Of a stretch of DNA of 64,000 bases, positions 1 to 64,000 are shown piece by piece. This DNA is from a virus, in the IMG/VR virus record IMGVR_UViG_3300024270_000061. One strand, 5' to 3'. Within the stretch, counting starts at the first letter, position 1, and every line of letters starts with the position of its first letter. The position numbers and the translations under genes were made by a program. The notes under the pieces were generated by a model. It saw only the letters and a program-made list of their open reading frames with translations, ran no database searches and was not told the origin of the DNA.

Positions 1-520
1 TTGGCTTACCAACAATAGAAGAACGACCGATGATAACAACATGCTCGCCGCTGAGCGAACATTTGCCGTATGCGCTGACAAGAGCATCCTCAATACCACG
101 AGCGGTGCAAGGTACTGGGTAGAAAGGTTCACCAAGCATCAGCCAGCCCTGAGAACTTGCGGTTATGCCGTCCACATCCTTATCAGGATGAATGTATTGA
201 GGACAGTCCTTCAAATGTTCAGGTAGCGGACACTGAACCATTACGGCATGAACAGAGGAATTTGCATTCAAATCGAGAATATGCTTTCTGAGCTCCGCTC
301 TGGAAATCGTAGCCGGAAAATGTTGATGCAGAAATTGTATTCCGCATTGCTCGCACGCCTTTTGCTTATTGCGAATGTAGATATTGCTGGCAGGATCATC
401 ACCTACCTGAATAACGACAATAGTTGGAATACAACCATGAGAACGAAGGACTGAGGCGGTAATGCGTGCTTCCTCTTTGATAGTAGACGCAATTGCCTTG
501 CAGTCAATGATGTTAGCCAT
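1..520 (-). CDS. folD: Bifunctional methylene-THF dehydrogenase/cyclohydrolase FolD, 5' portion only (gene runs off window start)
   Basis: Minus-strand translation from ATG at 520: [63 protein letters not shown]...HPDKDVDGIT...IIGRSSIVGKP matches FolD hallmarks. GGGGGTGAAGTG precedes the ATG, which overlaps the dut stop (TGATG). Confidence 0.8.
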   Translation of the reverse strand, partial: MANIIDCKAIASTIKEEARITASVLRSHGCIPTIVVIQVGDDPASNIYIRNKQKACEQCGIQFLHQHFPATISRAELRKHILDLNANSSVHAVMVQCPLPEHLKDCPQYIHPDKDVDGITASSQGWLMLGEPFYPVPCTARGIEDALVSAYGKCSLSGEHVVIIGRSSIVGKP

Positions 521-948
521 CACTTCACCCCCGTAGAACCAAATCCTCCGCGATCCACATCTTCCATGTGCTCAACGGTTTTGAAGCTAACAGCATCCAT
601 CTTCTTGACAATTCTGAACTGGCAAATGCGGTCGCCTTCCTCAATGACGGTATCGCGCATTGCGAGCGCAGGGAAACGCCAGATGTCATTCTCACCGCAG
701 TAAGAGTTATCGATGACGCCCATGCTGTTGGTCTGGAGAACACCCCACTTCTTGAAAGTAGAACTGCGCGGCACAACATGCGCCTCATAGCCTTCGGGGA
801 GCTTCATGGAGATGCCCAGAGAGATGAGTTTGAAATCTCCCGCCATCATTGAAACAGTTTCCGCAGCGCGAAGGTCAATCCAGTCGCCATTCTCGATGGC
901 AGTTACCTTTTCCAGATTCTTGTTATGATACTTGATTTTGATTGTCAT
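520..948 (-). CDS. dut: dUTPase
   Basis: C-terminal DRGGFGSTG dUTPase motif 5. Start at internal ATG 948 with GGAGG 7 nt upstream; the ORF track extends to 984. Confidence 0.9.
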
Positions 949-1217
949 GAATGAGCCTCCAGTTTGATACACATATTCTCCCACTTCTTATAAGCATCGA
1001 GGTACACTTCATTCTTATCGCCGTTGAAAGTGATCTCGTAATACATACCGTCAGCAATTCTGGTGCTGAGAAGCGCCTTATTGTTTTGCAGAGTCTTGCA
1101 AGACCAGACGATAAAAATATCGCTGACAGTGATTCTGGGATCAGTGGCATCCCTGTGTGTGTTATAATAATCCTCTACCAGCCGAAAGCAGAGGTCATGA
1201 AAATCCTTACTGCCCAT
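945..1217 (-). CDS. hypothetical protein (about 90 aa)
   Basis: ORF 945..1295 with an AAGGAGG-preceded internal ATG at 1217. ATGA overlap with dut. Confidence 0.4.
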
Positions 1218-1230
1218 TGATGGTTCCTCC

Positions 1231-1863
1231 TTAAGATTCACTGTGACGAGAAATCCATGAAGACGTATGAGGATTCCATACAGCAGTGTCCCCATACGGG
1301 TATTCTCGTCTCAATTCATAGGTGTGCTGAGGTTCAGCCTTTTGCTTTTCCTCAAAAATGATAAGAGCCCTTTCTTCATTGGAAAAGGCTGCTTCAAAAC
1401 CGCGATGCTTGCTTCTAATAACAAACTGAGGTTTGTTCATTGCCGTTAGTTCTGAGCGAAGTCCCATCAGAATGACACCGAGATGGTTTTCTCCCTTCTT
1501 CTTTCGCGTATCAACGCCCCAATATGTATCACCCCATGTATTGCCTTCGATCAATTCTGCGTCGCCGGTAGCAACAAGTTTCTTGGCCAGGTGTACATTC
1601 TGGACAAATTTTGCCCGGACAATTTCCTCCATGATTCTGAGCTTGACTTGTTCCCAGTCAGGGCGGAGTTTAACAAGCTGACCATGATGCTTTGCCTCTG
1701 AGGCAGAATGTTCTTGGAAAGACAGCGCTTCCTCTGCAGAAAGACATTTCATAGCCTGATATGCCGCCTCAGAGTTTTTGAATGTCATTCCATTGTAGTA
1801 AACTTTGCAGTCATAGAAGTTGCTGAGGAATCCATATTCCCCGCGAAAACTATCGATAGTCAT
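1231..1863 (-). CDS. NADAR domain protein (YbiA-like)
   Basis: GEYGFLSNFY...FKNSEAAYQAMK...GNTWGDTYWG motifs are typical of NADAR/DUF1768. GGAGG-preceded ATG at 1863. Confidence 0.75.
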   Translation of the reverse strand: MTIDSFRGEYGFLSNFYDCKVYYNGMTFKNSEAAYQAMKCLSAEEALSFQEHSASEAKHHGQLVKLRPDWEQVKLRIMEEIVRAKFVQNVHLAKKLVATGDAELIEGNTWGDTYWGVDTRKKKGENHLGVILMGLRSELTAMNKPQFVIRSKHRGFEAAFSNEERALIIFEEKQKAEPQHTYELRREYPYGDTAVWNPHTSSWISRHSES

Positions 1864-2050
1864 TCTGACGCCTCCAAGTTGAGTTTTTTGCTTTTGTAAA
1901 CATGGTGGTTGGTGCATGATAAAGCCTGTCGTCATCAGTCCTTATCATCGTCTGCTGGGCACATGCAGTAGGATAATACTGTTTTACCACTACGCCTTTT
2001 ACCCCAGTAGTGCAAACTACTCTATCTCCGATATGAATATCCATTAACAT
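1850..2050 (-). CDS. hypothetical small protein (66 aa)
   Basis: ATG-start ORF in a minus-strand operon; no recognisable domain. Confidence 0.35.
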   Translation of the reverse strand: MLMDIHIGDRVVCTTGVKGVVVKQYYPTACAQQTMIRTDDDRLYHAPTTMFTKAKNSTWRRQNDYR

Positions 2051-2059
2051 GCACCTCGG

Positions 2060-2200
2060 TTAAATATCCCATGGGTCACAGTTGTCACAATCTGGATCGG
2101 CATTATTATACCGGCAAAGAGTACAGCAAAACCTTGCCTCCCATCCATCACAACGATCCCTATCGCAACAGGAATCACAAGGGTAATCGTCATCGAACAT
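2060..2200 (-). CDS. small Cys/Asp-rich peptide (46 aa), absent from the ORF track
   Basis: Manual translation: MFDDDYPCDSCCDRDRCDGWEARFCCTLCRYNNADPDCDNCDPWDI. GGAGG 9 nt upstream of the ATG. Confidence 0.45.
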   Translation of the reverse strand: MFDDDYPCDSCCDRDRCDGWEARFCCTLCRYNNADPDCDNCDPWDI

Positions 2201-2215
2201 AATATTGCCTCCGCA

Positions 2216-2758
2216 TCATAGCCTTGTCCATCGATATATTCTCACAATCGGAGAATCCTGGAGATTAACGCAAAGCAGGACATCTCCTCTTGAGTGCATT
2301 GTGCCATGAAGCCCAATGAGAGAATCTCCGAAATCAATACAATCAACAATTTCTACGAGTTCAAGAATTGTGCGGCTGTCATACTCTGAAGAAATGTATG
2401 CCCAGTCTCCTAATGCAACCGAACCCCAATCAACTTCGGTATTTGCAACAATCCTGCCGCCATTGAATAATCCATAGAAACAACAGGCATTTCCATCGTG
2501 GAAGCGCCAAAGCTCTGTTTCGATGCCGGAATTGGGAATAGATAATGTTCCATAATAGATTGCATCTTCGCTCATCGGAGCCATGCTCATAATCACGTCG
2601 TTATCGCTGCTGCCATTTGTCATTGCAACGGCACCAAGCACTAAAAGAATAGCAACAACGGCAACAACGATGCCTTCGATTATGATTCTTCTACTGCTGA
2701 TAACATGCTCTTCCATTGGTATCATACTGCCTCCTTGTATGTATTTAGCATACTCCAC
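2216..2758 (-). CDS. membrane-anchored hypothetical protein
   Basis: N-terminal hydrophobic helix IIIEGIVVAVVAILLVLGAVAM; no domain recognised. Confidence 0.5.
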   Translation of the reverse strand: MEYAKYIQGGSMIPMEEHVISSRRIIIEGIVVAVVAILLVLGAVAMTNGSSDNDVIMSMAPMSEDAIYYGTLSIPNSGIETELWRFHDGNACCFYGLFNGGRIVANTEVDWGSVALGDWAYISSEYDSRTILELVEIVDCIDFGDSLIGLHGTMHSRGDVLLCVNLQDSPIVRIYRWTRL

Positions 2759-3662
2759 CTAAACCTTCGGTCGCACGGAACTAACCCTTGTTCTTCAAGG
2801 ACAAATCGCAGATCGTAATCATGCACCGTATAGCCGCGAGGGTTAAATGATACAGGAGAATCTGAATCCCATTTCAGCAAAATTCCCCAAAGATCAGGAT
2901 AATTTCTGCGAAGCAGTCTCAGTTGCTCTATGCTCTGATTATGACAAAACCAGCAGCCTCCGCGTGTAGCAGTCGTATAGATAGGCGAAAGCAAATCATT
3001 GTCTTCGCACCACTTACGGCAATCTGCTTCAGTCCAGCCAAGGGCGGCCAGAGGAGAAACTTTTGTCTTGCCGTCCAGCCGAGCCAACCTCTCAGGTTCA
3101 TCGGCGGCTATGCCTAAATAGCTTACGACAATATTTTTATCCGCCCCTTGCCGCTTGGGGCTATTCAAAAAGTCGATAGTGCCGCCATTTTCAGTCGGTC
3201 GTTGCACCAAGCACCCCGTATCATCGGGAACCCGTATATTTGATCCTTGCGAGTTCCCGATGTGCGAGCTTTGTAGAACACGCTCTCGTAAGTTAATCTT
3301 GCTTCCGTATTTGAGCTTCTTGCACCATGCTCCTCGCACCATAGGGAAGCCTCGGATTGAGCCGATGAACTTACCTGATGTGAGCGTTTGATAGAACATG
3401 GACTCGTAGCTCTCTCTCTCTCTCTCTCTCTGCCTTCGGCAGCATAGTGTTCAACCTCAATGCCCCAACGTCTTTTGATGATTTCGTCGGCTTTTGCCTT
3501 GAATTCGACCATCGGAGGTAAATCAGCCGGAATGGTGTCGGTTGCCCATACTTCTGCATGGATAATCCGATCCAGCGGCCAACCAAGTTGTTCTATTGCA
3601 CCGAGACAGGCAAGGCTGTCCTTGCCGTATGAGAGAGACAGGATATGCTCCGTCCTATCCAT
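2722..3662 (-). pseudogene. PAPS reductase-family PP-loop ATPase gene split into two frames at a (CT)11 tract
   Basis: ORF 3165..3662 carries the PP-loop SYGKDS and a DT..P...EF segment. ORF 2722..3399 carries GFPMVRGAW (cf. CysH KVEPMNRAL), GIAADEPER and the RGGCWFC cysteine pair. The two frames meet at the dinucleotide repeat; losing one CT unit would fuse them into a protein of about 300 aa. Confidence 0.65.
3410..3431. repeat. (CT)11 dinucleotide microsatellite inside the PAPS-reductase-like gene
   Basis: Read directly: c tctctctctc tctctctctc t. It is translated as (RE)n in both frames. Confidence 0.95.
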
Positions 3663-3665
3663 ATC

Positions 3666-4085
3666 TCAGATTTCCTTTATTTCAATCAGATCGCTGAATC
3701 GTTCTTTGATTGCTTCATTGAATTGTACTATGACGTTTTGCTCAACCCATTCGTAGACATACTGGTACGCCAAAGCCTTTCTGCGATGATTCTTATATTC
3801 ACGCGAACGCAATCCACGCTTTGCTACTCTGGTCATTGGGAATCCCAATCTGCGCTTGACATTGTTAGGCATCAGAAAAAGAAGCTCCTGCTCGGAGCAT
3901 TTCCTTAATAAAGAGATTCCGAATGGATACTTGAGGAAAAATTTGCAAATCTTTGCTTTGTGCCCATAAGCAAGTTGATATAACAGGTCTGGATGAATAA
4001 TTGTATTATTGCAAGAGAAGGTAGCTGTACTGCACAACTTTATGCTTTTCATCGCAAGATCCACTCCTGCTTGCTGGTATCCCAT
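3666..4085 (-). CDS. hypothetical protein (139 aa) carrying a third copy of the GFPM-R motif
   Basis: Contains NVKRRLGFPMTRVAKRG, resembling the RGFPMVRGAW segment of the neighbouring gene. Confidence 0.4.
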   Translation of the reverse strand: MGYQQAGVDLAMKSIKLCSTATFSCNNTIIHPDLLYQLAYGHKAKICKFFLKYPFGISLLRKCSEQELLFLMPNNVKRRLGFPMTRVAKRGLRSREYKNHRRKALAYQYVYEWVEQNVIVQFNEAIKERFSDLIEIKEI

Positions 4086-4315
4086 TCGTAGGTCAATCCA
4101 TCATAGCTGCGGCATTCGAGGAACAGCTCGCCATACATGCGAAGGTTCTTTGGATCGGAAATAAAGGCCAACGCCTCTGCTTCGTTTCGGAAGGTTTTCA
4201 CCTTGCTGTACGAAGAATGACCGTTAGTGACATCGTAGCTATCCTCACGGAGCACTACATACTTCGATTTCATGGTATCTCTCCTATAAAATGTTCGTTT
4301 TATGAAAGGTATCAA
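4049..4315 (-). CDS. hypothetical protein (88 aa)
   Basis: ORF in the operon; no domain recognised. Confidence 0.4.
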   Translation of the reverse strand: MIPFIKRTFYRRDTMKSKYVVLREDSYDVTNGHSSYSKVKTFRNEAEALAFISDPKNLRMYGELFLECRSYDGLTYEWDTSKQEWILR

Positions 4316-4815
4316 GGTTGATAAAGCACGATTTTTCCAGCTTTTTGACTTTCTTGAATATCGATGATCCGCTGATTGCGGCTTCCGCGATAACTCAGCG
4401 TAATATCTCTCTGATCTAAGATAAACGGCCCGTCAACGAGCACATCACACATGACCAGAAGCTCGCGCATCGAAGGATCTGCGATGATTTCTTCGTAAGT
4501 AAAGCCGCTATATACCCACACCGTAGATGCAGGCGACAGCTCTTTCAGTTCTTTGATGAACGGGATGATAGAATCTGCTGAATACATCGGATCTCCTCCG
4601 CTTAATGTGACGCCCGAAACAAAAGGCGTCTCTCTGACGTATTCTGCAATCTGTTCCTGAATCTCAGAACCAAATGATTTGCCGGTTTTGAAATCGTGAG
4701 ACTCCGGGTTGTGACATCCTTTGCAATGATGATTACATCCGCTGAAGAAAATCACAACCCGAACGCCATCGCCATCAACGATGGATTCAAAGTTGATGCC
4801 GACGATATTTGCCAT
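4312..4815 (-). CDS. nrdG: anaerobic ribonucleotide reductase activating protein (radical SAM)
   Basis: CNHHCKGCHN radical-SAM cluster motif; about 167 aa; TAATG overlap with nrdD. Confidence 0.9.
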   Translation of the reverse strand: MANIVGINFESIVDGDGVRVVIFFSGCNHHCKGCHNPESHDFKTGKSFGSEIQEQIAEYVRETPFVSGVTLSGGDPMYSADSIIPFIKELKELSPASTVWVYSGFTYEEIIADPSMRELLVMCDVLVDGPFILDQRDITLSYRGSRNQRIIDIQESQKAGKIVLYQP

Positions 4816-7061
4816 TAGGCACCGCCTTGCGCGAAGGAGGAATAGTTGCTGTGCTTGACTCTATCCAAGCATTCTGCAATCTTGCCCTGATTGAATCTCC
4901 TGAAATCGCTGGTCAGATAGCCGGTAACACGGCGCAGACGCTGGATTTCGGTGTTGCCACAACGCGGACAGTTATATTCGATTTCTCCTTGATAGCCACA
5001 TTTCAGGCAGGTATCAATCGGGAAATTGAAGGCAAGGTATGGAATATCCAGAGACATTGCGTAATCAACGATGCTTGCAATTGCCTTCTGGTTCTGCATA
5101 ACAGCAGATTCCAATTCGATATATGTAATACAGCCAGCAGTAGCGTACTTGCAGAAGGGCGCTTCAGTTTCCAGTTTCTTATTGATAGAAACCTTCTGCC
5201 ATACAGGCACATGATGGCTGTTGGTGATATACTCCCTGTCAGTGATATGCGGAAGCACACCAAATTCATCTCTGAGAGCTTTCGCATAGGTACGGCACAA
5301 GGATTCTGCCGGGGTTGCATAGCAACCGAAGTTCAGATTGTGGCGCTCAGAAGCATCCTTTGCCCACTGATAAATGTGCGCAACGACAGACAGAGCAAAA
5401 TCGTGAACCTTCGGATCTTCAGAGTGATCTTTTCCGAACAGAGCCTGACACATTTCAGCAATGCCGATATAGCCCATTGCGAGCGTTCCGTGCTTCATAG
5501 ATTCATAGACGCCCTTGAAATTGGCTTCCTTGTAATCCGCAACCGTACCATTCTGATACATGAATGGAGCGCACTGAACGGGCTGGGCGCAGATATGATA
5601 GAAGCGGTCAACCAGAGAGGTTTCGGTTAACGCGAGTACCTCATCCAGCTCCTGCCAGAATCCTGCAATATCCGCAACTTTACGTTCGCCCAAGCAGATG
5701 CCATGACGAATACCGATCTTGGGAAGATTCATGGTAGTCGGGCAAACATTGCCGCGACCGATCTTGGAATATCCAAGGCCGTGACGATCTCTGCCCATCA
5801 TGGTGCGGCATCCCATCGTTGCGCATTCCGTGTCAGGATCACCGGGAGTTTCTTCATTCTGTGAGAAATCGCAGTTGACGATATTAGGGTAGATACGATG
5901 AGACAAAGACTTCTCAGCAAGCTGACGCAGATCATAGTTCGGCGTACCAGGCTTATCGTTAACGCCTTTCTTGTACTTGAAGATAGAGATCGGGAAAATT
6001 GAGGTCAGATTATACTTGCCGATACCTGCGAGGCTTGCCTCCAGCATCCAGCGCGTAACGAGTCTGCCTTCAGGAGAAGTGTCAGTGCCAAAGTTGATAG
6101 AAGAAAAAGGAACCTGACTGCCGGCGCGTGATTCAAGGGTGTTCAGATTATGATACAGTCCCTGAGCGGCCTGCCGTCCTTCCTTCTCCAGCATATCCAT
6201 TGCATACTGCTTTGCCTTGGGGAAAGCGTTGAAGTTCGGATGTTCGATGCTTGCCATCGTCTTAATACAGGTATCGTACCAATCATCGGGGAGACGAATT
6301 GCCTGCTTCTCTTCCTCAGTGACCAGATACTTGACGCCTTCCCTAAAGTGCTTGTAGAAACTCTTCTTCACATAGGGCGCAAGATCATAATCGATATGGG
6401 CGGAAGCAACACCTCCGAACTGAACCTGTGACTGACACTGGAAAATAACAGCGACAAGCTGACAGGCAGTAGAGAAACTATTCGCCGCACGGACATCACC
6501 GTTTCGGGTGCTGAACCCCTGACCCAGTAGTAGCTTCAGATCAGCAAACAGGCAGTTGTGGCTGCCGATGTCGTATTCAGAAAGGTCATGAATGTAGATT
6601 CTTGATTCACGGTGCGCCCGAGAGGTTTCAGGTCGCATAAAGGCATTCAGAGAAATGTTCTTGTGCAGGATATTTGCGCTTTCAAACTTCTTGCCGCTGA
6701 AACTGATTTCATCAATGTTGGCATTGGAGTTCTGGACATTGGTTCCGCAGATTACATTCTCAATCTGCCGATTGATCTTGCTATTGCGTTCTCGATCCTG
6801 ACTGCGCTTTTCACGGTATGTAATGTATTCCTTGGCCGTCTGCTTGAGCGAAGATTTCATCAACTTCATCTCAACCATATCCTGTATCTGCTCAACTTCC
6901 AGAATATCTGCGGGGAAATTTGCAATCTCATCTGCAATTTTCTCAACAATTTCTGGGCTGTTTTGACCAGCACGCTTCATAGCATGACCAATTGCTTCGA
7001 TGATTTTGTGCTTGTTGAATGGCTCAACCCTGCCATCCCTTTTCTTGATTTCAGTTACCAC
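4815..7061 (-). CDS. nrdD: anaerobic ribonucleoside-triphosphate reductase
   Basis: C-terminal glycyl-radical motif RRVTGYLTS; Zn ribbon CLKCGYQGEIEYNCPRCGN; 748 aa. GTG start with AGGAGG 6 nt upstream. Confidence 0.95.
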   Translation of the reverse strand: MVTEIKKRDGRVEPFNKHKIIEAIGHAMKRAGQNSPEIVEKIADEIANFPADILEVEQIQDMVEMKLMKSSLKQTAKEYITYREKRSQDRERNSKINRQIENVICGTNVQNSNANIDEISFSGKKFESANILHKNISLNAFMRPETSRAHRESRIYIHDLSEYDIGSHNCLFADLKLLLGQGFSTRNGDVRAANSFSTACQLVAVIFQCQSQVQFGGVASAHIDYDLAPYVKKSFYKHFREGVKYLVTEEEKQAIRLPDDWYDTCIKTMASIEHPNFNAFPKAKQYAMDMLEKEGRQAAQGLYHNLNTLESRAGSQVPFSSINFGTDTSPEGRLVTRWMLEASLAGIGKYNLTSIFPISIFKYKKGVNDKPGTPNYDLRQLAEKSLSHRIYPNIVNCDFSQNEETPGDPDTECATMGCRTMMGRDRHGLGYSKIGRGNVCPTTMNLPKIGIRHGICLGERKVADIAGFWQELDEVLALTETSLVDRFYHICAQPVQCAPFMYQNGTVADYKEANFKGVYESMKHGTLAMGYIGIAEMCQALFGKDHSEDPKVHDFALSVVAHIYQWAKDASERHNLNFGCYATPAESLCRTYAKALRDEFGVLPHITDREYITNSHHVPVWQKVSINKKLETEAPFCKYATAGCITYIELESAVMQNQKAIASIVDYAMSLDIPYLAFNFPIDTCLKCGYQGEIEYNCPRCGNTEIQRLRRVTGYLTSDFRRFNQGKIAECLDRVKHSNYSSFAQGGA

Positions 7062-7074
7062 TTTGAGCCTCCTG

Positions 7075-7368
7075 TTATGTATTGATATAAGCGCCTTGCC
7101 CCGACAAGAATAGATTTAATCCGCCGATGGCATTCTGCATAGCGCTGATACGATTTTCCATAGAGGCAATTTGTGTTTTCACATGTTCCTCATTACTGGA
7201 AATATAATATCCCTTTTGATCCGAACAGACGGGAATACCAGAGCTTCGCATCTGGTTGATATACCGTCTGACCTCAGCGCCTTTGATTCCAAGTCGCTGA
7301 GAAATTCCTGAAGCCGTGATTCTTTGGTGAATGTCACGCGGAATCAAATTAAGAACCATGTCATACAT
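7075..7368 (-). CDS. putative HTH DNA-binding regulator (97 aa)
   Basis: ASGISQRLGIKGAEVRRYINQM resembles a winged-helix recognition helix. Confidence 0.4.
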   Translation of the reverse strand: MYDMVLNLIPRDIHQRITASGISQRLGIKGAEVRRYINQMRSSGIPVCSDQKGYYISSNEEHVKTQIASMENRISAMQNAIGGLNLFLSGQGAYINT

Positions 7369-7984
7369 GAGCTACTTCCTCCCTGTGTATTGGGGCACTT
7401 GCAAGTTGCTCATAGGCTTCATCGTAATGCTGCGTGATTTTTGAGATTCGTTCATAGACTTCTTTCCATGTATGCACGCGAATCCATTTACTCTCATGAT
7501 TGGCTCGATTATGTGGAGCATCCATCAGGAACGGCTGAGAAATATCGCTATTCCAATTCATGAGGTTATGCGGCGCATCATCGATGATGAAATCACCACG
7601 CACCATGCTCTTGTTATGAGCAACGATTACATCCGTCCATTTGAGAAATGGGAAATGCCGAAATAACGCAAGCTCCATCTTGTCCTGTAAGCCTTTGTAG
7701 TGCGACGCAGTGCAAATGTAAACATGATGCCCATCGTCAATAAGTCTTTTTACATATTCAACCGCGCCTGGCTTTGGCATTACTGTTTTCCAGAATTCTC
7801 TCAAAGACAAAGGAGCAAAAATTTCTTCTTTTGCAAGAGTTGGAAAAGCAATGCTCATATCCCATTCTGTAACAGATTCAGGATCGACATTAAGTCCATG
7901 AGACGTATTGAGCCACTGTACCCAAGCGGGCACAAGCGACTCAAGCGTATCGTCCATGTCGATCAGAATATCGAAACTCCTCAT
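7361..7984 (-). CDS. 5'(3')-deoxyribonucleotidase, HAD superfamily
   Basis: N-terminal DMDDTL (DxDxT) motif, with DDAP and HVYICTASH features of the NT5C family. Confidence 0.7.
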   Translation of the reverse strand: MRSFDILIDMDDTLESLVPAWVQWLNTSHGLNVDPESVTEWDMSIAFPTLAKEEIFAPLSLREFWKTVMPKPGAVEYVKRLIDDGHHVYICTASHYKGLQDKMELALFRHFPFLKWTDVIVAHNKSMVRGDFIIDDAPHNLMNWNSDISQPFLMDAPHNRANHESKWIRVHTWKEVYERISKITQHYDEAYEQLASAPIHREEVAHV

Positions 7985-9297
7985 GCGGCAGGCTCCTGAT
8001 CCTCATGACTCCAGTTGCTGACCATATTGATGACGCACTGATTCAGATCATCAAGGTTGCCATTGTTTACGATAGTCTCGTCGGGAACCACGTCTTTTAG
8101 AGCTGTCTCAGAAGGATGGTTGCGCTGTTCCTCGGTAAGGTCGTTTTCGACAGGACGAGTGATGTGTATATGCTGGACATCAAATCCAGCCTTCTTCAAT
8201 TCACTGATCTCGTTCGGGAATCTTACATCGGGAATAAGCACATAATCCCATTCATTGGGAAACAGCTTCAAAACTTTAATGATAAAGGCAACCCAGAAGT
8301 CAGGTTCCTGCTTACGAATTACGTCAGTACCAACATATTGCAGAACATGACGACCCTTCTCATCTTTCTGACCATCCCAACCGAAGAGGGACTTACACAT
8401 GAATTTGAGAAGATCAGCATTATGAATCGTGAGAACACGATGGTTCCACTCTTCTTCCAGTTCTCTCTTCATCATGTCAGCCGTTGTATCCTTACCGGCT
8501 CTTGCCTGACCAGAGATGCAAACTACCTTTGCGTGCTGCTTCTGAACAGGCTCCTTGACGAAGATCAATTCGTCTACAAGGGGCAGCGTTTTGACCCATG
8601 CCATGAAATGAACCAAGGTCGGATCATCTTTGCCAGACCATTCATTCTGCTTATGGCCTTTGCGCTGACGAGTCATAGCAAAAATATTCTCGTATGTCAG
8701 CGTAACGGTACGCATCTGAAGCCAGGATTCAGGCAGCCAGCGAATCAGCTCCTTCCAATACTTCTTGGCGAGCTTCTTGTCCGTATCTTTATAACGCAGA
8801 TAGAGCTGACGAAGCTGTTCCAGGTCATCGATAAAGTTATCGACTCTCATGCTGAGACTTGCTTCGTCAATCATATCAAGACCTTTGCAGAAGTCATCCG
8901 TTTCAAAGCAATCAATCGTGATGGGAGTCGTATGAATGGTGTGCATTGTTGAGGTGGAATTGGCAGTAGTGCCAACCTTATATGTATCGAATTCCTTCCA
9001 CCAATAAAGAGGTGCCGTAATATCAACAGACACAAAAATCTGGCGGAGGAACTTACGATGCTCACTGCCCCCCTTAATGAGAGTTTGTGCGAGCTTCAAA
9101 TCCTTGGGGCCGATATATGGAATACAGGGCTTACCAAAGCCGTCGAAATAGCTGCAATGTTCGCAATGCTGATTTGGGTCATCGGAGTGACAATCATCCG
9201 AGAAGTTACTGTCACTGAGATGCCAGCTGTTCTTCGGATTTCTCATACCTCGAAAGGCATGTTCAAAACCCCATACTTGGGTTCTTTCAAACTTCAT
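7981..9297 (-). CDS. fusion of a ThyX-like N-terminal domain (RHR motif absent) and a dNMP kinase
   Basis: C-terminal half has the P-loop VVCISGQARAGKDTTAD typical of T4 gp1-like dNMP kinases. N-terminal half shows ThyX-like blocks (WGFEHAFRGMRNP; IFVSVDITAPLYWW; TVTLTYENIFAMTRQRKGHKQNEW) but no RHR-x7-S. Confidence 0.6.
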   Translation of the reverse strand: MKFERTQVWGFEHAFRGMRNPKNSWHLSDSNFSDDCHSDDPNQHCEHCSYFDGFGKPCIPYIGPKDLKLAQTLIKGGSEHRKFLRQIFVSVDITAPLYWWKEFDTYKVGTTANSTSTMHTIHTTPITIDCFETDDFCKGLDMIDEASLSMRVDNFIDDLEQLRQLYLRYKDTDKKLAKKYWKELIRWLPESWLQMRTVTLTYENIFAMTRQRKGHKQNEWSGKDDPTLVHFMAWVKTLPLVDELIFVKEPVQKQHAKVVCISGQARAGKDTTADMMKRELEEEWNHRVLTIHNADLLKFMCKSLFGWDGQKDEKGRHVLQYVGTDVIRKQEPDFWVAFIIKVLKLFPNEWDYVLIPDVRFPNEISELKKAGFDVQHIHITRPVENDLTEEQRNHPSETALKDVVPDETIVNNGNLDDLNQCVINMVSNWSHEDQEPAA

Positions 9298-9310
9298 AAG
9301 TCACCATCTT

Positions 9311-9344
9311 TCTGAAAAGGGCTTGAAAAAGCAGCGCGATATTT
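9311..9344 (-). terminator. Rho-independent terminator candidate
   Basis: 8-bp stem GCAGCGCG/CGCGCTGC with an 8-nt loop, followed on the minus strand by TTTTTC. Confidence 0.55.
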
Positions 9345-9521
9345 CACGCGCTGCAATAACTCAATTCTTCCGGTTCTTTCTGCTGACAACAAGATCTGTG
9401 AAGTTCTTAATTGTCAGAATAAGCCAGTATGCAACGATAAATGCCCACATGTTTTGCTGCTGCAAAAGGCCAGCGAACACAATCGCTGCATCGATACCGA
9501 GAAGGAAGATAAGAAACTGGC

Positions 9522-9749
9522 TCACTTCTTATCACCCGTAATAGGCTGGCCATCGGCAAGCTTAGTGCAGATTTTGCAGAAAGCAATGACGTCTTCCAGT
9601 CTCTGTTCAACGGTTTTGCTTTCGTCGGTTGCCTTATCAAGAACAACCTTACACATAGCATATGCACCCTGCGCGACTCCTGCGGTATGTTGCTTTTGCA
9701 AGCCGCCCGTTACGACGCGCTTGAATACCTGATCGTTATGTTTTGCCAT
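9522..9749 (-). CDS. hypothetical small protein (75 aa)
   Basis: ATG ORF; no domain recognised. Confidence 0.35.
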   Translation of the reverse strand: MAKHNDQVFKRVVTGGLQKQHTAGVAQGAYAMCKVVLDKATDESKTVEQRLEDVIAFCKICTKLADGQPITGDKK

Positions 9750-9778
9750 GAATACCTCCGCAGCCTTATGACTGCTTA

Positions 9779-10144
9779 TTATGTATTATCAAAGTCCTCT
9801 GCAAGAAGTTCTGTCTCACAGAGATCGACTTCTCCTCGGAGCTTGTATTCTCCCTTGTTCGGAGAAACTTTGCATCCGGGAATAAAGCTGTCCATCAGCT
9901 TATCGAAACAGTCAATGCAGATATGCGCTTCAAGATGTGTCAGGTCATACTTGGAACCGTAGCCAACATGATAGTCAAAGCCAAAGTCCTCCTGCTCGTC
10001 CAGTTCATCAAACACCTTTCCGCACACATTACAGACCAATTTTGCCTTAAGCAATGGATTTCGCCTCACTTTCAGCCAATTTGGATTCCTGATCGTCAGG
10101 AGAAATCGCAATGATGTCCTCGAATAAAAACCGCATTTTATCAA
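9779..10144 (-). CDS. zinc-ribbon protein
   Basis: CNVCG ... CIDC cysteine pairs. Confidence 0.45.
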   Translation of the reverse strand: MIKCGFYSRTSLRFLLTIRNPNWLKVRRNPLLKAKLVCNVCGKVFDELDEQEDFGFDYHVGYGSKYDLTHLEAHICIDCFDKLMDSFIPGCKVSPNKGEYKLRGEVDLCETELLAEDFDNT

Positions 10145-10790
10145 TTACCTTATCGGTATGATAGTGGCCGCAGTACCATTTGTGATAATGCGTATTGTCC
10201 TCTATATGATCGAGCCATTCTTCAGTGCTGGTATCCACTGTGCTCTGGTCGATGCCGGAGAGGAACATTTCGGTTGGTATATATTTGAGGGGGCATGTGT
10301 GTGATAAAATCACATCAACATTGTGATTAAGGGAAGCAAGTTTCGCTTCCACTCTCGCCTTAGTTTCGTCATCAGGCTGTTCATCTGAGAACCACAGACG
10401 CCCGTTGCCAAGACGATAATACTTGTCTACGCTATAAGCACCGCCGCAAACAAGACATTTGTGACCAGCAAAGTCATAGATCGAACCATCTTTGGCAAAT
10501 ATGATGTTCGGATAGCTCTTCTGCATGTAGGCCATATCTCCATGGAATTCCACGAGTTCATACCCGAGCTCCACGCTTGGTCTTCGTTCATGATTGCCGT
10601 GAACACAAAAAAGTGTAATAGGCAATTTTGAAAGGCTCTTTTTGAAGTAATCATCCCGGTAATCACCAAGATAATTGATTCCTGCATCCCCAAGGATAAT
10701 CATAACATCGTTTGTGGTTGTATGATGCTTTCTGCAGAACCACTGAATGCGAGAAAAATCCCTGTGAGTATCGCCTGTAATATAGATCAT
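10047..10790 (-). CDS. calcineurin-like metallophosphoesterase
   Basis: GDTHRD, GDAGINY, GNHERR and GHYH motifs. Confidence 0.7.
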   Translation of the reverse strand: MIYITGDTHRDFSRIQWFCRKHHTTTNDVMIILGDAGINYLGDYRDDYFKKSLSKLPITLFCVHGNHERRPSVELGYELVEFHGDMAYMQKSYPNIIFAKDGSIYDFAGHKCLVCGGAYSVDKYYRLGNGRLWFSDEQPDDETKARVEAKLASLNHNVDVILSHTCPLKYIPTEMFLSGIDQSTVDTSTEEWLDHIEDNTHYHKWYCGHYHTDKVIDKMRFLFEDIIAISPDDQESKLAESEAKSIA

Positions 10791-10802
10791 CTGTCATCCC
10801 CC

Positions 10803-11003
10803 TTATTTCCGAGTGGAAGAGAGAACAATCACAGCGATGAGGAGCATAAAAAGAGAAATCCAAGTGGGAATCAAGACTGCCCACCACGACCAGCTGATAA
10901 CGTCAAAGAATTTCAAAACTGCGAGAACAATCTGAAGTACCAGAAGCACATCTGTTCCGCCAGAATCTTGACTTGTTTGATTCGTATTCAAGTTGCATAC
11001 CAT
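10803..11003 (-). CDS. small membrane protein (66 aa)
   Basis: Two hydrophobic helices. Confidence 0.4.
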   Translation of the reverse strand: MVCNLNTNQTSQDSGGTDVLLVLQIVLAVLKFFDVISWSWWAVLIPTWISLFMLLIAVIVLSSTRK

Positions 11004-11011
11004 CCTTTCAA

Positions 11012-14000
11012 TTACGCAGCAGCTTCTTCGTCTGCTCGTATATGTCGATATGAATTCAAGACGAAGTATTGGCCTTTCTCACGATCCCAGTCGATGGCAT
11101 ATATAATGTCATCTTTTTTGATTGGCGCAAGCTCATAGATTCGATTAAAAACGGTAAACCTGCTCTCGATGCCGCTGCCAATGGATTGAGTAAGAATACT
11201 GTAGCCGAATTGCTTTCCGTCTGATCTGCGTTTCAAGGGGTAAACCTCTTTGATGAACAGCTTGGGACGGTCTGCTTCTTTCCCAGATATGTATCCATTC
11301 TGCCCCATAATCTCACTGTAGTTCCTGACCTTTATAACATCATTCACGTCAGGCAGATTTGAAGCACGAATCAGTTCTTCGACTTCAGACAAGATTTCCA
11401 TGACGTTAGTCAAAGTATAGGACTTTGCCTCAGTTCCATCTTTTCTGAGCCATGTAGCATGACTGCGGACAGGATTTTCAAGAATAGTGCCATCTACTGC
11501 TTCTCTCTTCAAAGTTTTAGCAGAGCCTTGCTTAAAGTAATTGAACAGTTCCCACATCTTCATCAGCTCACGCTGATTTCCATACTGCTGGAAATAATCA
11601 ATCTTGATGAGCGGCTCGACTTTTGCCTTGACTCCTCTTTGATCGAGATCGAACAGAAGCGCCATGAAGTCTTTGTGCTGAATCTGAGCAGAGCCCCACA
11701 GATGCTTTCCAATTGATGCAGAAAAACCTTTGATTGTGCTGATGGACTCAGTGATCTGGTTATTATCTGAGGTTGCTACAATCGAACGATTGTCCTGTCC
11801 AAAGCGCATAGGAGGAAATTTGATATTGAAAAAACGCTTTGCTTCAGCCTTCGCTTCTGCAATCTTGTCCTTTTCGCCTCGGGAATCATAGAATTTCAGA
11901 AGAGTTTCATAGAGCTCAAGAGGATAGTGGGCTTTCATCCATGCAATATACAACGAATCGCAACTCACGCAATAGGAATGTGAAGCATTGAAAGAATATC
12001 GCGCAGAGTCTTCGATGATTTGCCAGAGCTTCTCAGCAATCTGCTCAGCCTCTGTCTCTTCTTTTCCTTCGTCTTCGATGATAGCTTTTCTAAAACCAGC
12101 AATGAATTTTTCCTTATAAGCCAGAACCTTCTTGGCTCGCTTCTTGGCAATATCTTTGATGGCGACATAGCATTCGGACATAGGAATACCAGCATAGTTC
12201 AAAGCTGCCATTTCCTGTTCTTGGTACAAGCAGAAAGAAAAAGGAAGTTCATCAGTCTTTAGGATGTTGTCGAATGCTTTTACGCCATACTCAAATGGCT
12301 TGCGCGATTCGAATGTTTTGTACATAGACTTAAAACCAGGTCGGATTGCCGCCACAAAAGCGCACAGCTCAGAAATGTTTCTTGGCTGATATGCCGTACA
12401 TCTCGCGGCAGTTCCTTTGCGCTCTACCTGATTGACCCCCATACAGCAGCCCTTCTGATAAATGTCCCATGCGGGATCTTCAGGAGGACACATGGCAAGA
12501 AGTTCATTGACGGTTGGAACAGCCATCCCTACACGTTCATAAGCCATATTGATGAGTTTGACAACGGATACTTTCAGAAGGTCGTTCTTCAGGAAGTGCC
12601 CTTCCTCTGCCCAGTGACCATCCATCATACAACAGATGTTGTCGTTAATTCGAATGAGGCCGATCTGACGGCGAATACTGCCGTCATAAAGAAGATAGCC
12701 GCATGGAGCAATGCTCCAAGAGTCTGTGATCCCTCGGTAGTCAGCGGACTTCGTAAAGATTTCCTTGTATTCATCGGAAATATAATCCATGATGTCAATA
12801 TCATCTTTGAAGTCTTCATCAGCCTGTTTAACGGCTTCCTCATATCGCCTGATCTGTTCAGAAACCGCATTTGCCTCATCGAATGAAACGCCTTGAGCTT
12901 TTGCATAGAGCTTCCATGCTTTAGAAGTCTTCATAGGATGATAAGAAATCATTGGATACGCATGGTCTTCTCCAAGAATTTCCTGCTGAGCTTTTGCAAA
13001 GGTAGGAGGATCGGCCATATTGAGGTCAATATCAGGAAGTGTACCAGCCTGCAGAATTCTTGTGGCAGTCATAAAGCGGTCAGGATACATCTTGACCTTT
13101 GCAGCAATTCTGTCTACTTCGGTAAAACCAAGAAGCATATTGGTAATGAAACTTACAGCGCTGCCTCTGCCTGTTTTCGTAAGCAGACCGCCCATTTCTT
13201 TTCCTCTTTTGACAATCTCATGGTCAATAAGGAAGTAATCTGCCATATGACATTCTTTAACAGAATCAATCTCACTCTGAATTTCTGATTCATAGTGAGC
13301 ATGAAGCTCTTCAGGCACACTTGGCTTGTATTTTTCCCAGCCTTGCCATACGGTTCGCTCATATGCTTCGTCTCTTTGTTCCTGTGTCCAACCCTTCATT
13401 CTCGGAAGGGTTGGCAGCTTTAGACTCGTATCGAAAATCTCTGAATCATATGTCTCAACGTCCATGAATACGTTTGTATTGGACATTGCTTCATCGATTT
13501 GCGCAGCCGTAAGAACACCCTGTTGTAGGAAACGGTTATACGCCTCATCTCCATCTGGATAATCAAGGAACCACCCTTCTTCATCCTCGTAGCTAATGCC
13601 CTTCGAGAGGAGGAAATCGTCTCTATCTTGACTTTGCTGCGGAAGAATGTAGTGAGAGTCACATCCCATGATAATAGGAATCTTCAGTCTTTCACGAACT
13701 TGAAGAATTCGTTGGTTGAGTTGCTTCTGGGCGTCTGTCAAATGGTACTGCACTTCCAGAAAAAAGTTCTTTCCGAAGTGCTGCGACAGTTCTGCAATGA
13801 TGTTTTCAATGTCAGCATATTTCCAGAAGGCAACGCAAGCACTGGTAACAATGACATCGTTCTTCGGCAGCGATAGGAGCAATGGAATATCGATTCTTGG
13901 GCGCTTGTAGAAGCCCGTCAGATTTGCCTCAGACAGGATGTCATTGATGCACTGGCGGCCATTTTCATTTCGAGCTCCGATATAAATATGGCCGTTTGTT

Positions 14001-14248
14001 GGATCGGGCAGAGTCCTGTCTTTGACCCAATAGGCTTCAGCACCAAAGACAAACTTCAGATTGTGTTGCTGAGCCAGATTGTAACCTTCAATGTAACATC
14101 CCTGATTTCCATGTTCCATGGTAGAGATAATTCCATGGCCGAGCTCCAATGCTCGTTTGGCATAGTCTTCATTTGAAACCGTGGAATCAGGAACTACTAC
14201 ATTCGTTTTGTATGTATGACGATGGTAGTTCTGAAAAATGCGAGCTAT
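11012..14248 (-). CDS. dnaE: DNA polymerase III alpha-type (DnaE-like) replicase with PHP domain; true N-terminus lies upstream of the tracked TTG at 14149
   Basis: About 1045 aa. The pol frame stays open upstream of 14149 and encodes YHRHTYKTNVVVPDSTVSNEDYAKRALELGHGIISTMEHGNQG (PHP motifs HxH, DS, ELG..TDHG-like). There is no ATG/GTG/TTG between the in-frame stop at 14288-14290 and 14149. Confidence 0.85.
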   Translation of the reverse strand: MARIFQNYHRHTYKTNVVVPDSTVSNEDYAKRALELGHGIISTMEHGNQGCYIEGYNLAQQHNLKFVFGAEAYWVKDRTLPDPTNGHIYIGARNENGRQCINDILSEANLTGFYKRPRIDIPLLLSLPKNDVIVTSACVAFWKYADIENIIAELSQHFGKNFFLEVQYHLTDAQKQLNQRILQVRERLKIPIIMGCDSHYILPQQSQDRDDFLLSKGISYEDEEGWFLDYPDGDEAYNRFLQQGVLTAAQIDEAMSNTNVFMDVETYDSEIFDTSLKLPTLPRMKGWTQEQRDEAYERTVWQGWEKYKPSVPEELHAHYESEIQSEIDSVKECHMADYFLIDHEIVKRGKEMGGLLTKTGRGSAVSFITNMLLGFTEVDRIAAKVKMYPDRFMTATRILQAGTLPDIDLNMADPPTFAKAQQEILGEDHAYPMISYHPMKTSKAWKLYAKAQGVSFDEANAVSEQIRRYEEAVKQADEDFKDDIDIMDYISDEYKEIFTKSADYRGITDSWSIAPCGYLLYDGSIRRQIGLIRINDNICCMMDGHWAEEGHFLKNDLLKVSVVKLINMAYERVGMAVPTVNELLAMCPPEDPAWDIYQKGCCMGVNQVERKGTAARCTAYQPRNISELCAFVAAIRPGFKSMYKTFESRKPFEYGVKAFDNILKTDELPFSFCLYQEQEMAALNYAGIPMSECYVAIKDIAKKRAKKVLAYKEKFIAGFRKAIIEDEGKEETEAEQIAEKLWQIIEDSARYSFNASHSYCVSCDSLYIAWMKAHYPLELYETLLKFYDSRGEKDKIAEAKAEAKRFFNIKFPPMRFGQDNRSIVATSDNNQITESISTIKGFSASIGKHLWGSAQIQHKDFMALLFDLDQRGVKAKVEPLIKIDYFQQYGNQRELMKMWELFNYFKQGSAKTLKREAVDGTILENPVRSHATWLRKDGTEAKSYTLTNVMEILSEVEELIRASNLPDVNDVIKVRNYSEIMGQNGYISGKEADRPKLFIKEVYPLKRRSDGKQFGYSILTQSIGSGIESRFTVFNRIYELAPIKKDDIIYAIDWDREKGQYFVLNSYRHIRADEEAAA

Positions 14249-15246
14249 GACAAGCGCCTCCTTTCGCTGTAGAGCTTTTTGAATACTTCAAGTCCTTGGT
14301 CAGTAGGAGAGTCTTTATCTGGCAGCAAATTTCCGATGTTTTTCACCCATTCAACGCGGGCATATTGAGCCAGCTTCATAATGTTCTTATCCTTGGTGAT
14401 GTCTACGTCGGAATCCAAGGCAAAGACGATCCGAATCCCATGCCACGAACTCAGCTTCAACAAAAATTGATATTGATTTGGGCTAAGATGTGAGGTGAGG
14501 ATCGCAGATGTATTCAAATATCCCCACCCGGCCATCTTCAGACAGCTCTTTGCGCCTTCAAACAAGATGATTTCCTTGGATTGCATGATGGCATCTTTGT
14601 TATCTGAAAACCCGTAAAGAGTATCAACAGTACCAATTTCTTGAAAGTATGTATACTTCCGAATTTTCTTCGCTTTGAAATCCGGATCGCAGGTTCGACC
14701 GCAAACGCTGATGATATTGCCGTCATAATCTCTGATAGGATATACAATACGGTTATCAAAAGCATCGTATCGGATACTGTATTTACGCATGATGTCCCAG
14801 CTGATACCTTCATCTGCCCATATCTTGAGCTTGTCTTTACGAAACTCGTACCGATCCATATAGTTCGGAGGCAAAGGCTTGGCCGTCGCAATTGCCCGTG
14901 GCTTTACTCGATTGCGGTATTGCCTGGCGATTCTTGTTGCTTCCAGCCGGTGAGCAATTGTTCCATCCTGCTCGGATATGTTTGCGTACTTTCTCAAAAT
15001 ATTGACTGCGCCTTTTACCGAGACATTTTCATGTCTCATGACGAAATCAATAAGGTTTCCCCCAACCCCTGCGCTGAAGTCATACCAGAATCCTTTCTCG
15101 GGATTCAATGAAAATGAAGGAGTGTTTTCATCCTTAAATGGACTCAATCCCCACAGTTCGCCGCCTTTCTCTTCGAGATCGACGAACTGGGATATATATT
15201 CTGCAATGTCGATAGCCTCGATAATATCGGCGACTTCCATAGGCAT
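14245..15246 (-). CDS. dnaG: DnaG-like primase with Toprim domain and a cysteine-less zinc-ribbon remnant
   Basis: LSPFKDENTPSFSLNPEKGFWYDFSAGVGGNLIDFV matches DnaG CPFHDEKTPSF...CFGCG with Cys replaced. Toprim EIILFEGAKS and ALDSDVD. Confidence 0.8.
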   Translation of the reverse strand: MPMEVADIIEAIDIAEYISQFVDLEEKGGELWGLSPFKDENTPSFSLNPEKGFWYDFSAGVGGNLIDFVMRHENVSVKGAVNILRKYANISEQDGTIAHRLEATRIARQYRNRVKPRAIATAKPLPPNYMDRYEFRKDKLKIWADEGISWDIMRKYSIRYDAFDNRIVYPIRDYDGNIISVCGRTCDPDFKAKKIRKYTYFQEIGTVDTLYGFSDNKDAIMQSKEIILFEGAKSCLKMAGWGYLNTSAILTSHLSPNQYQFLLKLSSWHGIRIVFALDSDVDITKDKNIMKLAQYARVEWVKNIGNLLPDKDSPTDQGLEVFKKLYSERRRLS

Positions 15247-15253
15247 AACCTCC

Positions 15254-16603
15254 TTAGAACGGACTTACGGGACTGTGTTGCTGTGCTTCTTCATAGAGAA
15301 CGATGTCGCCTCTGAACATCATATCGATATATTCTCCGTCGCTCATCTGAGCGCCGTTTCGATTAAACTTCACAACCAACTTCTTGTTTCCACATGCTTC
15401 TCCGTCAGACGCTAATTCCTCTGGAGCTTTATCCTGAAGCATGATGATAGTGGAAGCATTTCTGGCAATTTTAGCACTGTCTGCCAATTTGCCAGTTGAA
15501 GTTGCCTGCGCTGCGCCGATGCCGGCAATGTTCATATCGCCACAAACTTTGTTCTTTATCATATCTACTAATCCACCAAGAGACTGATAGGTGGCAAAAG
15601 CCTCTTTATCGTCTCCGCCTTTGAAATAGTCGATGATGAGAACGTCAATTCCCTGTGTGTGATAAACCTTTTTGATAGTGGTATAGATGCTTTGCTCATC
15701 GAAGATGGGCATATAGATGTGGGTAAAATCCCTCGTCTTAAGCCATGCGATTGCTTCATCAATCTTTCTGGATTCTTCTTCGTCGTAGCGTCCAGATCGG
15801 ACTCTGCGAAATTCAATACCCGTAAGATGGGAAATCATTCGGCAAGTAAACAAACGAGAATTCAATTCGCTGTCCAGATAAAGGACTTTGTGTCCGTTTT
15901 TCATAAGATCAACGGCACAGTTAAGCAACAACATACTCTTGCCTTGCTTTTGTTCTGCACCAAAGATAACAAGCTCGCCACGTTCAATCATGACATAATC
16001 ATTCAGATGTTGAAATTTGAAAGGAAAAACTCCCGCTGCTCCGGGAGTTTGACGAGCTTTTATTTCATCGTAGTATTTTTCAACTACATCTCCATATCGG
16101 GGAATCTCTGATGCAGTTGAAAACTCCATCATTACACCATCGAGCGTGGCATAAATCTGTTGCTCAATGCACCCCTCTGTTCCTTGAACACAGAGACGTT
16201 CACATTCAACGAGTTTTTCATATGTATGTCTGCGGAAAGCCGAATCGAGCACTGCATCAACGATAACCTTATACGCTTCTGGACTCGACCGCGCAATCAA
16301 TTTGGCGTCTTCGATTAGTTCCTGCAGAGATTGTGCGGTAATAATGGCATTTACATCGTCGCCAACATGCTGAGTACCTTTCTTCATATTGAGGAAATTG
16401 ATGATACTGTAAGCGTCTACCGTTTCGACATTCCGCTTTGCCAATTCTCGAACCGCATAATAAACATATGCGTTCTGAGGATTTGTGAAATGATTGGGCT
16501 GGAGCTGTTCTGAATGGAACGTCAGCTCTGGCTTGAGCAAAACTGACGCCACAGCGCCAGCCTCAGCCTCAATATTCCTGATGTCCTTTGCATTCATTGT
16601 CAC
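15254..16603 (-). CDS. dnaB: DnaB-family replicative helicase
   Basis: Walker A GAEQKQGKS, a DnaB N-terminal domain and RecA-like C-terminus. Confidence 0.9.
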   Translation of the reverse strand: MTMNAKDIRNIEAEAGAVASVLLKPELTFHSEQLQPNHFTNPQNAYVYYAVRELAKRNVETVDAYSIINFLNMKKGTQHVGDDVNAIITAQSLQELIEDAKLIARSSPEAYKVIVDAVLDSAFRRHTYEKLVECERLCVQGTEGCIEQQIYATLDGVMMEFSTASEIPRYGDVVEKYYDEIKARQTPGAAGVFPFKFQHLNDYVMIERGELVIFGAEQKQGKSMLLLNCAVDLMKNGHKVLYLDSELNSRLFTCRMISHLTGIEFRRVRSGRYDEEESRKIDEAIAWLKTRDFTHIYMPIFDEQSIYTTIKKVYHTQGIDVLIIDYFKGGDDKEAFATYQSLGGLVDMIKNKVCGDMNIAGIGAAQATSTGKLADSAKIARNASTIIMLQDKAPEELASDGEACGNKKLVVKFNRNGAQMSDGEYIDMMFRGDIVLYEEAQQHSPVSPF

Positions 16604-16636
16604 AGTGCCTCCGTGAGATGCAAAAGCTCACTGATT

Positions 16637-17410
16637 TTAGCTTTGCATCGCGTAATATTCGCAACTGTCATGGACATCACAAATGTGCTTACAGAAGTAA
16701 TAGTCCATGTTCGGGCTAAAATCATCAGCGTGAATGATTTTTTCAATAGATTGATTTGCCCAGTCTTTTGCTGCCTGGAAAGCAGCGGAAGAGAAAGGTT
16801 CACGAATAACCGTACCCGTGCGATAACAGTTAAACATGAGATATGAGGGCAAAACACCGTAGATTTGTTCTACGGGGATTGAATACAGGTAGAGCTGTCT
16901 GAGATAGCGATCCAATTCTTCATCCGACTTTGTGTATTTGCCTCGTGTACTGCGTGTTTTCAAAGATCTGGACTTGTGATCCAGAATGGTTATATCTCCG
17001 TTTTCTTCATCCTGAAGAAGCAGATCGATATATCCGATAAAGGGATAGCCTCCCACCTGAAAGGAAACATGGTTTTCTACGCCAAGAATGTTTTGCTTTG
17101 GTTTGACCAAGCCTTTCAGATGGGATAAGCCCTGTTGAAAATAATTGCTGAAAATCTTTTGATCGGGTGCCTTTCCTACAACATGACTTCTGAACCCCGT
17201 CAGATATTCTCTGATGACTTCCTCCTTCGTTCTCTGGCCACTATAATAAGCAGCAAGCAATTCATGAATAAAGCTGCCGTACCCCGAGAAGAACTGAGGA
17301 ATCTTATCACATGGGTCAATGTACGTCAGGAAAAACTTGTATGGGCAACTATTGAAAGATGAAATCCTCGAATAGCTCCATGTCATCCCCGAAGTTATCA
17401 GCGAGTACAT
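16637..17410 (-). CDS. PD-(D/E)XK nuclease, Cas4/RecB-like with a C-terminal Fe-S cysteine cluster
   Basis: N-terminal SYSRISSFNSCPYKFFL; IDLL..DEENGDITILDHKS; C-terminal CKHICDVHDSC. Confidence 0.65.
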   Translation of the reverse strand: MYSLITSGMTWSYSRISSFNSCPYKFFLTYIDPCDKIPQFFSGYGSFIHELLAAYYSGQRTKEEVIREYLTGFRSHVVGKAPDQKIFSNYFQQGLSHLKGLVKPKQNILGVENHVSFQVGGYPFIGYIDLLLQDEENGDITILDHKSRSLKTRSTRGKYTKSDEELDRYLRQLYLYSIPVEQIYGVLPSYLMFNCYRTGTVIREPFSSAAFQAAKDWANQSIEKIIHADDFSPNMDYYFCKHICDVHDSCEYYAMQS

Positions 17411-17413
17411 TGA

Positions 17414-17785
17414 TTAGAAGGGAGGCTCGCCTTCGTCGTTCTCTCCCTCAATCGGATTACTGGCTACTTGGCCGCCAGCTGGCTTAGCGGAACCAGCAGC
17501 ATCTGCCATTTCAAAGTCAAACACCTTGAAGTTGACATATTCCTTCTGCTTGTCCTTGTCGTAGGAATTGCTGACATCAACATCGCCCAGTTTGATACGA
17601 TCCTTTTCCTTCAGGCGAGCCGCCTTGGCGTGTGCCTGAGAAATGAAGGTACAGTAGCCGGCGAAATCTTGTTCGTACTGACCATCCTTATTCTTACGGC
17701 TGATAGACAGACGAACCTTGGTGAAATTGCCCTTACCGGGCTCAACTGACCAGACTGATGCAAATGCACCATTTCGGAAACCCAT
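17414..17785 (-). CDS. ssb: single-stranded DNA-binding protein (short OB-fold SSB)
   Basis: OB-fold pattern and an acidic C-terminal tail ending DEGEPPF (cf. DDDIPF). Confidence 0.7.
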   Translation of the reverse strand: MGFRNGAFASVWSVEPGKGNFTKVRLSISRKNKDGQYEQDFAGYCTFISQAHAKAARLKEKDRIKLGDVDVSNSYDKDKQKEYVNFKVFDFEMADAAGSAKPAGGQVASNPIEGENDEGEPPF

Positions 17786-17912
17786 AGCTGAATTCTCCTT
17801 TTATGTATTTATTTTCCACCCATGCCGACCCAAACACCCAATAGGAAGTAGGCCGACATCATGAGAAGGAACCATAGAAAATCCCAGTCGCTTTTCTTCA
17901 TGCGCAAGAGGA

Positions 17913-18674
17913 TCACCCTTTACACAAGGCAGTGAGTTCCTCCAGCAACTTGCCAGCCGCGACGGGATCGGTGATGAAATTGTAGTTGACGGAAGCCTTA
18001 CCCTTGGAATCCTTGGCGTACTTCTTGGTGATGTCATAGATCTTCTGACGGTCTTCTTCATGACTGGCGATATGTTCGGAAACCATAGCGTGTACTTGCT
18101 CAATGATCGACTTGGCAATTTCACGATTCTCGGTTTCCTCTGCTTCCTTCTGCAGAGAACGCCAGTTATCGGGATCATCATCAGAGGTTGCAACGTTGAA
18201 ATACTTCAGCATGAAGTAACGCGCAGAATAGGACAGGCCAGAACCAAACGCCTGAGAAGCGTCACCCTGCTGCCCGACCAGCGTCCACGGGACGATGATG
18301 CGGTCGGTAGGATTGTCGTTATTGACCCAGTGCCATTCCATGTCTGCCTTGATAAGGATTTCGTTGACCTTTTCTTCGAAAACCTTGCCATCCTTGGTGG
18401 TTTTTGTTTTCGTGTAGCCATACGGATGAACCTCAGTGCTTCCATGAACAATGTTCGGAATGAGGGAAACACCATATTTCTCCATCAGGCCAGTGATTTT
18501 TGCCAGGATCAGATCTTCGGTGACATACCGATAGCCGTAGCCAGCTTTATTCTTCTGAAGAATCTCAACGGGCTTTCTGATCTTGGCGAGCTTTTGATAG
18601 ATATTCATCTGTTCAGTATGCTCTGCCATATGTACTCCTTTACTCAACAGCAAGCAATGACTTGAAGTTGTCAA
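17913..18674 (-). CDS. erf: ERF-family single-strand annealing protein
   Basis: NIYQKLAKI...YGYRYVTEDLIL and AFGSGLSYSARYFMLKYF resemble P22 Erf. The real start is probably the internal MAEHTEQ. Confidence 0.75.
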   Translation of the reverse strand: MTTSSHCLLLSKGVHMAEHTEQMNIYQKLAKIRKPVEILQKNKAGYGYRYVTEDLILAKITGLMEKYGVSLIPNIVHGSTEVHPYGYTKTKTTKDGKVFEEKVNEILIKADMEWHWVNNDNPTDRIIVPWTLVGQQGDASQAFGSGLSYSARYFMLKYFNVATSDDDPDNWRSLQKEAEETENREIAKSIIEQVHAMVSEHIASHEEDRQKIYDITKKYAKDSKGKASVNYNFITDPVAAGKLLEELTALCKG

Positions 18675-18915
18675 TGACTCGCTGATTTTTACCCTGAGCT
18701 GCTACCAATCCATCCTTGGTAGCATCAAGCTCTTTCTGATAGTCATCGATTTCGCCGATGGTTCTCTGGATATTCGCATCGAGCGCACTCAGACTGTCGA
18801 TGGTCGAAGTAACCAGAGATACGGCTTTGTCAAACTGAGAGGTGTATGAAGCCAATGCCTTGCGCTTTTGCTCAAGAACATCCTTGGCTTCAAGTTTCTT
18901 TGCAGCCAATGCCAT
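18640..18915 (-). CDS. hypothetical coiled-coil protein (91 aa)
   Basis: Heptad-like composition. Confidence 0.4.
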   Translation of the reverse strand: MALAAKKLEAKDVLEQKRKALASYTSQFDKAVSLVTSTIDSLSALDANIQRTIGEIDDYQKELDATKDGLVAAQGKNQRVIDNFKSLLAVE

Positions 18916-18919
18916 TTAC

Positions 18920-19483
18920 TCACTTCCCTTCAATTAAAAATGACGCTGCCTCGTCGGCAACGTGAACCAACCATGCAAGCGGATATTGTTCATAGGCATC
19001 CCGGACGTAAGTGTTCCCGTCCCAGCTGCCCATATGGCAGTTGATAGCAACCGCCTCTTCCGCAGTAAGCCTGATGAAGCGTTCAATGAGGAACACAGAT
19101 TTGCTCCCGTGTCCGCCGTAATGGAATTTTTCTTCGATTGTATAGCAAGGAACACTTGTCCATTTGCCATCCACCTTTACATTCCTCGCATCCTGCTTAT
19201 ACATTCCAATTTTGCAGAAATCGTGGAAGAGGGAAACAATCGCAATAGATTCATTGCTGAATTTGTCTTCCAGCTCATAAGCCTTTACAAGTCTGCAGAG
19301 CTCATCGTATACATTGAGGGAATGCTGAAGCAATCCTCCCGATTCTGAGAGGTGGAATCTGGTGCTCGCAGGTGCAATATAGAAGTCATTCTTTTCAAGA
19401 GCTTCCAGAAGAGCATTGATGCCCTCACGATGAATATGCTCGCGGCAAATTGCCAGGAATCTCTCTTTATTCGTTTCCGACAT
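18920..19483 (-). CDS. HD-domain phosphohydrolase
   Basis: H...LFHDFCKIG HD motif. Confidence 0.6.
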   Translation of the reverse strand: MSETNKERFLAICREHIHREGINALLEALEKNDFYIAPASTRFHLSESGGLLQHSLNVYDELCRLVKAYELEDKFSNESIAIVSLFHDFCKIGMYKQDARNVKVDGKWTSVPCYTIEEKFHYGGHGSKSVFLIERFIRLTAEEAVAINCHMGSWDGNTYVRDAYEQYPLAWLVHVADEAASFLIEGK

Positions 19484-20015
19484 CGGAGCCCTCCTTGTCT
19501 TCCTTATTTGGAATCTCTTCTCTGGAACCGTATATATTAAGCGCCTCTCTCAAAAGGAGTTGAATGGCGCGTGCAACAGTAGTACGCCTGATTTCGTACC
19601 GTTCTCCATTCAAGTGGAGTGGCAAGGCGTAAGCATATTTACGGGTGGCAATGCCGACATAAACTGTACCCACGGGAATTTCGTCAGTTCCTCCGCCCGG
19701 CCCGGCCAAACCAGTGGCTGATACGCCAATATCTGCACCGGACTTTTTCTGGGCGCTTTGAGCCATTTCGATAGCTACCTTGGCACTGACAACATCGAAA
19801 TGTTTAATAATTTTCGGATCTATATCAAGAAGCGCCGTCTTCATTTCCGTCTGGTAGGTTACAAAGCCGCCGCGAATTACTTCGGATGCACCGGGAATAT
19901 CAACCAGAGTTGCAGCAATCAAGCCGCCGGTCAAACTTTCCGCAGTGACAACAGTGAGTTCGGACATCTTAAGCGCATCCACAGTCGTTTGCGCCAAGCA
20001 GTACAGATCAACCAT
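19467..20015 (-). CDS. pncC: CinA C-terminal domain / NMN deamidase (PncC-like)
   Basis: TAESLTGGLIAATLVDIPGASEVIRGGFVTYQTEMK signature. Confidence 0.75.
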   Translation of the reverse strand: MVDLYCLAQTTVDALKMSELTVVTAESLTGGLIAATLVDIPGASEVIRGGFVTYQTEMKTALLDIDPKIIKHFDVVSAKVAIEMAQSAQKKSGADIGVSATGLAGPGGGTDEIPVGTVYVGIATRKYAYALPLHLNGERYEIRRTTVARAIQLLLREALNIYGSREEIPNKEDKEGSDVGNE

Positions 20016-20035
20016 ATCAGAAAACCCTTTCTGAG

Positions 20036-21112
20036 TTACTCGTCGTGTTGGATCAAGAAGAGAGGGTCAACAGCCTTGAAACTCTTTCTGCCATCCTGAG
20101 AACGGAAAACAATACCCTCACGAAGAGTATCGTGTAGGCTACTCTTTCCGTGGGCATATTCAAGAACTTCATCAACCGTCTTAGGAAGCTGCACGGCTGT
20201 ATCGATAATGGGCACAAATTCAAGGCCATGCAGTCCAACTACAGTCTTGGCATAAAGAGAATCCAATCTTCCCTTCGGATAGATCAGGTTAAAGACGTAA
20301 AGACCAAAGTCTGGAACTTTGTACTTATTGCCTTGGATCTTCGGGCCGATGCACTCTCCCTGAATGGCAACCCATTCCCATTCGCCAATCATTCCTTTTA
20401 GAGCATCCTCGATATGGTATTTATCAGCTACTTGCCAATAAGAGGAATTATCTCTGACCGGAAGCTGACGATTGCGAGAGCAAACGATGAAATCAAACTT
20501 ATCCTTGCAGAAAGGCCATTTTGACTTCTTTCTTACCAAGGCAAAAGTACCAGACTGGCCATCGATCTTCTCGGTCGCAATCCACTTTTCATCAGATTCC
20601 AGTATAAAAGGAATGTTTTGTATGCGTGTCTCATCTGTCTTGCTCAAAAACGACGGGAAGCCTCCCGCCGTCTTTTTAGGCAAAACCAGATTGCGGAACC
20701 ATTTCATCCGCATGAGAAATCTCGGATACTTCCGAGCAGGCTTAGCTTCAGGAACAACAGGATCAACATCCATTGTTCCCTCATACTGTTTGACCCCAAT
20801 GAGCTCAGTGACATCTTGGTCGTTTTTGTATTCACCAGGAGGAAGGATGCTCATCGGGAAACAAATTCCCTGAGAGACGACGTTGCCCATCTTCATCGTC
20901 TTGATTCGGAAATTCTTGCTCCGCAGGAATTCGAATTCAGGTTTCTCAGGCAGAACAGAGTCAATCTCTATGTATACGCACTGATCGCCGATTTCGTAAT
21001 CGCCCTTGCGAACAATGACATGCCAGCCATCTACGGTGGCCAGAACGATGCGGTCTTTACCCTCGATGGGCTGAAGACCAGCAATCGTTTTAACGCTGGC
21101 AAGATTACGCAT
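20036..21112 (-). CDS. ATP-dependent RNA ligase of the DraRnl/Rnl5 type (N-terminal OB module plus C-terminal nucleotidyltransferase)
   Basis: Motif I ATEKIDGQSGTF (KxDG) lies near residue 183, after a roughly 170-aa N-terminal domain. Motif IV-like REGIVFR. 358 aa. Confidence 0.7.
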   Translation of the reverse strand: MRNLASVKTIAGLQPIEGKDRIVLATVDGWHVIVRKGDYEIGDQCVYIEIDSVLPEKPEFEFLRSKNFRIKTMKMGNVVSQGICFPMSILPPGEYKNDQDVTELIGVKQYEGTMDVDPVVPEAKPARKYPRFLMRMKWFRNLVLPKKTAGGFPSFLSKTDETRIQNIPFILESDEKWIATEKIDGQSGTFALVRKKSKWPFCKDKFDFIVCSRNRQLPVRDNSSYWQVADKYHIEDALKGMIGEWEWVAIQGECIGPKIQGNKYKVPDFGLYVFNLIYPKGRLDSLYAKTVVGLHGLEFVPIIDTAVQLPKTVDEVLEYAHGKSSLHDTLREGIVFRSQDGRKSFKAVDPLFLIQHDE

Positions 21113-21560
21113 CTTGCTCCACCGCCGTTTCGTCAGCCTTCTTGGCCTTCTTGACCGGCTCTGGCTGGACTACCTTTCGTGCGTCCATGTAGCGAATAGC
21201 CGCCTTTGAAGAACCGAAGAGACGCTTGAGTACAGCCGCAGCAAAACCGCCATACTCGTCGAATTCCTGACCGTCGATACAACCGACAGTCGTTTTCACG
21301 CCATCAGCCCATTCGATTGTGGTATGCTTGTTGTTGAAATAGATTTTCTTGATCTCGGGAATCGCTCTCACAGGAATACCGTGATAGATTCCAAAGATAC
21401 CGTTCGCTTCAGGAAGGCGCACCGGACGAGTCGGAAACATGTCTGAGAGAATTGCATTGAACAGCGCATCTCCCGCCTTCCTTGTGGCACTCGGGTCATA
21501 GCCCCTTTCGTTTGCTTGCATTCTGGTCTTTCCTTTCTTCTTGTTGAAGTATTTCATCAA
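21105..21560 (-). CDS. hypothetical protein (151 aa)
   Basis: ORF with a basic C-terminus. Confidence 0.45.
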   Translation of the reverse strand: MMKYFNKKKGKTRMQANERGYDPSATRKAGDALFNAILSDMFPTRPVRLPEANGIFGIYHGIPVRAIPEIKKIYFNNKHTTIEWADGVKTTVGCIDGQEFDEYGGFAAAVLKRLFGSSKAAIRYMDARKVVQPEPVKKAKKADETAVEQDA

Positions 21561-22071
21561 GTGTAACAGGCTCGTAGTTGCGAACCATGCAGCCTACATT
21601 GAACATGTTGCACTTAATATCAAGTTGCTGGAGCTCGAACTTGTGATTCTCGGTCATGTTCCACTCATGAGAATTATGAACGTGACCGTAGAGCATAAAG
21701 GCTCCATAATGGTGACGGTTGAAGAATACGATAGGATAATGACAAAGAATCACATGAACATTGCCGGGAAGATTGATTTCTTTGTAGAAGCAAATTTCCT
21801 CAAAGCAATCTTTGATCTTGCCATCAACCTTATCGTGGTTGCCCTGAATGAGAATCTTTCTGCCTCGAAGCTGAGAGAAGATTTCATAGGTCTTCTGGTC
21901 ATCATACCAGCTAATATCGCCCAGAATATAGACGGTATCTTCATCCGTCACTTTGTTATTCCAGCGTTCGATCAGTACCTTATCCATTTCTTCAACGCTC
22001 GTAAACGGGCGATTGTCGAAGCGAATAATATTCTTGTGACCGAAGTGGAGATCGGAAGTGAAGTAAATCAT
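21496..22071 (-). CDS. calcineurin-like metallophosphoesterase
   Basis: DLHFGH, GDISWYDD, GNHD and GHVH motifs. Confidence 0.7.
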   Translation of the reverse strand: MIYFTSDLHFGHKNIIRFDNRPFTSVEEMDKVLIERWNNKVTDEDTVYILGDISWYDDQKTYEIFSQLRGRKILIQGNHDKVDGKIKDCFEEICFYKEINLPGNVHVILCHYPIVFFNRHHYGAFMLYGHVHNSHEWNMTENHKFELQQLDIKCNMFNVGCMVRNYEPVTLDEILQQEERKDQNASKRKGL

Positions 22072-22397
22072 GAAACAGACCTTCTTTCGTCAGTAGTCGT
22101 CATGCCGACAACACAACCCTGTCCAGCACGAGTGAGGCCGGAAACAAGGGCATCAAGAACGTCCTGAGACTCATCGACAAGGTATTCTCTGTATGTATGG
22201 GTTCCGTAGAGCTTTCCGCCCAGAAGCTCGTTGGCAATGATCGGCGTCGGAATATAGTATCCGTAATGCCGTGCCATATCAAGGATGTGTCTTCTGTGAG
22301 ATTCGTTCACGCAGATGATGGGAGCGTTTCTGAACTCACTGATTGCAAGAAGTCTGGTGGTTTTACCACCGCCGCGCCGAAGAATCAGGTTTCTCAT
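22068..22397 (-). CDS. small P-loop NTPase-like protein
   Basis: Walker A RRGGGKTT. Confidence 0.45.
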   Translation of the reverse strand: MRNLILRRGGGKTTRLLAISEFRNAPIICVNESHRRHILDMARHYGYYIPTPIIANELLGGKLYGTHTYREYLVDESQDVLDALVSGLTRAGQGCVVGMTTTDERRSVS

Positions 22398-22612
22398 GTT
22401 GCCCTCCTATATGATGTTAGATCGAATAGCGCCTACACTGTGTTGACACCCAGGGCGTTACCCTGAGTTTCTGAAAGGTTTTTACCTTCTGCTCAAAATA
22501 GACTGTTAAAAGAAGCCCAAGGAGACTATCGCTATGCGTGTCTCTTTGGACTTCTAAGAACAGCCGTCGAGTTGGCCAGTACCAAAGTTTCATGGTTCTA
22601 CCTCAAATATGG

Positions 22613-22642
22613 GTACAAAAAAGCAGCGGTGTGTGCCGCTGC
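22613..22642 (-). terminator. Rho-independent terminator
   Basis: Stem GCAGCGG/CCGCTGC with loop TGTGTG, followed on the minus strand by TTTTTTGT. Confidence 0.65.
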
Positions 22643-22655
22643 TTCGGTGGTGAGT

Positions 22656-23693
22656 TTAACTGAAAACGCTCTTCCAGTTATCGTAGTCCTGTTCCATGTC
22701 TCGGATCAGGATATTGAGGAGCTTTCGCTCGGTGTAGTTGCGGGAAAAGTTTGATGCCTTAGCATTCCGTCTTTCATCAAGGACAATATCGCTGAAATTC
22801 GGAGGAATACCCATTCGTTCGCGTTCGTATGTTCGGTAGAAAACACCGGACATGTAGACATGTTTGAAGGTCAGCTTTAGGCTGAGCTCAACTGGAACTT
22901 CGATGCCTTGATCTGCAAACTTGTCGAACGCCGCCTTAAAGGCTCGACTGATCGTGGGACGAAAAGTAAGGTCAACGGCCTCTGCAAGAGTCCGCTTGCT
23001 CTCTTTTCCTCGGAGGATTTCTTTTCCCGCAGCTCGCGGCTTCTTTATCCCTTTCTTGCCACGAGGCTCTTCAAATTCTGTAAGTCCAACCGCTTTTCGT
23101 AAATCTTGCACTGCTTCCGGATAGATGAGGAGATATTTCTTTTTCTCCTTCTTTTCTGAATCCTGCTCAACCTTCGGGAATAGGTTCGGGTCTTGAAAAT
23201 ATGTCAGGTGCATTTTATCAAAATCCAGATGATCCGCTGTGACCTTAATAGCTTCAGACGATTGAAGACCCATGAAGCCAAGCCACAAAAATGAACGATA
23301 GATATACTCTATCTCGTTCTTATCCGGGTTAGGGAAGGCTTCATTCAGAGACTTCAATAGATGTTCCGGGGATGCAACGTAACTCTCGCGGAGTTTGTCG
23401 TGAACGTCAATCCGCAGTTCCTGGATGGCTTTAGTGGCCGGATAGCCATTGGCCACGCACCATCTGACATATGCTTTCAGGATCATCAAGATGGAGCTTG
23501 CTCCATTCACCTTGGTTCCAGAGACACAGCTGAACGTCTCCTGAGCCTGTTCGGCATCCATCTCATAGAAGTCCTTGCCGTACCGCTCCTCAATATCCTT
23601 AGTGCCGTCGAAGATGTGCCGGAGCAGCTTTTTTGTCTGTTTGCTGTCCGTGTACTTCTCGATGAAGGCTAACTTGACTTGCTCGTTATACAT
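22656..23693 (-). CDS. integrase-like protein (phage-integrase SAM-like N-terminal domain; divergent catalytic region)
   Basis: N-terminal domain resembles Phage_int_SAM. The C-terminus has R...KH...Y candidates but not the canonical boxes. GAGGAGGAG RBS. Confidence 0.4.
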   Translation of the reverse strand: MYNEQVKLAFIEKYTDSKQTKKLLRHIFDGTKDIEERYGKDFYEMDAEQAQETFSCVSGTKVNGASSILMILKAYVRWCVANGYPATKAIQELRIDVHDKLRESYVASPEHLLKSLNEAFPNPDKNEIEYIYRSFLWLGFMGLQSSEAIKVTADHLDFDKMHLTYFQDPNLFPKVEQDSEKKEKKKYLLIYPEAVQDLRKAVGLTEFEEPRGKKGIKKPRAAGKEILRGKESKRTLAEAVDLTFRPTISRAFKAAFDKFADQGIEVPVELSLKLTFKHVYMSGVFYRTYERERMGIPPNFSDIVLDERRNAKASNFSRNYTERKLLNILIRDMEQDYDNWKSVFS

Positions 23694-23706
23694 CCGTGAC
23701 TCCTCC

Positions 23707-24144
23707 TCATGCCGCCATGCTGAGCTTGGCAGATTTTCTCTTAATCTCCTGAAACGATTCTTGATCGAGAAGATCCAGAGCGGATGTGGCGAGGAGGCTG
23801 GCGATAGCGATCTTGGCCATGTATTCCTTGGGGAGCTTCGTAATGTAGACGCCGAGCTTATCCTTGGAAACCGATACGGGGTTCTCGCAAATCACCATAC
23901 TATCCCGACGCAACCCGGTATCCTCCGCCTTTACGACCACATGGGTCGGCATATCCATCCTTTTAAGATTGGACGTTAGCGGGAGAACGATGACGTTAGG
24001 GCTATACGCATTGCCGACGTTGTTCTGGAAAATGACAGCAGGCCGCCAACCGGATTGCTCGCTGCCAGTTCCTTCGAAGCGACAGTTATAGACCTCGCCC
24101 CACTTCGGAGCAGGGGCTACTCTCTTGGCGTTGTTGGCTTCCAT
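23707..24144 (-). CDS. MazF/PemK/Kid-family endoribonuclease toxin homologue with a C-terminal extension
   Basis: GEVYNCRF..GSEQSGWRPAVIFQNNVGNAYSPNVIVLPLTSNL...RDSMVICENPVSVSKDKL follows the MazF/PemK pattern; about 35 extra C-terminal residues. Confidence 0.7.
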   Translation of the reverse strand: MEANNAKRVAPAPKWGEVYNCRFEGTGSEQSGWRPAVIFQNNVGNAYSPNVIVLPLTSNLKRMDMPTHVVVKAEDTGLRRDSMVICENPVSVSKDKLGVYITKLPKEYMAKIAIASLLATSALDLLDQESFQEIKRKSAKLSMAA

Positions 24145-24189
24145 GGCTTCTTGACCTCGTTTCTGGATATTTATTCTTGATCGACGAGT

Positions 24190-24220
24190 TCACAATACCA
24201 TAAAAAGTCGGACTTGTCAA
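24190..24220 (-). promoter_or_regulatory. sigma70-like promoter upstream of the MazF-like gene
   Basis: Minus strand: TTGACA, 17-nt spacer, TGgTATTGT (extended -10). RBS GAGGT precedes the ATG at 24144. Confidence 0.5.
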
Positions 24221-24280
24221 GAGGGTTTTCTGCAAATAGGCGGACTTCGGGTGAGCAAAAGGATAAATTTTACGAGATAT

Positions 24281-24634
24281 TTACTGTTGCGGGCAGTCGA
24301 AGTGAACGGTGACGCAGGTTCGAAGCTCATCATTGTCACCGCAGATGATGTTGTAATGGTCGCCTTCGAGCTCAATAGACTGAATCTGAGTGAGCTGCAT
24401 CCTATTGATGCCATCGGTAAACAAAATGACCGCCGGGAACTCTTCCACAGCGATCACTTCGGAGATATGTAACGTTGCCTGCACCGGCAACGCTTTGTCT
24501 TCTTCGCCAAGAGAGGCGTAGCGACAAGTTCGTGATGCAATATCACGCTTAAAATCATTGATGGTCATGATCGGCCTCCTTGTGAGCCTTGAAGATGTAC
24601 TTTGGATAATCGAAGAAAGAGCCTTCTTTGCCAA
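24281..24634 (-). CDS. hypothetical protein
   Basis: ORF; no antitoxin-like fold recognisable. Confidence 0.4.
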   Translation of the reverse strand: MAKKALSSIIQSTSSRLTRRPIMTINDFKRDIASRTCRYASLGEEDKALPVQATLHISEVIAVEEFPAVILFTDGINRMQLTQIQSIELEGDHYNIICGDNDELRTCVTVHFDCPQQ

Positions 24635-25709
24635 TTGCTTTCCCTACACTGTTAAGTCCATTCCAGAGCGCAACGAAGTTATACTTTTGCGGCTGACAGG
24701 CAAAGTCCTTATCAAGTAAACCATTATAGGTTTTTAGCAACGCTGGGAAAATCTCCTCACTTGACAGATTGCGTTTTTCTCGAATAGCAGGGAGGCAAGT
24801 TACTTGAAATTCCTCGACTTTCAGCCATTCGTCTTGCTCTTTTCTTGCCATGGGAATCTGTGCCAGAACATGAACTATCTTTGGCAGGAGAGAAACCCTA
24901 ACTGCAATAACGTCATCCTGCATCCAGTGCAATGTCCAGTCGGATGATTTGTTATATGACTCCAGCATAATCGGATATAGTGTTTCCTCCGTAAGAGGAA
25001 TAGATTTGTCGATCATTCCTCTAACTTTTCTGAAAAATTTAGGTTGATTAAGCCATTGAAGTTTGATCTTTACAGCAAGCTGTTCTACGGCTTTACGGAA
25101 AACTTCAGTATAGCTGATTACTTCCGATTCTTCAGAATTGTTGGCGGACAGTTCAAAGAATTTCATTTCCGATAATTCCCTATCTCCAAATATGCGCTTC
25201 CGTTCTTGCGAATGGATGCCATTCTTTGAATAATAAATCCAAGCAGCTTGCATATCTCTGAAATGATTTGCATCCAGCGGAGGCGTTGTCGTATTTGCTT
25301 CAGCTTTGCGTAGCATTACACGATATTCCAGTTGCTGTTGACTTGGCTCTTCTGTATAGAGAATATCGTCAATGAATTCAGTCATCTGAGAAAGAGTTGG
25401 CATAGGTAAGTCATTTCGAATGATTCGAATTTCGAACAGTTCTTCTTGCCTTGCTTGTTGCCGCTTTTTTGCTTGTTTATTGCTTGCAAAAGCCCAAATA
25501 GGAATGCTAAAAACTCCTACAAAAGCTAAAATGCCAGCAAGCTCCTCAGAAAAGTTTGCAATGGTGGCAAATAGAGTAACAAAAAACACAACAAAAAAGA
25601 CGCAGCCGATGCCTCCCAGTTTTCCTAAGTTGAATTCCTCTTCGCCGATTTTGTAAACAACGTACAAGACGCCGAGAACAACCCATCCAATACCAGCTAA
25701 GATACCCAC
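24555..25709 (-). CDS. membrane protein (two or more N-terminal TM helices)
   Basis: ILAGIGWVVLGVLYVVY and LGGIGCVFFVVFFVTLFATI helices; the rest is unknown. Confidence 0.5.
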   Translation of the reverse strand: MGILAGIGWVVLGVLYVVYKIGEEEFNLGKLGGIGCVFFVVFFVTLFATIANFSEELAGILAFVGVFSIPIWAFASNKQAKKRQQARQEELFEIRIIRNDLPMPTLSQMTEFIDDILYTEEPSQQQLEYRVMLRKAEANTTTPPLDANHFRDMQAAWIYYSKNGIHSQERKRIFGDRELSEMKFFELSANNSEESEVISYTEVFRKAVEQLAVKIKLQWLNQPKFFRKVRGMIDKSIPLTEETLYPIMLESYNKSSDWTLHWMQDDVIAVRVSLLPKIVHVLAQIPMARKEQDEWLKVEEFQVTCLPAIREKRNLSSEEIFPALLKTYNGLLDKDFACQPQKYNFVALWNGLNSVGKAIGKEGSFFDYPKYIFKAHKEADHDHQ

Positions 25710-25725
25710 CTCTCACGCACCAACC

Positions 25726-25959
25726 TTATCCACTTCGTGCGCAGTCAATGTGTTCCATAGCATCGTTGATGGAATCGATGGCCGTCTGGAGTTCATCGAT
25801 GGCTTCTTCCATTATCTCTCCTCGTTCGCTACTTTGGAGATTTTCAGGAAGATTATCAAAACTATCTTGCTCTTCATCCTTGGCACGTTCCACGATAGAA
25901 ACGGCTCTGCCAAGGAGCGAATGAGCTTCTGATAATCTTGCTCGTCTTTGCTTATTCAC
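25726..25959 (-). CDS. hypothetical small helical protein
   Basis: ORF. Confidence 0.35.
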   Translation of the reverse strand: MNKQRRARLSEAHSLLGRAVSIVERAKDEEQDSFDNLPENLQSSERGEIMEEAIDELQTAIDSINDAMEHIDCARSG

Positions 25960-26003
25960 TCATTGCCGCACCTACCTAATTATAGAATATATCGGCTGGA
26001 AAA

Positions 26004-26666
26004 TCAACCCATCGAAATGACGAGTTTGTGTTCCAGAAGGTAGGAGCTCTTCTCGACTTTGGTTACGACAACAGGAGACGGGCCGAACTTGGTGTCCGCA
26101 ATGACGGTAGAACCTGCCCGAACGAACTCATACAGGTCGTAAGGAACACGCCAAGAGAATTCCTGCCCATCAGCGCTGTGCTTGCCATAGGCATACAGGA
26201 AATACGGCTCGTGCATCTCTTGGATTTTGCGAAGCTCATCAATTTGCTTGGTGAGAATCTTGACCTGCTCCTCATGGTGTTGCATCTTCCTCTGAACACA
26301 CTCCAGATTATGCAAAGCGGCTTTGCGAGACAACTGGAGAGCACCAACTTTAGACTCGATGCAAACCTTGGCCGCCAACATATCTGTCTTAGGCGAAACG
26401 CTTAGAACGGACGGCTGGATATTTGCTGGAATAACACAGACAACATAGAAAGGCTTCGTTGGATCTTCGTTGCGCTGAGATTCATCGACCATCGAAGGCT
26501 CAATGGTCATTTCGCTGACACGATTCTGATCGACAAGATGGAACTTCGTCTTTCCATCACTGCCCTTGAGCTTGAGGAACCAGCCACCATCCTTGCCGAG
26601 GAGTTCAGAAAAAGCGGGATCTCGGTTCTCGTGAACCTGAATCTTACAAAGCTGACCTTGGTACAT
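26004..26666 (-). CDS. hypothetical protein (220 aa)
   Basis: ORF. Confidence 0.5.
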   Translation of the reverse strand: MYQGQLCKIQVHENRDPAFSELLGKDGGWFLKLKGSDGKTKFHLVDQNRVSEMTIEPSMVDESQRNEDPTKPFYVVCVIPANIQPSVLSVSPKTDMLAAKVCIESKVGALQLSRKAALHNLECVQRKMQHHEEQVKILTKQIDELRKIQEMHEPYFLYAYGKHSADGQEFSWRVPYDLYEFVRAGSTVIADTKFGPSPVVVTKVEKSSYLLEHKLVISMG

Positions 26667-26707
26667 GACTACATCTCCTTATCTTCTTATAGGTATTGGG
26701 CTGAAAA

Positions 26708-27126
26708 CGAACCGCCCTTTTCAAGGCTGATAGATGGAACAAGGAACATTACCCGAAACATTAAATACATACAGAATTTGTTCTTTCAAACAAGTGCTTA
26801 CGAAGCGATGAGTGAATTGTGAATGACGATTCTGACGAAATCATGTCGATAGAGCGATAGTCCGATTGATGACACTGGCGAAAGCGACTATAGATGAGCG
26901 AAAACTTTAATTAGACGTAATCAGCGTCTCTTCTATTGTTACTTGAAGTCAACTTAGTGGTGTTGACAGCCAGCGGAAAACCGCAGATGCGATCAGCGCT
27001 CTGCCCCGAAACCAACGGCTTCTGGTCACACTGCTGATTGCGAACTCGCAGGCCATACTTCGCTGCGAAAGAAGTGGTAATATCTGTTGTCCCATTTTGT
27101 TTATCAGCCCTGAAGAGGGCGGTTCG
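26708..27126. repeat. 25-bp imperfect inverted repeats (26708-26732 and 27102-27126) flanking a 370-bp non-coding segment
   Basis: cgaaccgcccttttcaaggctgata versus the reverse complement of tatcagccctgaagagggcggttcg: 23 of 25 positions identical. Confidence 0.8.
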
Positions 27127-27137
27127 AAATTCATGGG

Positions 27138-27785
27138 TTAAACGGCGTGGCGTTCAATTTTCTTTTGTGCCGCAAAAGCCTCCAGGGCATCTTCGACAGA
27201 ATCAGAAACATTGAAGGACGGGAAGAAATCCACATTGACATCAATCATGCAGCGGTCAAGTGCAGAGGAAGCCTCGTCTGCTTCTCTGGCAAGATTTTTT
27301 GCCAGTCTCTTAACACCGTTGCGATCAAAGTCGATAGTGGTAATTTCCTTGATGTCGTAGAAGTAACGCACCTGATCGCCTGTTGCATTGAATTTGAAGT
27401 CGCTGCCCTGAGTTTTACATTCAGATGGCTTGATGGCGCAAACATGCTCCAGAGTTGCAGCCATACCTCGACGCAGTGAGTTATGTGCGGCTTCTGCATC
27501 AATATCAATGGCGCAACCTGCCTTGGCCTTGCCAATAGCAATGGCAAGTGCGTGCTTTTCTTCCATGACAGCCTTCATGAACTCAATGATAGTGCCATTG
27601 CTCTGAGCGTATGCTCTTTCCTTAGTGGCATCCACAGTCTCATCCTGAGCTTCTGGATTCGCACTCTTTCGAAGATGTTCCTGTTTGACGCAAACCAGGT
27701 TACGTCTGTCGTTGAGGTACGCGGAGATCGAGGTGAACAGCATAGCCAAGTAGTTCTGGTATCGGAAGGATTCCTTGAGATTCAT
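27138..27785 (-). CDS. hypothetical protein (215 aa)
   Basis: ORF. Confidence 0.5.
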   Translation of the reverse strand: MNLKESFRYQNYLAMLFTSISAYLNDRRNLVCVKQEHLRKSANPEAQDETVDATKERAYAQSNGTIIEFMKAVMEEKHALAIAIGKAKAGCAIDIDAEAAHNSLRRGMAATLEHVCAIKPSECKTQGSDFKFNATGDQVRYFYDIKEITTIDFDRNGVKRLAKNLAREADEASSALDRCMIDVNVDFFPSFNVSDSVEDALEAFAAQKKIERHAV

Positions 27786-27791
27786 GCGTTT

Positions 27792-28280
27792 TCATTCCTT
27801 TCTTTCGGTATTCATCAGCATATCCACAGCATATTGTATATGCTTGGTTTCCAAACCCCACCCATAGAATGAAGTGTGAACTAAATGTGGAAGATGCACA
27901 TTCATATCACTATCGTCATCGAGAATGACGTAGGATTCAACGGAAATATCCCTATGGTGATTAAACCATGCGGAAATATCATCGCCGCGTTCCTTGCCCG
28001 TATAGGGTGTATCGGAGTGAATGGACAGCCCGTATTCAGCAAGCTGCTGGACGAGGTGAGCCCTTGCTTTCGGGATTTTTCTCCATGATGAAGATAGAAC
28101 AATCGTCGCGCCTGTCGCACTAACGATTTGCTTTAGGCAGGCAATCGCTCGTTTATCCAAGATGTCTTCGTAGAAAACGCGGACGCCTTGCTCGCTAAAC
28201 ATCTTTTCGGCAAACGAATTACTGTTCAACACACCGTCAACGTCCAGAAAAATCACGCGCATGTCTGACCCTCCACACAT
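27792..28280 (-). CDS. HAD-family phosphatase
   Basis: VIFLDVDGVLNS (DxDG) and ILDDD motifs. Confidence 0.6.
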   Translation of the reverse strand: MCGGSDMRVIFLDVDGVLNSNSFAEKMFSEQGVRVFYEDILDKRAIACLKQIVSATGATIVLSSSWRKIPKARAHLVQQLAEYGLSIHSDTPYTGKERGDDISAWFNHHRDISVESYVILDDDSDMNVHLPHLVHTSFYGWGLETKHIQYAVDMLMNTERKE

Positions 28281-28466
28281 TCCTGCGGCAATGTGAAAGT
28301 CGGTTTCCAGATAGCGACAATCGTTCTGGATTTCTGATCCACAAAACCGATGCCACCATCGTAGAGTGTCATATTCAAGTCATGCTTAGCACACGCAGCC
28401 TGAATATCTGCTACCAAAGCGGAGACTTTTTTCTGGATTTCAGTTGTTTCCATAGCTATAACCCCC

Positions 28467-29237
28467 TCAATCGATGGTTTTCAGACCCGGATCGTAACTT
28501 GGCGGCATCGAGAGCTTGAAAAGGTTGGCTCGATGCAAACGGTCAATTCGGTTCTTTGTAATCTGGCTTTCGCATTTACCAGTACGGATATAGGTATCCA
28601 GCTCGGCATAGGTAAAACCAAGGTTATCCTCGTCCGTCTTTCCACAGAGTCCGTCACTGGGAACCTTGTCTACCAGCTCAGGCGGCAAACCGCATTCGTA
28701 GCCAACCGCCTTTACCTCTTCAACAGTGAGCTTCGCCAGAGGGCAGAAGTCTCCGGCGCTATCACCGTAGCGTGTAGAGTAACCTACCCAATCCTCCGAC
28801 AGATTGCAAGTGTTGGCTACTCGGCCATTCAAGGACTGAGACACAGCATACAGCGTAGCCATTCGGATTCGAGGAGGCAGATTCACCATTGTCTGGTCAC
28901 TCAACGTGATACCAGCGCCTCCAATAGCATTGAGTACGTCACTCACAGCCAAGGTGACAGGCACCATAAAGTGCTTAATTCCCAGGTGTTCGCAGAGTTT
29001 GAAGCTATCATCGATGTCCAGCTGCGCCAGATTTGGCATCAGGACGCCAATGACCCGCTCTCCTCCGAGGGCTTCCTTGCACAAAGTAGCAACGATATTG
29101 CTATCCTTGCCTCCAGAAATGCCGATGACAGCATTGCAGTCTTTGCCATTGGATTCAAACCACTCTCGAATCCACTGTACAATTTCTTCTTTTATTTTCT
29201 TGGCATCAAACTTGTTCATGTTTACCCCATACTTCAT
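28467..29237 (-). CDS. nadE: NH3-dependent NAD+ synthetase
   Basis: PP-loop GISGGKDS and NadE-like layout; 256 aa. Confidence 0.85.
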   Translation of the reverse strand: MKYGVNMNKFDAKKIKEEIVQWIREWFESNGKDCNAVIGISGGKDSNIVATLCKEALGGERVIGVLMPNLAQLDIDDSFKLCEHLGIKHFMVPVTLAVSDVLNAIGGAGITLSDQTMVNLPPRIRMATLYAVSQSLNGRVANTCNLSEDWVGYSTRYGDSAGDFCPLAKLTVEEVKAVGYECGLPPELVDKVPSDGLCGKTDEDNLGFTYAELDTYIRTGKCESQITKNRIDRLHRANLFKLSMPPSYDPGLKTID

Positions 29238-30030
29238 CGATAATGTAGTCTCTTGCTTCAGAGAAAATCGGAATATTCAGATCAGGTGTCCACTTGGATC
29301 GTTGTGCGCCATTTACTTCATAGCTGCGTTTGACAATGCAAAGACCGGCCTTTTGATTTATGGGCAGACTGTGCCAATCAAACCCTTTCTCTTTCATCAT
29401 CTGCAGCATCTGAGCGCAGTTCTTCTTGTGTAGTTCTTTATGCGAATACATCGATCTTGCACAAGACTCGACACTATTCCGCACGGCATCTTGCTGGCGC
29501 CAAATAAAGTAATTGACGACCTCATGCTCCGGCAACAGGAAAGCTCTGCTATCGAACATAGCCTGATCGATATTGCGGAAGTAGGTGTTATAGTCCTTCT
29601 TGAACTTTTCCTGCTTCTCTTCTGACATAAACTCAAGAGACAAAGGCAAATAGTGATGCTGCTGAACGTAAGACCGGTAGCTGCGATTGAATGCACGAGT
29701 TGCAATTGACGCCGTAACACTGGCAATCTTTTGCAAATTGTTGCCGAACCATGCCTGCGTGGTAAGCTCATCGTCGTTCCTGAGAACGAGCGAAATCTCG
29801 TCGGACTGTGTATAAGCGAGCTTACAGCCCTCCACATTACGGCAAAGTTCAATGGCAACTTCCTTCATGGGCTCAGAAACAGCGCTGTCAAATGGACGCT
29901 TGAACCCCCTGGTAAAAGTATGGAATGCCTTTCCGTCCACACGAACGATGACCGGCATTCTTCTCGGAAGATAGAATCTATAGGCGTTTTCGTATTCTTT
30001 CATACGGTCGCCCAAGGAATCACGAGACAT
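29206..30030 (-). CDS. Thg1-like protein (tRNA 3'-5' nucleotidyltransferase)
   Basis: SLGDRMKEYE...VRVDGKAFHTFTRGFKRPFD...LAYTQSDEISLVL matches Thg1 family signatures. ATG at 30030 is preceded by GGAGGA. Confidence 0.75.
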   Translation of the reverse strand: MSRDSLGDRMKEYENAYRFYLPRRMPVIVRVDGKAFHTFTRGFKRPFDSAVSEPMKEVAIELCRNVEGCKLAYTQSDEISLVLRNDDELTTQAWFGNNLQKIASVTASIATRAFNRSYRSYVQQHHYLPLSLEFMSEEKQEKFKKDYNTYFRNIDQAMFDSRAFLLPEHEVVNYFIWRQQDAVRNSVESCARSMYSHKELHKKNCAQMLQMMKEKGFDWHSLPINQKAGLCIVKRSYEVNGAQRSKWTPDLNIPIFSEARDYIIDEVWGKHEQV

Positions 30031-30424
30031 GATGTCCTCCTTTTCCCGGCCCGCCCATTGGCATTCCGGGGAATATTGTTTTTCCTTGATATTCCTTACA
30101 TTTAGAACCATCAAAGTAATAAGCCCATGTACTGTCGTCCGAACCACGGAAAGTGATATATGAACCGGCTTCAACGAATGGAGCAATTTGATTGAACATC
30201 GCTTCGATCTCATCGCTGTAAAATTTCTGGTACTCATAGCACATTGAAATGATATTGCCGTGCTCATCTATTTCTACAGTAAGCCCAAACTCCGTCATAA
30301 CCTCTGGAAGATCATCTTCCTTTTTGTATTCCGGGTACTTACCATGAAGGGCTTCGAGTGCCTCTGGAAATTTAATTCGCGGGATGTAGAAATCTGACTG
30401 TTCAGAGTTCGCGTAATAACCCAT
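30020..30424 (-). CDS. hypothetical protein (134 aa)
   Basis: ORF. Confidence 0.45.
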   Translation of the reverse strand: MGYYANSEQSDFYIPRIKFPEALEALHGKYPEYKKEDDLPEVMTEFGLTVEIDEHGNIISMCYEYQKFYSDEIEAMFNQIAPFVEAGSYITFRGSDDSTWAYYFDGSKCKEYQGKTIFPGMPMGGPGKGGHHVS

Positions 30425-30436
30425 ATCAATCTCTCC

Positions 30437-31054
30437 TTAATGCTCGTTGAAGCAAACCGCTTCCCCATTTTTCAAATCCCAACAGGAACACCCAGACATA
30501 ACACAGTCCCCGCAATAATTCTGGCATTGGAAGGCGTTTGCCGGTATGCCTGTATTGTCGCCTTTCTTGAATCTGACATAGGCCATTGGGAGGTTGTGAG
30601 GATTTTCGGGAATAAAAGAACCCCACGCACTAAATACCATGCGGAGGTTCTCAGGAAAAACTTTATGTATGTTGAGATACTCATTGACCATCTCAAATTT
30701 CTTGGTGAAGCACAGGAACTTCGTATCAGGAAGCCTCTTCGCGGTATCCACCATCATCTCAAGGTACTTAATATCGGGAATATCGCCCGAGGAGTGCCAG
30801 CGAAAGAAGCGGCTATGGAACGCAGAAATGATGATGTCACGCTGGAACATCGCAGGATCTTCATTCCAAATATCGATGTTCTTCTGGAGAAGAGACTTGT
30901 TGTGGGAAAAGCACCACCGTCCCTTCCTGGCATAACACTTAGCCACGCACGGAGCATCTGGTCTGCATGAGCAGACAGGAGGAAGGCTGACGGATGGAAT
31001 ATCTGCGCCGAGCTTCGTTACTCCTTTGGAAATATGAACATGTTCTGTTACCAT
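30437..31054 (-). CDS. hypothetical Cys-rich protein (205 aa)
   Basis: CSCRPDAPCVAKC and CQNYCGDCVMSGCSC clusters. Confidence 0.45.
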   Translation of the reverse strand: MVTEHVHISKGVTKLGADIPSVSLPPVCSCRPDAPCVAKCYARKGRWCFSHNKSLLQKNIDIWNEDPAMFQRDIIISAFHSRFFRWHSSGDIPDIKYLEMMVDTAKRLPDTKFLCFTKKFEMVNEYLNIHKVFPENLRMVFSAWGSFIPENPHNLPMAYVRFKKGDNTGIPANAFQCQNYCGDCVMSGCSCWDLKNGEAVCFNEH

Positions 31055-31072
31055 AGCTTACCTCTTTCTTGA

Positions 31073-31567
31073 TTACATCTTGGGCAATTCGTAGAGCGTT
31101 ACGTCCAAGCCCCCGAGTTCTTCTTCGATGATTGTATAGACGGTATCCCAGTTGCCGCCTCCTCGGTCGCAGCCAATTCGATAAGGCAATGCGATTTGAG
31201 GTTCTTTGCCCGATTTTTGCCGGATGGCATCAGCAAAAATGCTCAGCTGAGCCAAGCAACTTCTGAATGCCCCATAGTCCGTATATTGCTTGCCATCATA
31301 TCCGTACTTATTCTGAGCGAACATATTGGCGATATAAATCCGCTTGCCATCCGGAAGATTCTCGGATGATAGCTGCGTGTTTCCCAGCAAGCTCTCTGTC
31401 TTTCCTTTGACACTTCGGCAAGCACTTTGATAGTTGGCGTATGCGCCTGGAAATAACATCCGAACCTGCTTGGCAACGCCGGAACCCATCACTCCCTGGC
31501 AATTTACCTGATGAGCAATGATGTCGGCATTACTTGCGAATAAATCTCCGATTTTATGTTGTATCAT
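31073..31567 (-). CDS. macro-domain protein (ADP-ribose binding/processing)
   Basis: IIAHQVNCQGVMGSGVAKQ and the macro-domain core. Confidence 0.8.
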   Translation of the reverse strand: MIQHKIGDLFASNADIIAHQVNCQGVMGSGVAKQVRMLFPGAYANYQSACRSVKGKTESLLGNTQLSSENLPDGKRIYIANMFAQNKYGYDGKQYTDYGAFRSCLAQLSIFADAIRQKSGKEPQIALPYRIGCDRGGGNWDTVYTIIEEELGGLDVTLYELPKM

Positions 31568-31721
31568 TGGACTTCCTCACTCTTCAACAGATGGATTTTT
31601 CGCGTCTTTCTCATTTCGTTCGGAATCTCCGCTTGCTTTACAACAGCAATACATGAGAATACCGGCGAAAAGAACGAGAACCATCGAGATTGCAAACAGC
31701 AAAAGTCTTCCTGACATCTAA

Positions 31722-32153
31722 TCACTTCTTTCCGTCTGCGATAATAGAGTTTTCTCCGGCATCGCAAGCTCGCTTGTAGTAGACGCGACCTTCCATTTTG
31801 CTTTCCGCCTTCCTCATCGCTCCAAGACACTGCTTTAGCTGATTGACCGCATTGGTTTGAGACGCAATCCAGTTCATCAATGGTGTCAGCGTATCAATAA
31901 TGTCTTTGGCGACTCGGCGGCGTTGGCGAATTTTTCGAAGCTCCACCGCCGCATGAGCACGTTCATGATACGTCCACTCGCAAAGTTCAATTTCATGAAG
32001 CAGATCCTGCGTCTTTTTATCGCAGTAATCCAATTCATTTTGAGCCATTTTGAGGGACTCATTAGCCAAAGAAAACATATTCAGTGTCTCTTCAATGGAC
32101 TGGCTCGTTACTTGAGGAGTGAGCTTATCCAGATCGTCAAGCACTGCGTTCAT
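31722..32153 (-). CDS. hypothetical coiled-coil protein
   Basis: ORF; internal ATG start after the Pnkp stop. Confidence 0.4.
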   Translation of the reverse strand: MNAVLDDLDKLTPQVTSQSIEETLNMFSLANESLKMAQNELDYCDKKTQDLLHEIELCEWTYHERAHAAVELRKIRQRRRVAKDIIDTLTPLMNWIASQTNAVNQLKQCLGAMRKAESKMEGRVYYKRACDAGENSIIADGKK

Positions 32154-34344
32154 TGACTGCCTCCTGATAATACTTGTTTCGGAGTTCGACAATGTTGGTA
32201 GAAGGATTACTCTCGGCATACTTTCTGACGAAAGCATAGAAATAATTCGTCAACGGAGTTTGCAAAGCGCCGGTGTTACGGAACTGTCCATAGTTGAATA
32301 CGCTTTGGGCTACTCCGCGAAGAAGTTTCCATGTGGCGTAATAATCCGTCTTGATCTTGAGCATGAATCCGACAGCATCTCTGATGACATATCCTTCAAA
32401 GGGAATGGCATCGGGACGGGCAAGAAGATTCTGAGAATTCTGATACAGGGAAAGGAATTCTTCCCAGTTATTGATGACACAGGCTCTCTTTTTCACTTCC
32501 AGTCCAAGCTCTTCTGCGGCACTGACGAGTTGAACATAGCTGCAAGCCGAGAATTCCAGTTGGTTTTCCACCATGTCCAGAAGATAGAGATGCTTCTCTC
32601 GGTATTCAATGATGTGTGGATCATTGACGGGATCAACCGCCTCGAACAGGAGCGTTACATCATGTTTCTTCAGGTACTCTGTCAGCCTCTGCTTCTGCTC
32701 ATCAGTGAACATGGAACGGAAAAGTTCTGCCATCGCACCGTCAACAGAAGACTTGGTGGTCATGAACAAGGAGCCCGTAGACTGGTCATAAGAAACCAGC
32801 CCGAGGAAACCATTCTCTTTTTCGAAGACTTCAACAGGGAACACGAGTTTCTTCTGAAGCACAGACAGCTTGGTGTTCTGTCTTTCGTTGACTGCGAAGA
32901 ATTTTTCATATCCACGAGCCACAACCTTCATGTTGGTGGTGTCGATATACAAACCGCGAGCACGAACTGTAAGCGAATTCCACTTCTTATCCATAAAGGC
33001 TGCCCGAGTGAAGTTGAAGGAAGAAATATGACCGAAGGACTTTTCATGAATGAGGGGACTCTGCCGCATCCTCGCAACGAGATCGGAAATGATCTCTCTT
33101 TCAGTAGATGCAACGGGTTGCGCATCTTTGGGTGGCTGAACAACGGGCTGTTCGGCGGAGGGATAATTAACCACCTTCCAGCCTTCTTCAGACAGGACGA
33201 CGGTTCTCAGCTCTCCTCCACGTTCTACAGCGCCTTCGAGACAGAAACAATGTTCCGAAACATGAGTCGGCAAACCGGAAACATTGCGATGACCGAACAC
33301 CTGATAATACATGGGCGGAGCGGATTTTTCAAAGGACTCAACACATTCCTCCATCTGCTCGTAAAAGCCAACGCCGGAAATCATCTGGCAGGCAGGAACA
33401 AAGTCGAGATGGCCGAGAGAAGACCAGTCTGAAATACCTCCATGAGTGCAGAGTACAGTGCGACCACGATATGTATAATAGGAACACTGTCGGATACGGC
33501 GGTAGAATTTTCTTATTTCTACCATGGAAATGCCGGCTGCATCAAGCTGGAATCCAGTCTTCGAATTGAACTCCCTTGAAGCAGATTGGCGACCGTTCGC
33601 CCACTCCCACAGATGAACCTCGTGATTTCCTTCAAGGAAACACACATTGGGGCGTTCTGAAATATCCATGAGGAACTGAAGAACCTTCGGAGAATCCGGG
33701 CCGCGATCAGCATAATCTCCGCAGAAAATATAGGCGGTCTTATCATCGATGCCATCCACAGGATTTTCCCCGAACACCTTCTGGAGAGTGGAGTAGCATC
33801 CGTGAATATCACCGATGTGTACGACCTTATCATATTCGCTCAAATCGAAAGGAGTAGTAAATATCTGCTCCCAATCATCGACGGTGATTCTCTTGATTCC
33901 GGCTGGAATATTCTGTGTCTGGAAACGTGAGTATACCTTTTCAATGTAGTCCTGTGGAACGATTTTGAGCGGAGGCCGCTGGGCGTTACGGCGGAGGGTT
34001 TCCTCCAGAGGAATATCCGTCATGTCCAGGCAATAGATCCGATAGCGGTATTGATGCGCCAATTCTTTGTAGCGCGTCATTTCGCTCGTCTTGGAATTGC
34101 AGGCATCGATAATCGTGAAATCACCGCGCTGCATCCTGCGTTCAAGCATGGCAAACAAGGTATCCCAGACAATTCTATCGTTCTTCTGGGATATGACGGG
34201 CTTACCTTGTGGATCAAGTGCCGGGGAGGCAAAAAGGGAACGAATCTTATCAGACGAAAGTGCATGGTCAGACAGGCCGTTCTTCTCAATCCAAGTGGAT
34301 TTGCCGCAACCTGGAGCACCGCGCATCAAAATGAGAATTCGCAA
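32137..34344 (-). CDS. Pnkp-like RNA repair enzyme: P-loop kinase, binuclear metallophosphatase and ligase-like adenylyltransferase
   Basis: N-terminal GAPGCGKST; central GDIHG, GDYADRG, GNHE; C-terminal KENG (KxNG) lysine motif. 735 aa. Confidence 0.75.
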   Translation of the reverse strand: MRILILMRGAPGCGKSTWIEKNGLSDHALSSDKIRSLFASPALDPQGKPVISQKNDRIVWDTLFAMLERRMQRGDFTIIDACNSKTSEMTRYKELAHQYRYRIYCLDMTDIPLEETLRRNAQRPPLKIVPQDYIEKVYSRFQTQNIPAGIKRITVDDWEQIFTTPFDLSEYDKVVHIGDIHGCYSTLQKVFGENPVDGIDDKTAYIFCGDYADRGPDSPKVLQFLMDISERPNVCFLEGNHEVHLWEWANGRQSASREFNSKTGFQLDAAGISMVEIRKFYRRIRQCSYYTYRGRTVLCTHGGISDWSSLGHLDFVPACQMISGVGFYEQMEECVESFEKSAPPMYYQVFGHRNVSGLPTHVSEHCFCLEGAVERGGELRTVVLSEEGWKVVNYPSAEQPVVQPPKDAQPVASTEREIISDLVARMRQSPLIHEKSFGHISSFNFTRAAFMDKKWNSLTVRARGLYIDTTNMKVVARGYEKFFAVNERQNTKLSVLQKKLVFPVEVFEKENGFLGLVSYDQSTGSLFMTTKSSVDGAMAELFRSMFTDEQKQRLTEYLKKHDVTLLFEAVDPVNDPHIIEYREKHLYLLDMVENQLEFSACSYVQLVSAAEELGLEVKKRACVINNWEEFLSLYQNSQNLLARPDAIPFEGYVIRDAVGFMLKIKTDYYATWKLLRGVAQSVFNYGQFRNTGALQTPLTNYFYAFVRKYAESNPSTNIVELRNKYYQEAVNERSA

Positions 34345-35696
34345 GAGAACACCTCCTTGTTTTCATTCAAGTAATTGACAATATGGACACGTTCATTTTT
34401 CAAAGAGCCATCAATTACAGCATCAAGAACCTTGTTCAGAACAAAGCCGACTCTTTTCCCTTCCGCTATATTGAGCAACTCCATTACATCTTTTCCGCTG
34501 ATTTCCAAATCTTTCAGACTAAAGCATTGGTTTTGCTCGACAATCTCATAGGCAATAGCTGCCAGAGATACGCAGCGTTCAATTCGAGACTGCTGAGTGC
34601 TCTCCTTATGAGCGAGAATATCAGCCATTCTGATTTCAACCAGTCTTGAAAATTGGAGTTCACCGATTTTGTTCAACCATCGGCGCACTGTCTTCGGGGT
34701 AGGCTCAATAACGGCATCGTGGAACAACACAAGTTCGAGTACGTCATGCTTGGTTTTGTTGTCAAAACGCAATCTGTCAAGAACCTTTTCGGCAAGATCT
34801 CGACTGTATACTCCGTGACCATAGAAGTGCCCTCCGTTTTCATCCGTGGTATAGCAACATGGCTTGCCAATATCATGAAGGAATAACGAGAGCTTTATAA
34901 CAATGTCATTTAATCCGCAGTTTTCTACGGCATGACAAATGTGATCGTATACGGTGTACTCGTGATACCTGTTATTTTGGTCAAATCCAATGCAGGGACT
35001 CATTTCTGGAATGATGACAGAGATAACATCGCTATACTCCAGTAAGATTTGAAGAACTCCTCGACCACAGAGCATCTTGCATAGCTCGGTCTGAATTCTC
35101 TCTGCTGCAATGTTCAGGAGCTTTTCTTTATTCCTATGGATTGCCTGAGATGTTTTCTCTTCAATGGCAAAACCATATGTAGAAGCAAAGCGCATTGCTC
35201 TCAGGATTCGAAGCGCATCTTCTCCGAATCTGTCATCTGGATTTCCAACGCATGAAATGATTCTTCTATTCAGGTCGTCCTGACCATGAAAAGGATCGAT
35301 AATTCTTTCTCCGTCATAGGCCATTGCATTAACAGTGAAATCACGGCGTGCTAAATCCAGCTCTATGTTTTTCACGAATTCTACACTATCAGGATGTCGG
35401 CTATCAGAATAAAGTCCGTCAATTCTGAAAGTCGTAACCTCATACTGCTCAGAATCCCCGAGATTAACCGTGATTGTTCCGTGCTGTAAGCCTGTATCAA
35501 TCGTCTTGATATTGCGTTTTGCGAAGAAAGCCTTCATTTCAAGAGGAGTGGCTGATGTGCAAATATCCCAGTCTTTCGGTTCAAGGTCAAGCAAGCTGTC
35601 TCGCACGCATCCACCAACGACATAGGCATCAAACCCGGCCTTGCGCAAATCCTGTATGATGAAATTGGCGCCGTGCGGGATTTGGATATTACGCAT
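34326..35696 (-). CDS. cca: CCA-adding tRNA nucleotidyltransferase with HD domain
   Basis: GGCVRDSLL head motif; RRDFTVNAMA; HD LFLHDIGK. Confidence 0.85.
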   Translation of the reverse strand: MRNIQIPHGANFIIQDLRKAGFDAYVVGGCVRDSLLDLEPKDWDICTSATPLEMKAFFAKRNIKTIDTGLQHGTITVNLGDSEQYEVTTFRIDGLYSDSRHPDSVEFVKNIELDLARRDFTVNAMAYDGERIIDPFHGQDDLNRRIISCVGNPDDRFGEDALRILRAMRFASTYGFAIEEKTSQAIHRNKEKLLNIAAERIQTELCKMLCGRGVLQILLEYSDVISVIIPEMSPCIGFDQNNRYHEYTVYDHICHAVENCGLNDIVIKLSLFLHDIGKPCCYTTDENGGHFYGHGVYSRDLAEKVLDRLRFDNKTKHDVLELVLFHDAVIEPTPKTVRRWLNKIGELQFSRLVEIRMADILAHKESTQQSRIERCVSLAAIAYEIVEQNQCFSLKDLEISGKDVMELLNIAEGKRVGFVLNKVLDAVIDGSLKNERVHIVNYLNENKEVFSCEFSF

Positions 35697-36711
35697 CGAT
35701 AGCTCTCCTGTTCACTTCGATAACAAATTCCTCGACCTTCTTCATGTCCGGATGCTTTGGGAGGTTGGTATTTGCCTTCGCATATTCCAGACGCTTCTCG
35801 TATTCGCTCACCATCTCAAAGAATTCAGGCGCATATGAACCGTCTTCGCGCTGAAATTTACCGTTTCGGATACTGAGCAGAAAATCTCTGTCGTTGTATC
35901 GATAGGTGTTGATTTCGCCTTTCTCCAAGATGTCCAGACACAGAAGATAGAGACGAATCAGGTGCATGGCGTGCTTGTTGAGATGATCGTCGTCCTTCTT
36001 ATGATTGCGATGGTGCAACTTCTCGTAATCTCGAAGTACACTGGACAGGGTGTTAAGCATGATGCTGAACTCTCTGGCAGGATACTTTTCAAGGTGAATG
36101 TTGCAGAACACTTCCTTATCAAGATCGTCACGAGAACTCTCGTCGGTAAAGAGGCTGATACAACCCTGATCGAAATCGGAATACTTGGAAGCGAATTCCC
36201 GAAGGGCTCGTTCCAGTGCCCCTCTGATGTGTTCCTCTTTCTTTGCCTGCGGCAACCTGTCTCTGGCGAGCGCGTTTTCCAAACGGCGAAGCTGCTGAGT
36301 AGCATATCCTCCGAACGAACTGACCGCTCTTTGCGAAAGGAACAGGCTTGCGTTGTCGATCATCATGCGGCCTGCATCGGAAACATAAAAATAATGCTCC
36401 GGTTTGCAGCCGAGCATTTCAATCGTATTGGGATTGCAGTTCAGAAGCAAGCTGACCAGTTTGTTGAAGCCATAGATGGTAGTGTCGGTCTGCGTGTTTA
36501 CGACCTGTTCAAAATTTGAGAGGCCGAGAAGATCACTCTTGCTGTTCATTGCACAGCCTCTTACATCTACATCCGATGTTTCAATGTTGGTTCCATAGGC
36601 ATGACTTCCGCCAAGCGTAAGGAACATAAGTCGGCCTGCGAGGTGAGGATTGGTTCGCAAGAAGTCATATTCCTCTCCGTTTACCATTTCTTTGATTTGC
36701 TCAAGAGTCAT
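35689..36711 (-). CDS. Pol-beta superfamily nucleotidyltransferase of unknown specificity
   Basis: LGGSHAYGTNIETSDVDVRG (GS...DxD) motif. Confidence 0.55.
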   Translation of the reverse strand: MTLEQIKEMVNGEEYDFLRTNPHLAGRLMFLTLGGSHAYGTNIETSDVDVRGCAMNSKSDLLGLSNFEQVVNTQTDTTIYGFNKLVSLLLNCNPNTIEMLGCKPEHYFYVSDAGRMMIDNASLFLSQRAVSSFGGYATQQLRRLENALARDRLPQAKKEEHIRGALERALREFASKYSDFDQGCISLFTDESSRDDLDKEVFCNIHLEKYPAREFSIMLNTLSSVLRDYEKLHHRNHKKDDDHLNKHAMHLIRLYLLCLDILEKGEINTYRYNDRDFLLSIRNGKFQREDGSYAPEFFEMVSEYEKRLEYAKANTNLPKHPDMKKVEEFVIEVNRRAIDA

Positions 36712-36723
36712 ATACTCGCTCCT

Positions 36724-37158
36724 TTACCACATCTCATTGCCGATTTTGACACGAGGAATATTCCGTTGAATAGCTGCAAGCTCGTTCATCAGTAATCCGA
36801 TCTTCTGGAAAGGGACACAGACAGTGCCCTCTCCTACTTTCATAGTCAGAATGTCTTCGGCACAATCCAGAGAATACTCGGCCAAATCTCCCATAAGAGA
36901 AACATTGCGGCTCAGAACCGCAAGACATGCTTCCGGTTCCTCTTTTTCATGAATGGGCGCTGCGTTCATCGGCGCAGCAAAATTGCGAACGGCTGGTTTG
37001 CGCAGATTGGAAGGCTGTTTGCCAATCACTCGAAGCACCGTCTGATAGGAAACATCAAGGGCTTTGGCAATTTCCTGGTTGCTCATTCCATCTTCACGCA
37101 TGTGGAGCAGTTCGCCAGGGGATACTTCACGCATTAAGCTCATATGCGCTACCTCCAT
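36724..37158 (-). CDS. HTH protein (sigma-70 region 4 / LuxR-like)
   Basis: MSNQEIAKALDVSYQTVLRVI. Confidence 0.45.
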   Translation of the reverse strand: MEVAHMSLMREVSPGELLHMREDGMSNQEIAKALDVSYQTVLRVIGKQPSNLRKPAVRNFAAPMNAAPIHEKEEPEACLAVLSRNVSLMGDLAEYSLDCAEDILTMKVGEGTVCVPFQKIGLLMNELAAIQRNIPRVKIGNEMW

Positions 37159-37168
37159 ATGTATTGGT

Positions 37169-38662
37169 TCAGAAATTGCCGAACCACAAGATGTTGCGAA
37201 TATCCGACAGAGAATACTCTTTCAGCATCTTGCCATCGCGGAAAACAGGAATCAGAAGATTCATGGGGTCGTCGTTGTGTTCAGCAAAGGTCAGGCCATC
37301 AACGCAGGAAAAATCCTTTCCATCGAAATGCACGGCGCAGCATCCTCGCTGAGATTTCTTGAAGTGCGCGTTATCCGTCTTGGGATTTTTGAAAATCATG
37401 ATGGGGGTTCCATTCTCGTCTTCTGCATAAGTTGCCTTAATGGCAATGCCAAAGGTATCACGAGTAAATGGATCGAAGTGACGGACACCGTTCTGGTCAT
37501 AATGTTCAAGGCACTGCATTGAGAAAGAGCCGACGCCAAGAGAAACATTATTACATGCAAAACCATTCTGCGTCAGGATTTCATAGATCTTTTCGCAGCG
37601 TTCCGGTGTAATGGAATCACCGTAAATGGCTTTGACGTGAGGATCAAGAACCTTATAGCCCTTGGAATTGACCGTACCACCAAACGTTTCCCAAAGATGG
37701 AAGACAGTCTGGGTAACAATCTCAACAGGATCACCGCTGTCTCCGCGAACCAGAAGGCATCCATCATGATTCATGATCTCATCCTTCAGCTGAGGAAGAA
37801 TGTTATCCACCAGATTCCAGTAATCATAAGAATCGGATACCATCGAGAAAGAATGATGAGGATAGATTTCCGTAAGCAGTCGGCGAACGAAAGTAATTTC
37901 GTCTCCATCGACAGCGTAATTTGAACACATTACACTGTGTTCGGTAGAAATCGCGCCGAATGCAACGGGTTCCTTGGTACAATCGCAGTTGTAATACTTC
38001 TCAAGCCATGGAAGAGTCGGAACGGTTGCAGTATTCAGGAACGAAAGGCAGAAACCAGCGCTGGACATTACCGCACTTTCGATACTCTCCTGACCTCTCA
38101 TGGAGAAATCACCAAGAGCTTTGGCACGAGGAAAAGAATCATCGACGGTCTTATCGTAATACTTATTGACGATGTTTCGATACATAACACCAACGTTTGC
38201 ACTTACCATAGCGTGCCAAAGCGTGGCAGAGATCGCTGATTCAATGGTATTGACCAGCCATGCAAACTTAGGATGAGTATTGGAAATCTCGAACATAGGA
38301 ACCTTGATGTTCACACGGCAACCTTCGGGCAGTGCCCGAATCTCAAGAGGCAAATAGCCCAGATCGTAAAGCTCCTCGATCTTTTTGAGATTGTAGGAAT
38401 TCTTTCCGAGGCCGTTGTCAACGATGCGAGCATATTCTGCCAACACCTCATCCTTCGGACGAGAGAAAAAGAAATCATCAAAGCATTCGATGAGATACGT
38501 TTTGATGAATGCCTGCAGGCCAAACATAACGAGCTTATTTTGACCTTCCAGGCGGGACATCCTGGGCGTAAAATACGATACCAGCTTCGTGACATTCTTA
38601 GGGTACATGTCGGAATGTACCACCTTGTACCAGTCACACAGCAAAAGCGGATTAAGTTTCAT
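37169..38662 (-). CDS. nadV: nicotinamide phosphoribosyltransferase (Nampt/NadV)
   Basis: N-terminal LCDWYKVVHSDMYP; 497 aa; family-typical length. Confidence 0.85.
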   Translation of the reverse strand: MKLNPLLLCDWYKVVHSDMYPKNVTKLVSYFTPRMSRLEGQNKLVMFGLQAFIKTYLIECFDDFFFSRPKDEVLAEYARIVDNGLGKNSYNLKKIEELYDLGYLPLEIRALPEGCRVNIKVPMFEISNTHPKFAWLVNTIESAISATLWHAMVSANVGVMYRNIVNKYYDKTVDDSFPRAKALGDFSMRGQESIESAVMSSAGFCLSFLNTATVPTLPWLEKYYNCDCTKEPVAFGAISTEHSVMCSNYAVDGDEITFVRRLLTEIYPHHSFSMVSDSYDYWNLVDNILPQLKDEIMNHDGCLLVRGDSGDPVEIVTQTVFHLWETFGGTVNSKGYKVLDPHVKAIYGDSITPERCEKIYEILTQNGFACNNVSLGVGSFSMQCLEHYDQNGVRHFDPFTRDTFGIAIKATYAEDENGTPIMIFKNPKTDNAHFKKSQRGCCAVHFDGKDFSCVDGLTFAEHNDDPMNLLIPVFRDGKMLKEYSLSDIRNILWFGNF

Positions 38663-38675
38663 ATTTCCCTTCCTT

Positions 38676-39485
38676 TCATTTGTTCAGGGGGAAAACGGTG
38701 ATCTTCTCGTGTTCTTTGTGGAAGATACTGTCCGTGGTATAGACATGATCCACAAAATCCGTCGTCAGCAAATCACCCTCAAAGATTGCATGTTCGCAGT
38801 GGGAACAGAAAACCGAAACGCTTTTCGCGCCAAGTTCTTTAAGGGCTTTTGCGGAATGAAAAAACGTGCCGCCGCGACAACAGATGTCATCCACGATCAG
38901 CACGTTCTTGCCCTTGATGTCGGCATTACAAACAACATCGAGGCCGGTAATCTTTCCAGTTTCCCAGCAGCGACGTTTAATGCCGAATCCGTATGGAGTT
39001 TTAATCATATCAGAATAGCGCTTCATAGCGCCTTCATCCGGGTAGAACAGAAGCAAATCGGGATCATCCATATTTCCCATCGCCTTGCGAATATAAGGCT
39101 CTGGGGACAGGATCTTGCAGTTGTTGATGAGCGCAGTTGCAACATTGGAATGAGGATCGAGGATATACACCGCCTTAAAGCCCAGCATGTTGATAAAGTC
39201 GGCAAAATACTTCAGCGTAAAGACTTCATAATCATGATGCGTTCTGTCCATTCTGGCATTCGGACAATACGGAAGAACGAGCGAGACGCCCTTAAAAGCG
39301 GAATGCTGCCAAAGATGACGGACAATGTAGTAAAGCGCTGTCATTTCATCTTCGCTCTCATAATGCCAGCGGATTACTGCCTCGCCTCCATTGTAGGCAA
39401 CATCGGGGCTGGAAACTCCAAACGCGAAAGTTCCGTCTGGAAACCGGCTGTCCAGCTGGATGCGGTAATTGTTCAGCCAAATCAT
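38676..39485 (-). CDS. prs: ribose-phosphate pyrophosphokinase (PRPP synthetase)
   Basis: PRPP-binding VLIVDDICCRGGTFFHSAKAL. Confidence 0.8.
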   Translation of the reverse strand: MIWLNNYRIQLDSRFPDGTFAFGVSSPDVAYNGGEAVIRWHYESEDEMTALYYIVRHLWQHSAFKGVSLVLPYCPNARMDRTHHDYEVFTLKYFADFINMLGFKAVYILDPHSNVATALINNCKILSPEPYIRKAMGNMDDPDLLLFYPDEGAMKRYSDMIKTPYGFGIKRRCWETGKITGLDVVCNADIKGKNVLIVDDICCRGGTFFHSAKALKELGAKSVSVFCSHCEHAIFEGDLLTTDFVDHVYTTDSIFHKEHEKITVFPLNK

Positions 39486-39500
39486 AGCTAACCCCTCCGT

Positions 39501-40130
39501 TTAGCCGTTGATGATCTTGATGTTACAGGGAGCCATAGCGTCGAGCGCCGTTTTGTGAGATTCGGGAGATACACAAGCGCAGCAAGCTGCGTCCACGATG
39601 ATCTCTGCCTCGGGAAGCACAGCGCGAAGCAGCATGGCGTTGCTCAGCACGCAAATGCCCGTACAGACTCCGCAAAGAACGATACGGTCATACTGTTCAT
39701 CGCTTGCTACATTAGAGAGAACAACGCTTCCGAAGGTGGGCTTATTGAGCATGGCGAAAAAATGACCAGAGCCAGCACAGTTCATCTTCGAATAGGATTT
39801 TTGTACGTCCTCGTTGATCTGCCAACCATCACTGTTCTGAATACAGTGAGGAACCGGGAGCATTTTGCCTTCAGCCGTGTCCATGTAGTTGTCTTGGTGC
39901 GTGTCTCTGGTCATGATGATGTCGCCCTGCCAGCCTTCGATTTTCTCGCAGACCTTGGGCACGATTGCCTTGGCCTCGTCTGTGCCAAGGACACCTGTTA
40001 CGAAGTCGTTTTGCATGTCAACGACTACAAGAAGTTCCTTCAAATTCCTTTCCTCCTTGATATGTTTTAGATGATGTTCGTCATCTATGACCTCGGCTTT
40101 TCTTGTCGAAACTGCCAGGGTCATGCCCAA
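39501..40130 (-). CDS. pncA: isochorismatase-family nicotinamidase (PncA-like)
   Basis: VVDMQNDF, DTH, and catalytic Cys in VLCGVCTGICV. Confidence 0.75.
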   Translation of the reverse strand: MGMTLAVSTRKAEVIDDEHHLKHIKEERNLKELLVVVDMQNDFVTGVLGTDEAKAIVPKVCEKIEGWQGDIIMTRDTHQDNYMDTAEGKMLPVPHCIQNSDGWQINEDVQKSYSKMNCAGSGHFFAMLNKPTFGSVVLSNVASDEQYDRIVLCGVCTGICVLSNAMLLRAVLPEAEIIVDAACCACVSPESHKTALDAMAPCNIKIING

Positions 40131-40144
40131 CGAATCGTGAGGCG

Positions 40145-40725
40145 AAGCGGCAAATAATAATTCGGTGCCCTGTGTGCGAGGAACTTAGGGGAAGTTCAGC
40201 CTTGGCTGAAGTTCATCCGAAGTTTCGAGCGCACAGCCTGCGGAGGATCTTTGATCCGAAGCAGGATTTGCCGCGAGCCGAACGAAAGGAGCATTGGGTT
40301 TCACTTTCGATTACACCAGAAAGTCACAATCTCCAGAAATTATGTATTCATGTTTACTGGTGATTGGTATCTTCATGACGAACTGTGATTGTGAATGCTT
40401 CGCAATCTGCATTGTATGGATGAGCTTGAGGATGACAGTGCGGGCCCTGGATACCGGTCGGCGAAGAGTCGTCAGCTCGTGCTATGACGTGTTGAGATGT
40501 CTAACGACCATGCCGGATCTGCTCGGGATGGGCGGATGCTGCAGACTCGACGTTATAAATAGCGCGATGGCCGCGTTCATCGCCTGATCGCTGAGCGCCT
40601 GAAGCCGGGCTGCCGGCTCGCAGGTGCCTCTGGGGCGGGGTACGTCATCCTAACCTTTTGATACTCCGGATTACACCTCGAAGCACTTAATCCTTAGAAA
40701 TAAGAACCAAGTTATACATTGCGAA
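40145..40725 (-). other. 580-nt GC-rich non-coding region; paralogue of the RT leader, ending in a conserved 60-nt hairpin element
   Basis: No ORF with an RBS. Shares blocks with 52194-52559 (GACGTGTyGAG, CTCGGGA, GAGCsCCTGAAGsC, GTCrTCCTrACCTTTTG-TAC-CCGGATTACACCTCGA-GCA). Confidence 0.5.
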
Positions 40726-40736
40726 GTTAAAGGGAA

Positions 40737-40827
40737 TGGCGGAGAGAGTGGGATTCGAACCCACGGACGGCGCGGAGCCGTCGGCGGTTTTCAAGACCGC
40801 TGCCTTAAGCCGCTCGGCCATCTCTCC
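40737..40827 (-). tRNA. tRNA-Ser (anticodon UGA), class II, CCA encoded
   Basis: RC: GGAGAGATGGCCGAGCGG...CTTGAAA...GGTTCGAATCC...CGCCA. Confidence 0.8.
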
Positions 40828-40835
40828 ATTACGGG

Positions 40836-41042
40836 TCAGTTTTTTGTAAAAGGTATAACCACTTCTTTAAGAGCTTGAATTCTATCGAAACGGTCATTGC
40901 GGCCATCAACCCAGCGTTCTTTACCACAGCGTTTACAGCGATATTTCCGCATTGAGAATCGAACATTGCCGTCAGTAGATTCAAACCAACTTACTTTAAC
41001 GAACTTATGTCTGCAGAATAATGAGATAAGCCATTTTTTCAT
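40836..41042 (-). CDS. small zinc-ribbon protein
   Basis: CKRCGK; basic. Confidence 0.35.
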   Translation of the reverse strand: MKKWLISLFCRHKFVKVSWFESTDGNVRFSMRKYRCKRCGKERWVDGRNDRFDRIQALKEVVIPFTKN

Positions 41043-41053
41043 ACTGCGTCTCC

Positions 41054-41353
41054 TTAGAACTTTCCAAGTATAACGGCCTTATCGGATATGTATTCGCCGT
41101 TAATGGTATTGAAGTATTGACCGATCGGGCGAACAAGATAGACGATTGGATTTCCTCCGTACTTAATACAGGCTTTCTTGGCAAATTTCTGAGCAGTAGC
41201 AAGAGACGTTGTGAAGAAAACCTTATCTTCGTACTTCTTCCTCCAATGTTCACGCTTGCAATTCGTGATGATGGGAGGCAAGAGAATTTTGTGAATTTGG
41301 AGAGAATCCGTAGTTCCATGATAGAAAACTTTAGTATTCGCCGGAAAATTCAT
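41054..41353 (-). CDS. mini ART-fold protein resembling the C-terminal NAD-binding lobe of Tpt1/KptA
   Basis: VFYHGTTDSLQIHKIL ... KVFFTTSLATAQKFAKKACIKYGGNPIVYLV resembles KptA LYHGTASRFLDEI...YVHLSAD...GSPVIL. No N-terminal RNA-binding lobe is present. Confidence 0.4.
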   Translation of the reverse strand: MNFPANTKVFYHGTTDSLQIHKILLPPIITNCKREHWRKKYEDKVFFTTSLATAQKFAKKACIKYGGNPIVYLVRPIGQYFNTINGEYISDKAVILGKF

Positions 41354-41609
41354 GTTCAATGACCTCGCATCCGTGGGCGGCGTCTTCGATGAGCCCAATC
41401 AAAAGAGCTTCTACGTCATCAAGAAGGTTTGCATAGGTACTCCCGTAAAGCCCAACCATATTGTCCGAATCTCTTTCTTCGTCCTCCGGACTGGGGATAC
41501 GGACATTATGCTGCTCAAGAATTTCTTCGAACATATCGATAATTCTTGCCGCTTCGTCATGCGTATAGATGGTCTTTCTATCCGAATCAGATTTGACTAT
41601 ACCCGTCAT
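41331..41609 (-). CDS. acidic hypothetical protein
   Basis: ORF. Confidence 0.35.
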   Translation of the reverse strand: MTGIVKSDSDRKTIYTHDEAARIIDMFEEILEQHNVRIPSPEDEERDSDNMVGLYGSTYANLLDDVEALLIGLIEDAAHGCEVIEHEFSGEY

Positions 41610-41838
41610 CGTACTCCTCCTTGATGATTTCTTGTCCTCTGCATCCTCTTTCGAGTCAAGCGGCTTGGAACGCTTCTTGCTGCATTACAAGCGGCAGACA
41701 GCCCAGTCCTACTATCTGCCGGATGTCCAGCTGTACTGGTTGGAGGGAACGCGATACTCCTGGCAAGCGCGAGCCTGTCTCCATCAAGCTCGTAAATGCG
41801 CTTTCATGCCCTGTCAATAACCAAGTGTATCGCAGCAG

Positions 41839-41914
41839 TGGTCTTCCTGGCGGGACTCGAACCCGCGACTCCTTGATTAAAAGTCAAGTGCTCTACCAAC
41901 TGAGCTACAGGAAG
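41839..41914 (-). tRNA. tRNA-Lys (UUU), CCA encoded
   Basis: RC: CTTCCTGTAGCTCAGTTGGTAGAGCACTTGACTTTTAATCAAG...GGTTCGAGTCCCGCCAGGAAGACCA. Confidence 0.85.
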
Positions 41915-41918
41915 GTAA

Positions 41919-41993
41919 TGGCGGCTCGTCAGGGATTCGAACCCCGAACCTATCGGTTAACAGCCGAGTGCTCTACCTTTGAGCTAACGAGCC
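41919..41993 (-). tRNA. tRNA-Asn (GUU), CCA encoded
   Basis: Anticodon loop CTGTTAA; T arm GGTTCGAATCC. Confidence 0.8.
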
Positions 41994-42031
41994 ATGATGC
42001 CACCGCCATTGTCGTAGAGGTGGCAAACAGA

Positions 42032-42223
42032 TTAGAATAACCGCTTTCCGCAAGTCGGGCAGCGGTAGATGGTGAAATTTCCGATCTTATAATCGGTTCC
42101 ATTGGTTTTGCAGTTGATCGGAAGATATTCGTTATCCCATTTCAGGCGATGGATTTCTCTTCCGTTCTTATCGACTTCGGCAACATATGGAACATAGCCT
42201 TTCGGATTGCATACACTGCACAT
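42032..42223 (-). CDS. zinc-ribbon small protein
   Basis: CSVCN ... CPTCGK. Confidence 0.35.
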   Translation of the reverse strand: MCSVCNPKGYVPYVAEVDKNGREIHRLKWDNEYLPINCKTNGTDYKIGNFTIYRCPTCGKRLF

Positions 42224-42536
42224 AAATCACGCACCTTCTTCCAGAAGATCGTCTTCAGTCATTTCATCCATGTCGCTTCTCATCGCCTGAAGTTTTCTCT
42301 GATCCGAAATCTTGTTGCTGGACATAGAATTCGGGCTACCTCCCCATGACTTGCGGGGATTGCACATACAGCAGGAGCAGTGAATCTTGTTCTTGGAATA
42401 TTGATGAAGATTGTCATACCAGTCTCCACCCATAATGTTCCTGACGATGGAACGCTTGCGTTTTGCATGTTTCCAATCCATCTTTCTGGAACGACCTCTG
42501 TTATTCGGCTTCATGCTATCACTCCTTGCTAAAGAA

Positions 42537-42629
42537 TGGCGGAAGGTGTGAGATTCGAACTCACGGTGCCCGAATTTCAGGCACGCCTGATTAGCAATCA
42601 GGTGCATTAAGCCACTCTGCCAACCTTCC
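42537..42629 (-). tRNA. tRNA-Ser (GCU), class II, CCA encoded
   Basis: Anticodon loop TTGCTAA; long variable arm. Confidence 0.8.
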
Positions 42630-42632
42630 AGA

Positions 42633-42707
42633 TGGAGCTCCCATTCGGATTTGAACCGAAAACCAATCGCTTACGATGCGATTGCTCTGCCGTTGAGCTA
42701 TAGGAGC
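42633..42707 (-). tRNA. tRNA-Thr (CGU), CCA encoded
   Basis: Anticodon loop ATCGTAA; T arm GGTTCAAATCC. Confidence 0.75.
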
Positions 42708-42975
42708 ACTTGTGTCTACAATTTCAATCGAACTTCCGATTTCTTCTCCAGCGCCTGCACCAACAGAAATCGCAATCCAGATACCCGACACGATGCCCGT
42801 CGATTTTGCACACCGAAGAACCATGCGCCACATGTTCTCGATTGCCACAACTTCCGCAGCAGCGCCCTTCTCTTACGTCGTCTGAAGCGTATACTTTCAG
42901 GCCGTTGTTGCTATTGCGAGTATCATAAGAAAGACATATGAGCAACGAGAACACCTCCTAAAATGATTGATGAAA

Positions 42976-43052
42976 TGGAGCCGGATATGGGACTCGAACC
43001 CATGACCCTGCGCTTACAAAACGCACGCTCTGGCCATCTGAGCTAATCCGGC
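42976..43052 (-). tRNA. tRNA-Thr (UGU), CCA encoded
   Basis: Anticodon loop TTTGTAA; T arm GGTTCGAGTCC. Confidence 0.75.
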
Positions 43053-43057
43053 ATGTG

Positions 43058-43133
43058 TGGTGGCCTCTGCTGGTAACGATCCAGCCTCCGTAGATTTTCA
43101 GTCTACTGCTTTCACCATGTAAGCTAAAAGGCC
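43058..43133 (-). tRNA. tRNA-Phe (GAA) candidate with atypical T-loop ATCGTTA
   Basis: RC: GGCCTTTTAGCTTACATGGTGAAAGCAGTAGACTGAAAATCTAC...GCTGGATCGTTACCAGCAGAGGCCACCA. Confidence 0.5.
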
Positions 43134-43140
43134 AAGTAAA

Positions 43141-43217
43141 TGGTGCCGAGGGTGGGACTTGAACCCACAAATCGCAGATTTTGAGGCTGCTTCCTATGCC
43201 ATTTCGGATACCCCGGC
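43141..43217 (-). tRNA. class-I tRNA with a CAA anticodon in loop CTCAAAA (identity ambiguous), CCA encoded
   Basis: RC: GCCGGGGTATCCGAAATGGCATAGGAAGCAGCCTCAAAATCTGCGATTTGTGGGTTCAAGTCCCACCCTCGGCACCA. Short variable arm. Confidence 0.55.
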
Positions 43218-43380
43218 TTGTGTGTTTCCCGCTTAGATTGAACATTGTATCCTTTGGGTCACGGCTACTCAGATCAAGCCGAACATTTGCAACTGTCCAG
43301 TTCCAATGCTTTTCAGCGGACATTTTCATTCTCTGTGAGGAATCCACAACGCTCACATCAGCAGGGAGCGACCCTGCATT

Positions 43381-43463
43381 TGGTATGGATGAAGGGATTC
43401 GAACCCTTACGCTTACGCACTGGGACTTAAAACCAGCGTGCCTGCCAATTACACCACATCCAC
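43381..43463 (-). tRNA. tRNA-Leu (UAA) candidate, class II, CCA encoded
   Basis: Anticodon region CTGGTTTTAAGTCCCAG; variable-arm hairpin TGCGTAAGCGTA; T arm GGTTCGAATCC. Confidence 0.6.
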
Positions 43464-43739
43464 TTAGTCTATTTTGTTGCGCCATTCATCATAGCTGGGA
43501 GGAGACATACCCTCATACTCATCGCTGTTATGGTCAATTGCCCATTGTACGAGGAACAAAAGATACCGCTCCCAACGCACGTCATAATCGTCCAGCAATG
43601 CACAATTGGTCAACCTCATGCCACTTTGTTCGAGCCATCCGAATTCATGCTCAAGCATTTCTATCGGAGGAAGCTCGGCTGTTGGCTCCTCTTGATAATT
43701 GATAATTGCAACGAAGGTTCTTTCATCCACCGCTATCAA
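43464..43739 (-). CDS. hypothetical protein (91 aa)
   Basis: ORF. Confidence 0.4.
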   Translation of the reverse strand: MIAVDERTFVAIINYQEEPTAELPPIEMLEHEFGWLEQSGMRLTNCALLDDYDVRWERYLLFLVQWAIDHNSDEYEGMSPPSYDEWRNKID

Positions 43740-43806
43740 CCTTTCCTATGGAAAGGCACCCCGCCACAATGAACGGGGTGCCAAGAGAATATGTGTTTAT
43801 GTACAA

Positions 43807-45300
43807 TTAGTGCTTGTCGGCAATAGCTCCACCAAGCATACCGGACAGCAGAGCCATCAGATCCAGACCGGTTGCATCCTTGAAGCCGTCTTGCACCTGC
43901 TTCATACCGGTCGTAACCGTGCCGGTCAGATTGGAGGTGCCGCCCTCGTAGATGGTCATGTTGTCGATGCTTTCCATGGGCTTCGCAATTGCCGCTGCAA
44001 TGTCCGGCATGGTCTTGACGTATTCCAACGCGACGTCCAGAACCATCTGCTGCTTCGCGGCATCGTCGTATTCCTTCATGGCTTCCGCCTTCTTCAGAAT
44101 ACCAACAGCTTCAGCCTCCGCTTTAGCCTGGATGGCTTCGGCTTCAGCGCGACCCTTTGCGGCAACGCCTGCCGCCTCGTTCTCCATAGCAATACGCTCT
44201 GCTTCGGAACGCGCCTTTTCGGCGGCGGCTCTTTGTTCAGCTTCGAACAGCTCAGCGTCTGCCTTCTTCTGTCGCTGGAAAAGCTCAGCCTCTGATGCCT
44301 TCTGAAGTTCGTACAGACGAGCGTCGGCTCTCTGCTGAGCAGCATACTTGTCTGCTTCAGCCTTCTTCTTGATCTCGGCATCCAGAGCGCGTTCACGGAT
44401 GGCGACTTCACGTTCCTTCAGCTCAATCTCCTTTTCCAGACGAGCCAAGTTAGCCTCGGCAGTCTTAGTTTCGATAGAAGCACGCTGTTCCTGCTCCTGA
44501 ATGGAATAAGCAGCATCGGCTTCTGCTCGCTTGGCATCCTCGATCTTTTTCAGTTCGGCTCTCTGGATTGCCAATTCGTTCTTGCGCTTAGCAATCTCTT
44601 GCTCAGACTTGACCTGAGCTTCGTTGGCAGCCATAGCGGCCTGCGCTCTGGCAATGGCAATTTCCTTTTCGGCCTGAGCCTTGGAAACAGCCGCATCCTT
44701 GGAAATCTGAACCGTGTTTTCCAGACCCAGATTATCAATGACGCCGTTGCGATCCTTGAAGTTCTGGATGTTGAAGGTGGTCAGCTCCAAGCCCATATCA
44801 CGCAGATTGGGCGTTACGTTCTCAATGATGCGTTCAGCGAAAGTCTTCTTGTCGCCCTGAATGAGTTCTTTCAGAGTGGTCTGAGAAATAATTTCGCGGA
44901 TGTTGCCTTCGAGAACGGGAGTGATGATTTCCTTGATTTGCTCGGGCTTATAGCCAAGGAACTTGGATGCTGCAATCTTCAGCAGTTCGGGTTCTTTGGA
45001 AATCGCCACGTTGGCCACCGCATCAACCATAATATTGATTGCGTCCTTGGTGGGAATCTCATCGCGGGAAGTAAAGTCGGACTGAATGTTTTCGAGCGAC
45101 ATGTAGTCAACTCGCTGGATAATGGGGATGACAAGAGCGCCCTGACCAATGATGGTTCTCGAACCACGCGGGCCGGTGATGACCATTGCAATGTTCGGGG
45201 GAGCCTTCTTGTACATAACCTTGCCGATGAAGACAACCAAGAGGACTGCGGCGATGAAACAACCAACAAAAACAGCGGCAGACATGATAGATTCGAGCAT
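43807..45300 (-). CDS. flotillin/SPFH (band 7) family membrane protein with a long EA-rich coiled coil
   Basis: N-terminal TM helix, an SPFH-like core (ITGPRGSRTIIGQGALVIPIIQ...) and a roughly 200-aa A/E/K-rich coiled coil. AAAGGAGA RBS. Confidence 0.75.
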   Translation of the reverse strand: MLESIMSAAVFVGCFIAAVLLVVFIGKVMYKKAPPNIAMVITGPRGSRTIIGQGALVIPIIQRVDYMSLENIQSDFTSRDEIPTKDAINIMVDAVANVAISKEPELLKIAASKFLGYKPEQIKEIITPVLEGNIREIISQTTLKELIQGDKKTFAERIIENVTPNLRDMGLELTTFNIQNFKDRNGVIDNLGLENTVQISKDAAVSKAQAEKEIAIARAQAAMAANEAQVKSEQEIAKRKNELAIQRAELKKIEDAKRAEADAAYSIQEQEQRASIETKTAEANLARLEKEIELKEREVAIRERALDAEIKKKAEADKYAAQQRADARLYELQKASEAELFQRQKKADAELFEAEQRAAAEKARSEAERIAMENEAAGVAAKGRAEAEAIQAKAEAEAVGILKKAEAMKEYDDAAKQQMVLDVALEYVKTMPDIAAAIAKPMESIDNMTIYEGGTSNLTGTVTTGMKQVQDGFKDATGLDLMALLSGMLGGAIADKH

Positions 45301-45409
45301 TCTGATTCTCCTTTGGTTCTATTTAAGTTCCCGCTGATACCAGCTCCGAGGATCACCCATCGCCCTGATAAGACTAATGCGAAAACCTTGAATCGGAGAT
45401 TTGATATAG

Positions 45410-45502
45410 CTTTAACCCTTGACCCTTAACGCTTGAGCTTTATTGCGTATAAACTTTAATGCCTAAGCCTTACACTTTGAGCTTTATGCTTTGAGCTTTG
45501 AG
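45410..45502. repeat. degenerate tandem heptamers (CTCAAAG on the minus strand; GCTTTGAG / CCTTAAC on plus) upstream of the flotillin gene
   Basis: Plus strand: ...cccttgacccttaacgcttgagctttatt...ctttgagctttatgctttgagctttgag. Confidence 0.7.
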
Positions 45503-45530
45503 ACAAAAAACAAGCGCTCCTGGCTTGTTT
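45501..45530 (-). terminator. Rho-independent terminator
   Basis: Stem AACAAGC/GCTTGTT with loop GCTCCTG, followed on the minus strand by TTTTTTGT. Confidence 0.7.
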
Positions 45531-45673
45531 CTCTATGCTTTGCATAGCATCTTCATATTATATCGCAACCCAAATGCGTTTCCCTGTTTACATTTATTTG
45601 GCATTCGTCCAAACAGGGGAAAGTGTCGAATGAGCCTATCGTTTAGGGTTTTCAGTAACAGCGGAATCTTATT

Positions 45674-46321
45674 TTACTTGGTATCGTAGCTGACAGTGAT
45701 GGTAGTCAGCGCATTGCTTACGCTCAGCGCAGCATCAATTTCAGCATCGAAAGCATCGATCTGCTCACTGAGCTGTTCGACCTTGGCTTTGATGTCAAGG
45801 GGATCGACCATATCCAGAGAGTTCATTTCGATGTATGCTTCACGGGTCTTAATGGCTTCGTCACTCTTTGCCTTTTCACTGTTGGCAAACAGGCCGGAAA
45901 CATAGGCGTCTGCCTTAGCCTGAAGCTCATCTCCGTTGGTGCGCTTGAAGTCCAGCGTTGCGGCAGCGAACTGCACTGTCATCTGCTTGACAAGCAGACG
46001 CAGGTTTTCCATGCCGGTCTTCTTCATCTCAATGGCTTCTGCAACCGTATAGGACTTGCCGCCAATGGTCACTTTGGTCTGGGCATTGGAGATGGACAGC
46101 GCATTACGGATCGCCGCTCTGCGATTGATACGAGCAATGATGCTTTCATAATCGCTCTTCATGCCATCCTTGTAGTCACCGACAGGCTTGCCGGCAATCT
46201 TATCATTAGAATGCTTGTTCGTGGTAATAAAAGTCGTGCCACGAATCTGATTCTGGATTCGATCATCCAGAATCTTGAGGGTGCTGAGAGCCTGATGGAC
46301 AGTCATGGTTTCCGTAGTCAT
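45674..46321 (-). CDS. hypothetical protein (215 aa)
   Basis: ORF. Confidence 0.5.
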   Translation of the reverse strand: MTTETMTVHQALSTLKILDDRIQNQIRGTTFITTNKHSNDKIAGKPVGDYKDGMKSDYESIIARINRRAAIRNALSISNAQTKVTIGGKSYTVAEAIEMKKTGMENLRLLVKQMTVQFAAATLDFKRTNGDELQAKADAYVSGLFANSEKAKSDEAIKTREAYIEMNSLDMVDPLDIKAKVEQLSEQIDAFDAEIDAALSVSNALTTITVSYDTK

Positions 46322-46349
46322 GTAAATACCCCTTCCTTTTCTTCTGAGT

Positions 46350-46424
46350 TGGCTGTGGCGGTTGGGTTCGAACCAACGAATGCGGGAGTCAAAGTCCCGT
46401 GCCTTACCGCTTGGCTACGCCACA
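46350..46424 (-). tRNA. tRNA-Gln (UUG), CCA encoded
   Basis: U1-A72; anticodon loop CTTTGAC; T arm GGTTCGAACC. Confidence 0.8.
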
Positions 46425-46427
46425 ATG

Positions 46428-46502
46428 TGGTGGAGGATAAGGGGCTCGAACCCTCAACCTTCCGCTTGCAAAGCGGATGCTCTACCTTTGAGCTAATCCC
46501 CC
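46428..46502 (-). tRNA. tRNA-Ala (UGC), CCA encoded
   Basis: G3-U70 identity pair; anticodon loop TTTGCAA. Confidence 0.85.
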
Positions 46503-46783
46503 AGGTTGCACAGCGACCAATCTTCATCTCCAATGTCATGCTGAATTAAGGTGGACATGGAACAAGCGTCCTTGCGTGAGCTCCCACAGGCCAAGTGCCA
46601 TATCTCTCAATGTTCTATTAGCCCTTAATCCCTCTGCGTAATTCGTCTTATGAGTGCATTCCATCAGTTAGAAAAACCGATCCTGCGCATGGCGGCTTCT
46701 ATTCAGTTTTGAAAGGACGTATAAAGCCGCAACGGTAGTCCGTTTTCGCAGCTACGGATGTCTAATTTGTGCTGCGTCAGCGT

Positions 46784-46857
46784 TGCGCCCGAAGGGAATC
46801 GAACCCTTGACCACGCAGTTTCCCCTGCGTGACTCTACCAACTGAGTTACGAGGCGC
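46784..46857 (-). tRNA. tRNA-like gene with an aberrant 6-nt anticodon loop (GGGAAA) and no encoded CCA; possible pseudo-tRNA
   Basis: RC: GCGCCTCGTAACTCAGTTGGTAGAGTCACGCAGGGGAAACTGCGTGGTCAAGGGTTCGATTCCCTTCGGGCGCA. Good D and T arms; 7-bp anticodon stem with a 6-nt loop. Confidence 0.45.
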
Positions 46858-47044
46858 ATAGAAACCTCTGATACTTTTTCATCGCTTGTTTTCACAACCC
46901 TGAATCAATTAACAGGAAACGGTTTAATGTTATCAGAGGCGAGACGACCTAAGCCTTTTTGCCGTTAGAAAGCATTATCTTGTCGCCTGGAGGGGCGGAT
47001 TTTCTCATGCTCCGCCATACAAGGAACCCTGAATCTAACTGGGT

Positions 47045-47121
47045 TGGCAGGGGAAGAAGGATTTGAACCCTCATCTACATCTGATTTGGAATCAGGAGTT
47101 TTTCCGTTAAACTATTCCCCT
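47045..47121 (-). tRNA. tRNA-Trp (CCA), CCA encoded
   Basis: Anticodon loop TTCCAAA; T arm GGTTCAAATCC. Confidence 0.8.
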
Positions 47122-47179
47122 TCGTAAGCGACTGCCGAAACAACCGCTACTTTTGATAGACTTACGCCTTTATGATGGC

Positions 47180-47256
47180 TGGCGCACCAAGAGGGACTCG
47201 AACCCCCGACACATGGCTTAGAAGGCCAATGCTCTATCCATCTGAGCTACTGGTGC
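47180..47256 (-). tRNA. tRNA-Arg (UCU), CCA encoded
   Basis: Anticodon loop CTTCTAA; T arm GGTTCGAGTCC. Confidence 0.8.
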
Positions 47257-47261
47257 AGAAG

Positions 47262-47335
47262 TGGAGCACCGTGCGGGAATCGAACCCGCGACACATACTT
47301 GGAAGGAACGTGTTTTGCCACTAAACTAACGGTGC
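47262..47335 (-). tRNA. tRNA-Gly (UCC), CCA encoded
   Basis: Anticodon loop CTTCCAA; T arm GGTTCGATTCC. Confidence 0.75.
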
Positions 47336-48123
47336 GCAGTTATGATGTCAACCACAGGAATTCTAAGTTTCCTGCACCATTTTTTAACTGAGTTGCCCGT
47401 TACGTTATATTTGCGACCAACTGCGCACAGGCTCTTCAGCTGTAAAATATCTTTAATTAGATCGTCTCTGGTAGGAATACATCCATTTTTCATTTGTGCA
47501 ATATGAGAACACTTTATGGAACAATACTTCTGACCTTTGGAGCGACTTTGAAATACTGAAGAACACACTCCGCATACTCTTTTACCGCACTGGATATTGC
47601 TATCGATTGGCCTCAGTTTGTCTTTACTGACCAACTTTCTATATACGGATTGAGTTCTTATCGGGTATTCAATGTCATCCATCACCCAGCTATCGCCTCG
47701 ATTGATCGAACGTACCATACTACCTGAAATGCCAACAATATCGCCAATCTCATCCGTAGAATACGAAGTAGTTTTCAGCATATCGACTATTTTGCTGTAT
47801 AGCTCATTCGTCATAATATTACTGTGGCCATCTTGTCCTCCCGGAGTCGAATTGTAACCATTCGGAACCATGCTGTTGTAATACGAAATCCAGTATCTTT
47901 CCTTTTCATTGAGTTCGGACGTTAAACAGCTTTCTACCACCTCAAACGAGAAATTTTCTATCCCGTATTTTGCAAAGGCCTTATATAGTGGAAGATGCAG
48001 CAATCTTTCTTCATGCGCCGACTTATGATTATTCCATCTTTTTGATATACACCTGGATTGTCCTATGTATATCTTACCGTTAATCCGATTTTGAATCTTA
48101 TAGATCCCAATTTCTTTCGCCAT
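47326..48123 (-). mobile_element. GIY-YIG homing endonuclease gene inside the tRNA cluster
   Basis: GIYKIQNRINGKIYIGQS ... NGYN motifs. Its 3' end overlaps the 5' end of tRNA-Gly by about 10 nt. Confidence 0.8.
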
Positions 48124-48154
48124 TTCGTTATCCTACTCATAATGAATTGCTATT

Positions 48155-48231
48155 TGGTCTGGCTGACAGGATTTGAACCTGCGACCTCGTGATCCCAAAT
48201 CACGCCATCTACCAAACTGATATACAGCCAG
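48155..48231 (-). tRNA. tRNA-Pro (UGG), CCA encoded
   Basis: Anticodon loop TTTGGGA; T arm GGTTCAAATCC. Confidence 0.8.
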
Positions 48232-48237
48232 ATACTG

Positions 48238-48322
48238 TGGTGGGCGGAGGTGGATTTGAACCACCGCATCCAGAGGAGCCTGATTTACAGTCAGGTGCCT
48301 TTGACCGCTCGGCCATCCGCCC
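48238..48322 (-). tRNA. tRNA-Tyr (GUA), class II, CCA encoded
   Basis: Anticodon loop CTGTAAA; long variable arm. Confidence 0.8.
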
Positions 48323-48335
48323 ATGAATTGCGGTG

Positions 48336-49019
48336 TTACCCGCAAATCTTATTTGTTACAAGGTCGAAATCAAAAGAATCTCGATGGCCATCCGTGCTAC
48401 ACAGAGATTCATCACCAGTAATAACACGGACAACTTTATGGTCATCGTTCCATGTTTCAGATTTGAGGAACACCGGGAAAGAATCGAGAATCTTCTTTTC
48501 ACGAAAGCCGCCATTGCGGTCAACGATTTCACAAATACGGCTTGTATGTCGGGATTCAATATACGGGTCAATACGAAGAACGGAAGCGTAACGAATGCTT
48601 CTTTTCTTGTGATGAGAAATCCATTCCCGAATCGATGCCAAGTCCTCATACTTTTCAAAGTAAGAACACTGGAGTTTCTTCTCCATGCCGACTCTTTCAT
48701 AAGCAATGAAGTTGAATCGACCAGGGTAGTTTTCATCCGTAAAAGGATAATGCATCGAACTCTGGATGCAGAAGATATACCCTCTGTACATGAAGGTGAC
48801 ATAATAAGTTGCATAGCCTATATGTGTTTCACCTGTCCTGTGGCACACACTGCTATGCCCTATCATTTCACAGTTCATATGATGGATGACACGCTTTTCA
48901 GGGCAGGTGAGGAGCAAAACTTGAGGATTCTTTTCGAGTTCTCGTATAATGCCGCAAAACTCCAGATCTTTCTGAAGCATTACATCGCTATAAAAGAGCT
49001 GTTTCATGATGTGTTTCAC
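48336..49019 (-). CDS. hypothetical protein (227 aa)
   Basis: ORF; His/Cys-rich segment HHMNCEMIGHSSVCH. Confidence 0.45.
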   Translation of the reverse strand: MKHIMKQLFYSDVMLQKDLEFCGIIRELEKNPQVLLLTCPEKRVIHHMNCEMIGHSSVCHRTGETHIGYATYYVTFMYRGYIFCIQSSMHYPFTDENYPGRFNFIAYERVGMEKKLQCSYFEKYEDLASIREWISHHKKRSIRYASVLRIDPYIESRHTSRICEIVDRNGGFREKKILDSFPVFLKSETWNDDHKVVRVITGDESLCSTDGHRDSFDFDLVTNKICG

Positions 49020-49021
49020 TC

Positions 49022-49408
49022 CTATTCAACCTCAGTCCAACCGTTTCGCTGAATGATGCGTCGCATGTTTCCCGCACCGACTGGGTTCATACTGTGAATC
49101 CTGATGGGATAGTTACGACCAGTTTCTTCGAGCCAGTCAAGGAGCTTGATATAATCTCCCCCATTTACGGCAAAAGTGCCCGCATCATGATCTATGTCAA
49201 TAACTTCGATTTTAAGAAGGTTCTTCAATAATGATAGAGCGTTTGCTCTGTGGAGAGGCGCTTCCGCGAACATTTCTTTGTGTGCATAAATACCACATTT
49301 CGCATATTGAGTTTCTAACTCAATTATTGCTGCCTTTGCAACATTCACGCTTCTGATCCACAAATACCCATCTGGAGCAGGACGAGTATCGTCAATCCAT
49401 AGCTTCAT
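49022..49408 (-). CDS. CheY-like receiver (REC)-like domain protein
   Basis: KLWIDDTRP ... IEVIDIDHD ... GGDYIKLLDW pattern. Confidence 0.4.
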   Translation of the reverse strand: MKLWIDDTRPAPDGYLWIRSVNVAKAAIIELETQYAKCGIYAHKEMFAEAPLHRANALSLLKNLLKIEVIDIDHDAGTFAVNGGDYIKLLDWLEETGRNYPIRIHSMNPVGAGNMRRIIQRNGWTEVE

Positions 49409-49646
49409 CGGCCATCGCAACCCCTCTCGAACACCTTTGAATTAACCCCATCGGAAATCAAAACCCGAGTTCCTTGGGAGAAAAAGCATTTCTGAGAATT
49501 CCATACGGCATCAAGGCTCGTCTCCTTGTCTCCATGCACTTCGTAAGTCGGACACTTGTTTATCAGCGAAACTGTAAACTTCTTTTCTTCGTTTACCATA
49601 CGCATTCTCCTATATAGAATTTCCCTGAAGAGGAGGCGCGGCAACA

Positions 49647-50306
49647 TTAAGTCGCCGCTTCCTCCTCGGAGCTCTGATTTTTAGATTGGATACGGAAGCC
49701 GAAACACACGCCATGCGTGCCGCTCGCGCCGCTGCTGCCGCTGCCGCCACCCGAATGGACAAGGCCGAAGTTCGCCGTGGAGCCGGTACCCGGAGAACGA
49801 AGCCAATAATAACAGTAATCGTTATTATCCACGCCGTATCCCTTTACCCGATTCCGGCGGAGCTTGTAGATGTCCAGCTGAGTATCTTCAGGCTCCATGT
49901 CTTTGATGCGCTGGTTCTTACCGAACATCTGCGTGTAGGACAAGCAAAAGAGCTTGTCTTCGCATTCAATGCGTTCACCATTGATACACTGGACAATAGT
50001 AGTAGGAATAATGACCGCCTGCAGATCGTCGGGAAGGAGCTCGAAAACCTCCTGGGCATACTTGCGCATCTTGCAATCACGCCAACCGCCGCGATTGGTA
50101 TCGCGGTCGTTCATATTGTGAGGTTCTTTCAGACAATCACGGAAAACAATGAACTGTTCTCCCTTTTCATCATGGGCAACTTCGAGATCGACTCGCTCAT
50201 CATTCTTGAGCGTAATCGAAATGACGTCTCCGCTCGCAAGAGAATCGAACTCTACGATGTCCGCCCAAGACACCGTTCTTCCAATCTTGGAAATGACAGA
50301 AACCAT
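49647..50306 (-). CDS. hypothetical protein with a Gly/Ser-rich C-terminus
   Basis: ORF. Confidence 0.45.
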   Translation of the reverse strand: MVSVISKIGRTVSWADIVEFDSLASGDVISITLKNDERVDLEVAHDEKGEQFIVFRDCLKEPHNMNDRDTNRGGWRDCKMRKYAQEVFELLPDDLQAVIIPTTIVQCINGERIECEDKLFCLSYTQMFGKNQRIKDMEPEDTQLDIYKLRRNRVKGYGVDNNDYCYYWLRSPGTGSTANFGLVHSGGGSGSSGASGTHGVCFGFRIQSKNQSSEEEAAT

Positions 50307-50330
50307 TATCCATACCTCCCATTATCAGTA

Positions 50331-50579
50331 TCAGGCGGCAACTACGCGATAGACATCGACAGAACTGGGAATAGCACCGCCAGCGTCATTGACGAGGAAC
50401 ATCTCATCATTGAAATCCAGCGCGGCATACATGACGCCAATGATGGACTTGGCGTTGACTCGATGATCTCCATTGAAGTTTTCAATGGAAAAATCATCAC
50501 TGTGACTACACAGAGCCTGAACCAGACCCATAGCGTCATTTTGATTATTCAGTCGAATATGAGCTCGAATATGAGCCAT
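50331..50579 (-). CDS. HPr-like protein lacking the phospho-acceptor His (82 aa)
   Basis: MAHIRAHIRLNNQNDAMGLVQALCSHS...VNAKSIIGVM...NDAGGAIPS resembles HPr, but GLH(T/A)RP is replaced by GLVQAL. AAAGGAGAG RBS. Confidence 0.5.
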   Translation of the reverse strand: MAHIRAHIRLNNQNDAMGLVQALCSHSDDFSIENFNGDHRVNAKSIIGVMYAALDFNDEMFLVNDAGGAIPSSVDVYRVVAA

Positions 50580-51050
50580 TGAATATCTCTCCTTTATCTG
50601 TATGATGGAAATGCGCATATTTCCATCTTTCTTGTATATTAGCAAAAGTGACAGGGGTGCCAAACAGATGGAAAAATCGCGCTTTTCAGGCATGGTCAGA
50701 ATCAAACAGTTGGATTTTTCGCATCAGAAGGACGGTCATCAGGTTGTTCGATATACTCAAGGTAATCTTGTTCAGATGCAAAGAGGATCATGTTATCCTG
50801 AACTCTTCCCATATATCCATGCTGCGTGAAGTATCCGTAAGGCATGATTGCACCTCCGATTTAGAACCAACTCGGTTCTAAAATTGAGTTCTGACACCTC
50901 GAAAAGCCTTGAAATACGGGACTTTTCAAGATTTGCCCCGTAAGGAAAAATGGTCACATTTCTTGTTCCTTTAGTAGACCATAGAAAGCCGAAGTTACGA
51001 GCTTCTTATAAGATCGTTTATCCAGCTTTCTTATGGCCAGAAGGAGGAAA

Positions 51051-52193
51051 TCACGGGTCGCCACGAAGGTCTGCTCGAATCATTCGGACAAGATTCACCT
51101 CGTACTTCTTGTTCAGATGATCGATGACGTAGGTGATGTAGTCCTTCTCGACCATCTTGTAATACGACTTGAGTCCATTTAGTGCGCAGACATCGTGCAG
51201 ATCCCATTTGATTCCGCGTTTTCTGTCCTGAATGTAATTGGTACACATTGCTTTGAAACGTTTCTTGGCCTGATACCCTACGGTAATCTGGTTATTCCTG
51301 TTCAGCATCAATCCAAGATTCCAGTTACGACCGGAGCTGGAACCGTACCTCGTCTTAGCAGACTTGATCTTGAACGGAGCATTGAATCGTGCAAGGGTCG
51401 CATCGATTTCCTTCACCATTCCCAAAGGGTCAAATTCGTATCTGCTGGAAATCTGAATATCGTCTGCGAAACGGGTATAAATAAAGCCCTTCTTGCGAAG
51501 AGCGTTGAAAAGGGCATGGTCGATGGGGATCATCATCAGGTTTGTCAGCATTGGAGAAATCGGAGTGCCTTGCGGAAGACCTCCATTCAGGAAACATAAG
51601 TCCATCGCTTTGCTGAGCACCTGCTTTCCCTTTTCGTCCTTCATGATTTCGCTGAAAGGAAAGATGATGTCCATCATTCCGAGGATAAACTCGATGGTCG
51701 TACTTCCGAAGAAATCGGAGAAGTCTGTCTTTTCGAACCACTTGCTTTCATTCGCCTGATGTTTCTTCATTGCATCAAGTGTATTGCGATGCTTCACATA
51801 GGCAAAAGCGGACGTGTGATACAACGCAAACATCTTATCTTCGAAGATGGACTTGAGTTCCCTCAGTGCTTCCATCAAAGGTTCATGCGGTGCATTGATC
51901 CAGCGAAGGCCGCCAGACTTCTTGGGAATTGGAAAGGTTTCGTAAAGAGAAGCACGCTTTGCGCCATACAGAGCTTCGTGCTTCTTTACAAACTCCTCTA
52001 AGACACGAATCATCGAAGGAATATCCGACCGGCGAACGACATCCTCATTGACTGTTTCATAGAACCTGGTGACTGTGGCTGAAACATCCTTTGACTCGGG
52101 TGAAATGTTATCGACGTTGACTTCACCCTTCAGGATTTCCTCCAGTGTTATCTGATGGGTTCTGGGAGTTTGCATTATAGTAATGTAAGGCAA
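51051..52193 (-). CDS. compact reverse transcriptase (380 aa), not of the DGR type
   Basis: RT motifs IPKKSGGLRWINAP, SAFAYVKHRNTLDA, GLPQGTPISP, RFADD. TTG start with AGGAGG 9 nt upstream. Confidence 0.85.
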   Translation of the reverse strand: MPYITIMQTPRTHQITLEEILKGEVNVDNISPESKDVSATVTRFYETVNEDVVRRSDIPSMIRVLEEFVKKHEALYGAKRASLYETFPIPKKSGGLRWINAPHEPLMEALRELKSIFEDKMFALYHTSAFAYVKHRNTLDAMKKHQANESKWFEKTDFSDFFGSTTIEFILGMMDIIFPFSEIMKDEKGKQVLSKAMDLCFLNGGLPQGTPISPMLTNLMMIPIDHALFNALRKKGFIYTRFADDIQISSRYEFDPLGMVKEIDATLARFNAPFKIKSAKTRYGSSSGRNWNLGLMLNRNNQITVGYQAKKRFKAMCTNYIQDRKRGIKWDLHDVCALNGLKSYYKMVEKDYITYVIDHLNKKYEVNLVRMIRADLRGDP

Positions 52194-52559
52194 TGCAAAT
52201 ACCTCCTTTACTCTTCATGATCTGCAATCTAACATATGTGGTGTGCCTGCTGCGCCAGCTGCTGAGGAGGTGTCTTCCAGGGACTGGGGAGCTTGGGAAC
52301 TCTGATGCAGGGCGTGCAGGTCTGGGGAGGTCAGGGTTTTGACGTGTCGAGGCGTTCGTTTGCCTGTGAGATCTTGGTTCTGAGATTGTGCGATGAGCCT
52401 CGGGACGTTGTGTGGCGTGAGTGTTCGAGCTGGAGTCGAGCCCTGAAGGCGCCATGGCCACTGGGAGGCAGGCCTCCGTCGTCCTGACCTTTTGTTACGC
52501 CGGATTACACCTCGACGCATTCAATCAAGAGATTGAATTATACATTGCAGATTTAGGTT
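52194..52559 (-). ncRNA. 366-nt GC-rich structured leader / candidate ncRNA upstream of the RT
   Basis: C-rich on the coding strand; no RBS-bearing ORF. Begins (minus sense) with TATAAT and the hairpin TCAATC-tctt-GATTGA inside the conserved element 52478-52538. Paralogous to 40145-40725. Confidence 0.5.
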
Positions 52560-53312
52560 TTACTTCAAGAGCTGATGAAGTTCATCAGTAATCTCTTTTA
52601 CCACTTCTTCAGGCGGAAGAACATAATAGTATCCGTCCAGCGGACTGAATTCAACGGAACACTCGCCATCGAGACGCAGGAAAGGAACGATGTTGCACTC
52701 TGAGGCAGGACAGTGATTAGCGAACCTTCCGCGACGATCTACGGCGCAGAGTCCAGTATTCACCGCAGTTCTGAACAGAAGGTTTACAGGTGTAACAGCA
52801 CCGCGAACGAAAAGAGCCAGCTGTTCGCCCTCGGTCAGATCTTCGCCACCATACAGCTGACTTCTGGACAGCATACTGACTTTGAGCGTTGTCTTGACCT
52901 GTTCCCCATACTTCCGCTTAAATCCGACGGGCACAGAAGTAACGATTTCATGGGGCGTAATCATCTTGCGCTCCCATGCTTCGAACAAACTCAGGAAACC
53001 GGGGCGATTCTTCAGAGTGTTATCAGCCACATCCGTTTCGTGCTGAGGCTTGAACCAGTCATTTTCACTGGCATTCAGGAACTGGCAGATATTCGTCTGA
53101 GGGAAGAAGTTACTTCCGCGTTCACGGCGGTCACGGCTTTCATTCTCAGGCTCCTGGGCATCAGCGCAGAACTTTCCAATGCCATCATTCACATAGAAAT
53201 CGTTCTGCTCAGATGCTTTTCTCCAAAGGAGGTTGATGGGTGTCCGCTCGCCGCTTCGGAGAAACTGACCAAAGACCAGATATTCTCCAACGGGAATTTC
53301 GGAAATCTTCAT
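52560..53312 (-). CDS. hypothetical Cys-containing protein (250 aa)
   Basis: AAGGAGG RBS; C-terminal FANHCPASECNIVPFLRLDGECS; no confident family. Confidence 0.5.
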   Translation of the reverse strand: MKISEIPVGEYLVFGQFLRSGERTPINLLWRKASEQNDFYVNDGIGKFCADAQEPENESRDRRERGSNFFPQTNICQFLNASENDWFKPQHETDVADNTLKNRPGFLSLFEAWERKMITPHEIVTSVPVGFKRKYGEQVKTTLKVSMLSRSQLYGGEDLTEGEQLALFVRGAVTPVNLLFRTAVNTGLCAVDRRGRFANHCPASECNIVPFLRLDGECSVEFSPLDGYYYVLPPEEVVKEITDELHQLLK

Positions 53313-53323
53313 GACTTACCTCC

Positions 53324-53995
53324 TTAAAAAGCGTCGATTGCGTAGCTAAACGCATCGGCCAGGATCAGCTTGCGAAGCGGGCCGCCCTTTGCAAAGTTGA
53401 TAAAGTTGGACACACCCGCCGCTACGATCATTCGAACCGTAGGCGCAACAGACAGGGTGATATTGCAGGCGGAAACCGGAGTCTCCTTCTTGGCTTCCTC
53501 GTGGGAGAATGCCATAGACTTCAGGAAGGCGTCCACCATTTTTTCATCATTCCATGCGGCAGCGTAGTGCTGAGCATCGGTCAGACGCATACGGAAATCG
53601 AACATGCCTTTGATGAAAGGATTGCCAACGCAAGCCTTGGCGATGTCGCGGCGGAGGTCGATATTATCCACACAGAGGAATACATAGCCAGAAAGGCGCT
53701 GGTTGGTATAGCCCTTATGTACCAGAACGAGGTCATCCTTCATTTCCGGATTGATCTTGAGCAGATATTCTGCGACTGCATCAACCTTCATCTTACCAAT
53801 GTCATCCTGCGTGAACATCTGATTGGCGATATTGTGAGCTTCGACCTTATCGAAGTCGTAAAGAGTGATCTTCGTCAGGCCAAAGCGAGCCAGGTTTTCA
53901 GCGACCGTGGAGCCGATAGCTCCACAGCCGATAATATGAATGCGCTCACGGCACATTTCGGGTTTGAAGAATTCATAAGACTTGGAAAGATCCAT
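53324..53995 (-). CDS. ThiF/MoeB/E1-like adenylyltransferase
   Basis: Rossmann IHIIGCGAIGSTVAENLARFGLTKITLYDFDKVEAHN; ATG 53995 preceded by GGGAGG. Confidence 0.7.
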   Translation of the reverse strand: MDLSKSYEFFKPEMCRERIHIIGCGAIGSTVAENLARFGLTKITLYDFDKVEAHNIANQMFTQDDIGKMKVDAVAEYLLKINPEMKDDLVLVHKGYTNQRLSGYVFLCVDNIDLRRDIAKACVGNPFIKGMFDFRMRLTDAQHYAAAWNDEKMVDAFLKSMAFSHEEAKKETPVSACNITLSVAPTVRMIVAAGVSNFINFAKGGPLRKLILADAFSYAIDAF

Positions 53996-54008
53996 GACTA
54001 AACCTCCC

Positions 54009-54281
54009 TTAGTTTTCTTCGTTGATGATGATACCACCTTGGATGATAACGCGCTTGCCGTTGATGTCGAAATATACTTCATCGGTGCTATCGCTAACAT
54101 CAAACTTGCCCGACCATGATTTAATCATGTCTCCGTCGTAGCTATAGACAGAAACGGTACGATTGAGGCCGCCGCCCCAGTTGCTTTCATACGACTTGAC
54201 AGTGCGCTTCCATCCTTCCGTGCAACCGGTAAGGCAAAAGAGCATCACGATCAGGACGGCAACGAGAATGATCTTTTTCAT
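54009..54281 (-). CDS. small lipoprotein
   Basis: Signal peptide MKKIILVAVLIVMLFCLTGC with lipobox LTGC. Confidence 0.6.
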   Translation of the reverse strand: MKKIILVAVLIVMLFCLTGCTEGWKRTVKSYESNWGGGLNRTVSVYSYDGDMIKSWSGKFDVSDSTDEVYFDINGKRVIIQGGIIINEEN

Positions 54282-54300
54282 GTGACTCATTCCCCTTTTC

Positions 54301-55287
54301 TTAAGTGTCAAATCGATGGTCGCCGAAAATTTCCTTATCCCAGTCTACGGAAGCATTGTTGCCGCCAAAGTATCCGGGATAGCCCGCCATGCTCATCTGG
54401 CTGGGTTCGGCACTGGCCTTTTCGGGATTCTTCGGAGGACGCCCCTTCTTACCCTTGGGCTTCTCTTCCCCTTTTTCCTTACCCTTGGGCGTGACATTGC
54501 CTTTCACGGGCTCGATCTTGGCAGGCTGCTTCACAGGCTCGTCATCATCCATATAGGCCAAACGGCTTCCGCCGTAGTTGCCGCCGTAATTACCACCGTA
54601 GCTTCCGCCATAGTTTCCTCCATATGCACTGCCCGGAGTATAGGTCTTGCGAGTGACCACATGGTCGGATTCGGCAATGAAAGATTCGACATCGAATTCA
54701 TCATTGGCAATGCTGACAACGATGTCCTTATCCTCGTACATGACATTGTTGGCGTAATCGTAAATCTTGATGGTGTGATCCAGACGCTTGTTCCAGATCA
54801 TGAAAATGTAGTAGTCATCATCCTTGAGCTGGGCAAGAATCTGCTGCTGGTGGTTGGTGTCAACACCGGAAGGAGAAGTTCCCATGTTGACGTGGGAATG
54901 ACCCTGCATACGCATGGCGTTATAGTAATCGTCATCCAGAGTCATCATCCACTTCTGATACTCTTCCTGGTCAGTGTTGACCGTAGAACCGGTGACGGTC
55001 TGAGGATAGACCACCACATCGGTAATGATGAAGGTATCTTCGTCTTCGCGCTTAACGGTGCCATGCCATGCGACCTCGGAATCGAAATGCTTCAGGAGAG
55101 TCAGCATCTTGACATAGGCCATCGGCGTGAAAACCACATATGCCTTCGTATCATCCTCACCGGTGTAATCAAAGCTCTTGGTAAAGGTAATCTTGCCATC
55201 GGACATCTTCGCATCCGTGACATTCTTGCGGAACTCCTCGACCATATTGTCGATATATTCCTTGGTCAGAAAAATCGGCTTAGACAT
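54301..55287 (-). CDS. JAB/MPN+ (JAMM) metalloprotease-domain protein with a G/Y-rich and K-rich low-complexity tail
   Basis: Exact JAMM spacing HSHVNMGTSPSGVD (HxH-x7-S-x2-D) with an upstream Glu (EVAWHG). GGNYGG repeats and lysine-rich C-terminus. AAGGAGG RBS at ATG 55287. Confidence 0.7.
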   Translation of the reverse strand: MSKPIFLTKEYIDNMVEEFRKNVTDAKMSDGKITFTKSFDYTGEDDTKAYVVFTPMAYVKMLTLLKHFDSEVAWHGTVKREDEDTFIITDVVVYPQTVTGSTVNTDQEEYQKWMMTLDDDYYNAMRMQGHSHVNMGTSPSGVDTNHQQQILAQLKDDDYYIFMIWNKRLDHTIKIYDYANNVMYEDKDIVVSIANDEFDVESFIAESDHVVTRKTYTPGSAYGGNYGGSYGGNYGGNYGGSRLAYMDDDEPVKQPAKIEPVKGNVTPKGKEKGEEKPKGKKGRPPKNPEKASAEPSQMSMAGYPGYFGGNNASVDWDKEIFGDHRFDT

Positions 55288-56743
55288 TTTCTTCCTCCTT
55301 CTTGGCATCCAAGCTGTTGAGATATTCGAGAGCTTCGACAGGAGTCACGTCTCGACCATCGGGCAGTCGGATGATGCGGTGGGTACTGGTAAATACATCG
55401 TTCAGGAAATAGCGGACAGTGTGAGCTTCGGCAAAATTCAAGCTCTTTGCGGAAGCCATGCACTGCTCGATGGCACCTATGAGATTTCCGTCCCGGATCA
55501 TCCTGTTGATGTACGATCTGTAATTACCCAAGCAGGCAAAATGCTGGATATGCGGATTCGGGATATAATCGATGAACTCGTCTCCATACTCGTAGAAACG
55601 ATGGGCCGATGCTTCTCCGCGCAGATCGATAATGTAGTTCGCGCACATCTTAACCTTCAGGATGGGTTCGTCCGAGAAAATGGCATCCAGCATCTTGCGT
55701 CGAACCGCAATATCCTCAAACTGAGGAAGGTAATCGTACCCGGTGTACAAGCAAGAACCGGTTTTGCGAATGTAGGTATTGTATTGTTCGGGGTCGAATA
55801 TTTCGAAGAAGGTTTTGACAGTAAACTCCATCTGACGCCCCCGCACACGAACGGGCATCAGGTTTCGGTTGCAGACAAAATAGTCGATCAGTTCAGATTC
55901 ATCAGATGCAGCTTCGATTGCCATTTCCTGGCCGGCCAGACGGATGTTCAAGTCATCGAGCATGGTCAGATATTCATGATACCTTCTATTCAGATTATCA
56001 ATCTGATTCTGGTAATCAGTGATCTGATCTTTAGTGCGCTGCATTTCTTCACGGCGACCGATCTTATCAAAATCGCCGATAACGTTCTTAATCATGTGCT
56101 CACGGAAATCGATTCGATCCGCCAGCAGGGAGAGAATACGCTCATACTCAGTAGCATTACGGAATGTAAGCGCATCAAGCAGGGAACCTTCCACTTCATC
56201 AAGCGGAATATCGGAGAAAAACCAGGGAAAAAGACGAGGAGTCAGGGACTGGAGGAGATGGAAGTTACAGAGCGTCAGGCCTTCGCACACAATGAAAGTT
56301 TCCTTGTCCTGCTCATTGATGTAAAAGCGGGCATTGAGCTTTCCACGATTCTGTACAAAAACCTGAAGGTCTTTTGCTTCATGGTAATTAGGGAATACCT
56401 TGGTAAAGCCGGATTCAGTGTTATCGTACAGGCTCAGGATGGCGGCATTGTCATTGGACGGGCCTACAAGATAACGAATCGAGAGGGTGTTGGCACCAAA
56501 GGGCACCGGAGAGATGCGCGTAAAAACGCCTGCGAGATTGGTAAAGGTATGCGAACCATATCCATAGGAATCGAAACTGCGAATAGACAGGTTTATGTCC
56601 GCACCGTTGGAGCGTCTATGAAGCAGGGCTCTCAGCGTTGCCAGAAAAGACCTGTCGTCATTAAAGTAATCGCCGTGAATCTTAAAGAATTCATTGGCGA
56701 TACCCCGTACCAACGGAGTCTCTCTGATCTTCTTATTAAACAT
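55280..56743 (-). CDS. hypothetical protein (487 aa)
   Basis: RBS AAGGTGGGTG; no family recognised. Confidence 0.5.
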   Translation of the reverse strand: MFNKKIRETPLVRGIANEFFKIHGDYFNDDRSFLATLRALLHRRSNGADINLSIRSFDSYGYGSHTFTNLAGVFTRISPVPFGANTLSIRYLVGPSNDNAAILSLYDNTESGFTKVFPNYHEAKDLQVFVQNRGKLNARFYINEQDKETFIVCEGLTLCNFHLLQSLTPRLFPWFFSDIPLDEVEGSLLDALTFRNATEYERILSLLADRIDFREHMIKNVIGDFDKIGRREEMQRTKDQITDYQNQIDNLNRRYHEYLTMLDDLNIRLAGQEMAIEAASDESELIDYFVCNRNLMPVRVRGRQMEFTVKTFFEIFDPEQYNTYIRKTGSCLYTGYDYLPQFEDIAVRRKMLDAIFSDEPILKVKMCANYIIDLRGEASAHRFYEYGDEFIDYIPNPHIQHFACLGNYRSYINRMIRDGNLIGAIEQCMASAKSLNFAEAHTVRYFLNDVFTSTHRIIRLPDGRDVTPVEALEYLNSLDAKKEEENV

Positions 56744-56841
56744 ATTGCACCCACCTTAATGTAGCGACTCCCTCCCGACACATCGCCGAGAGGGAGTCTA
56801 AATCTATTTGGGGATATGAAGGAAACCCGGAGAGGGAAGGA

Positions 56842-57462
56842 TTACATCACAGTGATGGTGTCGCTGATGGCCTTCTTCTCTTCCTTGACTTCGGTCAGAG
56901 CAGCTTCGAACTGCTTCTCAACCTTGTTCAGGTTCAGAACGGCGACGCCGATATGCTCTTCCGCCCACTTCTTCGCATCCTCGGTGCCATCGGGGATCAT
57001 CATGGTGATGGTCGCCTTGCCGTCCTTGGAAGACTGCGGGCCGAAAGCAGCGCCGTAGGCGTTGATGGAACCGGTGCCCTTCGCGGTAGTACCGATGCGG
57101 AAAACCTCCTCCTTCTTGCCGGCTTCACCTTCGAACAGGCTCAGGGTCTTGGGACGATACTTTTCCAGAGTCTTGATGTCGGCCAGGGAATGAGCAGACT
57201 CGATGACACAGGCAGAACCCGCAATCTTGATGTAGGCGGCGTTGTCAGCCTTGACGACGTTCAACAGGTAGCACTTCTCGGTGATACCGAAATCAGCGAA
57301 GGTCTTGTCCAGATCGCCGGCGCCCAGAGTGGAGCCATCCAGAGAGGTCATGCCGACGGTGTAGTCGATATTGTTGTTCTCCAGGGCGGTACGCAGGGTG
57401 GTGTTTTCGTCGATGATAACAGACTGGCGGGACAGATTGTTGCCGATAGTAACCTTAATCAT
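56842..57462 (-). CDS. hypothetical protein with a possible N-terminal beta-grasp (ubiquitin-like) region
   Basis: MIKVTIGNNLSRQSVIIDENTTLRTALEN...VGMTSLDGSTLGAGDLDKTFADFGI pattern. AAAGGAGA RBS. Confidence 0.35.
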   Translation of the reverse strand: MIKVTIGNNLSRQSVIIDENTTLRTALENNNIDYTVGMTSLDGSTLGAGDLDKTFADFGITEKCYLLNVVKADNAAYIKIAGSACVIESAHSLADIKTLEKYRPKTLSLFEGEAGKKEEVFRIGTTAKGTGSINAYGAAFGPQSSKDGKATITMMIPDGTEDAKKWAEEHIGVAVLNLNKVEKQFEAALTEVKEEKKAISDTITVM

Positions 57463-57838
57463 GGTGAAATCTCCTTTACTTCATGCAGATTATGTAGTGA
57501 TGCCCTTCATGGGCTTTAGAGGCAGGGGCAGAACCTTGGGCTGAAAACCGGGCTGGCTGGTGGGAGAACGAGAACGCTGCTTCATGTCAGTTCCTTTCTG
57601 GACATCTTGTCCGTAGATGGAGAAAACAGTGTCGTGATTACAGACGGTGTGGATACCTCTGTAACCTTGGCTCTGCGTTTTTCACGGGCTTGCCACCGTC
57701 TGCTCATGCAGGCCGCATTAAGGCTGAAAAATCAGAGGGATTCAGCCTGATTGGCGAACCCCTCTGAACCACAAACGTCATTTATTCATATATACCAGCG
57801 GAATAGAGCCGCCAGTTCGCAACAGCAATCTTAGGCAT

Positions 57839-58033
57839 CTACTTGCCAGTAGCCGATACAAACCAGCGCATTTTGAAAACCCTACAGGGAGAAAAGCTCT
57901 CCACCTGGCGGAAAGGTCGCAGGCTTTCCATGTCCTTGCAGGCATCGAGTCTGTTGATGGCGTCCGCCCGCCAGCTACAGCCGAAACCATAAGGATCATA
58001 AGAATCCCAGCAGAAGCACCAGTTATTTAACAT
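57839..58033 (-). CDS. small Cys/Trp-rich protein (64 aa)
   Basis: MLNNWCFCWDSYDPYGFGCSW...; GGGAGGTG RBS 6 nt upstream of the ATG. Confidence 0.4.
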   Translation of the reverse strand: MLNNWCFCWDSYDPYGFGCSWRADAINRLDACKDMESLRPFRQVESFSPCRVFKMRWFVSATGK

Positions 58034-58376
58034 CACGTTCACCTCCCTTCGAATTCTTTTCTCTCTGCGTTTCACCTGAACTACACCGGCTCGTCCAGGA
58101 TTTGTTCGGCTTGAGACGAACCTTGGCCGCATTACGAAGGGGTAAGCGAGACGGGAAAACCGCTTACCCGCTCCCGGTCAATGGAAGAAAGCAACAAAAA
58201 CCGGGAGGAAGAAAATGACAGCAAGAAACCAGACGGTTCCCAAGAGGGCTTCGCCCGCACATGCCATCACATGCTTGAAATTCTTACGGAAGAAATACCT
58301 CAGATCCATGCGAAAACGCTCCAAAGGCGATGCGCAATAGCGGCGACGATACATGCAATTCACAGGAACCTTCCTT

Positions 58377-58751
58377 TCATTCACTGACCTCGTAGAGACT
58401 ATTGACGATGACTTCATTGCCGTTCGAGTCTTCCACGATTGTGGGACGATGAATGGTAATGCCATGATTTGCCAGAACCTCTTCAAACTCGTCTTTCAGA
58501 GATTCAAGCTCGTCCTGCAGAGCATAGCCTACCAGATCCTTCTCTTCAGGGGTATCTGCACCGACTAAAGCGCAGATGAATTCCGTCATAAGCTCATCGA
58601 TTTCACCTTCGCGCTGTTCGATGATCTCATAATCAACTTCCTCTTCATGCTTCGGAGGAAGATATGTCGGACGAGGATGAATTTCCTCGGGGATTTCGGG
58701 CTGTTGAACTACGGGCTGTGCATCCATAACGATGCTAATTTTTCGTGCCAT
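58377..58751 (-). CDS. acidic hypothetical protein (124 aa)
   Basis: ORF. Confidence 0.45.
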   Translation of the reverse strand: MARKISIVMDAQPVVQQPEIPEEIHPRPTYLPPKHEEEVDYEIIEQREGEIDELMTEFICALVGADTPEEKDLVGYALQDELESLKDEFEEVLANHGITIHRPTIVEDSNGNEVIVNSLYEVSE

Positions 58752-58844
58752 TGCGTCACCTCCGTGAAAATTGGCAGAAAAAAGACGCTGTACGAAAATC
58801 GTCAGCGTCTTTCCATGAAACTATTCTTTTATTGCGGATTCGGC

Positions 58845-59201
58845 TTACTTGTGAACAAAAACATTGGGAACCGTACAGGAGATACAGACATCGCCTTCGG
58901 AGGTGGTGTCAATAGTGATGGCGGAGCAAGCCTTCATAACCTCGCAGAACCTCAGAACCTTCTGATCGTATAGGTCGAAAACCAGGAAAGTTGCGGTAAC
59001 TCCCCCATGCTCTTCCTTGGGTTTGAGCTTGACCGGCTCAACCTGACCGTCAAGGTCTTTTGCGGCATCCAGGAAAAACTCCAGGACTGCGATCAGCTTA
59101 TCCATCTGGGGTTGATTGACAATATAGTCGGTATCCTTTCGGAAGCTGAGAACCTTGTTGTACAGGATGTTCAGCCGCTGAATGTATTCTTCGTTGGTCA
59201 A
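58845..59201 (-). CDS. hypothetical protein (118 aa)
   Basis: ORF. Confidence 0.45.
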   Translation of the reverse strand: MTNEEYIQRLNILYNKVLSFRKDTDYIVNQPQMDKLIAVLEFFLDAAKDLDGQVEPVKLKPKEEHGGVTATFLVFDLYDQKVLRFCEVMKACSAITIDTTSEGDVCISCTVPNVFVHK

Positions 59202-59213
59202 AACTTCACCTCC

Positions 59214-60410
59214 TCATGTCGTTGCCGCTGCCATGTTGGCGCGGATCTGCCGTGCAAATCTATAGATTGTGCCGTCCGATACACCAAATTCCTTTGCAAG
59301 TGTTACGGCTTTGTCGTTTCCGCCGAAGCCGCGCAGACGAGTCTTGATTGCCTCGAAAATCTTCTCCCTCTTTTCTACATCAATGGGGACAGAAACATTG
59401 CCGGAATTATGATGAACCTCGGCATACTTATTGGCGCCGGATTCCTGATCTTTCCTTACCTTGATTCTGTGAACCCTTTGACATATTGCATGTCTGGTTA
59501 ATCCAGTATCATCAGCAATTTTCTGGGCAGTATCACTACCGCCAAAGCGAGAATAGTGAGCTTCGATATAGGAATCGATTTCTCTGCTCAGTTCAGGAGT
59601 TAACTGAGATCGACCTTCTGCGGCAAACCTCGGAACGGCAGCAACAACCGGATTGCGACGCTGCTTCGGAACCTCAACTACCTTGGGAACCTCGGCAACC
59701 TTCGGAATCTCGGGTTCTGCGGACTTAGGAACATCAATCGAAACGCAAGCGCTTTCAGGAACCTGCAGAACGACTTTCTTCTGAGGAGTCTTGCGTTGCC
59801 TGGGCTTGATGGTAAGCGGCTTAGGAACCTTAACCGTCGGCTTGAGACAGTCCTCAAGGTCAGCGGCCTTAATGAAGAACGCTTCAGCAATGTACTCAGC
59901 AAGCTCGCTCGAATGGTGGAAAATGATAGCCAGACGAAGAACCTGTGAAGGACTATAGTAGTTGGCAGTTCCACCGAGCGGTAACAAACACCAATACCGT
60001 TTGTCCACACATTTCTTCACATAGTCGGTTCGGTAAGGAATGGGCTCGATTCTGGTGCTCTTCTGGACGTATTCTCCAAAGGTTGCGCACCTGTCCATGG
60101 AATACCTCATATTGCTCGGCAGATCACCAAACATGAGGTAATTGGCAACTTCTTCCGTCCACATCAAACCCATATCAGGAATGAACGGAGCTTCTCTTAC
60201 GGAGTCGAGAAACTCTTTGCATTCATCTTCGGACATGAGGTCAATGTAGGCAAAAAGTTCTTCTCGGCAATCTACACCGCTTTTTGCTTGATCTTTCCAA
60301 ATGGAATTCTGTACCGTGCGCTTACGAAGCGCGGTACGAATCTCTTCCGGGGTGGTCAGGGGATAAACTTTCTTAATGCTCATAGAAACCTCAGTGTTGC
60401 CAAGCAACAT
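59214..60410 (-). CDS. DNA-binding protein with two C-terminal HTH motifs
   Basis: GGSDTAQKIADDTGLTRHAICQRV and GGNDKAVTLAKEFGVSDGTIYRF. Confidence 0.5.
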   Translation of the reverse strand: MLLGNTEVSMSIKKVYPLTTPEEIRTALRKRTVQNSIWKDQAKSGVDCREELFAYIDLMSEDECKEFLDSVREAPFIPDMGLMWTEEVANYLMFGDLPSNMRYSMDRCATFGEYVQKSTRIEPIPYRTDYVKKCVDKRYWCLLPLGGTANYYSPSQVLRLAIIFHHSSELAEYIAEAFFIKAADLEDCLKPTVKVPKPLTIKPRQRKTPQKKVVLQVPESACVSIDVPKSAEPEIPKVAEVPKVVEVPKQRRNPVVAAVPRFAAEGRSQLTPELSREIDSYIEAHYSRFGGSDTAQKIADDTGLTRHAICQRVHRIKVRKDQESGANKYAEVHHNSGNVSVPIDVEKREKIFEAIKTRLRGFGGNDKAVTLAKEFGVSDGTIYRFARQIRANMAAATT

Positions 60411-60438
60411 GCGTGTTTAATAACCGCAAACTTTCTCT

Positions 60439-60759
60439 CTATTCCTCTTCCGCCATCGCTTTCTCAATTTGATGGATTCCTCGGCGAGCAAGAGAATAAT
60501 TGAAATCAGGTTTTTCGTTGGAATTATCGCGCAAGTGTTCCCACTTCGCATAGATGCGCTTCATAGACTCGCACACAACCCGATTATCTATCGCTTCTTT
60601 GTTGTCCAACCTGGCAAGCATTTCCGCTTCAAACTCAGGAAGCATCAGCCAATATACCAAGGACATCTTAGAAACCGAAATCTTTTTGAACATGAAGTTC
60701 AATCTATAATTGACGACTGGCTTGTTTACATCTGTGTTGAAAACCTTTTCGCCTTCCAT
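60439..60759 (-). CDS. hypothetical protein (about 106 aa)
   Basis: Internal ATG at 60759 with GGAGGTG RBS; the upstream part of the tracked ORF overlaps another frame. Confidence 0.4.
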   Translation of the reverse strand: MEGEKVFNTDVNKPVVNYRLNFMFKKISVSKMSLVYWLMLPEFEAEMLARLDNKEAIDNRVVCESMKRIYAKWEHLRDNSNEKPDFNYSLARRGIHQIEKAMAEEE

Positions 60760-60835
60760 GTGGTACACCTCCAAACTTTTAGCGGTAGGAGTATTATACC
60801 ACATGGGGAAGAAAAAGTACAGACGAGAACTGACC

Positions 60836-61096
60836 TTAAATGGTCGTGGGAACAGTAAGCGCCATGCGCTTCTGAGCTTTGACACTTTCAACCTCCCGCT
60901 TCCGGTATTCTTCTTCGGCATCGCGGATAGCGGCAACGACATTTTCATGAGTGACCGCAATTGCGCATCGGTCGCAGGAAATCCTAACTCCTTTGTTGCA
61001 GCAAACCTTGCAGGAATACGCAAAGTTTTTAACGGCTTCAGAAACCGTTCTGGAATCCATCTGGAATTCACAGCCCCTGCGTTCAAAACCTGTCAT
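60836..61096 (-). CDS. Cys-rich zinc-finger-like small protein
   Basis: CKVCCNKGVRISCDRC. Confidence 0.4.
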   Translation of the reverse strand: MTGFERRGCEFQMDSRTVSEAVKNFAYSCKVCCNKGVRISCDRCAIAVTHENVVAAIRDAEEEYRKREVESVKAQKRMALTVPTTI

Positions 61097-61305
61097 ATGC
61101 TCATCTCCTTCTAATGGGATAACCTGCATTAACGTAGCGGTATCCGCGCTTAGGTTGCGGATGCCGCTTACGTTTGAGCGAATCTTTGGCGAGGCGAGTA
61201 ATGTTCCGATCAGCCTGCCATTCGGGATCTTCAATGCGCATCAAAACCGCCAACGCGCAGAACGTAAGAATAGCCAGGAAGATGAAGGCTTCCATAATCA
61301 ATTCC

Positions 61306-61644
61306 TCAGATGGTCGGGAAAGCGCCGCTTCTCTGCTTCATGGAAAACCAGCGCTTGAACAGGCAGGCGATCACGTCTTCGAGCTTCGTGCCATCATCCG
61401 GCAACCCGATTTCTTCACACATCTCGGAATCAGCGTAGACAGCCTTCAGGAAAACCGCACCGGGCTTCACACCAGTGAGATTCGCATGAGAAATAACCAC
61501 AGCCTTCAGATTGTTGGAATCCTCAAGCCACTCCTTGACGGCGCTCTTGTCATCGAACTCAATGCCGAAAACCTTGGGTTCAAAACCCTTCGCATTGTTG
61601 CCGCAATCGGCATAGACGACGTGCAGGTAAAAAGCCTTATTCAT
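61306..61644 (-). CDS. hypothetical protein (112 aa)
   Basis: ORF. Confidence 0.45.
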   Translation of the reverse strand: MNKAFYLHVVYADCGNNAKGFEPKVFGIEFDDKSAVKEWLEDSNNLKAVVISHANLTGVKPGAVFLKAVYADSEMCEEIGLPDDGTKLEDVIACLFKRWFSMKQRSGAFPTI

Positions 61645-61660
61645 TCAGAAGCTCCTTTTC

Positions 61661-61990
61661 TTACCGCCAAACCGCCACATCAAAGCGTTCGGCAATATCG
61701 TCACAGTAGTTGTTCAAGGGGTCATAAACCATCAGGGAAAGAACCTTATCCCCGATTTCTACATCAGAACGAAAACCGATGTACTCACCGTGCTGGTCAT
61801 ATCCAAACTTGTGATCGGGCGAATCAATGCCTTCGACTTCTGAAAAAGCTACATCGACCAGGACAAACGGTGCTCTATGCACAATGAGTTCCCATCTGAA
61901 AACCCCTATGGAAACCAGAAGGGAAAGCGCCATTGAAATCAGGATATACCCGATCACAATGGCGCGGAAAGTGCGGCTCACGACCTTCAT
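61661..61990 (-). CDS. membrane-anchored hypothetical protein
   Basis: N-terminal TM helix. Confidence 0.45.
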   Translation of the reverse strand: MKVVSRTFRAIVIGYILISMALSLLVSIGVFRWELIVHRAPFVLVDVAFSEVEGIDSPDHKFGYDQHGEYIGFRSDVEIGDKVLSLMVYDPLNNYCDDIAERFDVAVWR

Positions 61991-61999
61991 CGAAAAACC

Positions 62000-63136
62000 T
62001 TAAGCAACCTCATCGGCAGGAATCTCGTCGATGGCGGGAAGCTCCTCATTGACTTCGGGAGCAGAAACCTCAACGGGTTCAGCTTCAGCCTTCTTCCGGG
62101 CAGGGCGCGGAATGGAAACCGTTTCACCTTCGGAAGCCACGAGCTTCTTGCCCTTCTTGGGCGCAGTGGCTTCTGCATTCTTGGCTTCGGTGGGCTCTTC
62201 CTTGCGCATCTGATACTTCAGATCGTAGGTGGCGCCGGTCACGATGCGGTGCATCACGTCCATCACCAGGCGGTGAACGAAGGAGTTCTTGGCGACCTCG
62301 ATAGTCAGCTTCTTCTTGCCATTCCTCTTGGTGTAAGCCATCAGGAGGTAAGCCACATCATGAGAGTTACAGCGGTACTTGGACTTGCCGGTTTCGGCAT
62401 CCAGGGGCAGAACCGCGTCGATCACCTGCTGGAGCAGCTTCACGATCTGGTTGTTGGAAGTGGGAACCGTGCCCATATCTTCCTTGCGGGACAGAGCATT
62501 GCAGTAGTACAGGCGTTCGATCTGCTTGATCTGGGCATCAGACCATCCCAGCTCTTTAGCAGCCCTCATGCAGAGCAGGTTGCCGAACTTCTCAACCTTG
62601 TACTCCCACAGGTGGGCGATACCGAGAGCCTTGCACAGCTTCACCAGGTCGATCTGCTTGGTGCGATCTTCAACCAGCACCATTTCGGTAACGACGCCCT
62701 CTTCGCGGTTCAGGCGATGGGCAAGAACCGGGTAATCATACCGCTCAACGGCATAGAGAATGGGATGAGGCCACTTCTTGCACTCGTCAAAGACTTCGCG
62801 CATCTGCTGTTCGGCATAAGCCGCTTCAGCATCCCGGATTTCACCTTCAAGCCGGTTCATTTCGGCAAAGTCGCCCTTCTTGGCGATCAGACCGTTGTAC
62901 GCATTGATGCGCACTTCAATGTCTTTACGCAGACTTTCAAGCACCTTAGACATTGACATTCCCTCCATGTTTCTTGATTTATGGACTTGAGCCCATACTA
63001 CACGGCACCTGCCCTTCAGCCGATGCCGTGGGTGTATGGGTTCAAAAAGGACGCACACACCTTGCGGCATATGCGTCCTGGAACTTCTATTCTTTTCACG
63101 TCTACAAACCTTCAAGATAAGCCCATCAAAGTGCAT
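62000..63136 (-). CDS. hypothetical protein (likely starts at internal MSMSKVLESL)
   Basis: ORF; K/E-rich C-terminus. Confidence 0.45.
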   Translation of the reverse strand: MHFDGLILKVCRREKNRSSRTHMPQGVCVLFEPIHPRHRLKGRCRVVWAQVHKSRNMEGMSMSKVLESLRKDIEVRINAYNGLIAKKGDFAEMNRLEGEIRDAEAAYAEQQMREVFDECKKWPHPILYAVERYDYPVLAHRLNREEGVVTEMVLVEDRTKQIDLVKLCKALGIAHLWEYKVEKFGNLLCMRAAKELGWSDAQIKQIERLYYCNALSRKEDMGTVPTSNNQIVKLLQQVIDAVLPLDAETGKSKYRCNSHDVAYLLMAYTKRNGKKKLTIEVAKNSFVHRLVMDVMHRIVTGATYDLKYQMRKEEPTEAKNAEATAPKKGKKLVASEGETVSIPRPARKKAEAEPVEVSAPEVNEELPAIDEIPADEVA

Positions 63137-63825
63137 TTCCTCTCCATTGGAGCACCCATGCCATTACCCTTCAGCCCATTACATACCTTCATTGAAGGCT
63201 ACGCAATGTTTGTGGCTTAAGGCAATGTTTTGCGGCACCTTTTGGGCACCTTCTAAGCCGCACCATTCAGCTTGCTTTCGCATATCTCCTGCCTAAGAGC
63301 ATTCGACCGTCACTCCCGGTAAAGAGTGCATCTGTTGCCGTCCTATACGCCCGGCACGCCGTCCGTCTACACCAGACGACACCACCCATACTTGTCTTGC
63401 TTCGCTCAAGGGTTCCTCATGGAGTCTGCAAGAGTCCTTTGGGTAACTGGCGTCCACATTTAGAGTGTGGCACTCCCATCTGCGTTTGCACAGGCTTTGG
63501 ACTGTTTCGTGCGATCACTCACACGAAGCCGCATTAGAGTAATGGGCGGAAATTTTGCTCGCTTCGCCTTCGCTCAGTCGTGCCGATGCCGCCCTTCACC
63601 GGCTAACCGAATGAAGGTTGTAGCACATCCGATATGGTGCCTTACGCACACTCAAGCAGTACGCGCATCAGGTGTACCCAGGTTGCCCCTCAAGGGGTTG
63701 AGGCTCACCCTTCAGGACGATCACGAAAAGTTACACCGGAGGAGATGGACAGCCCATCGCAACTGCGGGTTACTGCATCCATCAATGCTTGGGGGTGGTC
63801 GTTCGTGCCGTTCCTGTGTTGGGCG

Positions 63826-64000
63826 GCGTTGCCGTCCTACCGCCTTATGAGCGGCGGCGTTGTGTCGTGACGGCTTGCCGTGGGGCGCGTGTGCGCCGTG
63901 GGGCGTTGCCGTCCTACCGCCTTATGAGCGGCGGCGTTGTGTCGTGACGGCTTGCCGTGGGGCGCGTGTGCGCCGTGGGGCGTTGCCGTCCTACCGCCTT
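63826..64000. repeat. 77-nt GC-rich tandem direct repeat, at least 2.3 copies, truncated by the window edge
   Basis: Unit gcgttgccgtcctaccgccttatgagcggcggcgttgtgtcgtgacggcttgccgtggggcgcgtgtgcgccgtgggg begins at 63826, 63903 and 63980; copies are identical. Confidence 0.9.

Follow-up and report, generated by a model that had tools for sequence, protein, structure and literature searches.

Bacteria are known to use retrons against phages, with one RNA accompanying each reverse transcriptase (RT), and retrons also serve as tools for making DNA in cells. The terminal stem of the retron RNA 'ends with the branching guanosine and its opposing guanosine' (PMC12673091), while in the RT the H of the NAXXH motif and the G of the VTG motif are the 'most conserved' residues (PMC7736814). 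A second system of relevance is UG27 (Mestre 2022), for which an ncRNA next to the RT of gut phages was reported in 2022. The portions of that report covered here describe one ncRNA with 'three long stem-loops', place UG27 among the class 2 UG/Abi RTs and not the retrons, and regard it as non-defensive and possibly anti-defence (PMC9226505). UG27 is apparently under study in a 2026 preprint as well (10.64898/2026.09.22.753630), in the accessible text of which 'cDNA' occurs 24 times and 'branched' and 'priming' never; both sources temper the novelty of the present findings.

We analyzed a window of 64,000 nt of viral DNA (IMG/VR record IMGVR_UViG_3300024270_000061). Our best reading, to which as a whole we assign a probability of roughly 0.68, is that this window carries three paralogous non-coding RNAs of 308–333 nt on the minus strand, with a retron-like (msr-msd type) architecture, and that these are retron-like templates, several of which are served by one RT. 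The minus strand is the strand of the elements and of all nearby genes. The RNA features are as follows.

52220–52552, minus strand: ncRNA copy B, 333 nt, with the 5' and 3' arms of a terminal inverted repeat as its ends; directly upstream of the RT gene
52544–52552, minus strand: 5' arm of the terminal inverted repeat of copy B (AUCUGCAAU), complementary to 52220–52228
52543, minus strand: invariant G of copy B, directly after the 5' arm; candidate branching (priming) G, in a position matching that of the retron branching G (PMC12673091)
52520–52537, minus strand: SL1 hairpin of copy B (UUCAAUC-UCUU-GAUUGAA), seen in the fold; the sequence varies among copies and orthologues with the pairing kept
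52497–52518, minus strand: SL2 hairpin of copy B (GCGUCG-A-GGU-GUA-AUC-CGGCGU), proposed handle for the RT
52479–52496, minus strand: linker of copy B (AACAAAAGG) and first bases of its body (UCAGGACGA), conserved not only in copy A but also among orthologues of both copies
52236–52478, minus strand: variable body of copy B, presumed template; C-rich (C 0.41, G 0.19)
52220–52235, minus strand: conserved 3' end of copy B, AUGUUAG followed by the 3' arm AUUGCAGAU; 94–100% identical in orthologues
40398–40726, minus strand: ncRNA copy A, 329 nt, beginning 10 nt past tRNA-Ser, with no RT adjoining
Parts of copy A, minus strand: 5' arm 40718–40726; invariant G 40717; SL1 40686–40711; SL2 40663–40684; 3' motif and arm 40398–40413
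40076–40383, minus strand: ncRNA copy C, 308 nt, following A in tandem; 32 nt separate its end from the pncA start codon
Parts of copy C, minus strand: 5' arm 40375–40383; invariant G 40374; SL1 40327–40366; SL2 40303–40324; 3' hairpin 40087–40124; 3' arm 40076–40084

The retrons whose RTs are closest to that of the phage belong to the St85/II-A and the Ec83/Ec78 I-A groups, and the locus resembles them in four respects: (i) the ncRNA lies upstream of the RT in the same orientation, (ii) terminal inverted repeats close the RNA and enclose internal structures, (iii) the stem ends in a conserved G opposite a G, and (iv) the 5' part carries hairpins, behind which comes a variable region; the phage RNAs have two hairpins where one to three are expected of an msr. 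It departs from retrons in being borne by phages (apparently lytic, tRNA-rich gut phages) and not by bacterial defence islands, and in having 2–5 RNAs per RT, placed in tandem or kilobases away, whereas a retron has one that is contiguous with its RT. The phage body of 190–250 nt is multi-branched, with several medium stems, in contrast to the single or double long hairpin (10–50 bp stem) of a classical msd, and the phage RT has degenerate NAXXH and VTG motifs and an N-terminal extension of ~75 aa. Finally, no known retron effector was recognized by PADLOC or Pfam among the neighboring ORFs scanned (four of them in the case of PADLOC); the conserved neighbors of the phage RT are E1-like and JAB-like.

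The family may be UG27, to which we liken it by description and not by UG27 sequence. Both come from gut viromes with Firmicutes and Bacteroidetes bins as hosts, and, by description, both appear to have an RT flanked by conserved domain-less genes and a predicted structured ncRNA in the spacer between the RT and a neighbor. The present RT, unlike UG27 as described, scores with retron RTs (3e-46 for retron St85 against 1e-10 for the class 2 member Drt2), and terminal repeats, a priming G and several copies per genome are absent from the parts of the UG27 description covered here. In DRT2 and DRT9 (UG2, UG28), as presumably here, an ncRNA 5' of the RT is the template and RNA structure sets the copied part; in contrast to those systems, our RT is only distantly related to theirs, and the RNAs contain neither a stop-free concatemer frame nor a homopolymer template. 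Type VI retrons likewise have the 3' end of the RNA beside the RBS of the next gene, but a small-protein toxin with an HTH antitoxin was not recognized nearby, and several of the elements precede another element and not a gene.

Architecture of the RNA Copies

The minimum-energy folds of copies B, A and C are each closed by the terminal arms and each contain SL1 and SL2. The layout common to all three is a 9-nt terminal duplex, a variable SL1, a conserved SL2 with its linker, a C-rich body of ~200 nt and an AUGyAG motif before the 3' arm. Copy B fitted covariance model R1 with 57.5 bits (E 7e-10), its fold has a z of -2.9, and the last G of its AUGUUAG (52229) lies opposite the invariant G. 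Copy A scored 41 bits (E 1.6e-6), and, relative to B, its SL2 carries a compensatory change from G-C to U-A. Orthologues of both were found in two related loci (L213 and L215), those of B in the equivalent position. Copies A and C sit between tRNA-Ser and pncA, 10–12 kb from the RT. In copy C only SL2 was matched by the model (15.5 bits, E 0.23); its fold reaches a z of -4.85, and its arms change compensatorily in orthologues (GUUCGUCAU/AUGACGAAC versus CCCAUCAU/AUGAUGGG). All three copies have the same SL2 apex, GGUGUAAUC. Another clade of the family carries CGCCAAAGGC at its apex. One further match to the model, at 60448–60525 (15.6 bits), is located inside an ORF and was taken as chance.

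An earlier note on this DNA had drawn attention to two GC-rich non-coding regions, near 40 and 52 kb, that share a hairpin-bearing module, and its observation was partly borne out. The module is real (40643–40692 versus 52477–52526, 86% over 50 nt; blastn E 3.6e-11), both regions are non-coding and mildly GC-rich (0.55–0.575 versus ~0.48 in the surroundings), the TCAATC...GATTGA hairpin that it saw in the 52-kb copy is SL1, and one copy (B) does lead directly into the RT. Its interpretation was right in part: the regions do belong to structured RNAs that form a family, as opposed to mere spacers. The ~250 nt of homology that it claimed between A and B was not supported: beyond the ~100-nt 5' module and the last ~17 nt, the local score was 19 versus 17.7 ± 2.6 for shuffled sequences, and 139 of 500 shuffles reached it. 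Because the bodies align no better than shuffles, the block CTCrACACGTCA (GACGTGTyGAG in the note), which was all that this alignment recovered from the bodies, is within chance. The note would have abandoned its idea had the alignment ended at the module and covariation been missing; the alignment does end there, but covariation is strong. The GGATTA...TAATCC hairpin assigned to the 40-kb copy is not the conserved fold; it combines SL1 sequence (the 3' arm) with SL2 sequence (the loop).

The first region had been given as 40145–40725, an interval that covers the whole of A and most of the then unrecognized C (40076–40383). The genuine third copy is C, inside this interval, and not the partial copy placed near 57520. 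A search with CTGAAGCCGGGCTG (≤3 mismatches) gave 7 matches versus 4.7 expected, none of them at 57520, where the covariance model found nothing either. The supposed recurrence of CCCTGAAG amounts to 4 occurrences versus 1.9 expected, a count reached by 13 of 100 shuffles. Rfam, which the note had proposed to search, returned only tRNAs at the gathering score and, for both regions, nothing of relevance with an E of ≤10. The spacer at 57463–57777 holds a terminator-like hairpin and a match resembling a twister ribozyme.

The Reverse Transcriptase and Adjacent Genes

Three genes border the RNAs.

51051–52193, minus strand: reverse transcriptase gene, 380 aa; TTG start at 52191–52193, RBS AAGGAGG at 52202–52208
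40737–40827, minus strand: tRNA-Ser(UGA) (ARAGORN; Rfam 58.7 bits), immediately upstream of copy A
39501–40043, minus strand: isochorismatase/pncA-like gene, downstream of copy C (Pfam Isochorismatase 1.6e-20)

The RT is the single reverse transcriptase of the phage and is encoded right after copy B; its N-terminus, MPYITI, is common to the homologues. The protein matched Pfam RVT_1 (1.8e-16), the PADLOC model of retron RT_II-A (1e-42) and NCBIfam retron_St85_RT (3e-46; 157.9 bits, below the 235-bit cut-off), and its best PDB match was the RT of Retron Ec83 (3.5e-36). The top matches in these three libraries (PADLOC, NCBIfam and PDB) are all retron RTs, with all family scores lying below the curated cut-offs, and sequence comparison places the protein in the retron or retron-like RT lineage. 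Scores against Drt2, Drt3a, DRT1 and AbiA ranged from 1e-10 to 2e-3, those against Drt2 being only 1e-10 (over 65 residues) and 4e-8, and the group II intron maturase model gave 6e-18. The RT keeps YADD and matches retron RTs over the full length, thumb included. Judged by the alignment with Ec83 and by the family consensus, NAXXH of retron region X and VTG of region Y are not intact, and A[LMV]KKH (aligned with NAKIH of Ec83) and NLG are found instead; the H of the former and the G of the latter are kept and are invariant in an alignment of eight RT sequences.

Processing of the 3' end of tRNA-Ser would set the 5' end of copy A. On the other side of the tandem pair, the true start of the pncA-like gene is probably the TTG at 40041–40043, which follows an RBS (AAGGAGG, 40052–40058); the Isochorismatase match begins at residue 33 of the long ORF, and the orthologues are called at 180 aa. 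The wider context comprises NAMPT, a Prs-like gene, pncA and 17 tRNAs in the window, and RtcB, a Pnkp-like ligase and a Macro domain in the relatives. DUF6273-type ORFs flank the RT. Its conserved neighbors are a ThiF/E1-like protein (F2), a JAMM/JAB-like protein and two proteins without a known domain. F1 and F3, present in 22–23 of 23 loci, gave no significant Pfam or PHROG matches, and either the ThiF-like F2 or F6 borders the spacer. A functional tie of these conserved neighbors to the RT is inseparable from shared synteny.

Covariation and Sequence Constraint

Upstream of the RT homologues the layout recurs, and the arms there remain complementary in spite of their different sequences. 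Across a non-redundant set of 154 elements, the best match to the 5' arm on the 3' side peaked at 9–11 bp, versus mostly 4–6 bp for shuffled arms. When the ends of 87 relatives were joined, the terminal helix was 90% paired with 256 double-change cells, which 0 of 500 shuffles reached, and 11 of 11 pairs had changes on both sides. These pair counts are partly circular, the 3' arm having been picked for its complementarity; independent evidence comes from the conserved G, the AUGyAG motif and the control with shuffled arms. Sliding the 3' partner lowered the pairing to 30–40%, and the covariation of this helix is long-range, spanning ~300 nt. A G directly follows the 5' arm in all 87 elements and another precedes the 3' arm in 85 of them, the latter being a feature that was not used for locating the arm.

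For SL2, 98.3% of the cells were paired, with 192 double-change cells over 104 distinct sequences, and none of 500 shuffles equaled it; SL1 is variable, and its compensatory changes were judged by eye. The SL2 apex is concerted within genomes, with an identity of 0.81 within a genome versus 0.51 between genomes, whereas the arms show 0.62 and 0.63, respectively.

Orthologue identity is 0.65–0.77 for the 5' handle and 0.94–1.0 for the 3' end, versus 0.31–0.42 for the bodies (0.31–0.39 for copy B) and 0.34–0.41 at fourfold-degenerate sites of the RT gene. The body of ~200 nt drifts at the neutral rate, and its stems are not conserved between orthologues. ORFs inside the elements (e.g., 52215–52520, 101 aa) were rejected as coding, the orthologues having frame-breaking indels and only neutral-level identity.

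Proposed Mechanism and Role

We propose that the RNAs are transcribed and processed, and that the RT would recognize the SL2 apex that all three copies have in common. Priming would take place on the 2'-OH of the invariant G, and copying of the body would start just 5' of the opposing G, which puts the predicted start points on the plus strand at 52230, 40408 and 40086, running rightward. The G/G geometry is present by position in the sequence; the 2'-5' chemistry, and with it a branched linkage, is predicted. The product would be a G/T-rich single-stranded DNA. Copy B would be used in cis and copies A and C in trans, so that one enzyme would make several different DNAs.

What these DNAs would do is the weakest step of the proposal. 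We favor a counter-defence or decoy role over abortive infection because genes of counter-defence type surround the locus and the scanned neighbors included no recognizable retron effector. It is tempting, if rather unlikely, to go further and picture a widespread family of gut phages in which one retron-type RT and 2–5 RNAs, with constant handles and templates of ~200 nt that are free in sequence yet C-rich, supply several abundant G/T-rich ssDNAs as decoys or sponges against host immunity; this would be a retron turned to counter-defence and the first natural multi-template retron.

A phage-borne, retron-like RT with several RNAs that have one recognition hairpin would, if the RT copies them all, be a natural case of one RT with several templates, and such a multi-template RT would bear directly on multiplexed retron editing. 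It would also mean that phages use msDNA-type molecules for their own ends, possibly for counter-defence. For a large family of gut-phage RTs, the locus offers a concrete model of arms, priming G and handle.

Alternative Explanations

The alternative that survives best retains the partnership of RT and RNA and gives it non-retron chemistry. As in DRT2, DRT9 or 'UG27', the RNAs would be UG/Abi-like templates or scaffolds, with priming from a 3' end or a protein, or with repetitive copying, and the terminal duplex would mark template boundaries only. We consider this unlikely, even though the UG27 descriptors fit (gut phages, two domain-less partner genes and a third one beyond an intergenic spacer with an ncRNA; PMC9226505), the retron signature motifs of the RT are degenerate and the body is unlike classical msd RNA; term counts in the accessible text of the 2026 UG27 preprint, with cDNA and no branching, point the same way. 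Against it, the RT resembles retron RTs (3e-46 and 3.5e-36) far more than Drt2, Drt3a, DRT1 and AbiA, and an invariant G that faces another G where the terminal stem ends is specifically the retron priming geometry. A DRT2-like open frame through the template seemed at first sight to be in excess (34 of 89 bodies versus 19.4 after mononucleotide shuffling), but the excess was gone against dinucleotide shuffles (30.1 ± 4.0). Copies A and C have no stop-free frame in the RNA sense.

Alternatively, the elements could be cis-acting leaders or RNA-processing signals that govern translation or stability of the next gene (the RT after B, pncA after C) and are never reverse transcribed. The placement of the 3' arm, which in most loci ends 11–35 nt before the next start codon and at or overlapping the RBS, would suit such a function, as would the abutment of copy A on a tRNA; type VI retrons reportedly gate translation by means of their RNA and DNA (10.1101/2025.10.22.683967). 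We nevertheless hold this to be improbable: copy A precedes another element and not a gene, tandem pairs being common in the relatives, and the downstream genes vary by locus (RT, metallophosphatase, pncA and others), whereas the handle is common to all. Moreover, the SL2 apex tracks the genome and hence the RT, not the downstream gene, and the G/G junction would be left without a role.

That the shared module is a promoter, a terminator, a REP-like repeat or a small mobile element dispersed among spacers has very little probability in our estimate. The earlier note had pointed to TATAAT and TATAAC on the minus strand as a -10-like box and had suggested testing the 60-nt module as a promoter or leader for HTH/sigma-like proteins, and a weak promoter-like site (9/12 matches) is present in the 3' end of A (40438–40411). 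The hexamers, however, are situated inside the RNA just past the 5' arm, have no -35 partner and are not kept as TATAAT in the relatives, where the same position in 87 of them reads G-[CTAG]-A-[TA]-[AT]; the module is the 5' handle of the RNA, made up of the end of the 5' arm, the invariant G, SL1, SL2 and the linker. Nor do the elements show signs of mobility, which the note had also entertained: the 287 copies in relatives (209 and 78 in the two collections below) are all on the RT strand, in fixed syntenic positions and nowhere but beside or close to the RT. Covariation over ~300 nt and the failure of a 16-mer of the module to lead to any fitting element in unrelated contigs speak against this reading too.

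An origin as template repeats of a diversity-generating retroelement (DGR) or as group II intron remnants can be dismissed for practical purposes: an RT does adjoin a non-coding region here and is flanked by DUF6273-type ORFs, but no body sequence has a second copy in the window as a variable repeat, the RT scored 3e-46 with retron models versus 6e-18 with the group II intron maturase (DGR-type RT models being outside the comparison), and Rfam, even at E 10, matched neither an intron nor anything else.

Occurrence in Gut Phages

Relatives of the RT were found in at least 264 viral (IMG/VR) contigs and in 68 contigs of gut genome bins, the latter mostly from gut Clostridia and some from Bacteroidota. 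The element model gave 209 matches in viral contigs (87 loci) and 78 in genome bins (68 independent loci), with 2–5 elements per locus in the relatives. GenBank phages showed no DNA similarity to the RT region, and one distant record ('human fecal') was found at the protein level. The RT family itself amounts to thousands of protein clusters.

The 16-mer of the module occurs in 2 viral and 120 metagenome stretches; 82 unrelated loci among them were run against the model, which fitted none, and the 16-mer matches in those loci were put down to chance. A suspected array of ~20 elements in one locus (L066) turned out to consist of tandem paralogous genes of ~80 aa.

Boundaries and anatomy of the RNA elements

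All genes near the shared module lie on the minus strand of the window, 17 tRNAs as well as ORFs, and the module is therefore to be read on that strand. Its occurrence in two regions was confirmed: positions 40643–40692 and 52477–52526 are 86% identical over 50 nt, and blastn gave E 3.6e-11. Since the N-terminus MPYITI is conserved, the start of the reverse transcriptase (RT) gene was fixed at a TTG preceded by an AAGGAGG ribosome-binding site; the 52-kb region is thus the spacer immediately ahead of the RT. The 40-kb region is flanked by tRNA-Ser and by an isochorismatase/pncA-like gene that probably starts at TTG 40041–40043, and given this start its non-coding span is 693 nt. The features are as follows.

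51051–52193, minus strand: reverse transcriptase ORF (Pfam RVT_1)
52191–52193, minus strand: RT start codon TTG
52220–52552, minus strand: non-coding RNA copy B, directly upstream of the RT
40737–40827, minus strand: tRNA-Ser
40398–40726, minus strand: non-coding RNA copy A, same plan as B
40076–40383, minus strand: non-coding RNA copy C, from an SL2-only model match and its fold

Copy B begins 7 nt past a stop codon and displays, from 5' to 3', a 9-nt 5' arm AUCUGCAAU, a G, a short junction, the hairpins SL1 and SL2 (the latter GCGUCG-A-GGU-GUA-AUC-CGGCGU), a conserved linker, a C-rich body of ~240 nt, AUGUUAG, and a 3' arm AUUGCAGAU that is the complement of the first. The start of copy A is 10 nt past the tRNA; the arms (CUUCGCAAU/AUUGCGAAG) and SL1 of this copy are unlike those of B, and the two SL2 hairpins are distinguished by one compensatory change, G-C to U-A. 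A covariance model built from relatives scored B at 57.5 bits and A at 41 bits. The model also matched 40301–40324 by SL2 only, with the apex GGUGUAAUC found in the other copies, which led to the recognition of a third element, C. This copy contains arms GUUCGUCAU/AUGACGAAC, a G, a long SL1 and SL2, its 3' end lies 32 nt ahead of the pncA start, and its predicted fold is closed by the arms (z −4.85).

The core of the earlier note is real, and several of its details are wrong. Its first interval, 40145–40725, covers copy A plus most of copy C. The diverged homology over 250 nt proposed for the two regions fails, because A and B resemble each other in their bodies no more closely than shuffled sequence does; the GACGTGTyGAG block (CTCrACACGTCA) was the sole body block returned by local alignment and is at chance level.

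Covariation and drift across the family

Copies A, B and C belong to a large family of structured RNAs that is linked to a retron-type RT found in gut phages. RT relatives were found on 264 IMG/VR contigs and on 68 gut genome-bin contigs, mostly Clostridia, and ~4,800 protein clusters match the RT at E ≤ 1e-20. Nearly all regions upstream of these relatives have the same layout, with arms that vary by locus and retain their complementarity. When the partner of the 5' arm was sought within 150–520 nt in 154 non-redundant elements, the best partner was mostly 9–11 bp, versus mostly 4–6 bp with shuffled arms. In a gap-free alignment of 87 joined 5' and 3' ends the terminal helix was 90% paired, 11 of 11 pairs had changed on both sides and no shuffle reached the observed value, a count that is partly circular because complementarity was used to locate the 3' arm; sliding the partner lowered pairing to 30–40%. 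Two features played no part in that search: a G follows the 5' arm in 87/87 elements, and a G precedes the 3' arm in 85/87, usually inside AUGUAG. SL2 was 98.3% paired, with 192 double-change cells among 104 distinct sequences. Rfam gave no match for the family in scans of the window and of both regions.

Between the window and two related loci (L213 and L215), identity was 0.65–0.77 in the 5' handle, 0.94–1.0 at the 3' end and 0.31–0.42 in the body. The latter equals the neutral rate at fourfold-degenerate sites of the RT gene (0.34–0.41), so the body sequence is free, although its length and its C>G skew are kept. In the RNA sense the body is C-rich and G-poor (e.g., 52236–52478), with negative skew in 93% of 89 non-redundant elements.

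Several RNA copies per RT locus

With the covariance model, 209 copies were identified across 87 viral loci, and another 78 across 68 independent genome-bin loci. Copies in relatives are all on the RT strand, at 2–5 per locus; typically one precedes the RT, one or two follow it directly and some are 4–10 kb off; one locus (L003) has a tandem pair upstream of its RT. With F1–F6 denoting neighbour gene families, the conserved order is F4-F3-F1-F2-[F6]-RNA-RT-RNA-RNA-...-pncA-Prs-NAMPT. In the closest relatives (RT 77–80% identical), orthologues of A and C occupy the pre-pncA spacer only 3–4 kb after the RT; in the window, extra sequence adds ~6–7 kb to this distance. It includes a tRNA array (40737–48322, minus strand, 17 genes) broken by a GIY-YIG endonuclease ORF (47326–48123) and an SPFH/flotillin-like ORF (43807–45300). 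For one tRNA, 46782–46858, ARAGORN reports an irregular anticodon loop, and the Rfam score is only 34.9 bits.

Identity of the SL2 apex was 0.81 within a genome versus 0.51 between genomes, and that of the arms 0.62 versus 0.63. Since the apex tracks the genome while the arms do not, we read this pattern as one RT probably recognizing one handle on all its RNAs. What is unusual about the system is this multi-copy layout with its common handle. Our incomplete coverage of the literature yielded no description of a retron-like system that is borne by phages and has more than one cognate RNA.

The RT itself varies among relatives: some contigs of a 77% identical homologue cluster (P0016) carry it in two pieces, a 166-aa and a 214-aa ORF that add up to 380 aa, and the gene is therefore split or interrupted there. 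Another locus (L066, 11179–16968) has ~17 tandem paralogous genes of ~80 aa after the RT, sharing the pattern ...VGD.V.V..P...W...WL...E..ED...L.

Relationship to retrons and to UG27

Retron RNAs hybridize at their ends, have one to three hairpins in the 5' part and use the 2'-OH of a conserved G as primer (PMC7736814); the terminal stem of Retron-Eco7 [quoted passage not shown] (PMC12673091). The predicted geometry of our elements is the same, with paired ends, hairpins in the 5' part and a G facing a G at the stem end. The best matches of the RT were retron RT_II-A in PADLOC (1e-42) and retron St85 in NCBIfam (3e-46), though its scores in retron families all fall under the curated cut-offs. 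Its best solved-structure matches were all retron RTs (Ec83 at 3.5e-36; Ec78, Ec67 and Ec86). For Drt2, Drt3a, DRT1 and AbiA the values were only 1e-10 to 2e-3. Unlike retron RTs, the protein has A[LMV]KKH for NAXXH and NLG for VTG, retaining just the H and G, and the body is multi-branched and 190–250 nt long instead of a long hairpin.

Mestre et al. (2022) describe UG27 as an RT that occurs in over a thousand genomes of human-gut phages and is associated with two gene clusters in which no known domain is present, with a predicted ncRNA of "three long stem-loops" between the RT and a third cluster; its authors class it with UG/Abi RTs and consider it non-defensive (PMC9226505). Compared by description, these descriptors fit the RT family of the window: F1 and F3 have no significant domain matches, and F2 or F6 borders the spacer. 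The UG/Abi grouping differs from our finding that the RT matches retron RTs best. In a September 2026 preprint, UG27 occurs 74 times, cDNA 24, "retron" twice and "additional ncRNA" once; "branched", "priming" and "inverted repeat" have 0 occurrences each.

Proposed mechanism and role

The analysis shows the RNA architecture, its conservation pattern and the affinity of the RT. Beyond these, we propose by analogy that A, B and C would be transcribed together with the upstream genes and that each RNA would fold through its terminal duplex. The RT would then bind SL2, prime on the invariant G and start copying the body at the base that lies 5' of the opposing G, yielding three different G/T-rich single-stranded DNAs. 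For function, the weakest part of this reading, we lean towards counter-defence or a decoy, because the region is rich in counter-defence-type genes (NAD salvage genes and tRNAs in the window; RtcB, Pnkp-like ligase and Macro domain in relatives) and no known retron effector was recognized among the neighbouring ORFs scanned. A cis-regulatory role is less likely, since some elements are followed by another element instead of a gene.

Neighbouring features

The NAD-salvage set (37169–40043, minus strand: NAMPT, Prs-like, isochorismatase/pncA) adjoins the A/C pair. In close relatives (L213, 14944–21071) the set is joined by a Pnkp-like kinase-phosphatase-ligase and a Macro-domain gene, and in more distant ones by RtcB; as a group, these genes resemble an island for counter-defence or repair.

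The gene block upstream of the RT (53324–57462, minus strand) is kept in 22–23 of 23 related loci. It encodes a ThiF/E1-like protein (53324–54103, minus strand; Pfam 4e-27), a protein in which the JAMM motif E...HSH...S..D is invariant and whose profile matches RPN11 at E 0.02 (54301–55308, minus strand), and minus-strand ORFs of 487 aa (55280–56743) and 206 aa (56842–57462) without known domains. The block resembles a phage-borne module for ubiquitin-like conjugation and deconjugation.

Type-P1 twister matches were observed at 63472–63540 and 57665–57724, both on the minus (gene) strand in long spacers, with 56.4 and 45.8 bits (E 5.6e-10 and 5.9e-7, whole window); neither reaches the Rfam gathering score of 67.2. 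The second is upstream of the conserved F4...RT block, near the third partial copy claimed previously. Just upstream of this second match lies a terminator-like hairpin (57730–57775, minus strand; CAGAGGG...CCCUCUG, then a U run), which suggests that the spacer holds the start of a transcription unit. A small ORF at 49022–49420 (minus strand) encodes a cyclic-phosphate processing receiver domain (cREC_REC; Pfam 1.9e-15), of interest beside ribozymes that produce cyclic-phosphate ends. Inside a ~860-nt non-coding region (63137–64000) that closes the window, two perfect 77-nt tandem copies form a 70% G+C stretch (63825–63978), and this array may continue past the window end.

Follow-up and report, generated by a model that had tools for sequence, protein, structure and literature searches.

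To our knowledge, all characterised retrons are bacterial abortive-infection systems consisting of one reverse transcriptase (RT), one non-coding RNA (ncRNA), and one toxic effector. Their RTs carry two signature motifs, VTG in domain 7 and NAxxH. In engineered multitrons, a single RT works on msr-msd units placed in tandem, each with a different a1/a2 pair, and several RT-DNAs result (PMC10370050). Retron-like RTs are also encoded by the Staphylococcus jumbo phages MarsHill, Machias, and Madawaska, for which an ncRNA was proposed to lie in the long non-coding region upstream (bioRxiv 10.1101/2020.12.14.422802). No description of natural retron arrays, or of a retron paired with a ubiquitin-like (Ubl) cassette, was found in the literature searched.

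The locus considered here lies in a stretch of viral DNA of 64,000 nucleotides (the window; IMG/VR record IMGVR_UViG_3300024270_000061), where an RT gene follows a non-coding leader. It is quite probable that leader and RT form a phage retron with a single RT for several msr-msd units, and that msDNA is made. This reading is based on the affinity of the RT, the architecture and covariation of the RNA, the multiplicity of units, and synteny; msDNA synthesis and the biological role are predictions from sequence. Like the bacterial retrons of types I-A and II-A (Ec78/Eco7, Ec83, St85/Sen2), to which its RT is related, the element has an msr-msd region just upstream of the RT on the same strand, closed by an a2/a1 helix and with a G directly 3' of a2, stem-loops in the msr, and an msd that forms hairpins. 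Unlike them, it has an RT that scores below the family cut-offs, retains VTG and NAxxH only in part, and is extended at its N-terminus; it has several units per RT rather than one, a long msd, and no known effector (ATPase+HNH, NDT, or others), and it resides in large phages that appear to be virulent, not in a bacterial chromosome or prophage.

The reverse transcriptase

An earlier, sequence-only reading of this DNA had described a 380-aa RT after a 366-nt, C-rich non-coding leader, with a ribosome-binding site ahead of a TTG start, and the open reading frame, motifs, and coordinates were all confirmed:

51051..52193, minus strand: retron-type RT, 380 aa, TTG start (open reading frame and motifs)
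52202..52208, minus strand: ribosome-binding site AAGGAGG, 8 nt 5' of the RT TTG (sequence)

The RT motifs in this frame are IPKKSGGLRWINAP, GGLPQGTPISP, and YTRFADD. The TTG is aligned with the ATG of MPYIT in homologues, which have a comparable GGAGG ahead of that ATG. RVT_1 is the sole Pfam domain (E=1.8e-16). All of the 25 top matches in a PADLOC search were retron RT models, the best being RT_II-A (1.1e-42) and RT_I-A (2.5e-36), and a search of the PDB was led by the RTs of retrons Ec83, Ec67, and Ec78 (6.5e-20 to 1e-17), with those of Kva2 and Ec86 also among the top matches and a group II RT at just 5e-7. Retron models from PADLOC and NCBIfam give the protein 120-158 bits; the 158 bits obtained with NCBIfam retron_St85_RT compare with a cut-off of 235, and all curated NCBIfam retron family cut-offs lie above the scores of this RT. 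Its affinity is with the retron RT clade, as the sequence-only reading had proposed in pairing a retron-type RT with a cis-encoded template ncRNA; with retron models matching best and yet below their cut-offs, the RT is therefore assigned to a new clade. Alignment to Ec83 and Ec67 places NLG at the position of VTG, with the G alone retained, and AMKKH at the position of NAKIH of Ec83, with the H alone retained; both positions are conserved inside the new family. The N-terminus is about 55 residues longer than that of the Ec83 RT.

It is very improbable that the protein is instead the RT of a group II intron or a diversity-generating retroelement (DGR), with the leader as intron RNA or TR, an alternative that the sequence-only reading had itself raised. 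The RT is phage-borne and adjoins a non-coding RNA with a variable middle, as this alternative would have it. However, the group_II_RT_mat model gives 65 bits where its cut-off is 300, no DGR RT family occurs among the matches of the RT, and an Rfam search (E-value mode) of positions 46000-56000 returned tRNAs only, with no intron match and nothing in the leader. No second copy of the msd that could serve as a VR or target was found in the 64-kb window, nor outside the orthologous units in any locus, and the differences between relatives, by inspection, fall at all bases and include indels, rather than being restricted to adenines.

The locus had no DNA match among INPHARED phages by blastn, and tblastn against the same collection gave a single match, at 42% identity, to the unannotated faecal contig MT835544.1. 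Metagenomic relatives number at least 552 and come from human, ruminant, and termite guts, and both the RT and the msr are under strong purifying selection. The RT clade appears to be confined to large gut phages.

The leader as msr-msd RNA

The leader fills positions 52194-52559 (366 nt), from the stop codon of the open reading frame before it (52560..53312) to the RT start, and holds GTATAAT, the hairpin TTCAATC-tctt-GATTGAA, and AAGGAGG-N8-TTG. Its minus strand is rich in C and A (GC 0.55-0.60), with a plus-strand GC skew of +0.24 to +0.27 and AT skew of -0.31 to -0.35. Within it the following elements were located:

52220..52552, minus strand: ncRNA unit 1 (msr-msd), 333 nt from a2 start to a1 end (MFE fold and covariance)
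52544..52552, minus strand: a2 arm ATCTGCAAT, 9-bp inverted repeat with a1
52543, minus strand: candidate branching (priming) G, directly 3' of a2 (invariant column)
52519..52538, minus strand: msr hairpin H1 (7/7 pairs with compensatory change; 87.9% of cells pair)
52498..52517, minus strand: msr hairpin H2 (8 pairs, 99.2% of cells paired, 7 compensatory)
52229..52481, minus strand: msd (template) region, ending TATGTTAG beside a1 (poorly conserved)
52220..52228, minus strand: a1 arm ATTGCAGAT, 26 nt 5' of the RT start (inverted repeat, covariation)

The leader is a retron msr-msd RNA. Folding it and searching for a1/a2 repeats, as had been suggested, yielded the 9-bp repeat 52552-52544 / 52228-52220; a perfect complement of a 9-mer within about 330 nt is expected by chance about 0.001 times. 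All nine pairs of this helix show compensatory change among 33 distinct homologous leaders. When a2/a1 and H2 are taken together over these leaders, 16 of 17 pairs show compensatory change and 98.9% of cells pair, compared with 29-45% when the partners are slid, although the paired percentage for a2/a1 is inflated by the fact that these helices were found by complementarity search. H1 and H2 were not picked in this way, and for these two pairing occurs in 94.1% of cells, with 14 of 15 pairs compensatory. The perfect hairpin noticed by the sequence-only reading proved to be H1; the most conserved element of the ncRNA is H2. The MFE fold of unit 1 arrived independently at closure via a2/a1 and at H1 and H2. 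RNAalifold applied to the whole unit in eight orthologues recovered the same three helices and, in the msd, two further hairpins; 20 pairs were compensatory. A covariance model (R1) matches unit 1 at 52482-52553 with 67.1 bits (E 2.5e-15). The G after a2 is invariant in the two alignments used (A4 and A5) and present in every unit examined, and most units have a Y-R-T-G-N-A-G motif 5' of a1.

The TATAAT box of the sequence-only reading is present as a sequence, but taking it for a promoter was not supported: GTATAAT lies within the RNA, right after a2, and a search of the minus strand 5' of the leader gave no sigma-70-like promoter. TATAAT is conserved context of the branching G and not a promoter.

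Similar to DRT2 (UG2), the locus combines an RT with an adjoining structured template ncRNA and has no separate effector gene, and the sequence-only reading had considered a system of that type. In such a system the stop-free leader would be the template for a concatemeric cDNA, which would code for a de novo (Neo-like) protein. As that reading had reported, the leader is crossed by two long open frames, and the RT has a weak Drt2 match (1.3e-10). The significance attached to the frames was not borne out, since composition-matched shuffles give equally long frames (p=0.46 for sense, 0.30 for antisense), and no enrichment of open frames was seen in 48 homologous leaders. Moreover, msd regions differ between relatives by indels, including changes in poly-A length; the RT reaches 41 bits against a Drt2 cut-off of 390 and belongs to another clade, and the a2/a1 helix with its branching G is the architecture of a retron. 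A DRT2-like reading is thus refuted at the level of sequence, and we regard it as scarcely credible.

Variation in the msd

While the msr of close relatives diverges by 0-0.047, and mostly by 0, their msd regions diverge by 0 to 0.26, and msd divergence reaches about 50%, with sharp borders, in two pairs of close relatives. For unit 1 and its closest relative (L014), divergence is 0.012 in the msr and 0.143 in the msd, where the varying zone spans about 52235-52440. The hairpins of orthologous msd regions are preserved by compensatory change. In a set of 80 non-redundant msd regions, base composition is near uniform (A.24, C.28, G.25, T.24), so that the C-richness reported by the sequence-only reading is true of unit 1 and is not a feature of the family. 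A universal msd motif or composition was accordingly rejected as a candidate, the enrichment of k-mers being due to orthology alone.

Hypermutation of the msd was also considered, and dropped. In several close pairs the msd has diverged more than the 4-fold sites of the RT gene (0.17 vs 0.04, 0.14 vs 0.04, and about 0.5 vs 0.04-0.10), but in other pairs the msd has diverged less than those sites (msd 0.0 vs 4-fold 0.19; msd 0.14 vs 4-fold 0.24). Because this comparison is inconsistent between pairs, the claim made here is limited to weak constraint together with cassette replacement or recombination. The same data bear on the idea that the element has no dedicated role and merely persists, fast changes in the msd being by-products of cassette exchange between msr repeats or of error-prone cDNA that would anneal back to its own locus during replication. 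The pairs with excess msd divergence, and the sharp borders at the msr and a1, would fit such selfish persistence. The pairs with the opposite pattern are better explained by mosaic recombination than by a steady local mutator, and a function under selection is favoured by the large number of relatives and by the strong purifying selection that acts on the RT and the msr; we hold this explanation to be improbable.

Unit 2 and arrays of units

Two strong R1 copies occur within the window. The second is an orphan unit at the end of a tRNA array, about 10 kb downstream of the RT:

40737..40827, minus strand: tRNA-Ser(UGA), ending 10 nt ahead of the unit 2 a2 (ARAGORN)
40398..40726, minus strand: ncRNA unit 2, with no RT following (blastn, R1, and fold)
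40718-40726, minus strand: unit 2 a2 CTTCGCAAT
40717, minus strand: unit 2 candidate branching G
40398-40406, minus strand: unit 2 a1 ATTGCGAAG
40299..40344, minus strand: weak partial msr-like element, H1 and H2 only (R1 16.8 bits, E 0.021)

Unit 2 shares 86% identity over 50 nt with the unit-1 msr (blastn) and is matched by R1 with 50.8 bits (E 3.8e-11). Its a2/a1 pair is particular to it, and its MFE fold (z=-2.96) independently gave a2/a1, H1, H2, and a long msd rod. The 5' end of this ncRNA could be set by tRNA 3' processing. The only relative contig retrieved for the unit-2 region is identical to the window and therefore uninformative. The element at 40299-40344 was rejected as a third unit in view of its score of 16.8 bits and the lack of an a2/a1 partner on manual inspection; it may be a relic.

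Across relatives, R1 gave 189 matches in 75 loci and a further 75 in 51 MAG loci, all on the RT strand, and by our own count from the match table 58 of the 75 loci have at least two. Counts of units obtained with nhmmer, which uses sequence only, are a lower bound, its sensitivity being far under that of the covariance model. In the relatives one RT is flanked by 2-7 tandem units of about 300 nt, which bring a2/a1 pairs of their own: such a unit-specific pair, of 8-14 bp, was seen in nearly all of some 90 units examined. With their long msd, units measure about 220-345 nt. Units show positional orthology between loci. There is no unit directly downstream of the RT in the phage of the window itself. 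Neither unit 2 nor the tandem arrays of relatives, nor the four-gene Ubl cassette described below, had been picked up by the sequence-only reading.

Multitrons are synthetic, while the arrays of the gut phages are natural and conserved over hundreds of metagenomic phage loci. The RT of the Staphylococcus jumbo phages resembles that of the gut phages in being phage-encoded and retron-type with no recognisable effector, and the Machias non-coding region contains a hairpin-containing element of 34-46 nt four times, the last three intervals being about 200 nt. The jumbo-phage RT is, however, a protein of 501 aa with a different N-terminal domain and 27-28% identity to the gut-phage RT over two thirds of the protein. 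R1 does not match the jumbo-phage element, and no Ubl/E1/JAB cassette is annotated near the jumbo-phage RT.

A working model for the element can be proposed. The RNA would close via a2/a1, bringing the 2'-OH of G 52543 beside the template end ...TATGTTAG, just 5' of a1. The RT would bind the conserved msr hairpins, probably H2 above all, which we infer to be its recognition element, and would prime on G 52543 and copy the msd into branched multicopy single-stranded DNA (msDNA). One RT would serve several units, in the window unit 1 beside it and unit 2 about 10 kb downstream. Since each unit has its own a2/a1, each is expected to fold in cis. Among close relatives the msr stays nearly invariant, while the msd drifts or is swapped.

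The neighbouring Ubl cassette and possible functions

The sequence-only reading had noted that the element is phage-borne and adjoins an E1-like and a JAB gene, and both were recovered within a set of genes that lies upstream of the RT:

56842..57462, minus strand: 206-aa Ubl protein, with an N-terminal ubiquitin-like beta-grasp of about 70 aa
55280..56743, minus strand: p487, a conserved 487-aa protein in the position of the E2 in Bil operons
54301..55308, minus strand: JAB/MPN+ (JAMM) isopeptidase (HSHx7SxxD; RPN11 E=1.9e-4)
53324..54103, minus strand: E1-like ThiF adenylyltransferase (Pfam ThiF 4.2e-27)
52560..53312, minus strand: optional 250-aa open reading frame between the E1 gene and the ncRNA, weakly DUF6273-like

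Bil (bacterial ISG15-like) is a ubiquitin-like conjugation defence operon, BilABCD. Like that operon, the cassette contains a Ubl, an E1 adenylyltransferase, and a JAB deubiquitinase. It differs from Bil in being encoded by a phage and coupled to a retron, in having p487 in the E2 position with no detectable UBC fold or other known fold, and in a Ubl that does not end in Gly, its invariant KADNAA motif being followed by a C-terminal domain of about 130 aa. The E1 gene also matches the PADLOC CBASS E1-E2 adenylation domain (3e-19) and is of 223 aa from an internal ATG in other assemblies. The tail of the JAB protein is Gly/Tyr-rich and Lys-rich, and p487 has the invariant residues N396, H398, C404, and G406 (NPH...CLG). 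The 250-aa frame reaches 17 bits with Pfam DUF6273, under the cut-off; it is found in just 15 of 56 loci and stands outside the conserved core.

Ubl, p487, JAB, and E1 precede the RT in unchanged order in 54-55 of 56 loci (55 for E1 and likewise for JAB), with RT identity down to 44%, and the arrangement of cassette and retron is retained at a p487 identity of 29%. One locus (L005) has the retron without E1, JAB, and p487. No promoter-like site was found between the cassette and unit 1, and no known retron effector domain was found nearby with Pfam, NCBIfam, or PADLOC. The cassette may stand in the role of the retron effector. The synteny could also be due to common descent within one phage lineage and need not be functional.

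The role that we tentatively prefer, as a real possibility short of an even chance, is that of a retron-type sensor set in which several different msDNA-RT complexes would serve as baits and control conjugation by the Ubl/p487/JAB/E1 proteins, a set that a large phage would turn on co-infecting phages or host factors. Less likely is an anti-defence decoy, in which abundant exonuclease-resistant msDNAs of arbitrary sequence would titrate host factors that sense or process single-stranded DNA for defence, the link with the Ubl genes being only positional. The element does lie among counter-defence genes (tRNA array, RNA repair, NAD+ salvage) and no toxin-like effector domain was found; the weak constraint on the msd and its unconserved composition are what would be expected if its sequence were irrelevant. 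A decoy leaves unexplained, however, why several distinct units are retained with conserved positional orthologues, why msd hairpins are kept up by compensatory change, and why the Ubl cassette is present in 55 of 56 loci. Rather doubtful, and a little more so than the decoy, is a naturally multiplexed viral retron that joins a constant msr "repeat" to a rapidly replaced msd "cassette" and whose msDNAs are coupled to Ubl conjugation. Its msDNAs would act as sequence- or structure-specific sensors, guides, or decoys, and msDNA-RT could gate the Ubl/E1/JAB/p487 enzymes or serve as a conjugation substrate; if true, this would represent a new class of phage weapon combining reverse transcription with protein tagging.

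The gut-phage retron departs from the one-template rule through natural arrays that reach seven units, and in place of a toxin it is linked with a ubiquitin-like conjugation cassette. Should msDNA synthesis be confirmed, the arrays would be the natural counterpart of multitrons, with an RT adapted to many templates in trans that could be useful for multiplex editing; the role of retrons in viruses would become directly testable, and a first possible link would be made between reverse transcription and prokaryotic ubiquitin-like signalling.

The genome region around the retron is otherwise full of counter-defence genes. Nearby are a 17-gene tRNA array, an RNA ligase/Pnkp, a CCA-adding enzyme, and a set of NAMPT/PRTase/nicotinamidase genes.

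Reverse transcriptase

The reverse transcriptase (RT) gene is preceded by a non-coding leader that holds a first template unit:

51051..52193, minus strand: RT open reading frame, 380 aa, with motifs IPKKSGGLRWINAP, GGLPQGTPISP and YTRFADD
52220..52552, minus strand: unit 1, msr-msd RNA (msr, conserved 5' part; msd, template region) within the 366-nt leader (52194-52559)

An earlier sequence-only reading had proposed a 380-aa RT with an upstream non-coding leader, and both are real, as seen in the open reading frame, its motifs, a TTG start codon 8 bases 3' of AAGGAGG, and 366 nt with no credible coding signal. The TTG aligns with the ATG of MPYIT in homologues. The affinity of the protein is to retron RTs. 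A Pfam search returned RVT_1 only, and the best 25 PADLOC models were all retron RTs, headed by RT_II-A (1.1e-42) and RT_I-A (2.5e-36). In NCBIfam, retron_St85_RT ranked first at 158 bits, well under its cut-off of 235, and Group II RT/maturase (65 bits; cut-off 300) and Drt2 (41 bits; cut-off 390) scored far lower. The closest solved structures were the RTs of retrons Ec83, Ec67 and Ec78 (6.5e-20 to 1e-17). The classical retron RT motifs are VTG and NAxxH; in alignment with these three retron RTs, however, the phage protein shows N-L-G and A-M-K-K-H at the respective positions, along with ~55 additional N-terminal residues that are conserved within its own family. Because of the sub-cut-off scores, the altered motifs and the conserved extension, the RT is classified, on sequence comparison, as a divergent, new clade of retron-type RT.

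Architecture of the leader RNA

The leader runs from the RT start to the stop of the upstream open reading frame (52560) and is C- and A-rich on the transcribed strand. RNAfold of the 366 nt predicted closure through the inverted-repeat arms a2, AUCUGCAAU (52552-52544), and a1, AUUGCAGAU (52228-52220), plus two 5' hairpins. A repeat finder returned the same pair as the longest inverted repeat of the region; the chance expectation of a perfect 9-mer complement within ~330 nt is ~0.001. Loci encoding relatives of the RT were gathered (12 viral, 80 metagenome and 73 MAG), and in most of them the best long-range inverted repeat 5' of the RT had the same layout. The a2 sequence differs among loci (CTGTAAT, CTGCAAT, CTGTAAC, TTGATAT, CGTGAT, CTACGAT and others), with a G immediately next that is invariant in the alignments, while a1 lies 18-32 nt 5' of the RT start behind a Y-R-T-G-N-A-G motif.

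Among 33 distinct sequences, 98.9% of alignment cells in the a2/a1 helix and the msr hairpin H2 were paired, versus 29-45% with slid partners, and 16 of 17 pairs showed compensatory change; the a2/a1 pairs had been located by searching for complementarity, whereas H1 and H2 had not. An msr-only alignment of hairpins H1 and H2 gave 94.1% of cells paired and compensatory change in 14 of 15 pairs. RNAalifold of the whole unit in eight orthologues gave 20 compensatory pairs and recovered a2/a1, H1 and H2 together with two hairpins in the msd. Given this covariation, the invariant G and the msd hairpins, the leader has canonical retron msr-msd architecture.

Other features singled out in the sequence-only reading fared variously. 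Its perfect hairpin, TTCAATC-tctt-GATTGAA, is present and is H1 itself. The GTATAAT is likewise there, but a promoter role is not supported: it is the candidate branching G with its conserved context, G-N-A-T-A/T-A, and neither a -35 partner nor another promoter-like site was found upstream of the leader on the minus strand. The two stop-free frames match the expectation for a stop-poor composition (p=0.46 and 0.30), open frames were not enriched across 48 homologous leaders, and the msd of relatives differs by indels. Nor is C-richness a family trait, since base composition was nearly uniform over 80 non-redundant msd regions.

Multiple template units

A second msr was found in the window at ~40.7 kb (blastn of the leader against the window; 86% identity over 50 nt). 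R1, a covariance model of the msr, scored unit 1 at 67.1 bits and 40648-40727 at 50.8 bits (E 3.8e-11). Besides unit 1, two elements were delimited, the first of which contains this second msr:

40398-40726, minus strand: unit 2, a complete msr-msd with its own a2/a1 (CTTCGCAAT / ATTGCGAAG), G at 40717, H1, H2 and a long msd rod
40299-40344, minus strand: partial msr-like element just past unit 2, H1 and H2 only (R1 16.8 bits, E 0.02)

Unit 2 (fold z-score -2.96) lies ~10 kb downstream of the RT and begins 10 nt past a tRNA-Ser that forms the downstream end of a tRNA array; it lacks an RT gene, and none follows. An a2/a1 partner was sought for the 40299-40344 element and not found; the element may be a decayed third unit.

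Such multiplicity is common in relatives. R1 matched 189 times in 75 loci and 75 times in 51 MAG loci, always on the RT strand, with at least two matches in 58 of the 75 loci (our count from the match table). Typically one unit lies 5' of the RT and two to four directly 3', at ~300-nt spacing; one locus (L057) has seven. An a2/a1 of 8-14 bp, specific to the unit, is present in nearly all units, and those at corresponding positions in different phages group as orthologues. Metagenomic unit counts are lower bounds, as short-read assemblies probably break at the repeated msr sequences. Locus L013 has an assembly gap (N run) at ~4560-4720 between two copies of the msr first half.

Evolution of the template RNA

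In close relatives the msr hardly diverges (0-0.047, mostly 0) and the msd changes. Abrupt replacement of the msd is seen in some pairs of loci: in L007/L012 and L008/L010 it is ~50% diverged between sharp borders, compared with 4-10% at the RT gene's 4-fold sites. In several other pairs the msd has diverged three to four times as far as synonymous sites, and further pairs have the opposite relation. Because of this inconsistency, we claim only weak constraint on the msd plus recombinational cassette exchange, and no mutator mechanism. A DGR was also considered and dropped, since a search of the window and of all loci gave no partner copy of any msd.

In L077, L085, L086, L087 and L089, a poly-A tract in the msd, ~110-120 nt 5' of a1, varies in length between near-identical phages, with an insertion block of up to 10 alignment columns (0-10 extra bases, mostly A); homopolymer slippage in the template region could account for this.

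The upstream cassette and possible roles

The E1-like and JAB genes noticed earlier upstream of the RT were identified there as ThiF/E1 and JAB, within a cassette that also encodes a 206-aa Ubl-type protein and p487 (487 aa). Upstream sequence of at least 3.5 kb was available for 56 loci; p487, JAB and E1 occurred in 55 of them and the 206-aa protein in 54. Gene order and orientation were constant at RT identity as low as 44%, whereas genes downstream of the RT were not conserved. Even a p487 with only 29% identity has, downstream of it, a JAB-like gene, ThiF, a gap of 330 nt, and an RT accompanied by msr units. The 335-aa JAB protein has a JAMM motif and matches RPN11; for E1, the matches are ThiF and the adenylation domain found in E1-E2 proteins of CBASS. 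p487 carries an invariant NPH...C motif and gives a good structural model (pLDDT 91.6), but no structural or sequence relative of this protein was found. Bil operons, which are anti-phage systems, are ordered Ubl / X / JAB / E1, the order of the phage cassette; p487 is at most a candidate E2.

From established retron biochemistry, every transcript would fold through its own a2/a1, and one RT would recognise the shared msr, of which H2 is the most conserved part, prime on the 2'-OH of the G and copy the msd into msDNA. The cassette and unit 1 probably share a transcript, and tRNA processing may set the 5' end of unit 2. In characterised retrons, msDNA serves as an infection sensor. For this reason, and because Bil is itself anti-phage, we tentatively favour msDNA 'baits' through which the Ubl conjugation machinery would be gated, for use against co-infecting phages or against host factors. 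Counter-defence genes surround the retron, consistent with a less probable role of the msDNAs as anti-defence decoys. Selfish or neutral persistence with self-templated change seems improbable, and some other role is the fourth option.

Several other genes lie near the retron. Two DUF6273-type paralogues lie on either side of it (49647-50306 and 52560-53312, minus strand), but in only 15 of the 56 loci does the upstream one separate the E1 gene from the ncRNA. Between JAB and E1 lies a small lipoprotein-like frame (54009-54311, minus strand; weak DUF5052 / EexN-like signal peptide) that L013 and L014, collinear in other respects, lack. A stand-alone cREC_REC (cyclic-phosphate processing receiver) domain protein (49022-49420, minus strand), 1.6 kb downstream of the RT, is conserved beside the retron only in the closest relatives.

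Precedents and genome context

Full-text searches turned up no account of natural retron arrays or of this phage clade, nor of any retron linked to Ubl/E1/JAB. The 'retron arrays' of the literature are engineered multitrons (PMC10370050), synthetic where the phage arrays are natural. The closest precedent comes from Staphylococcus jumbo phages, whose retron-like RT lies behind a long non-coding region and lacks an effector (bioRxiv 10.1101/2020.12.14.422802). In Staphylococcus phage Machias (MW349128.1), whose retron-type RT is unrelated to that of the window, a ATTTCATGAATACGTGAAAT-like hairpin element of 34-46 nt occurs in four copies (1396-2118; last three intervals ~200 nt) within a 1.1-kb non-coding region 5' of the RT. 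These repeats could be another natural multi-unit template array, a hint that multi-unit templates may be more general.

GenBank holds a family member in only one record, the unannotated MT835544.1. The only relative found in an isolate genome assembly (36% identity) lies on a 428-kb contig of Clostridiales Family XIII bacterium PM5-7, in which R1 found no msr; this relative may be a clue to a culturable host, or to a megaphage or plasmid.

The window derives from a large phage whose genes all share one strand, and encodes DNA polymerase, primase, DnaB, NrdD, RNA ligases/Pnkp, a CCA-adding enzyme, NAMPT and 17 tRNAs; metagenomic contigs of 173 kb and longer carry identical RT genes. The array of 17 tRNA genes (40737-48322, minus strand) is interrupted by a GIY-YIG homing-endonuclease gene (47326-48123), and ARAGORN reported a tRNA-like gene with a 2-base 'anticodon' at 46782-46858. 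Directly downstream of unit 2 (37169-40124, minus strand), genes for NAMPT (497 aa), a phosphoribosyltransferase-like protein (269 aa) and an isochorismatase/nicotinamidase-like protein (207 aa) form an NAD+ salvage cluster that looks like a counter-measure to NAD-depleting defences. An RNA-repair set (32137-36711 and 20036-21112, minus strand) comprises a Pnkp/RNA-ligase fusion (735 aa), the CCA-adding enzyme, a nucleotidyltransferase and a second RNA ligase; in combination with the tRNA array it points to protection from anticodon nucleases.
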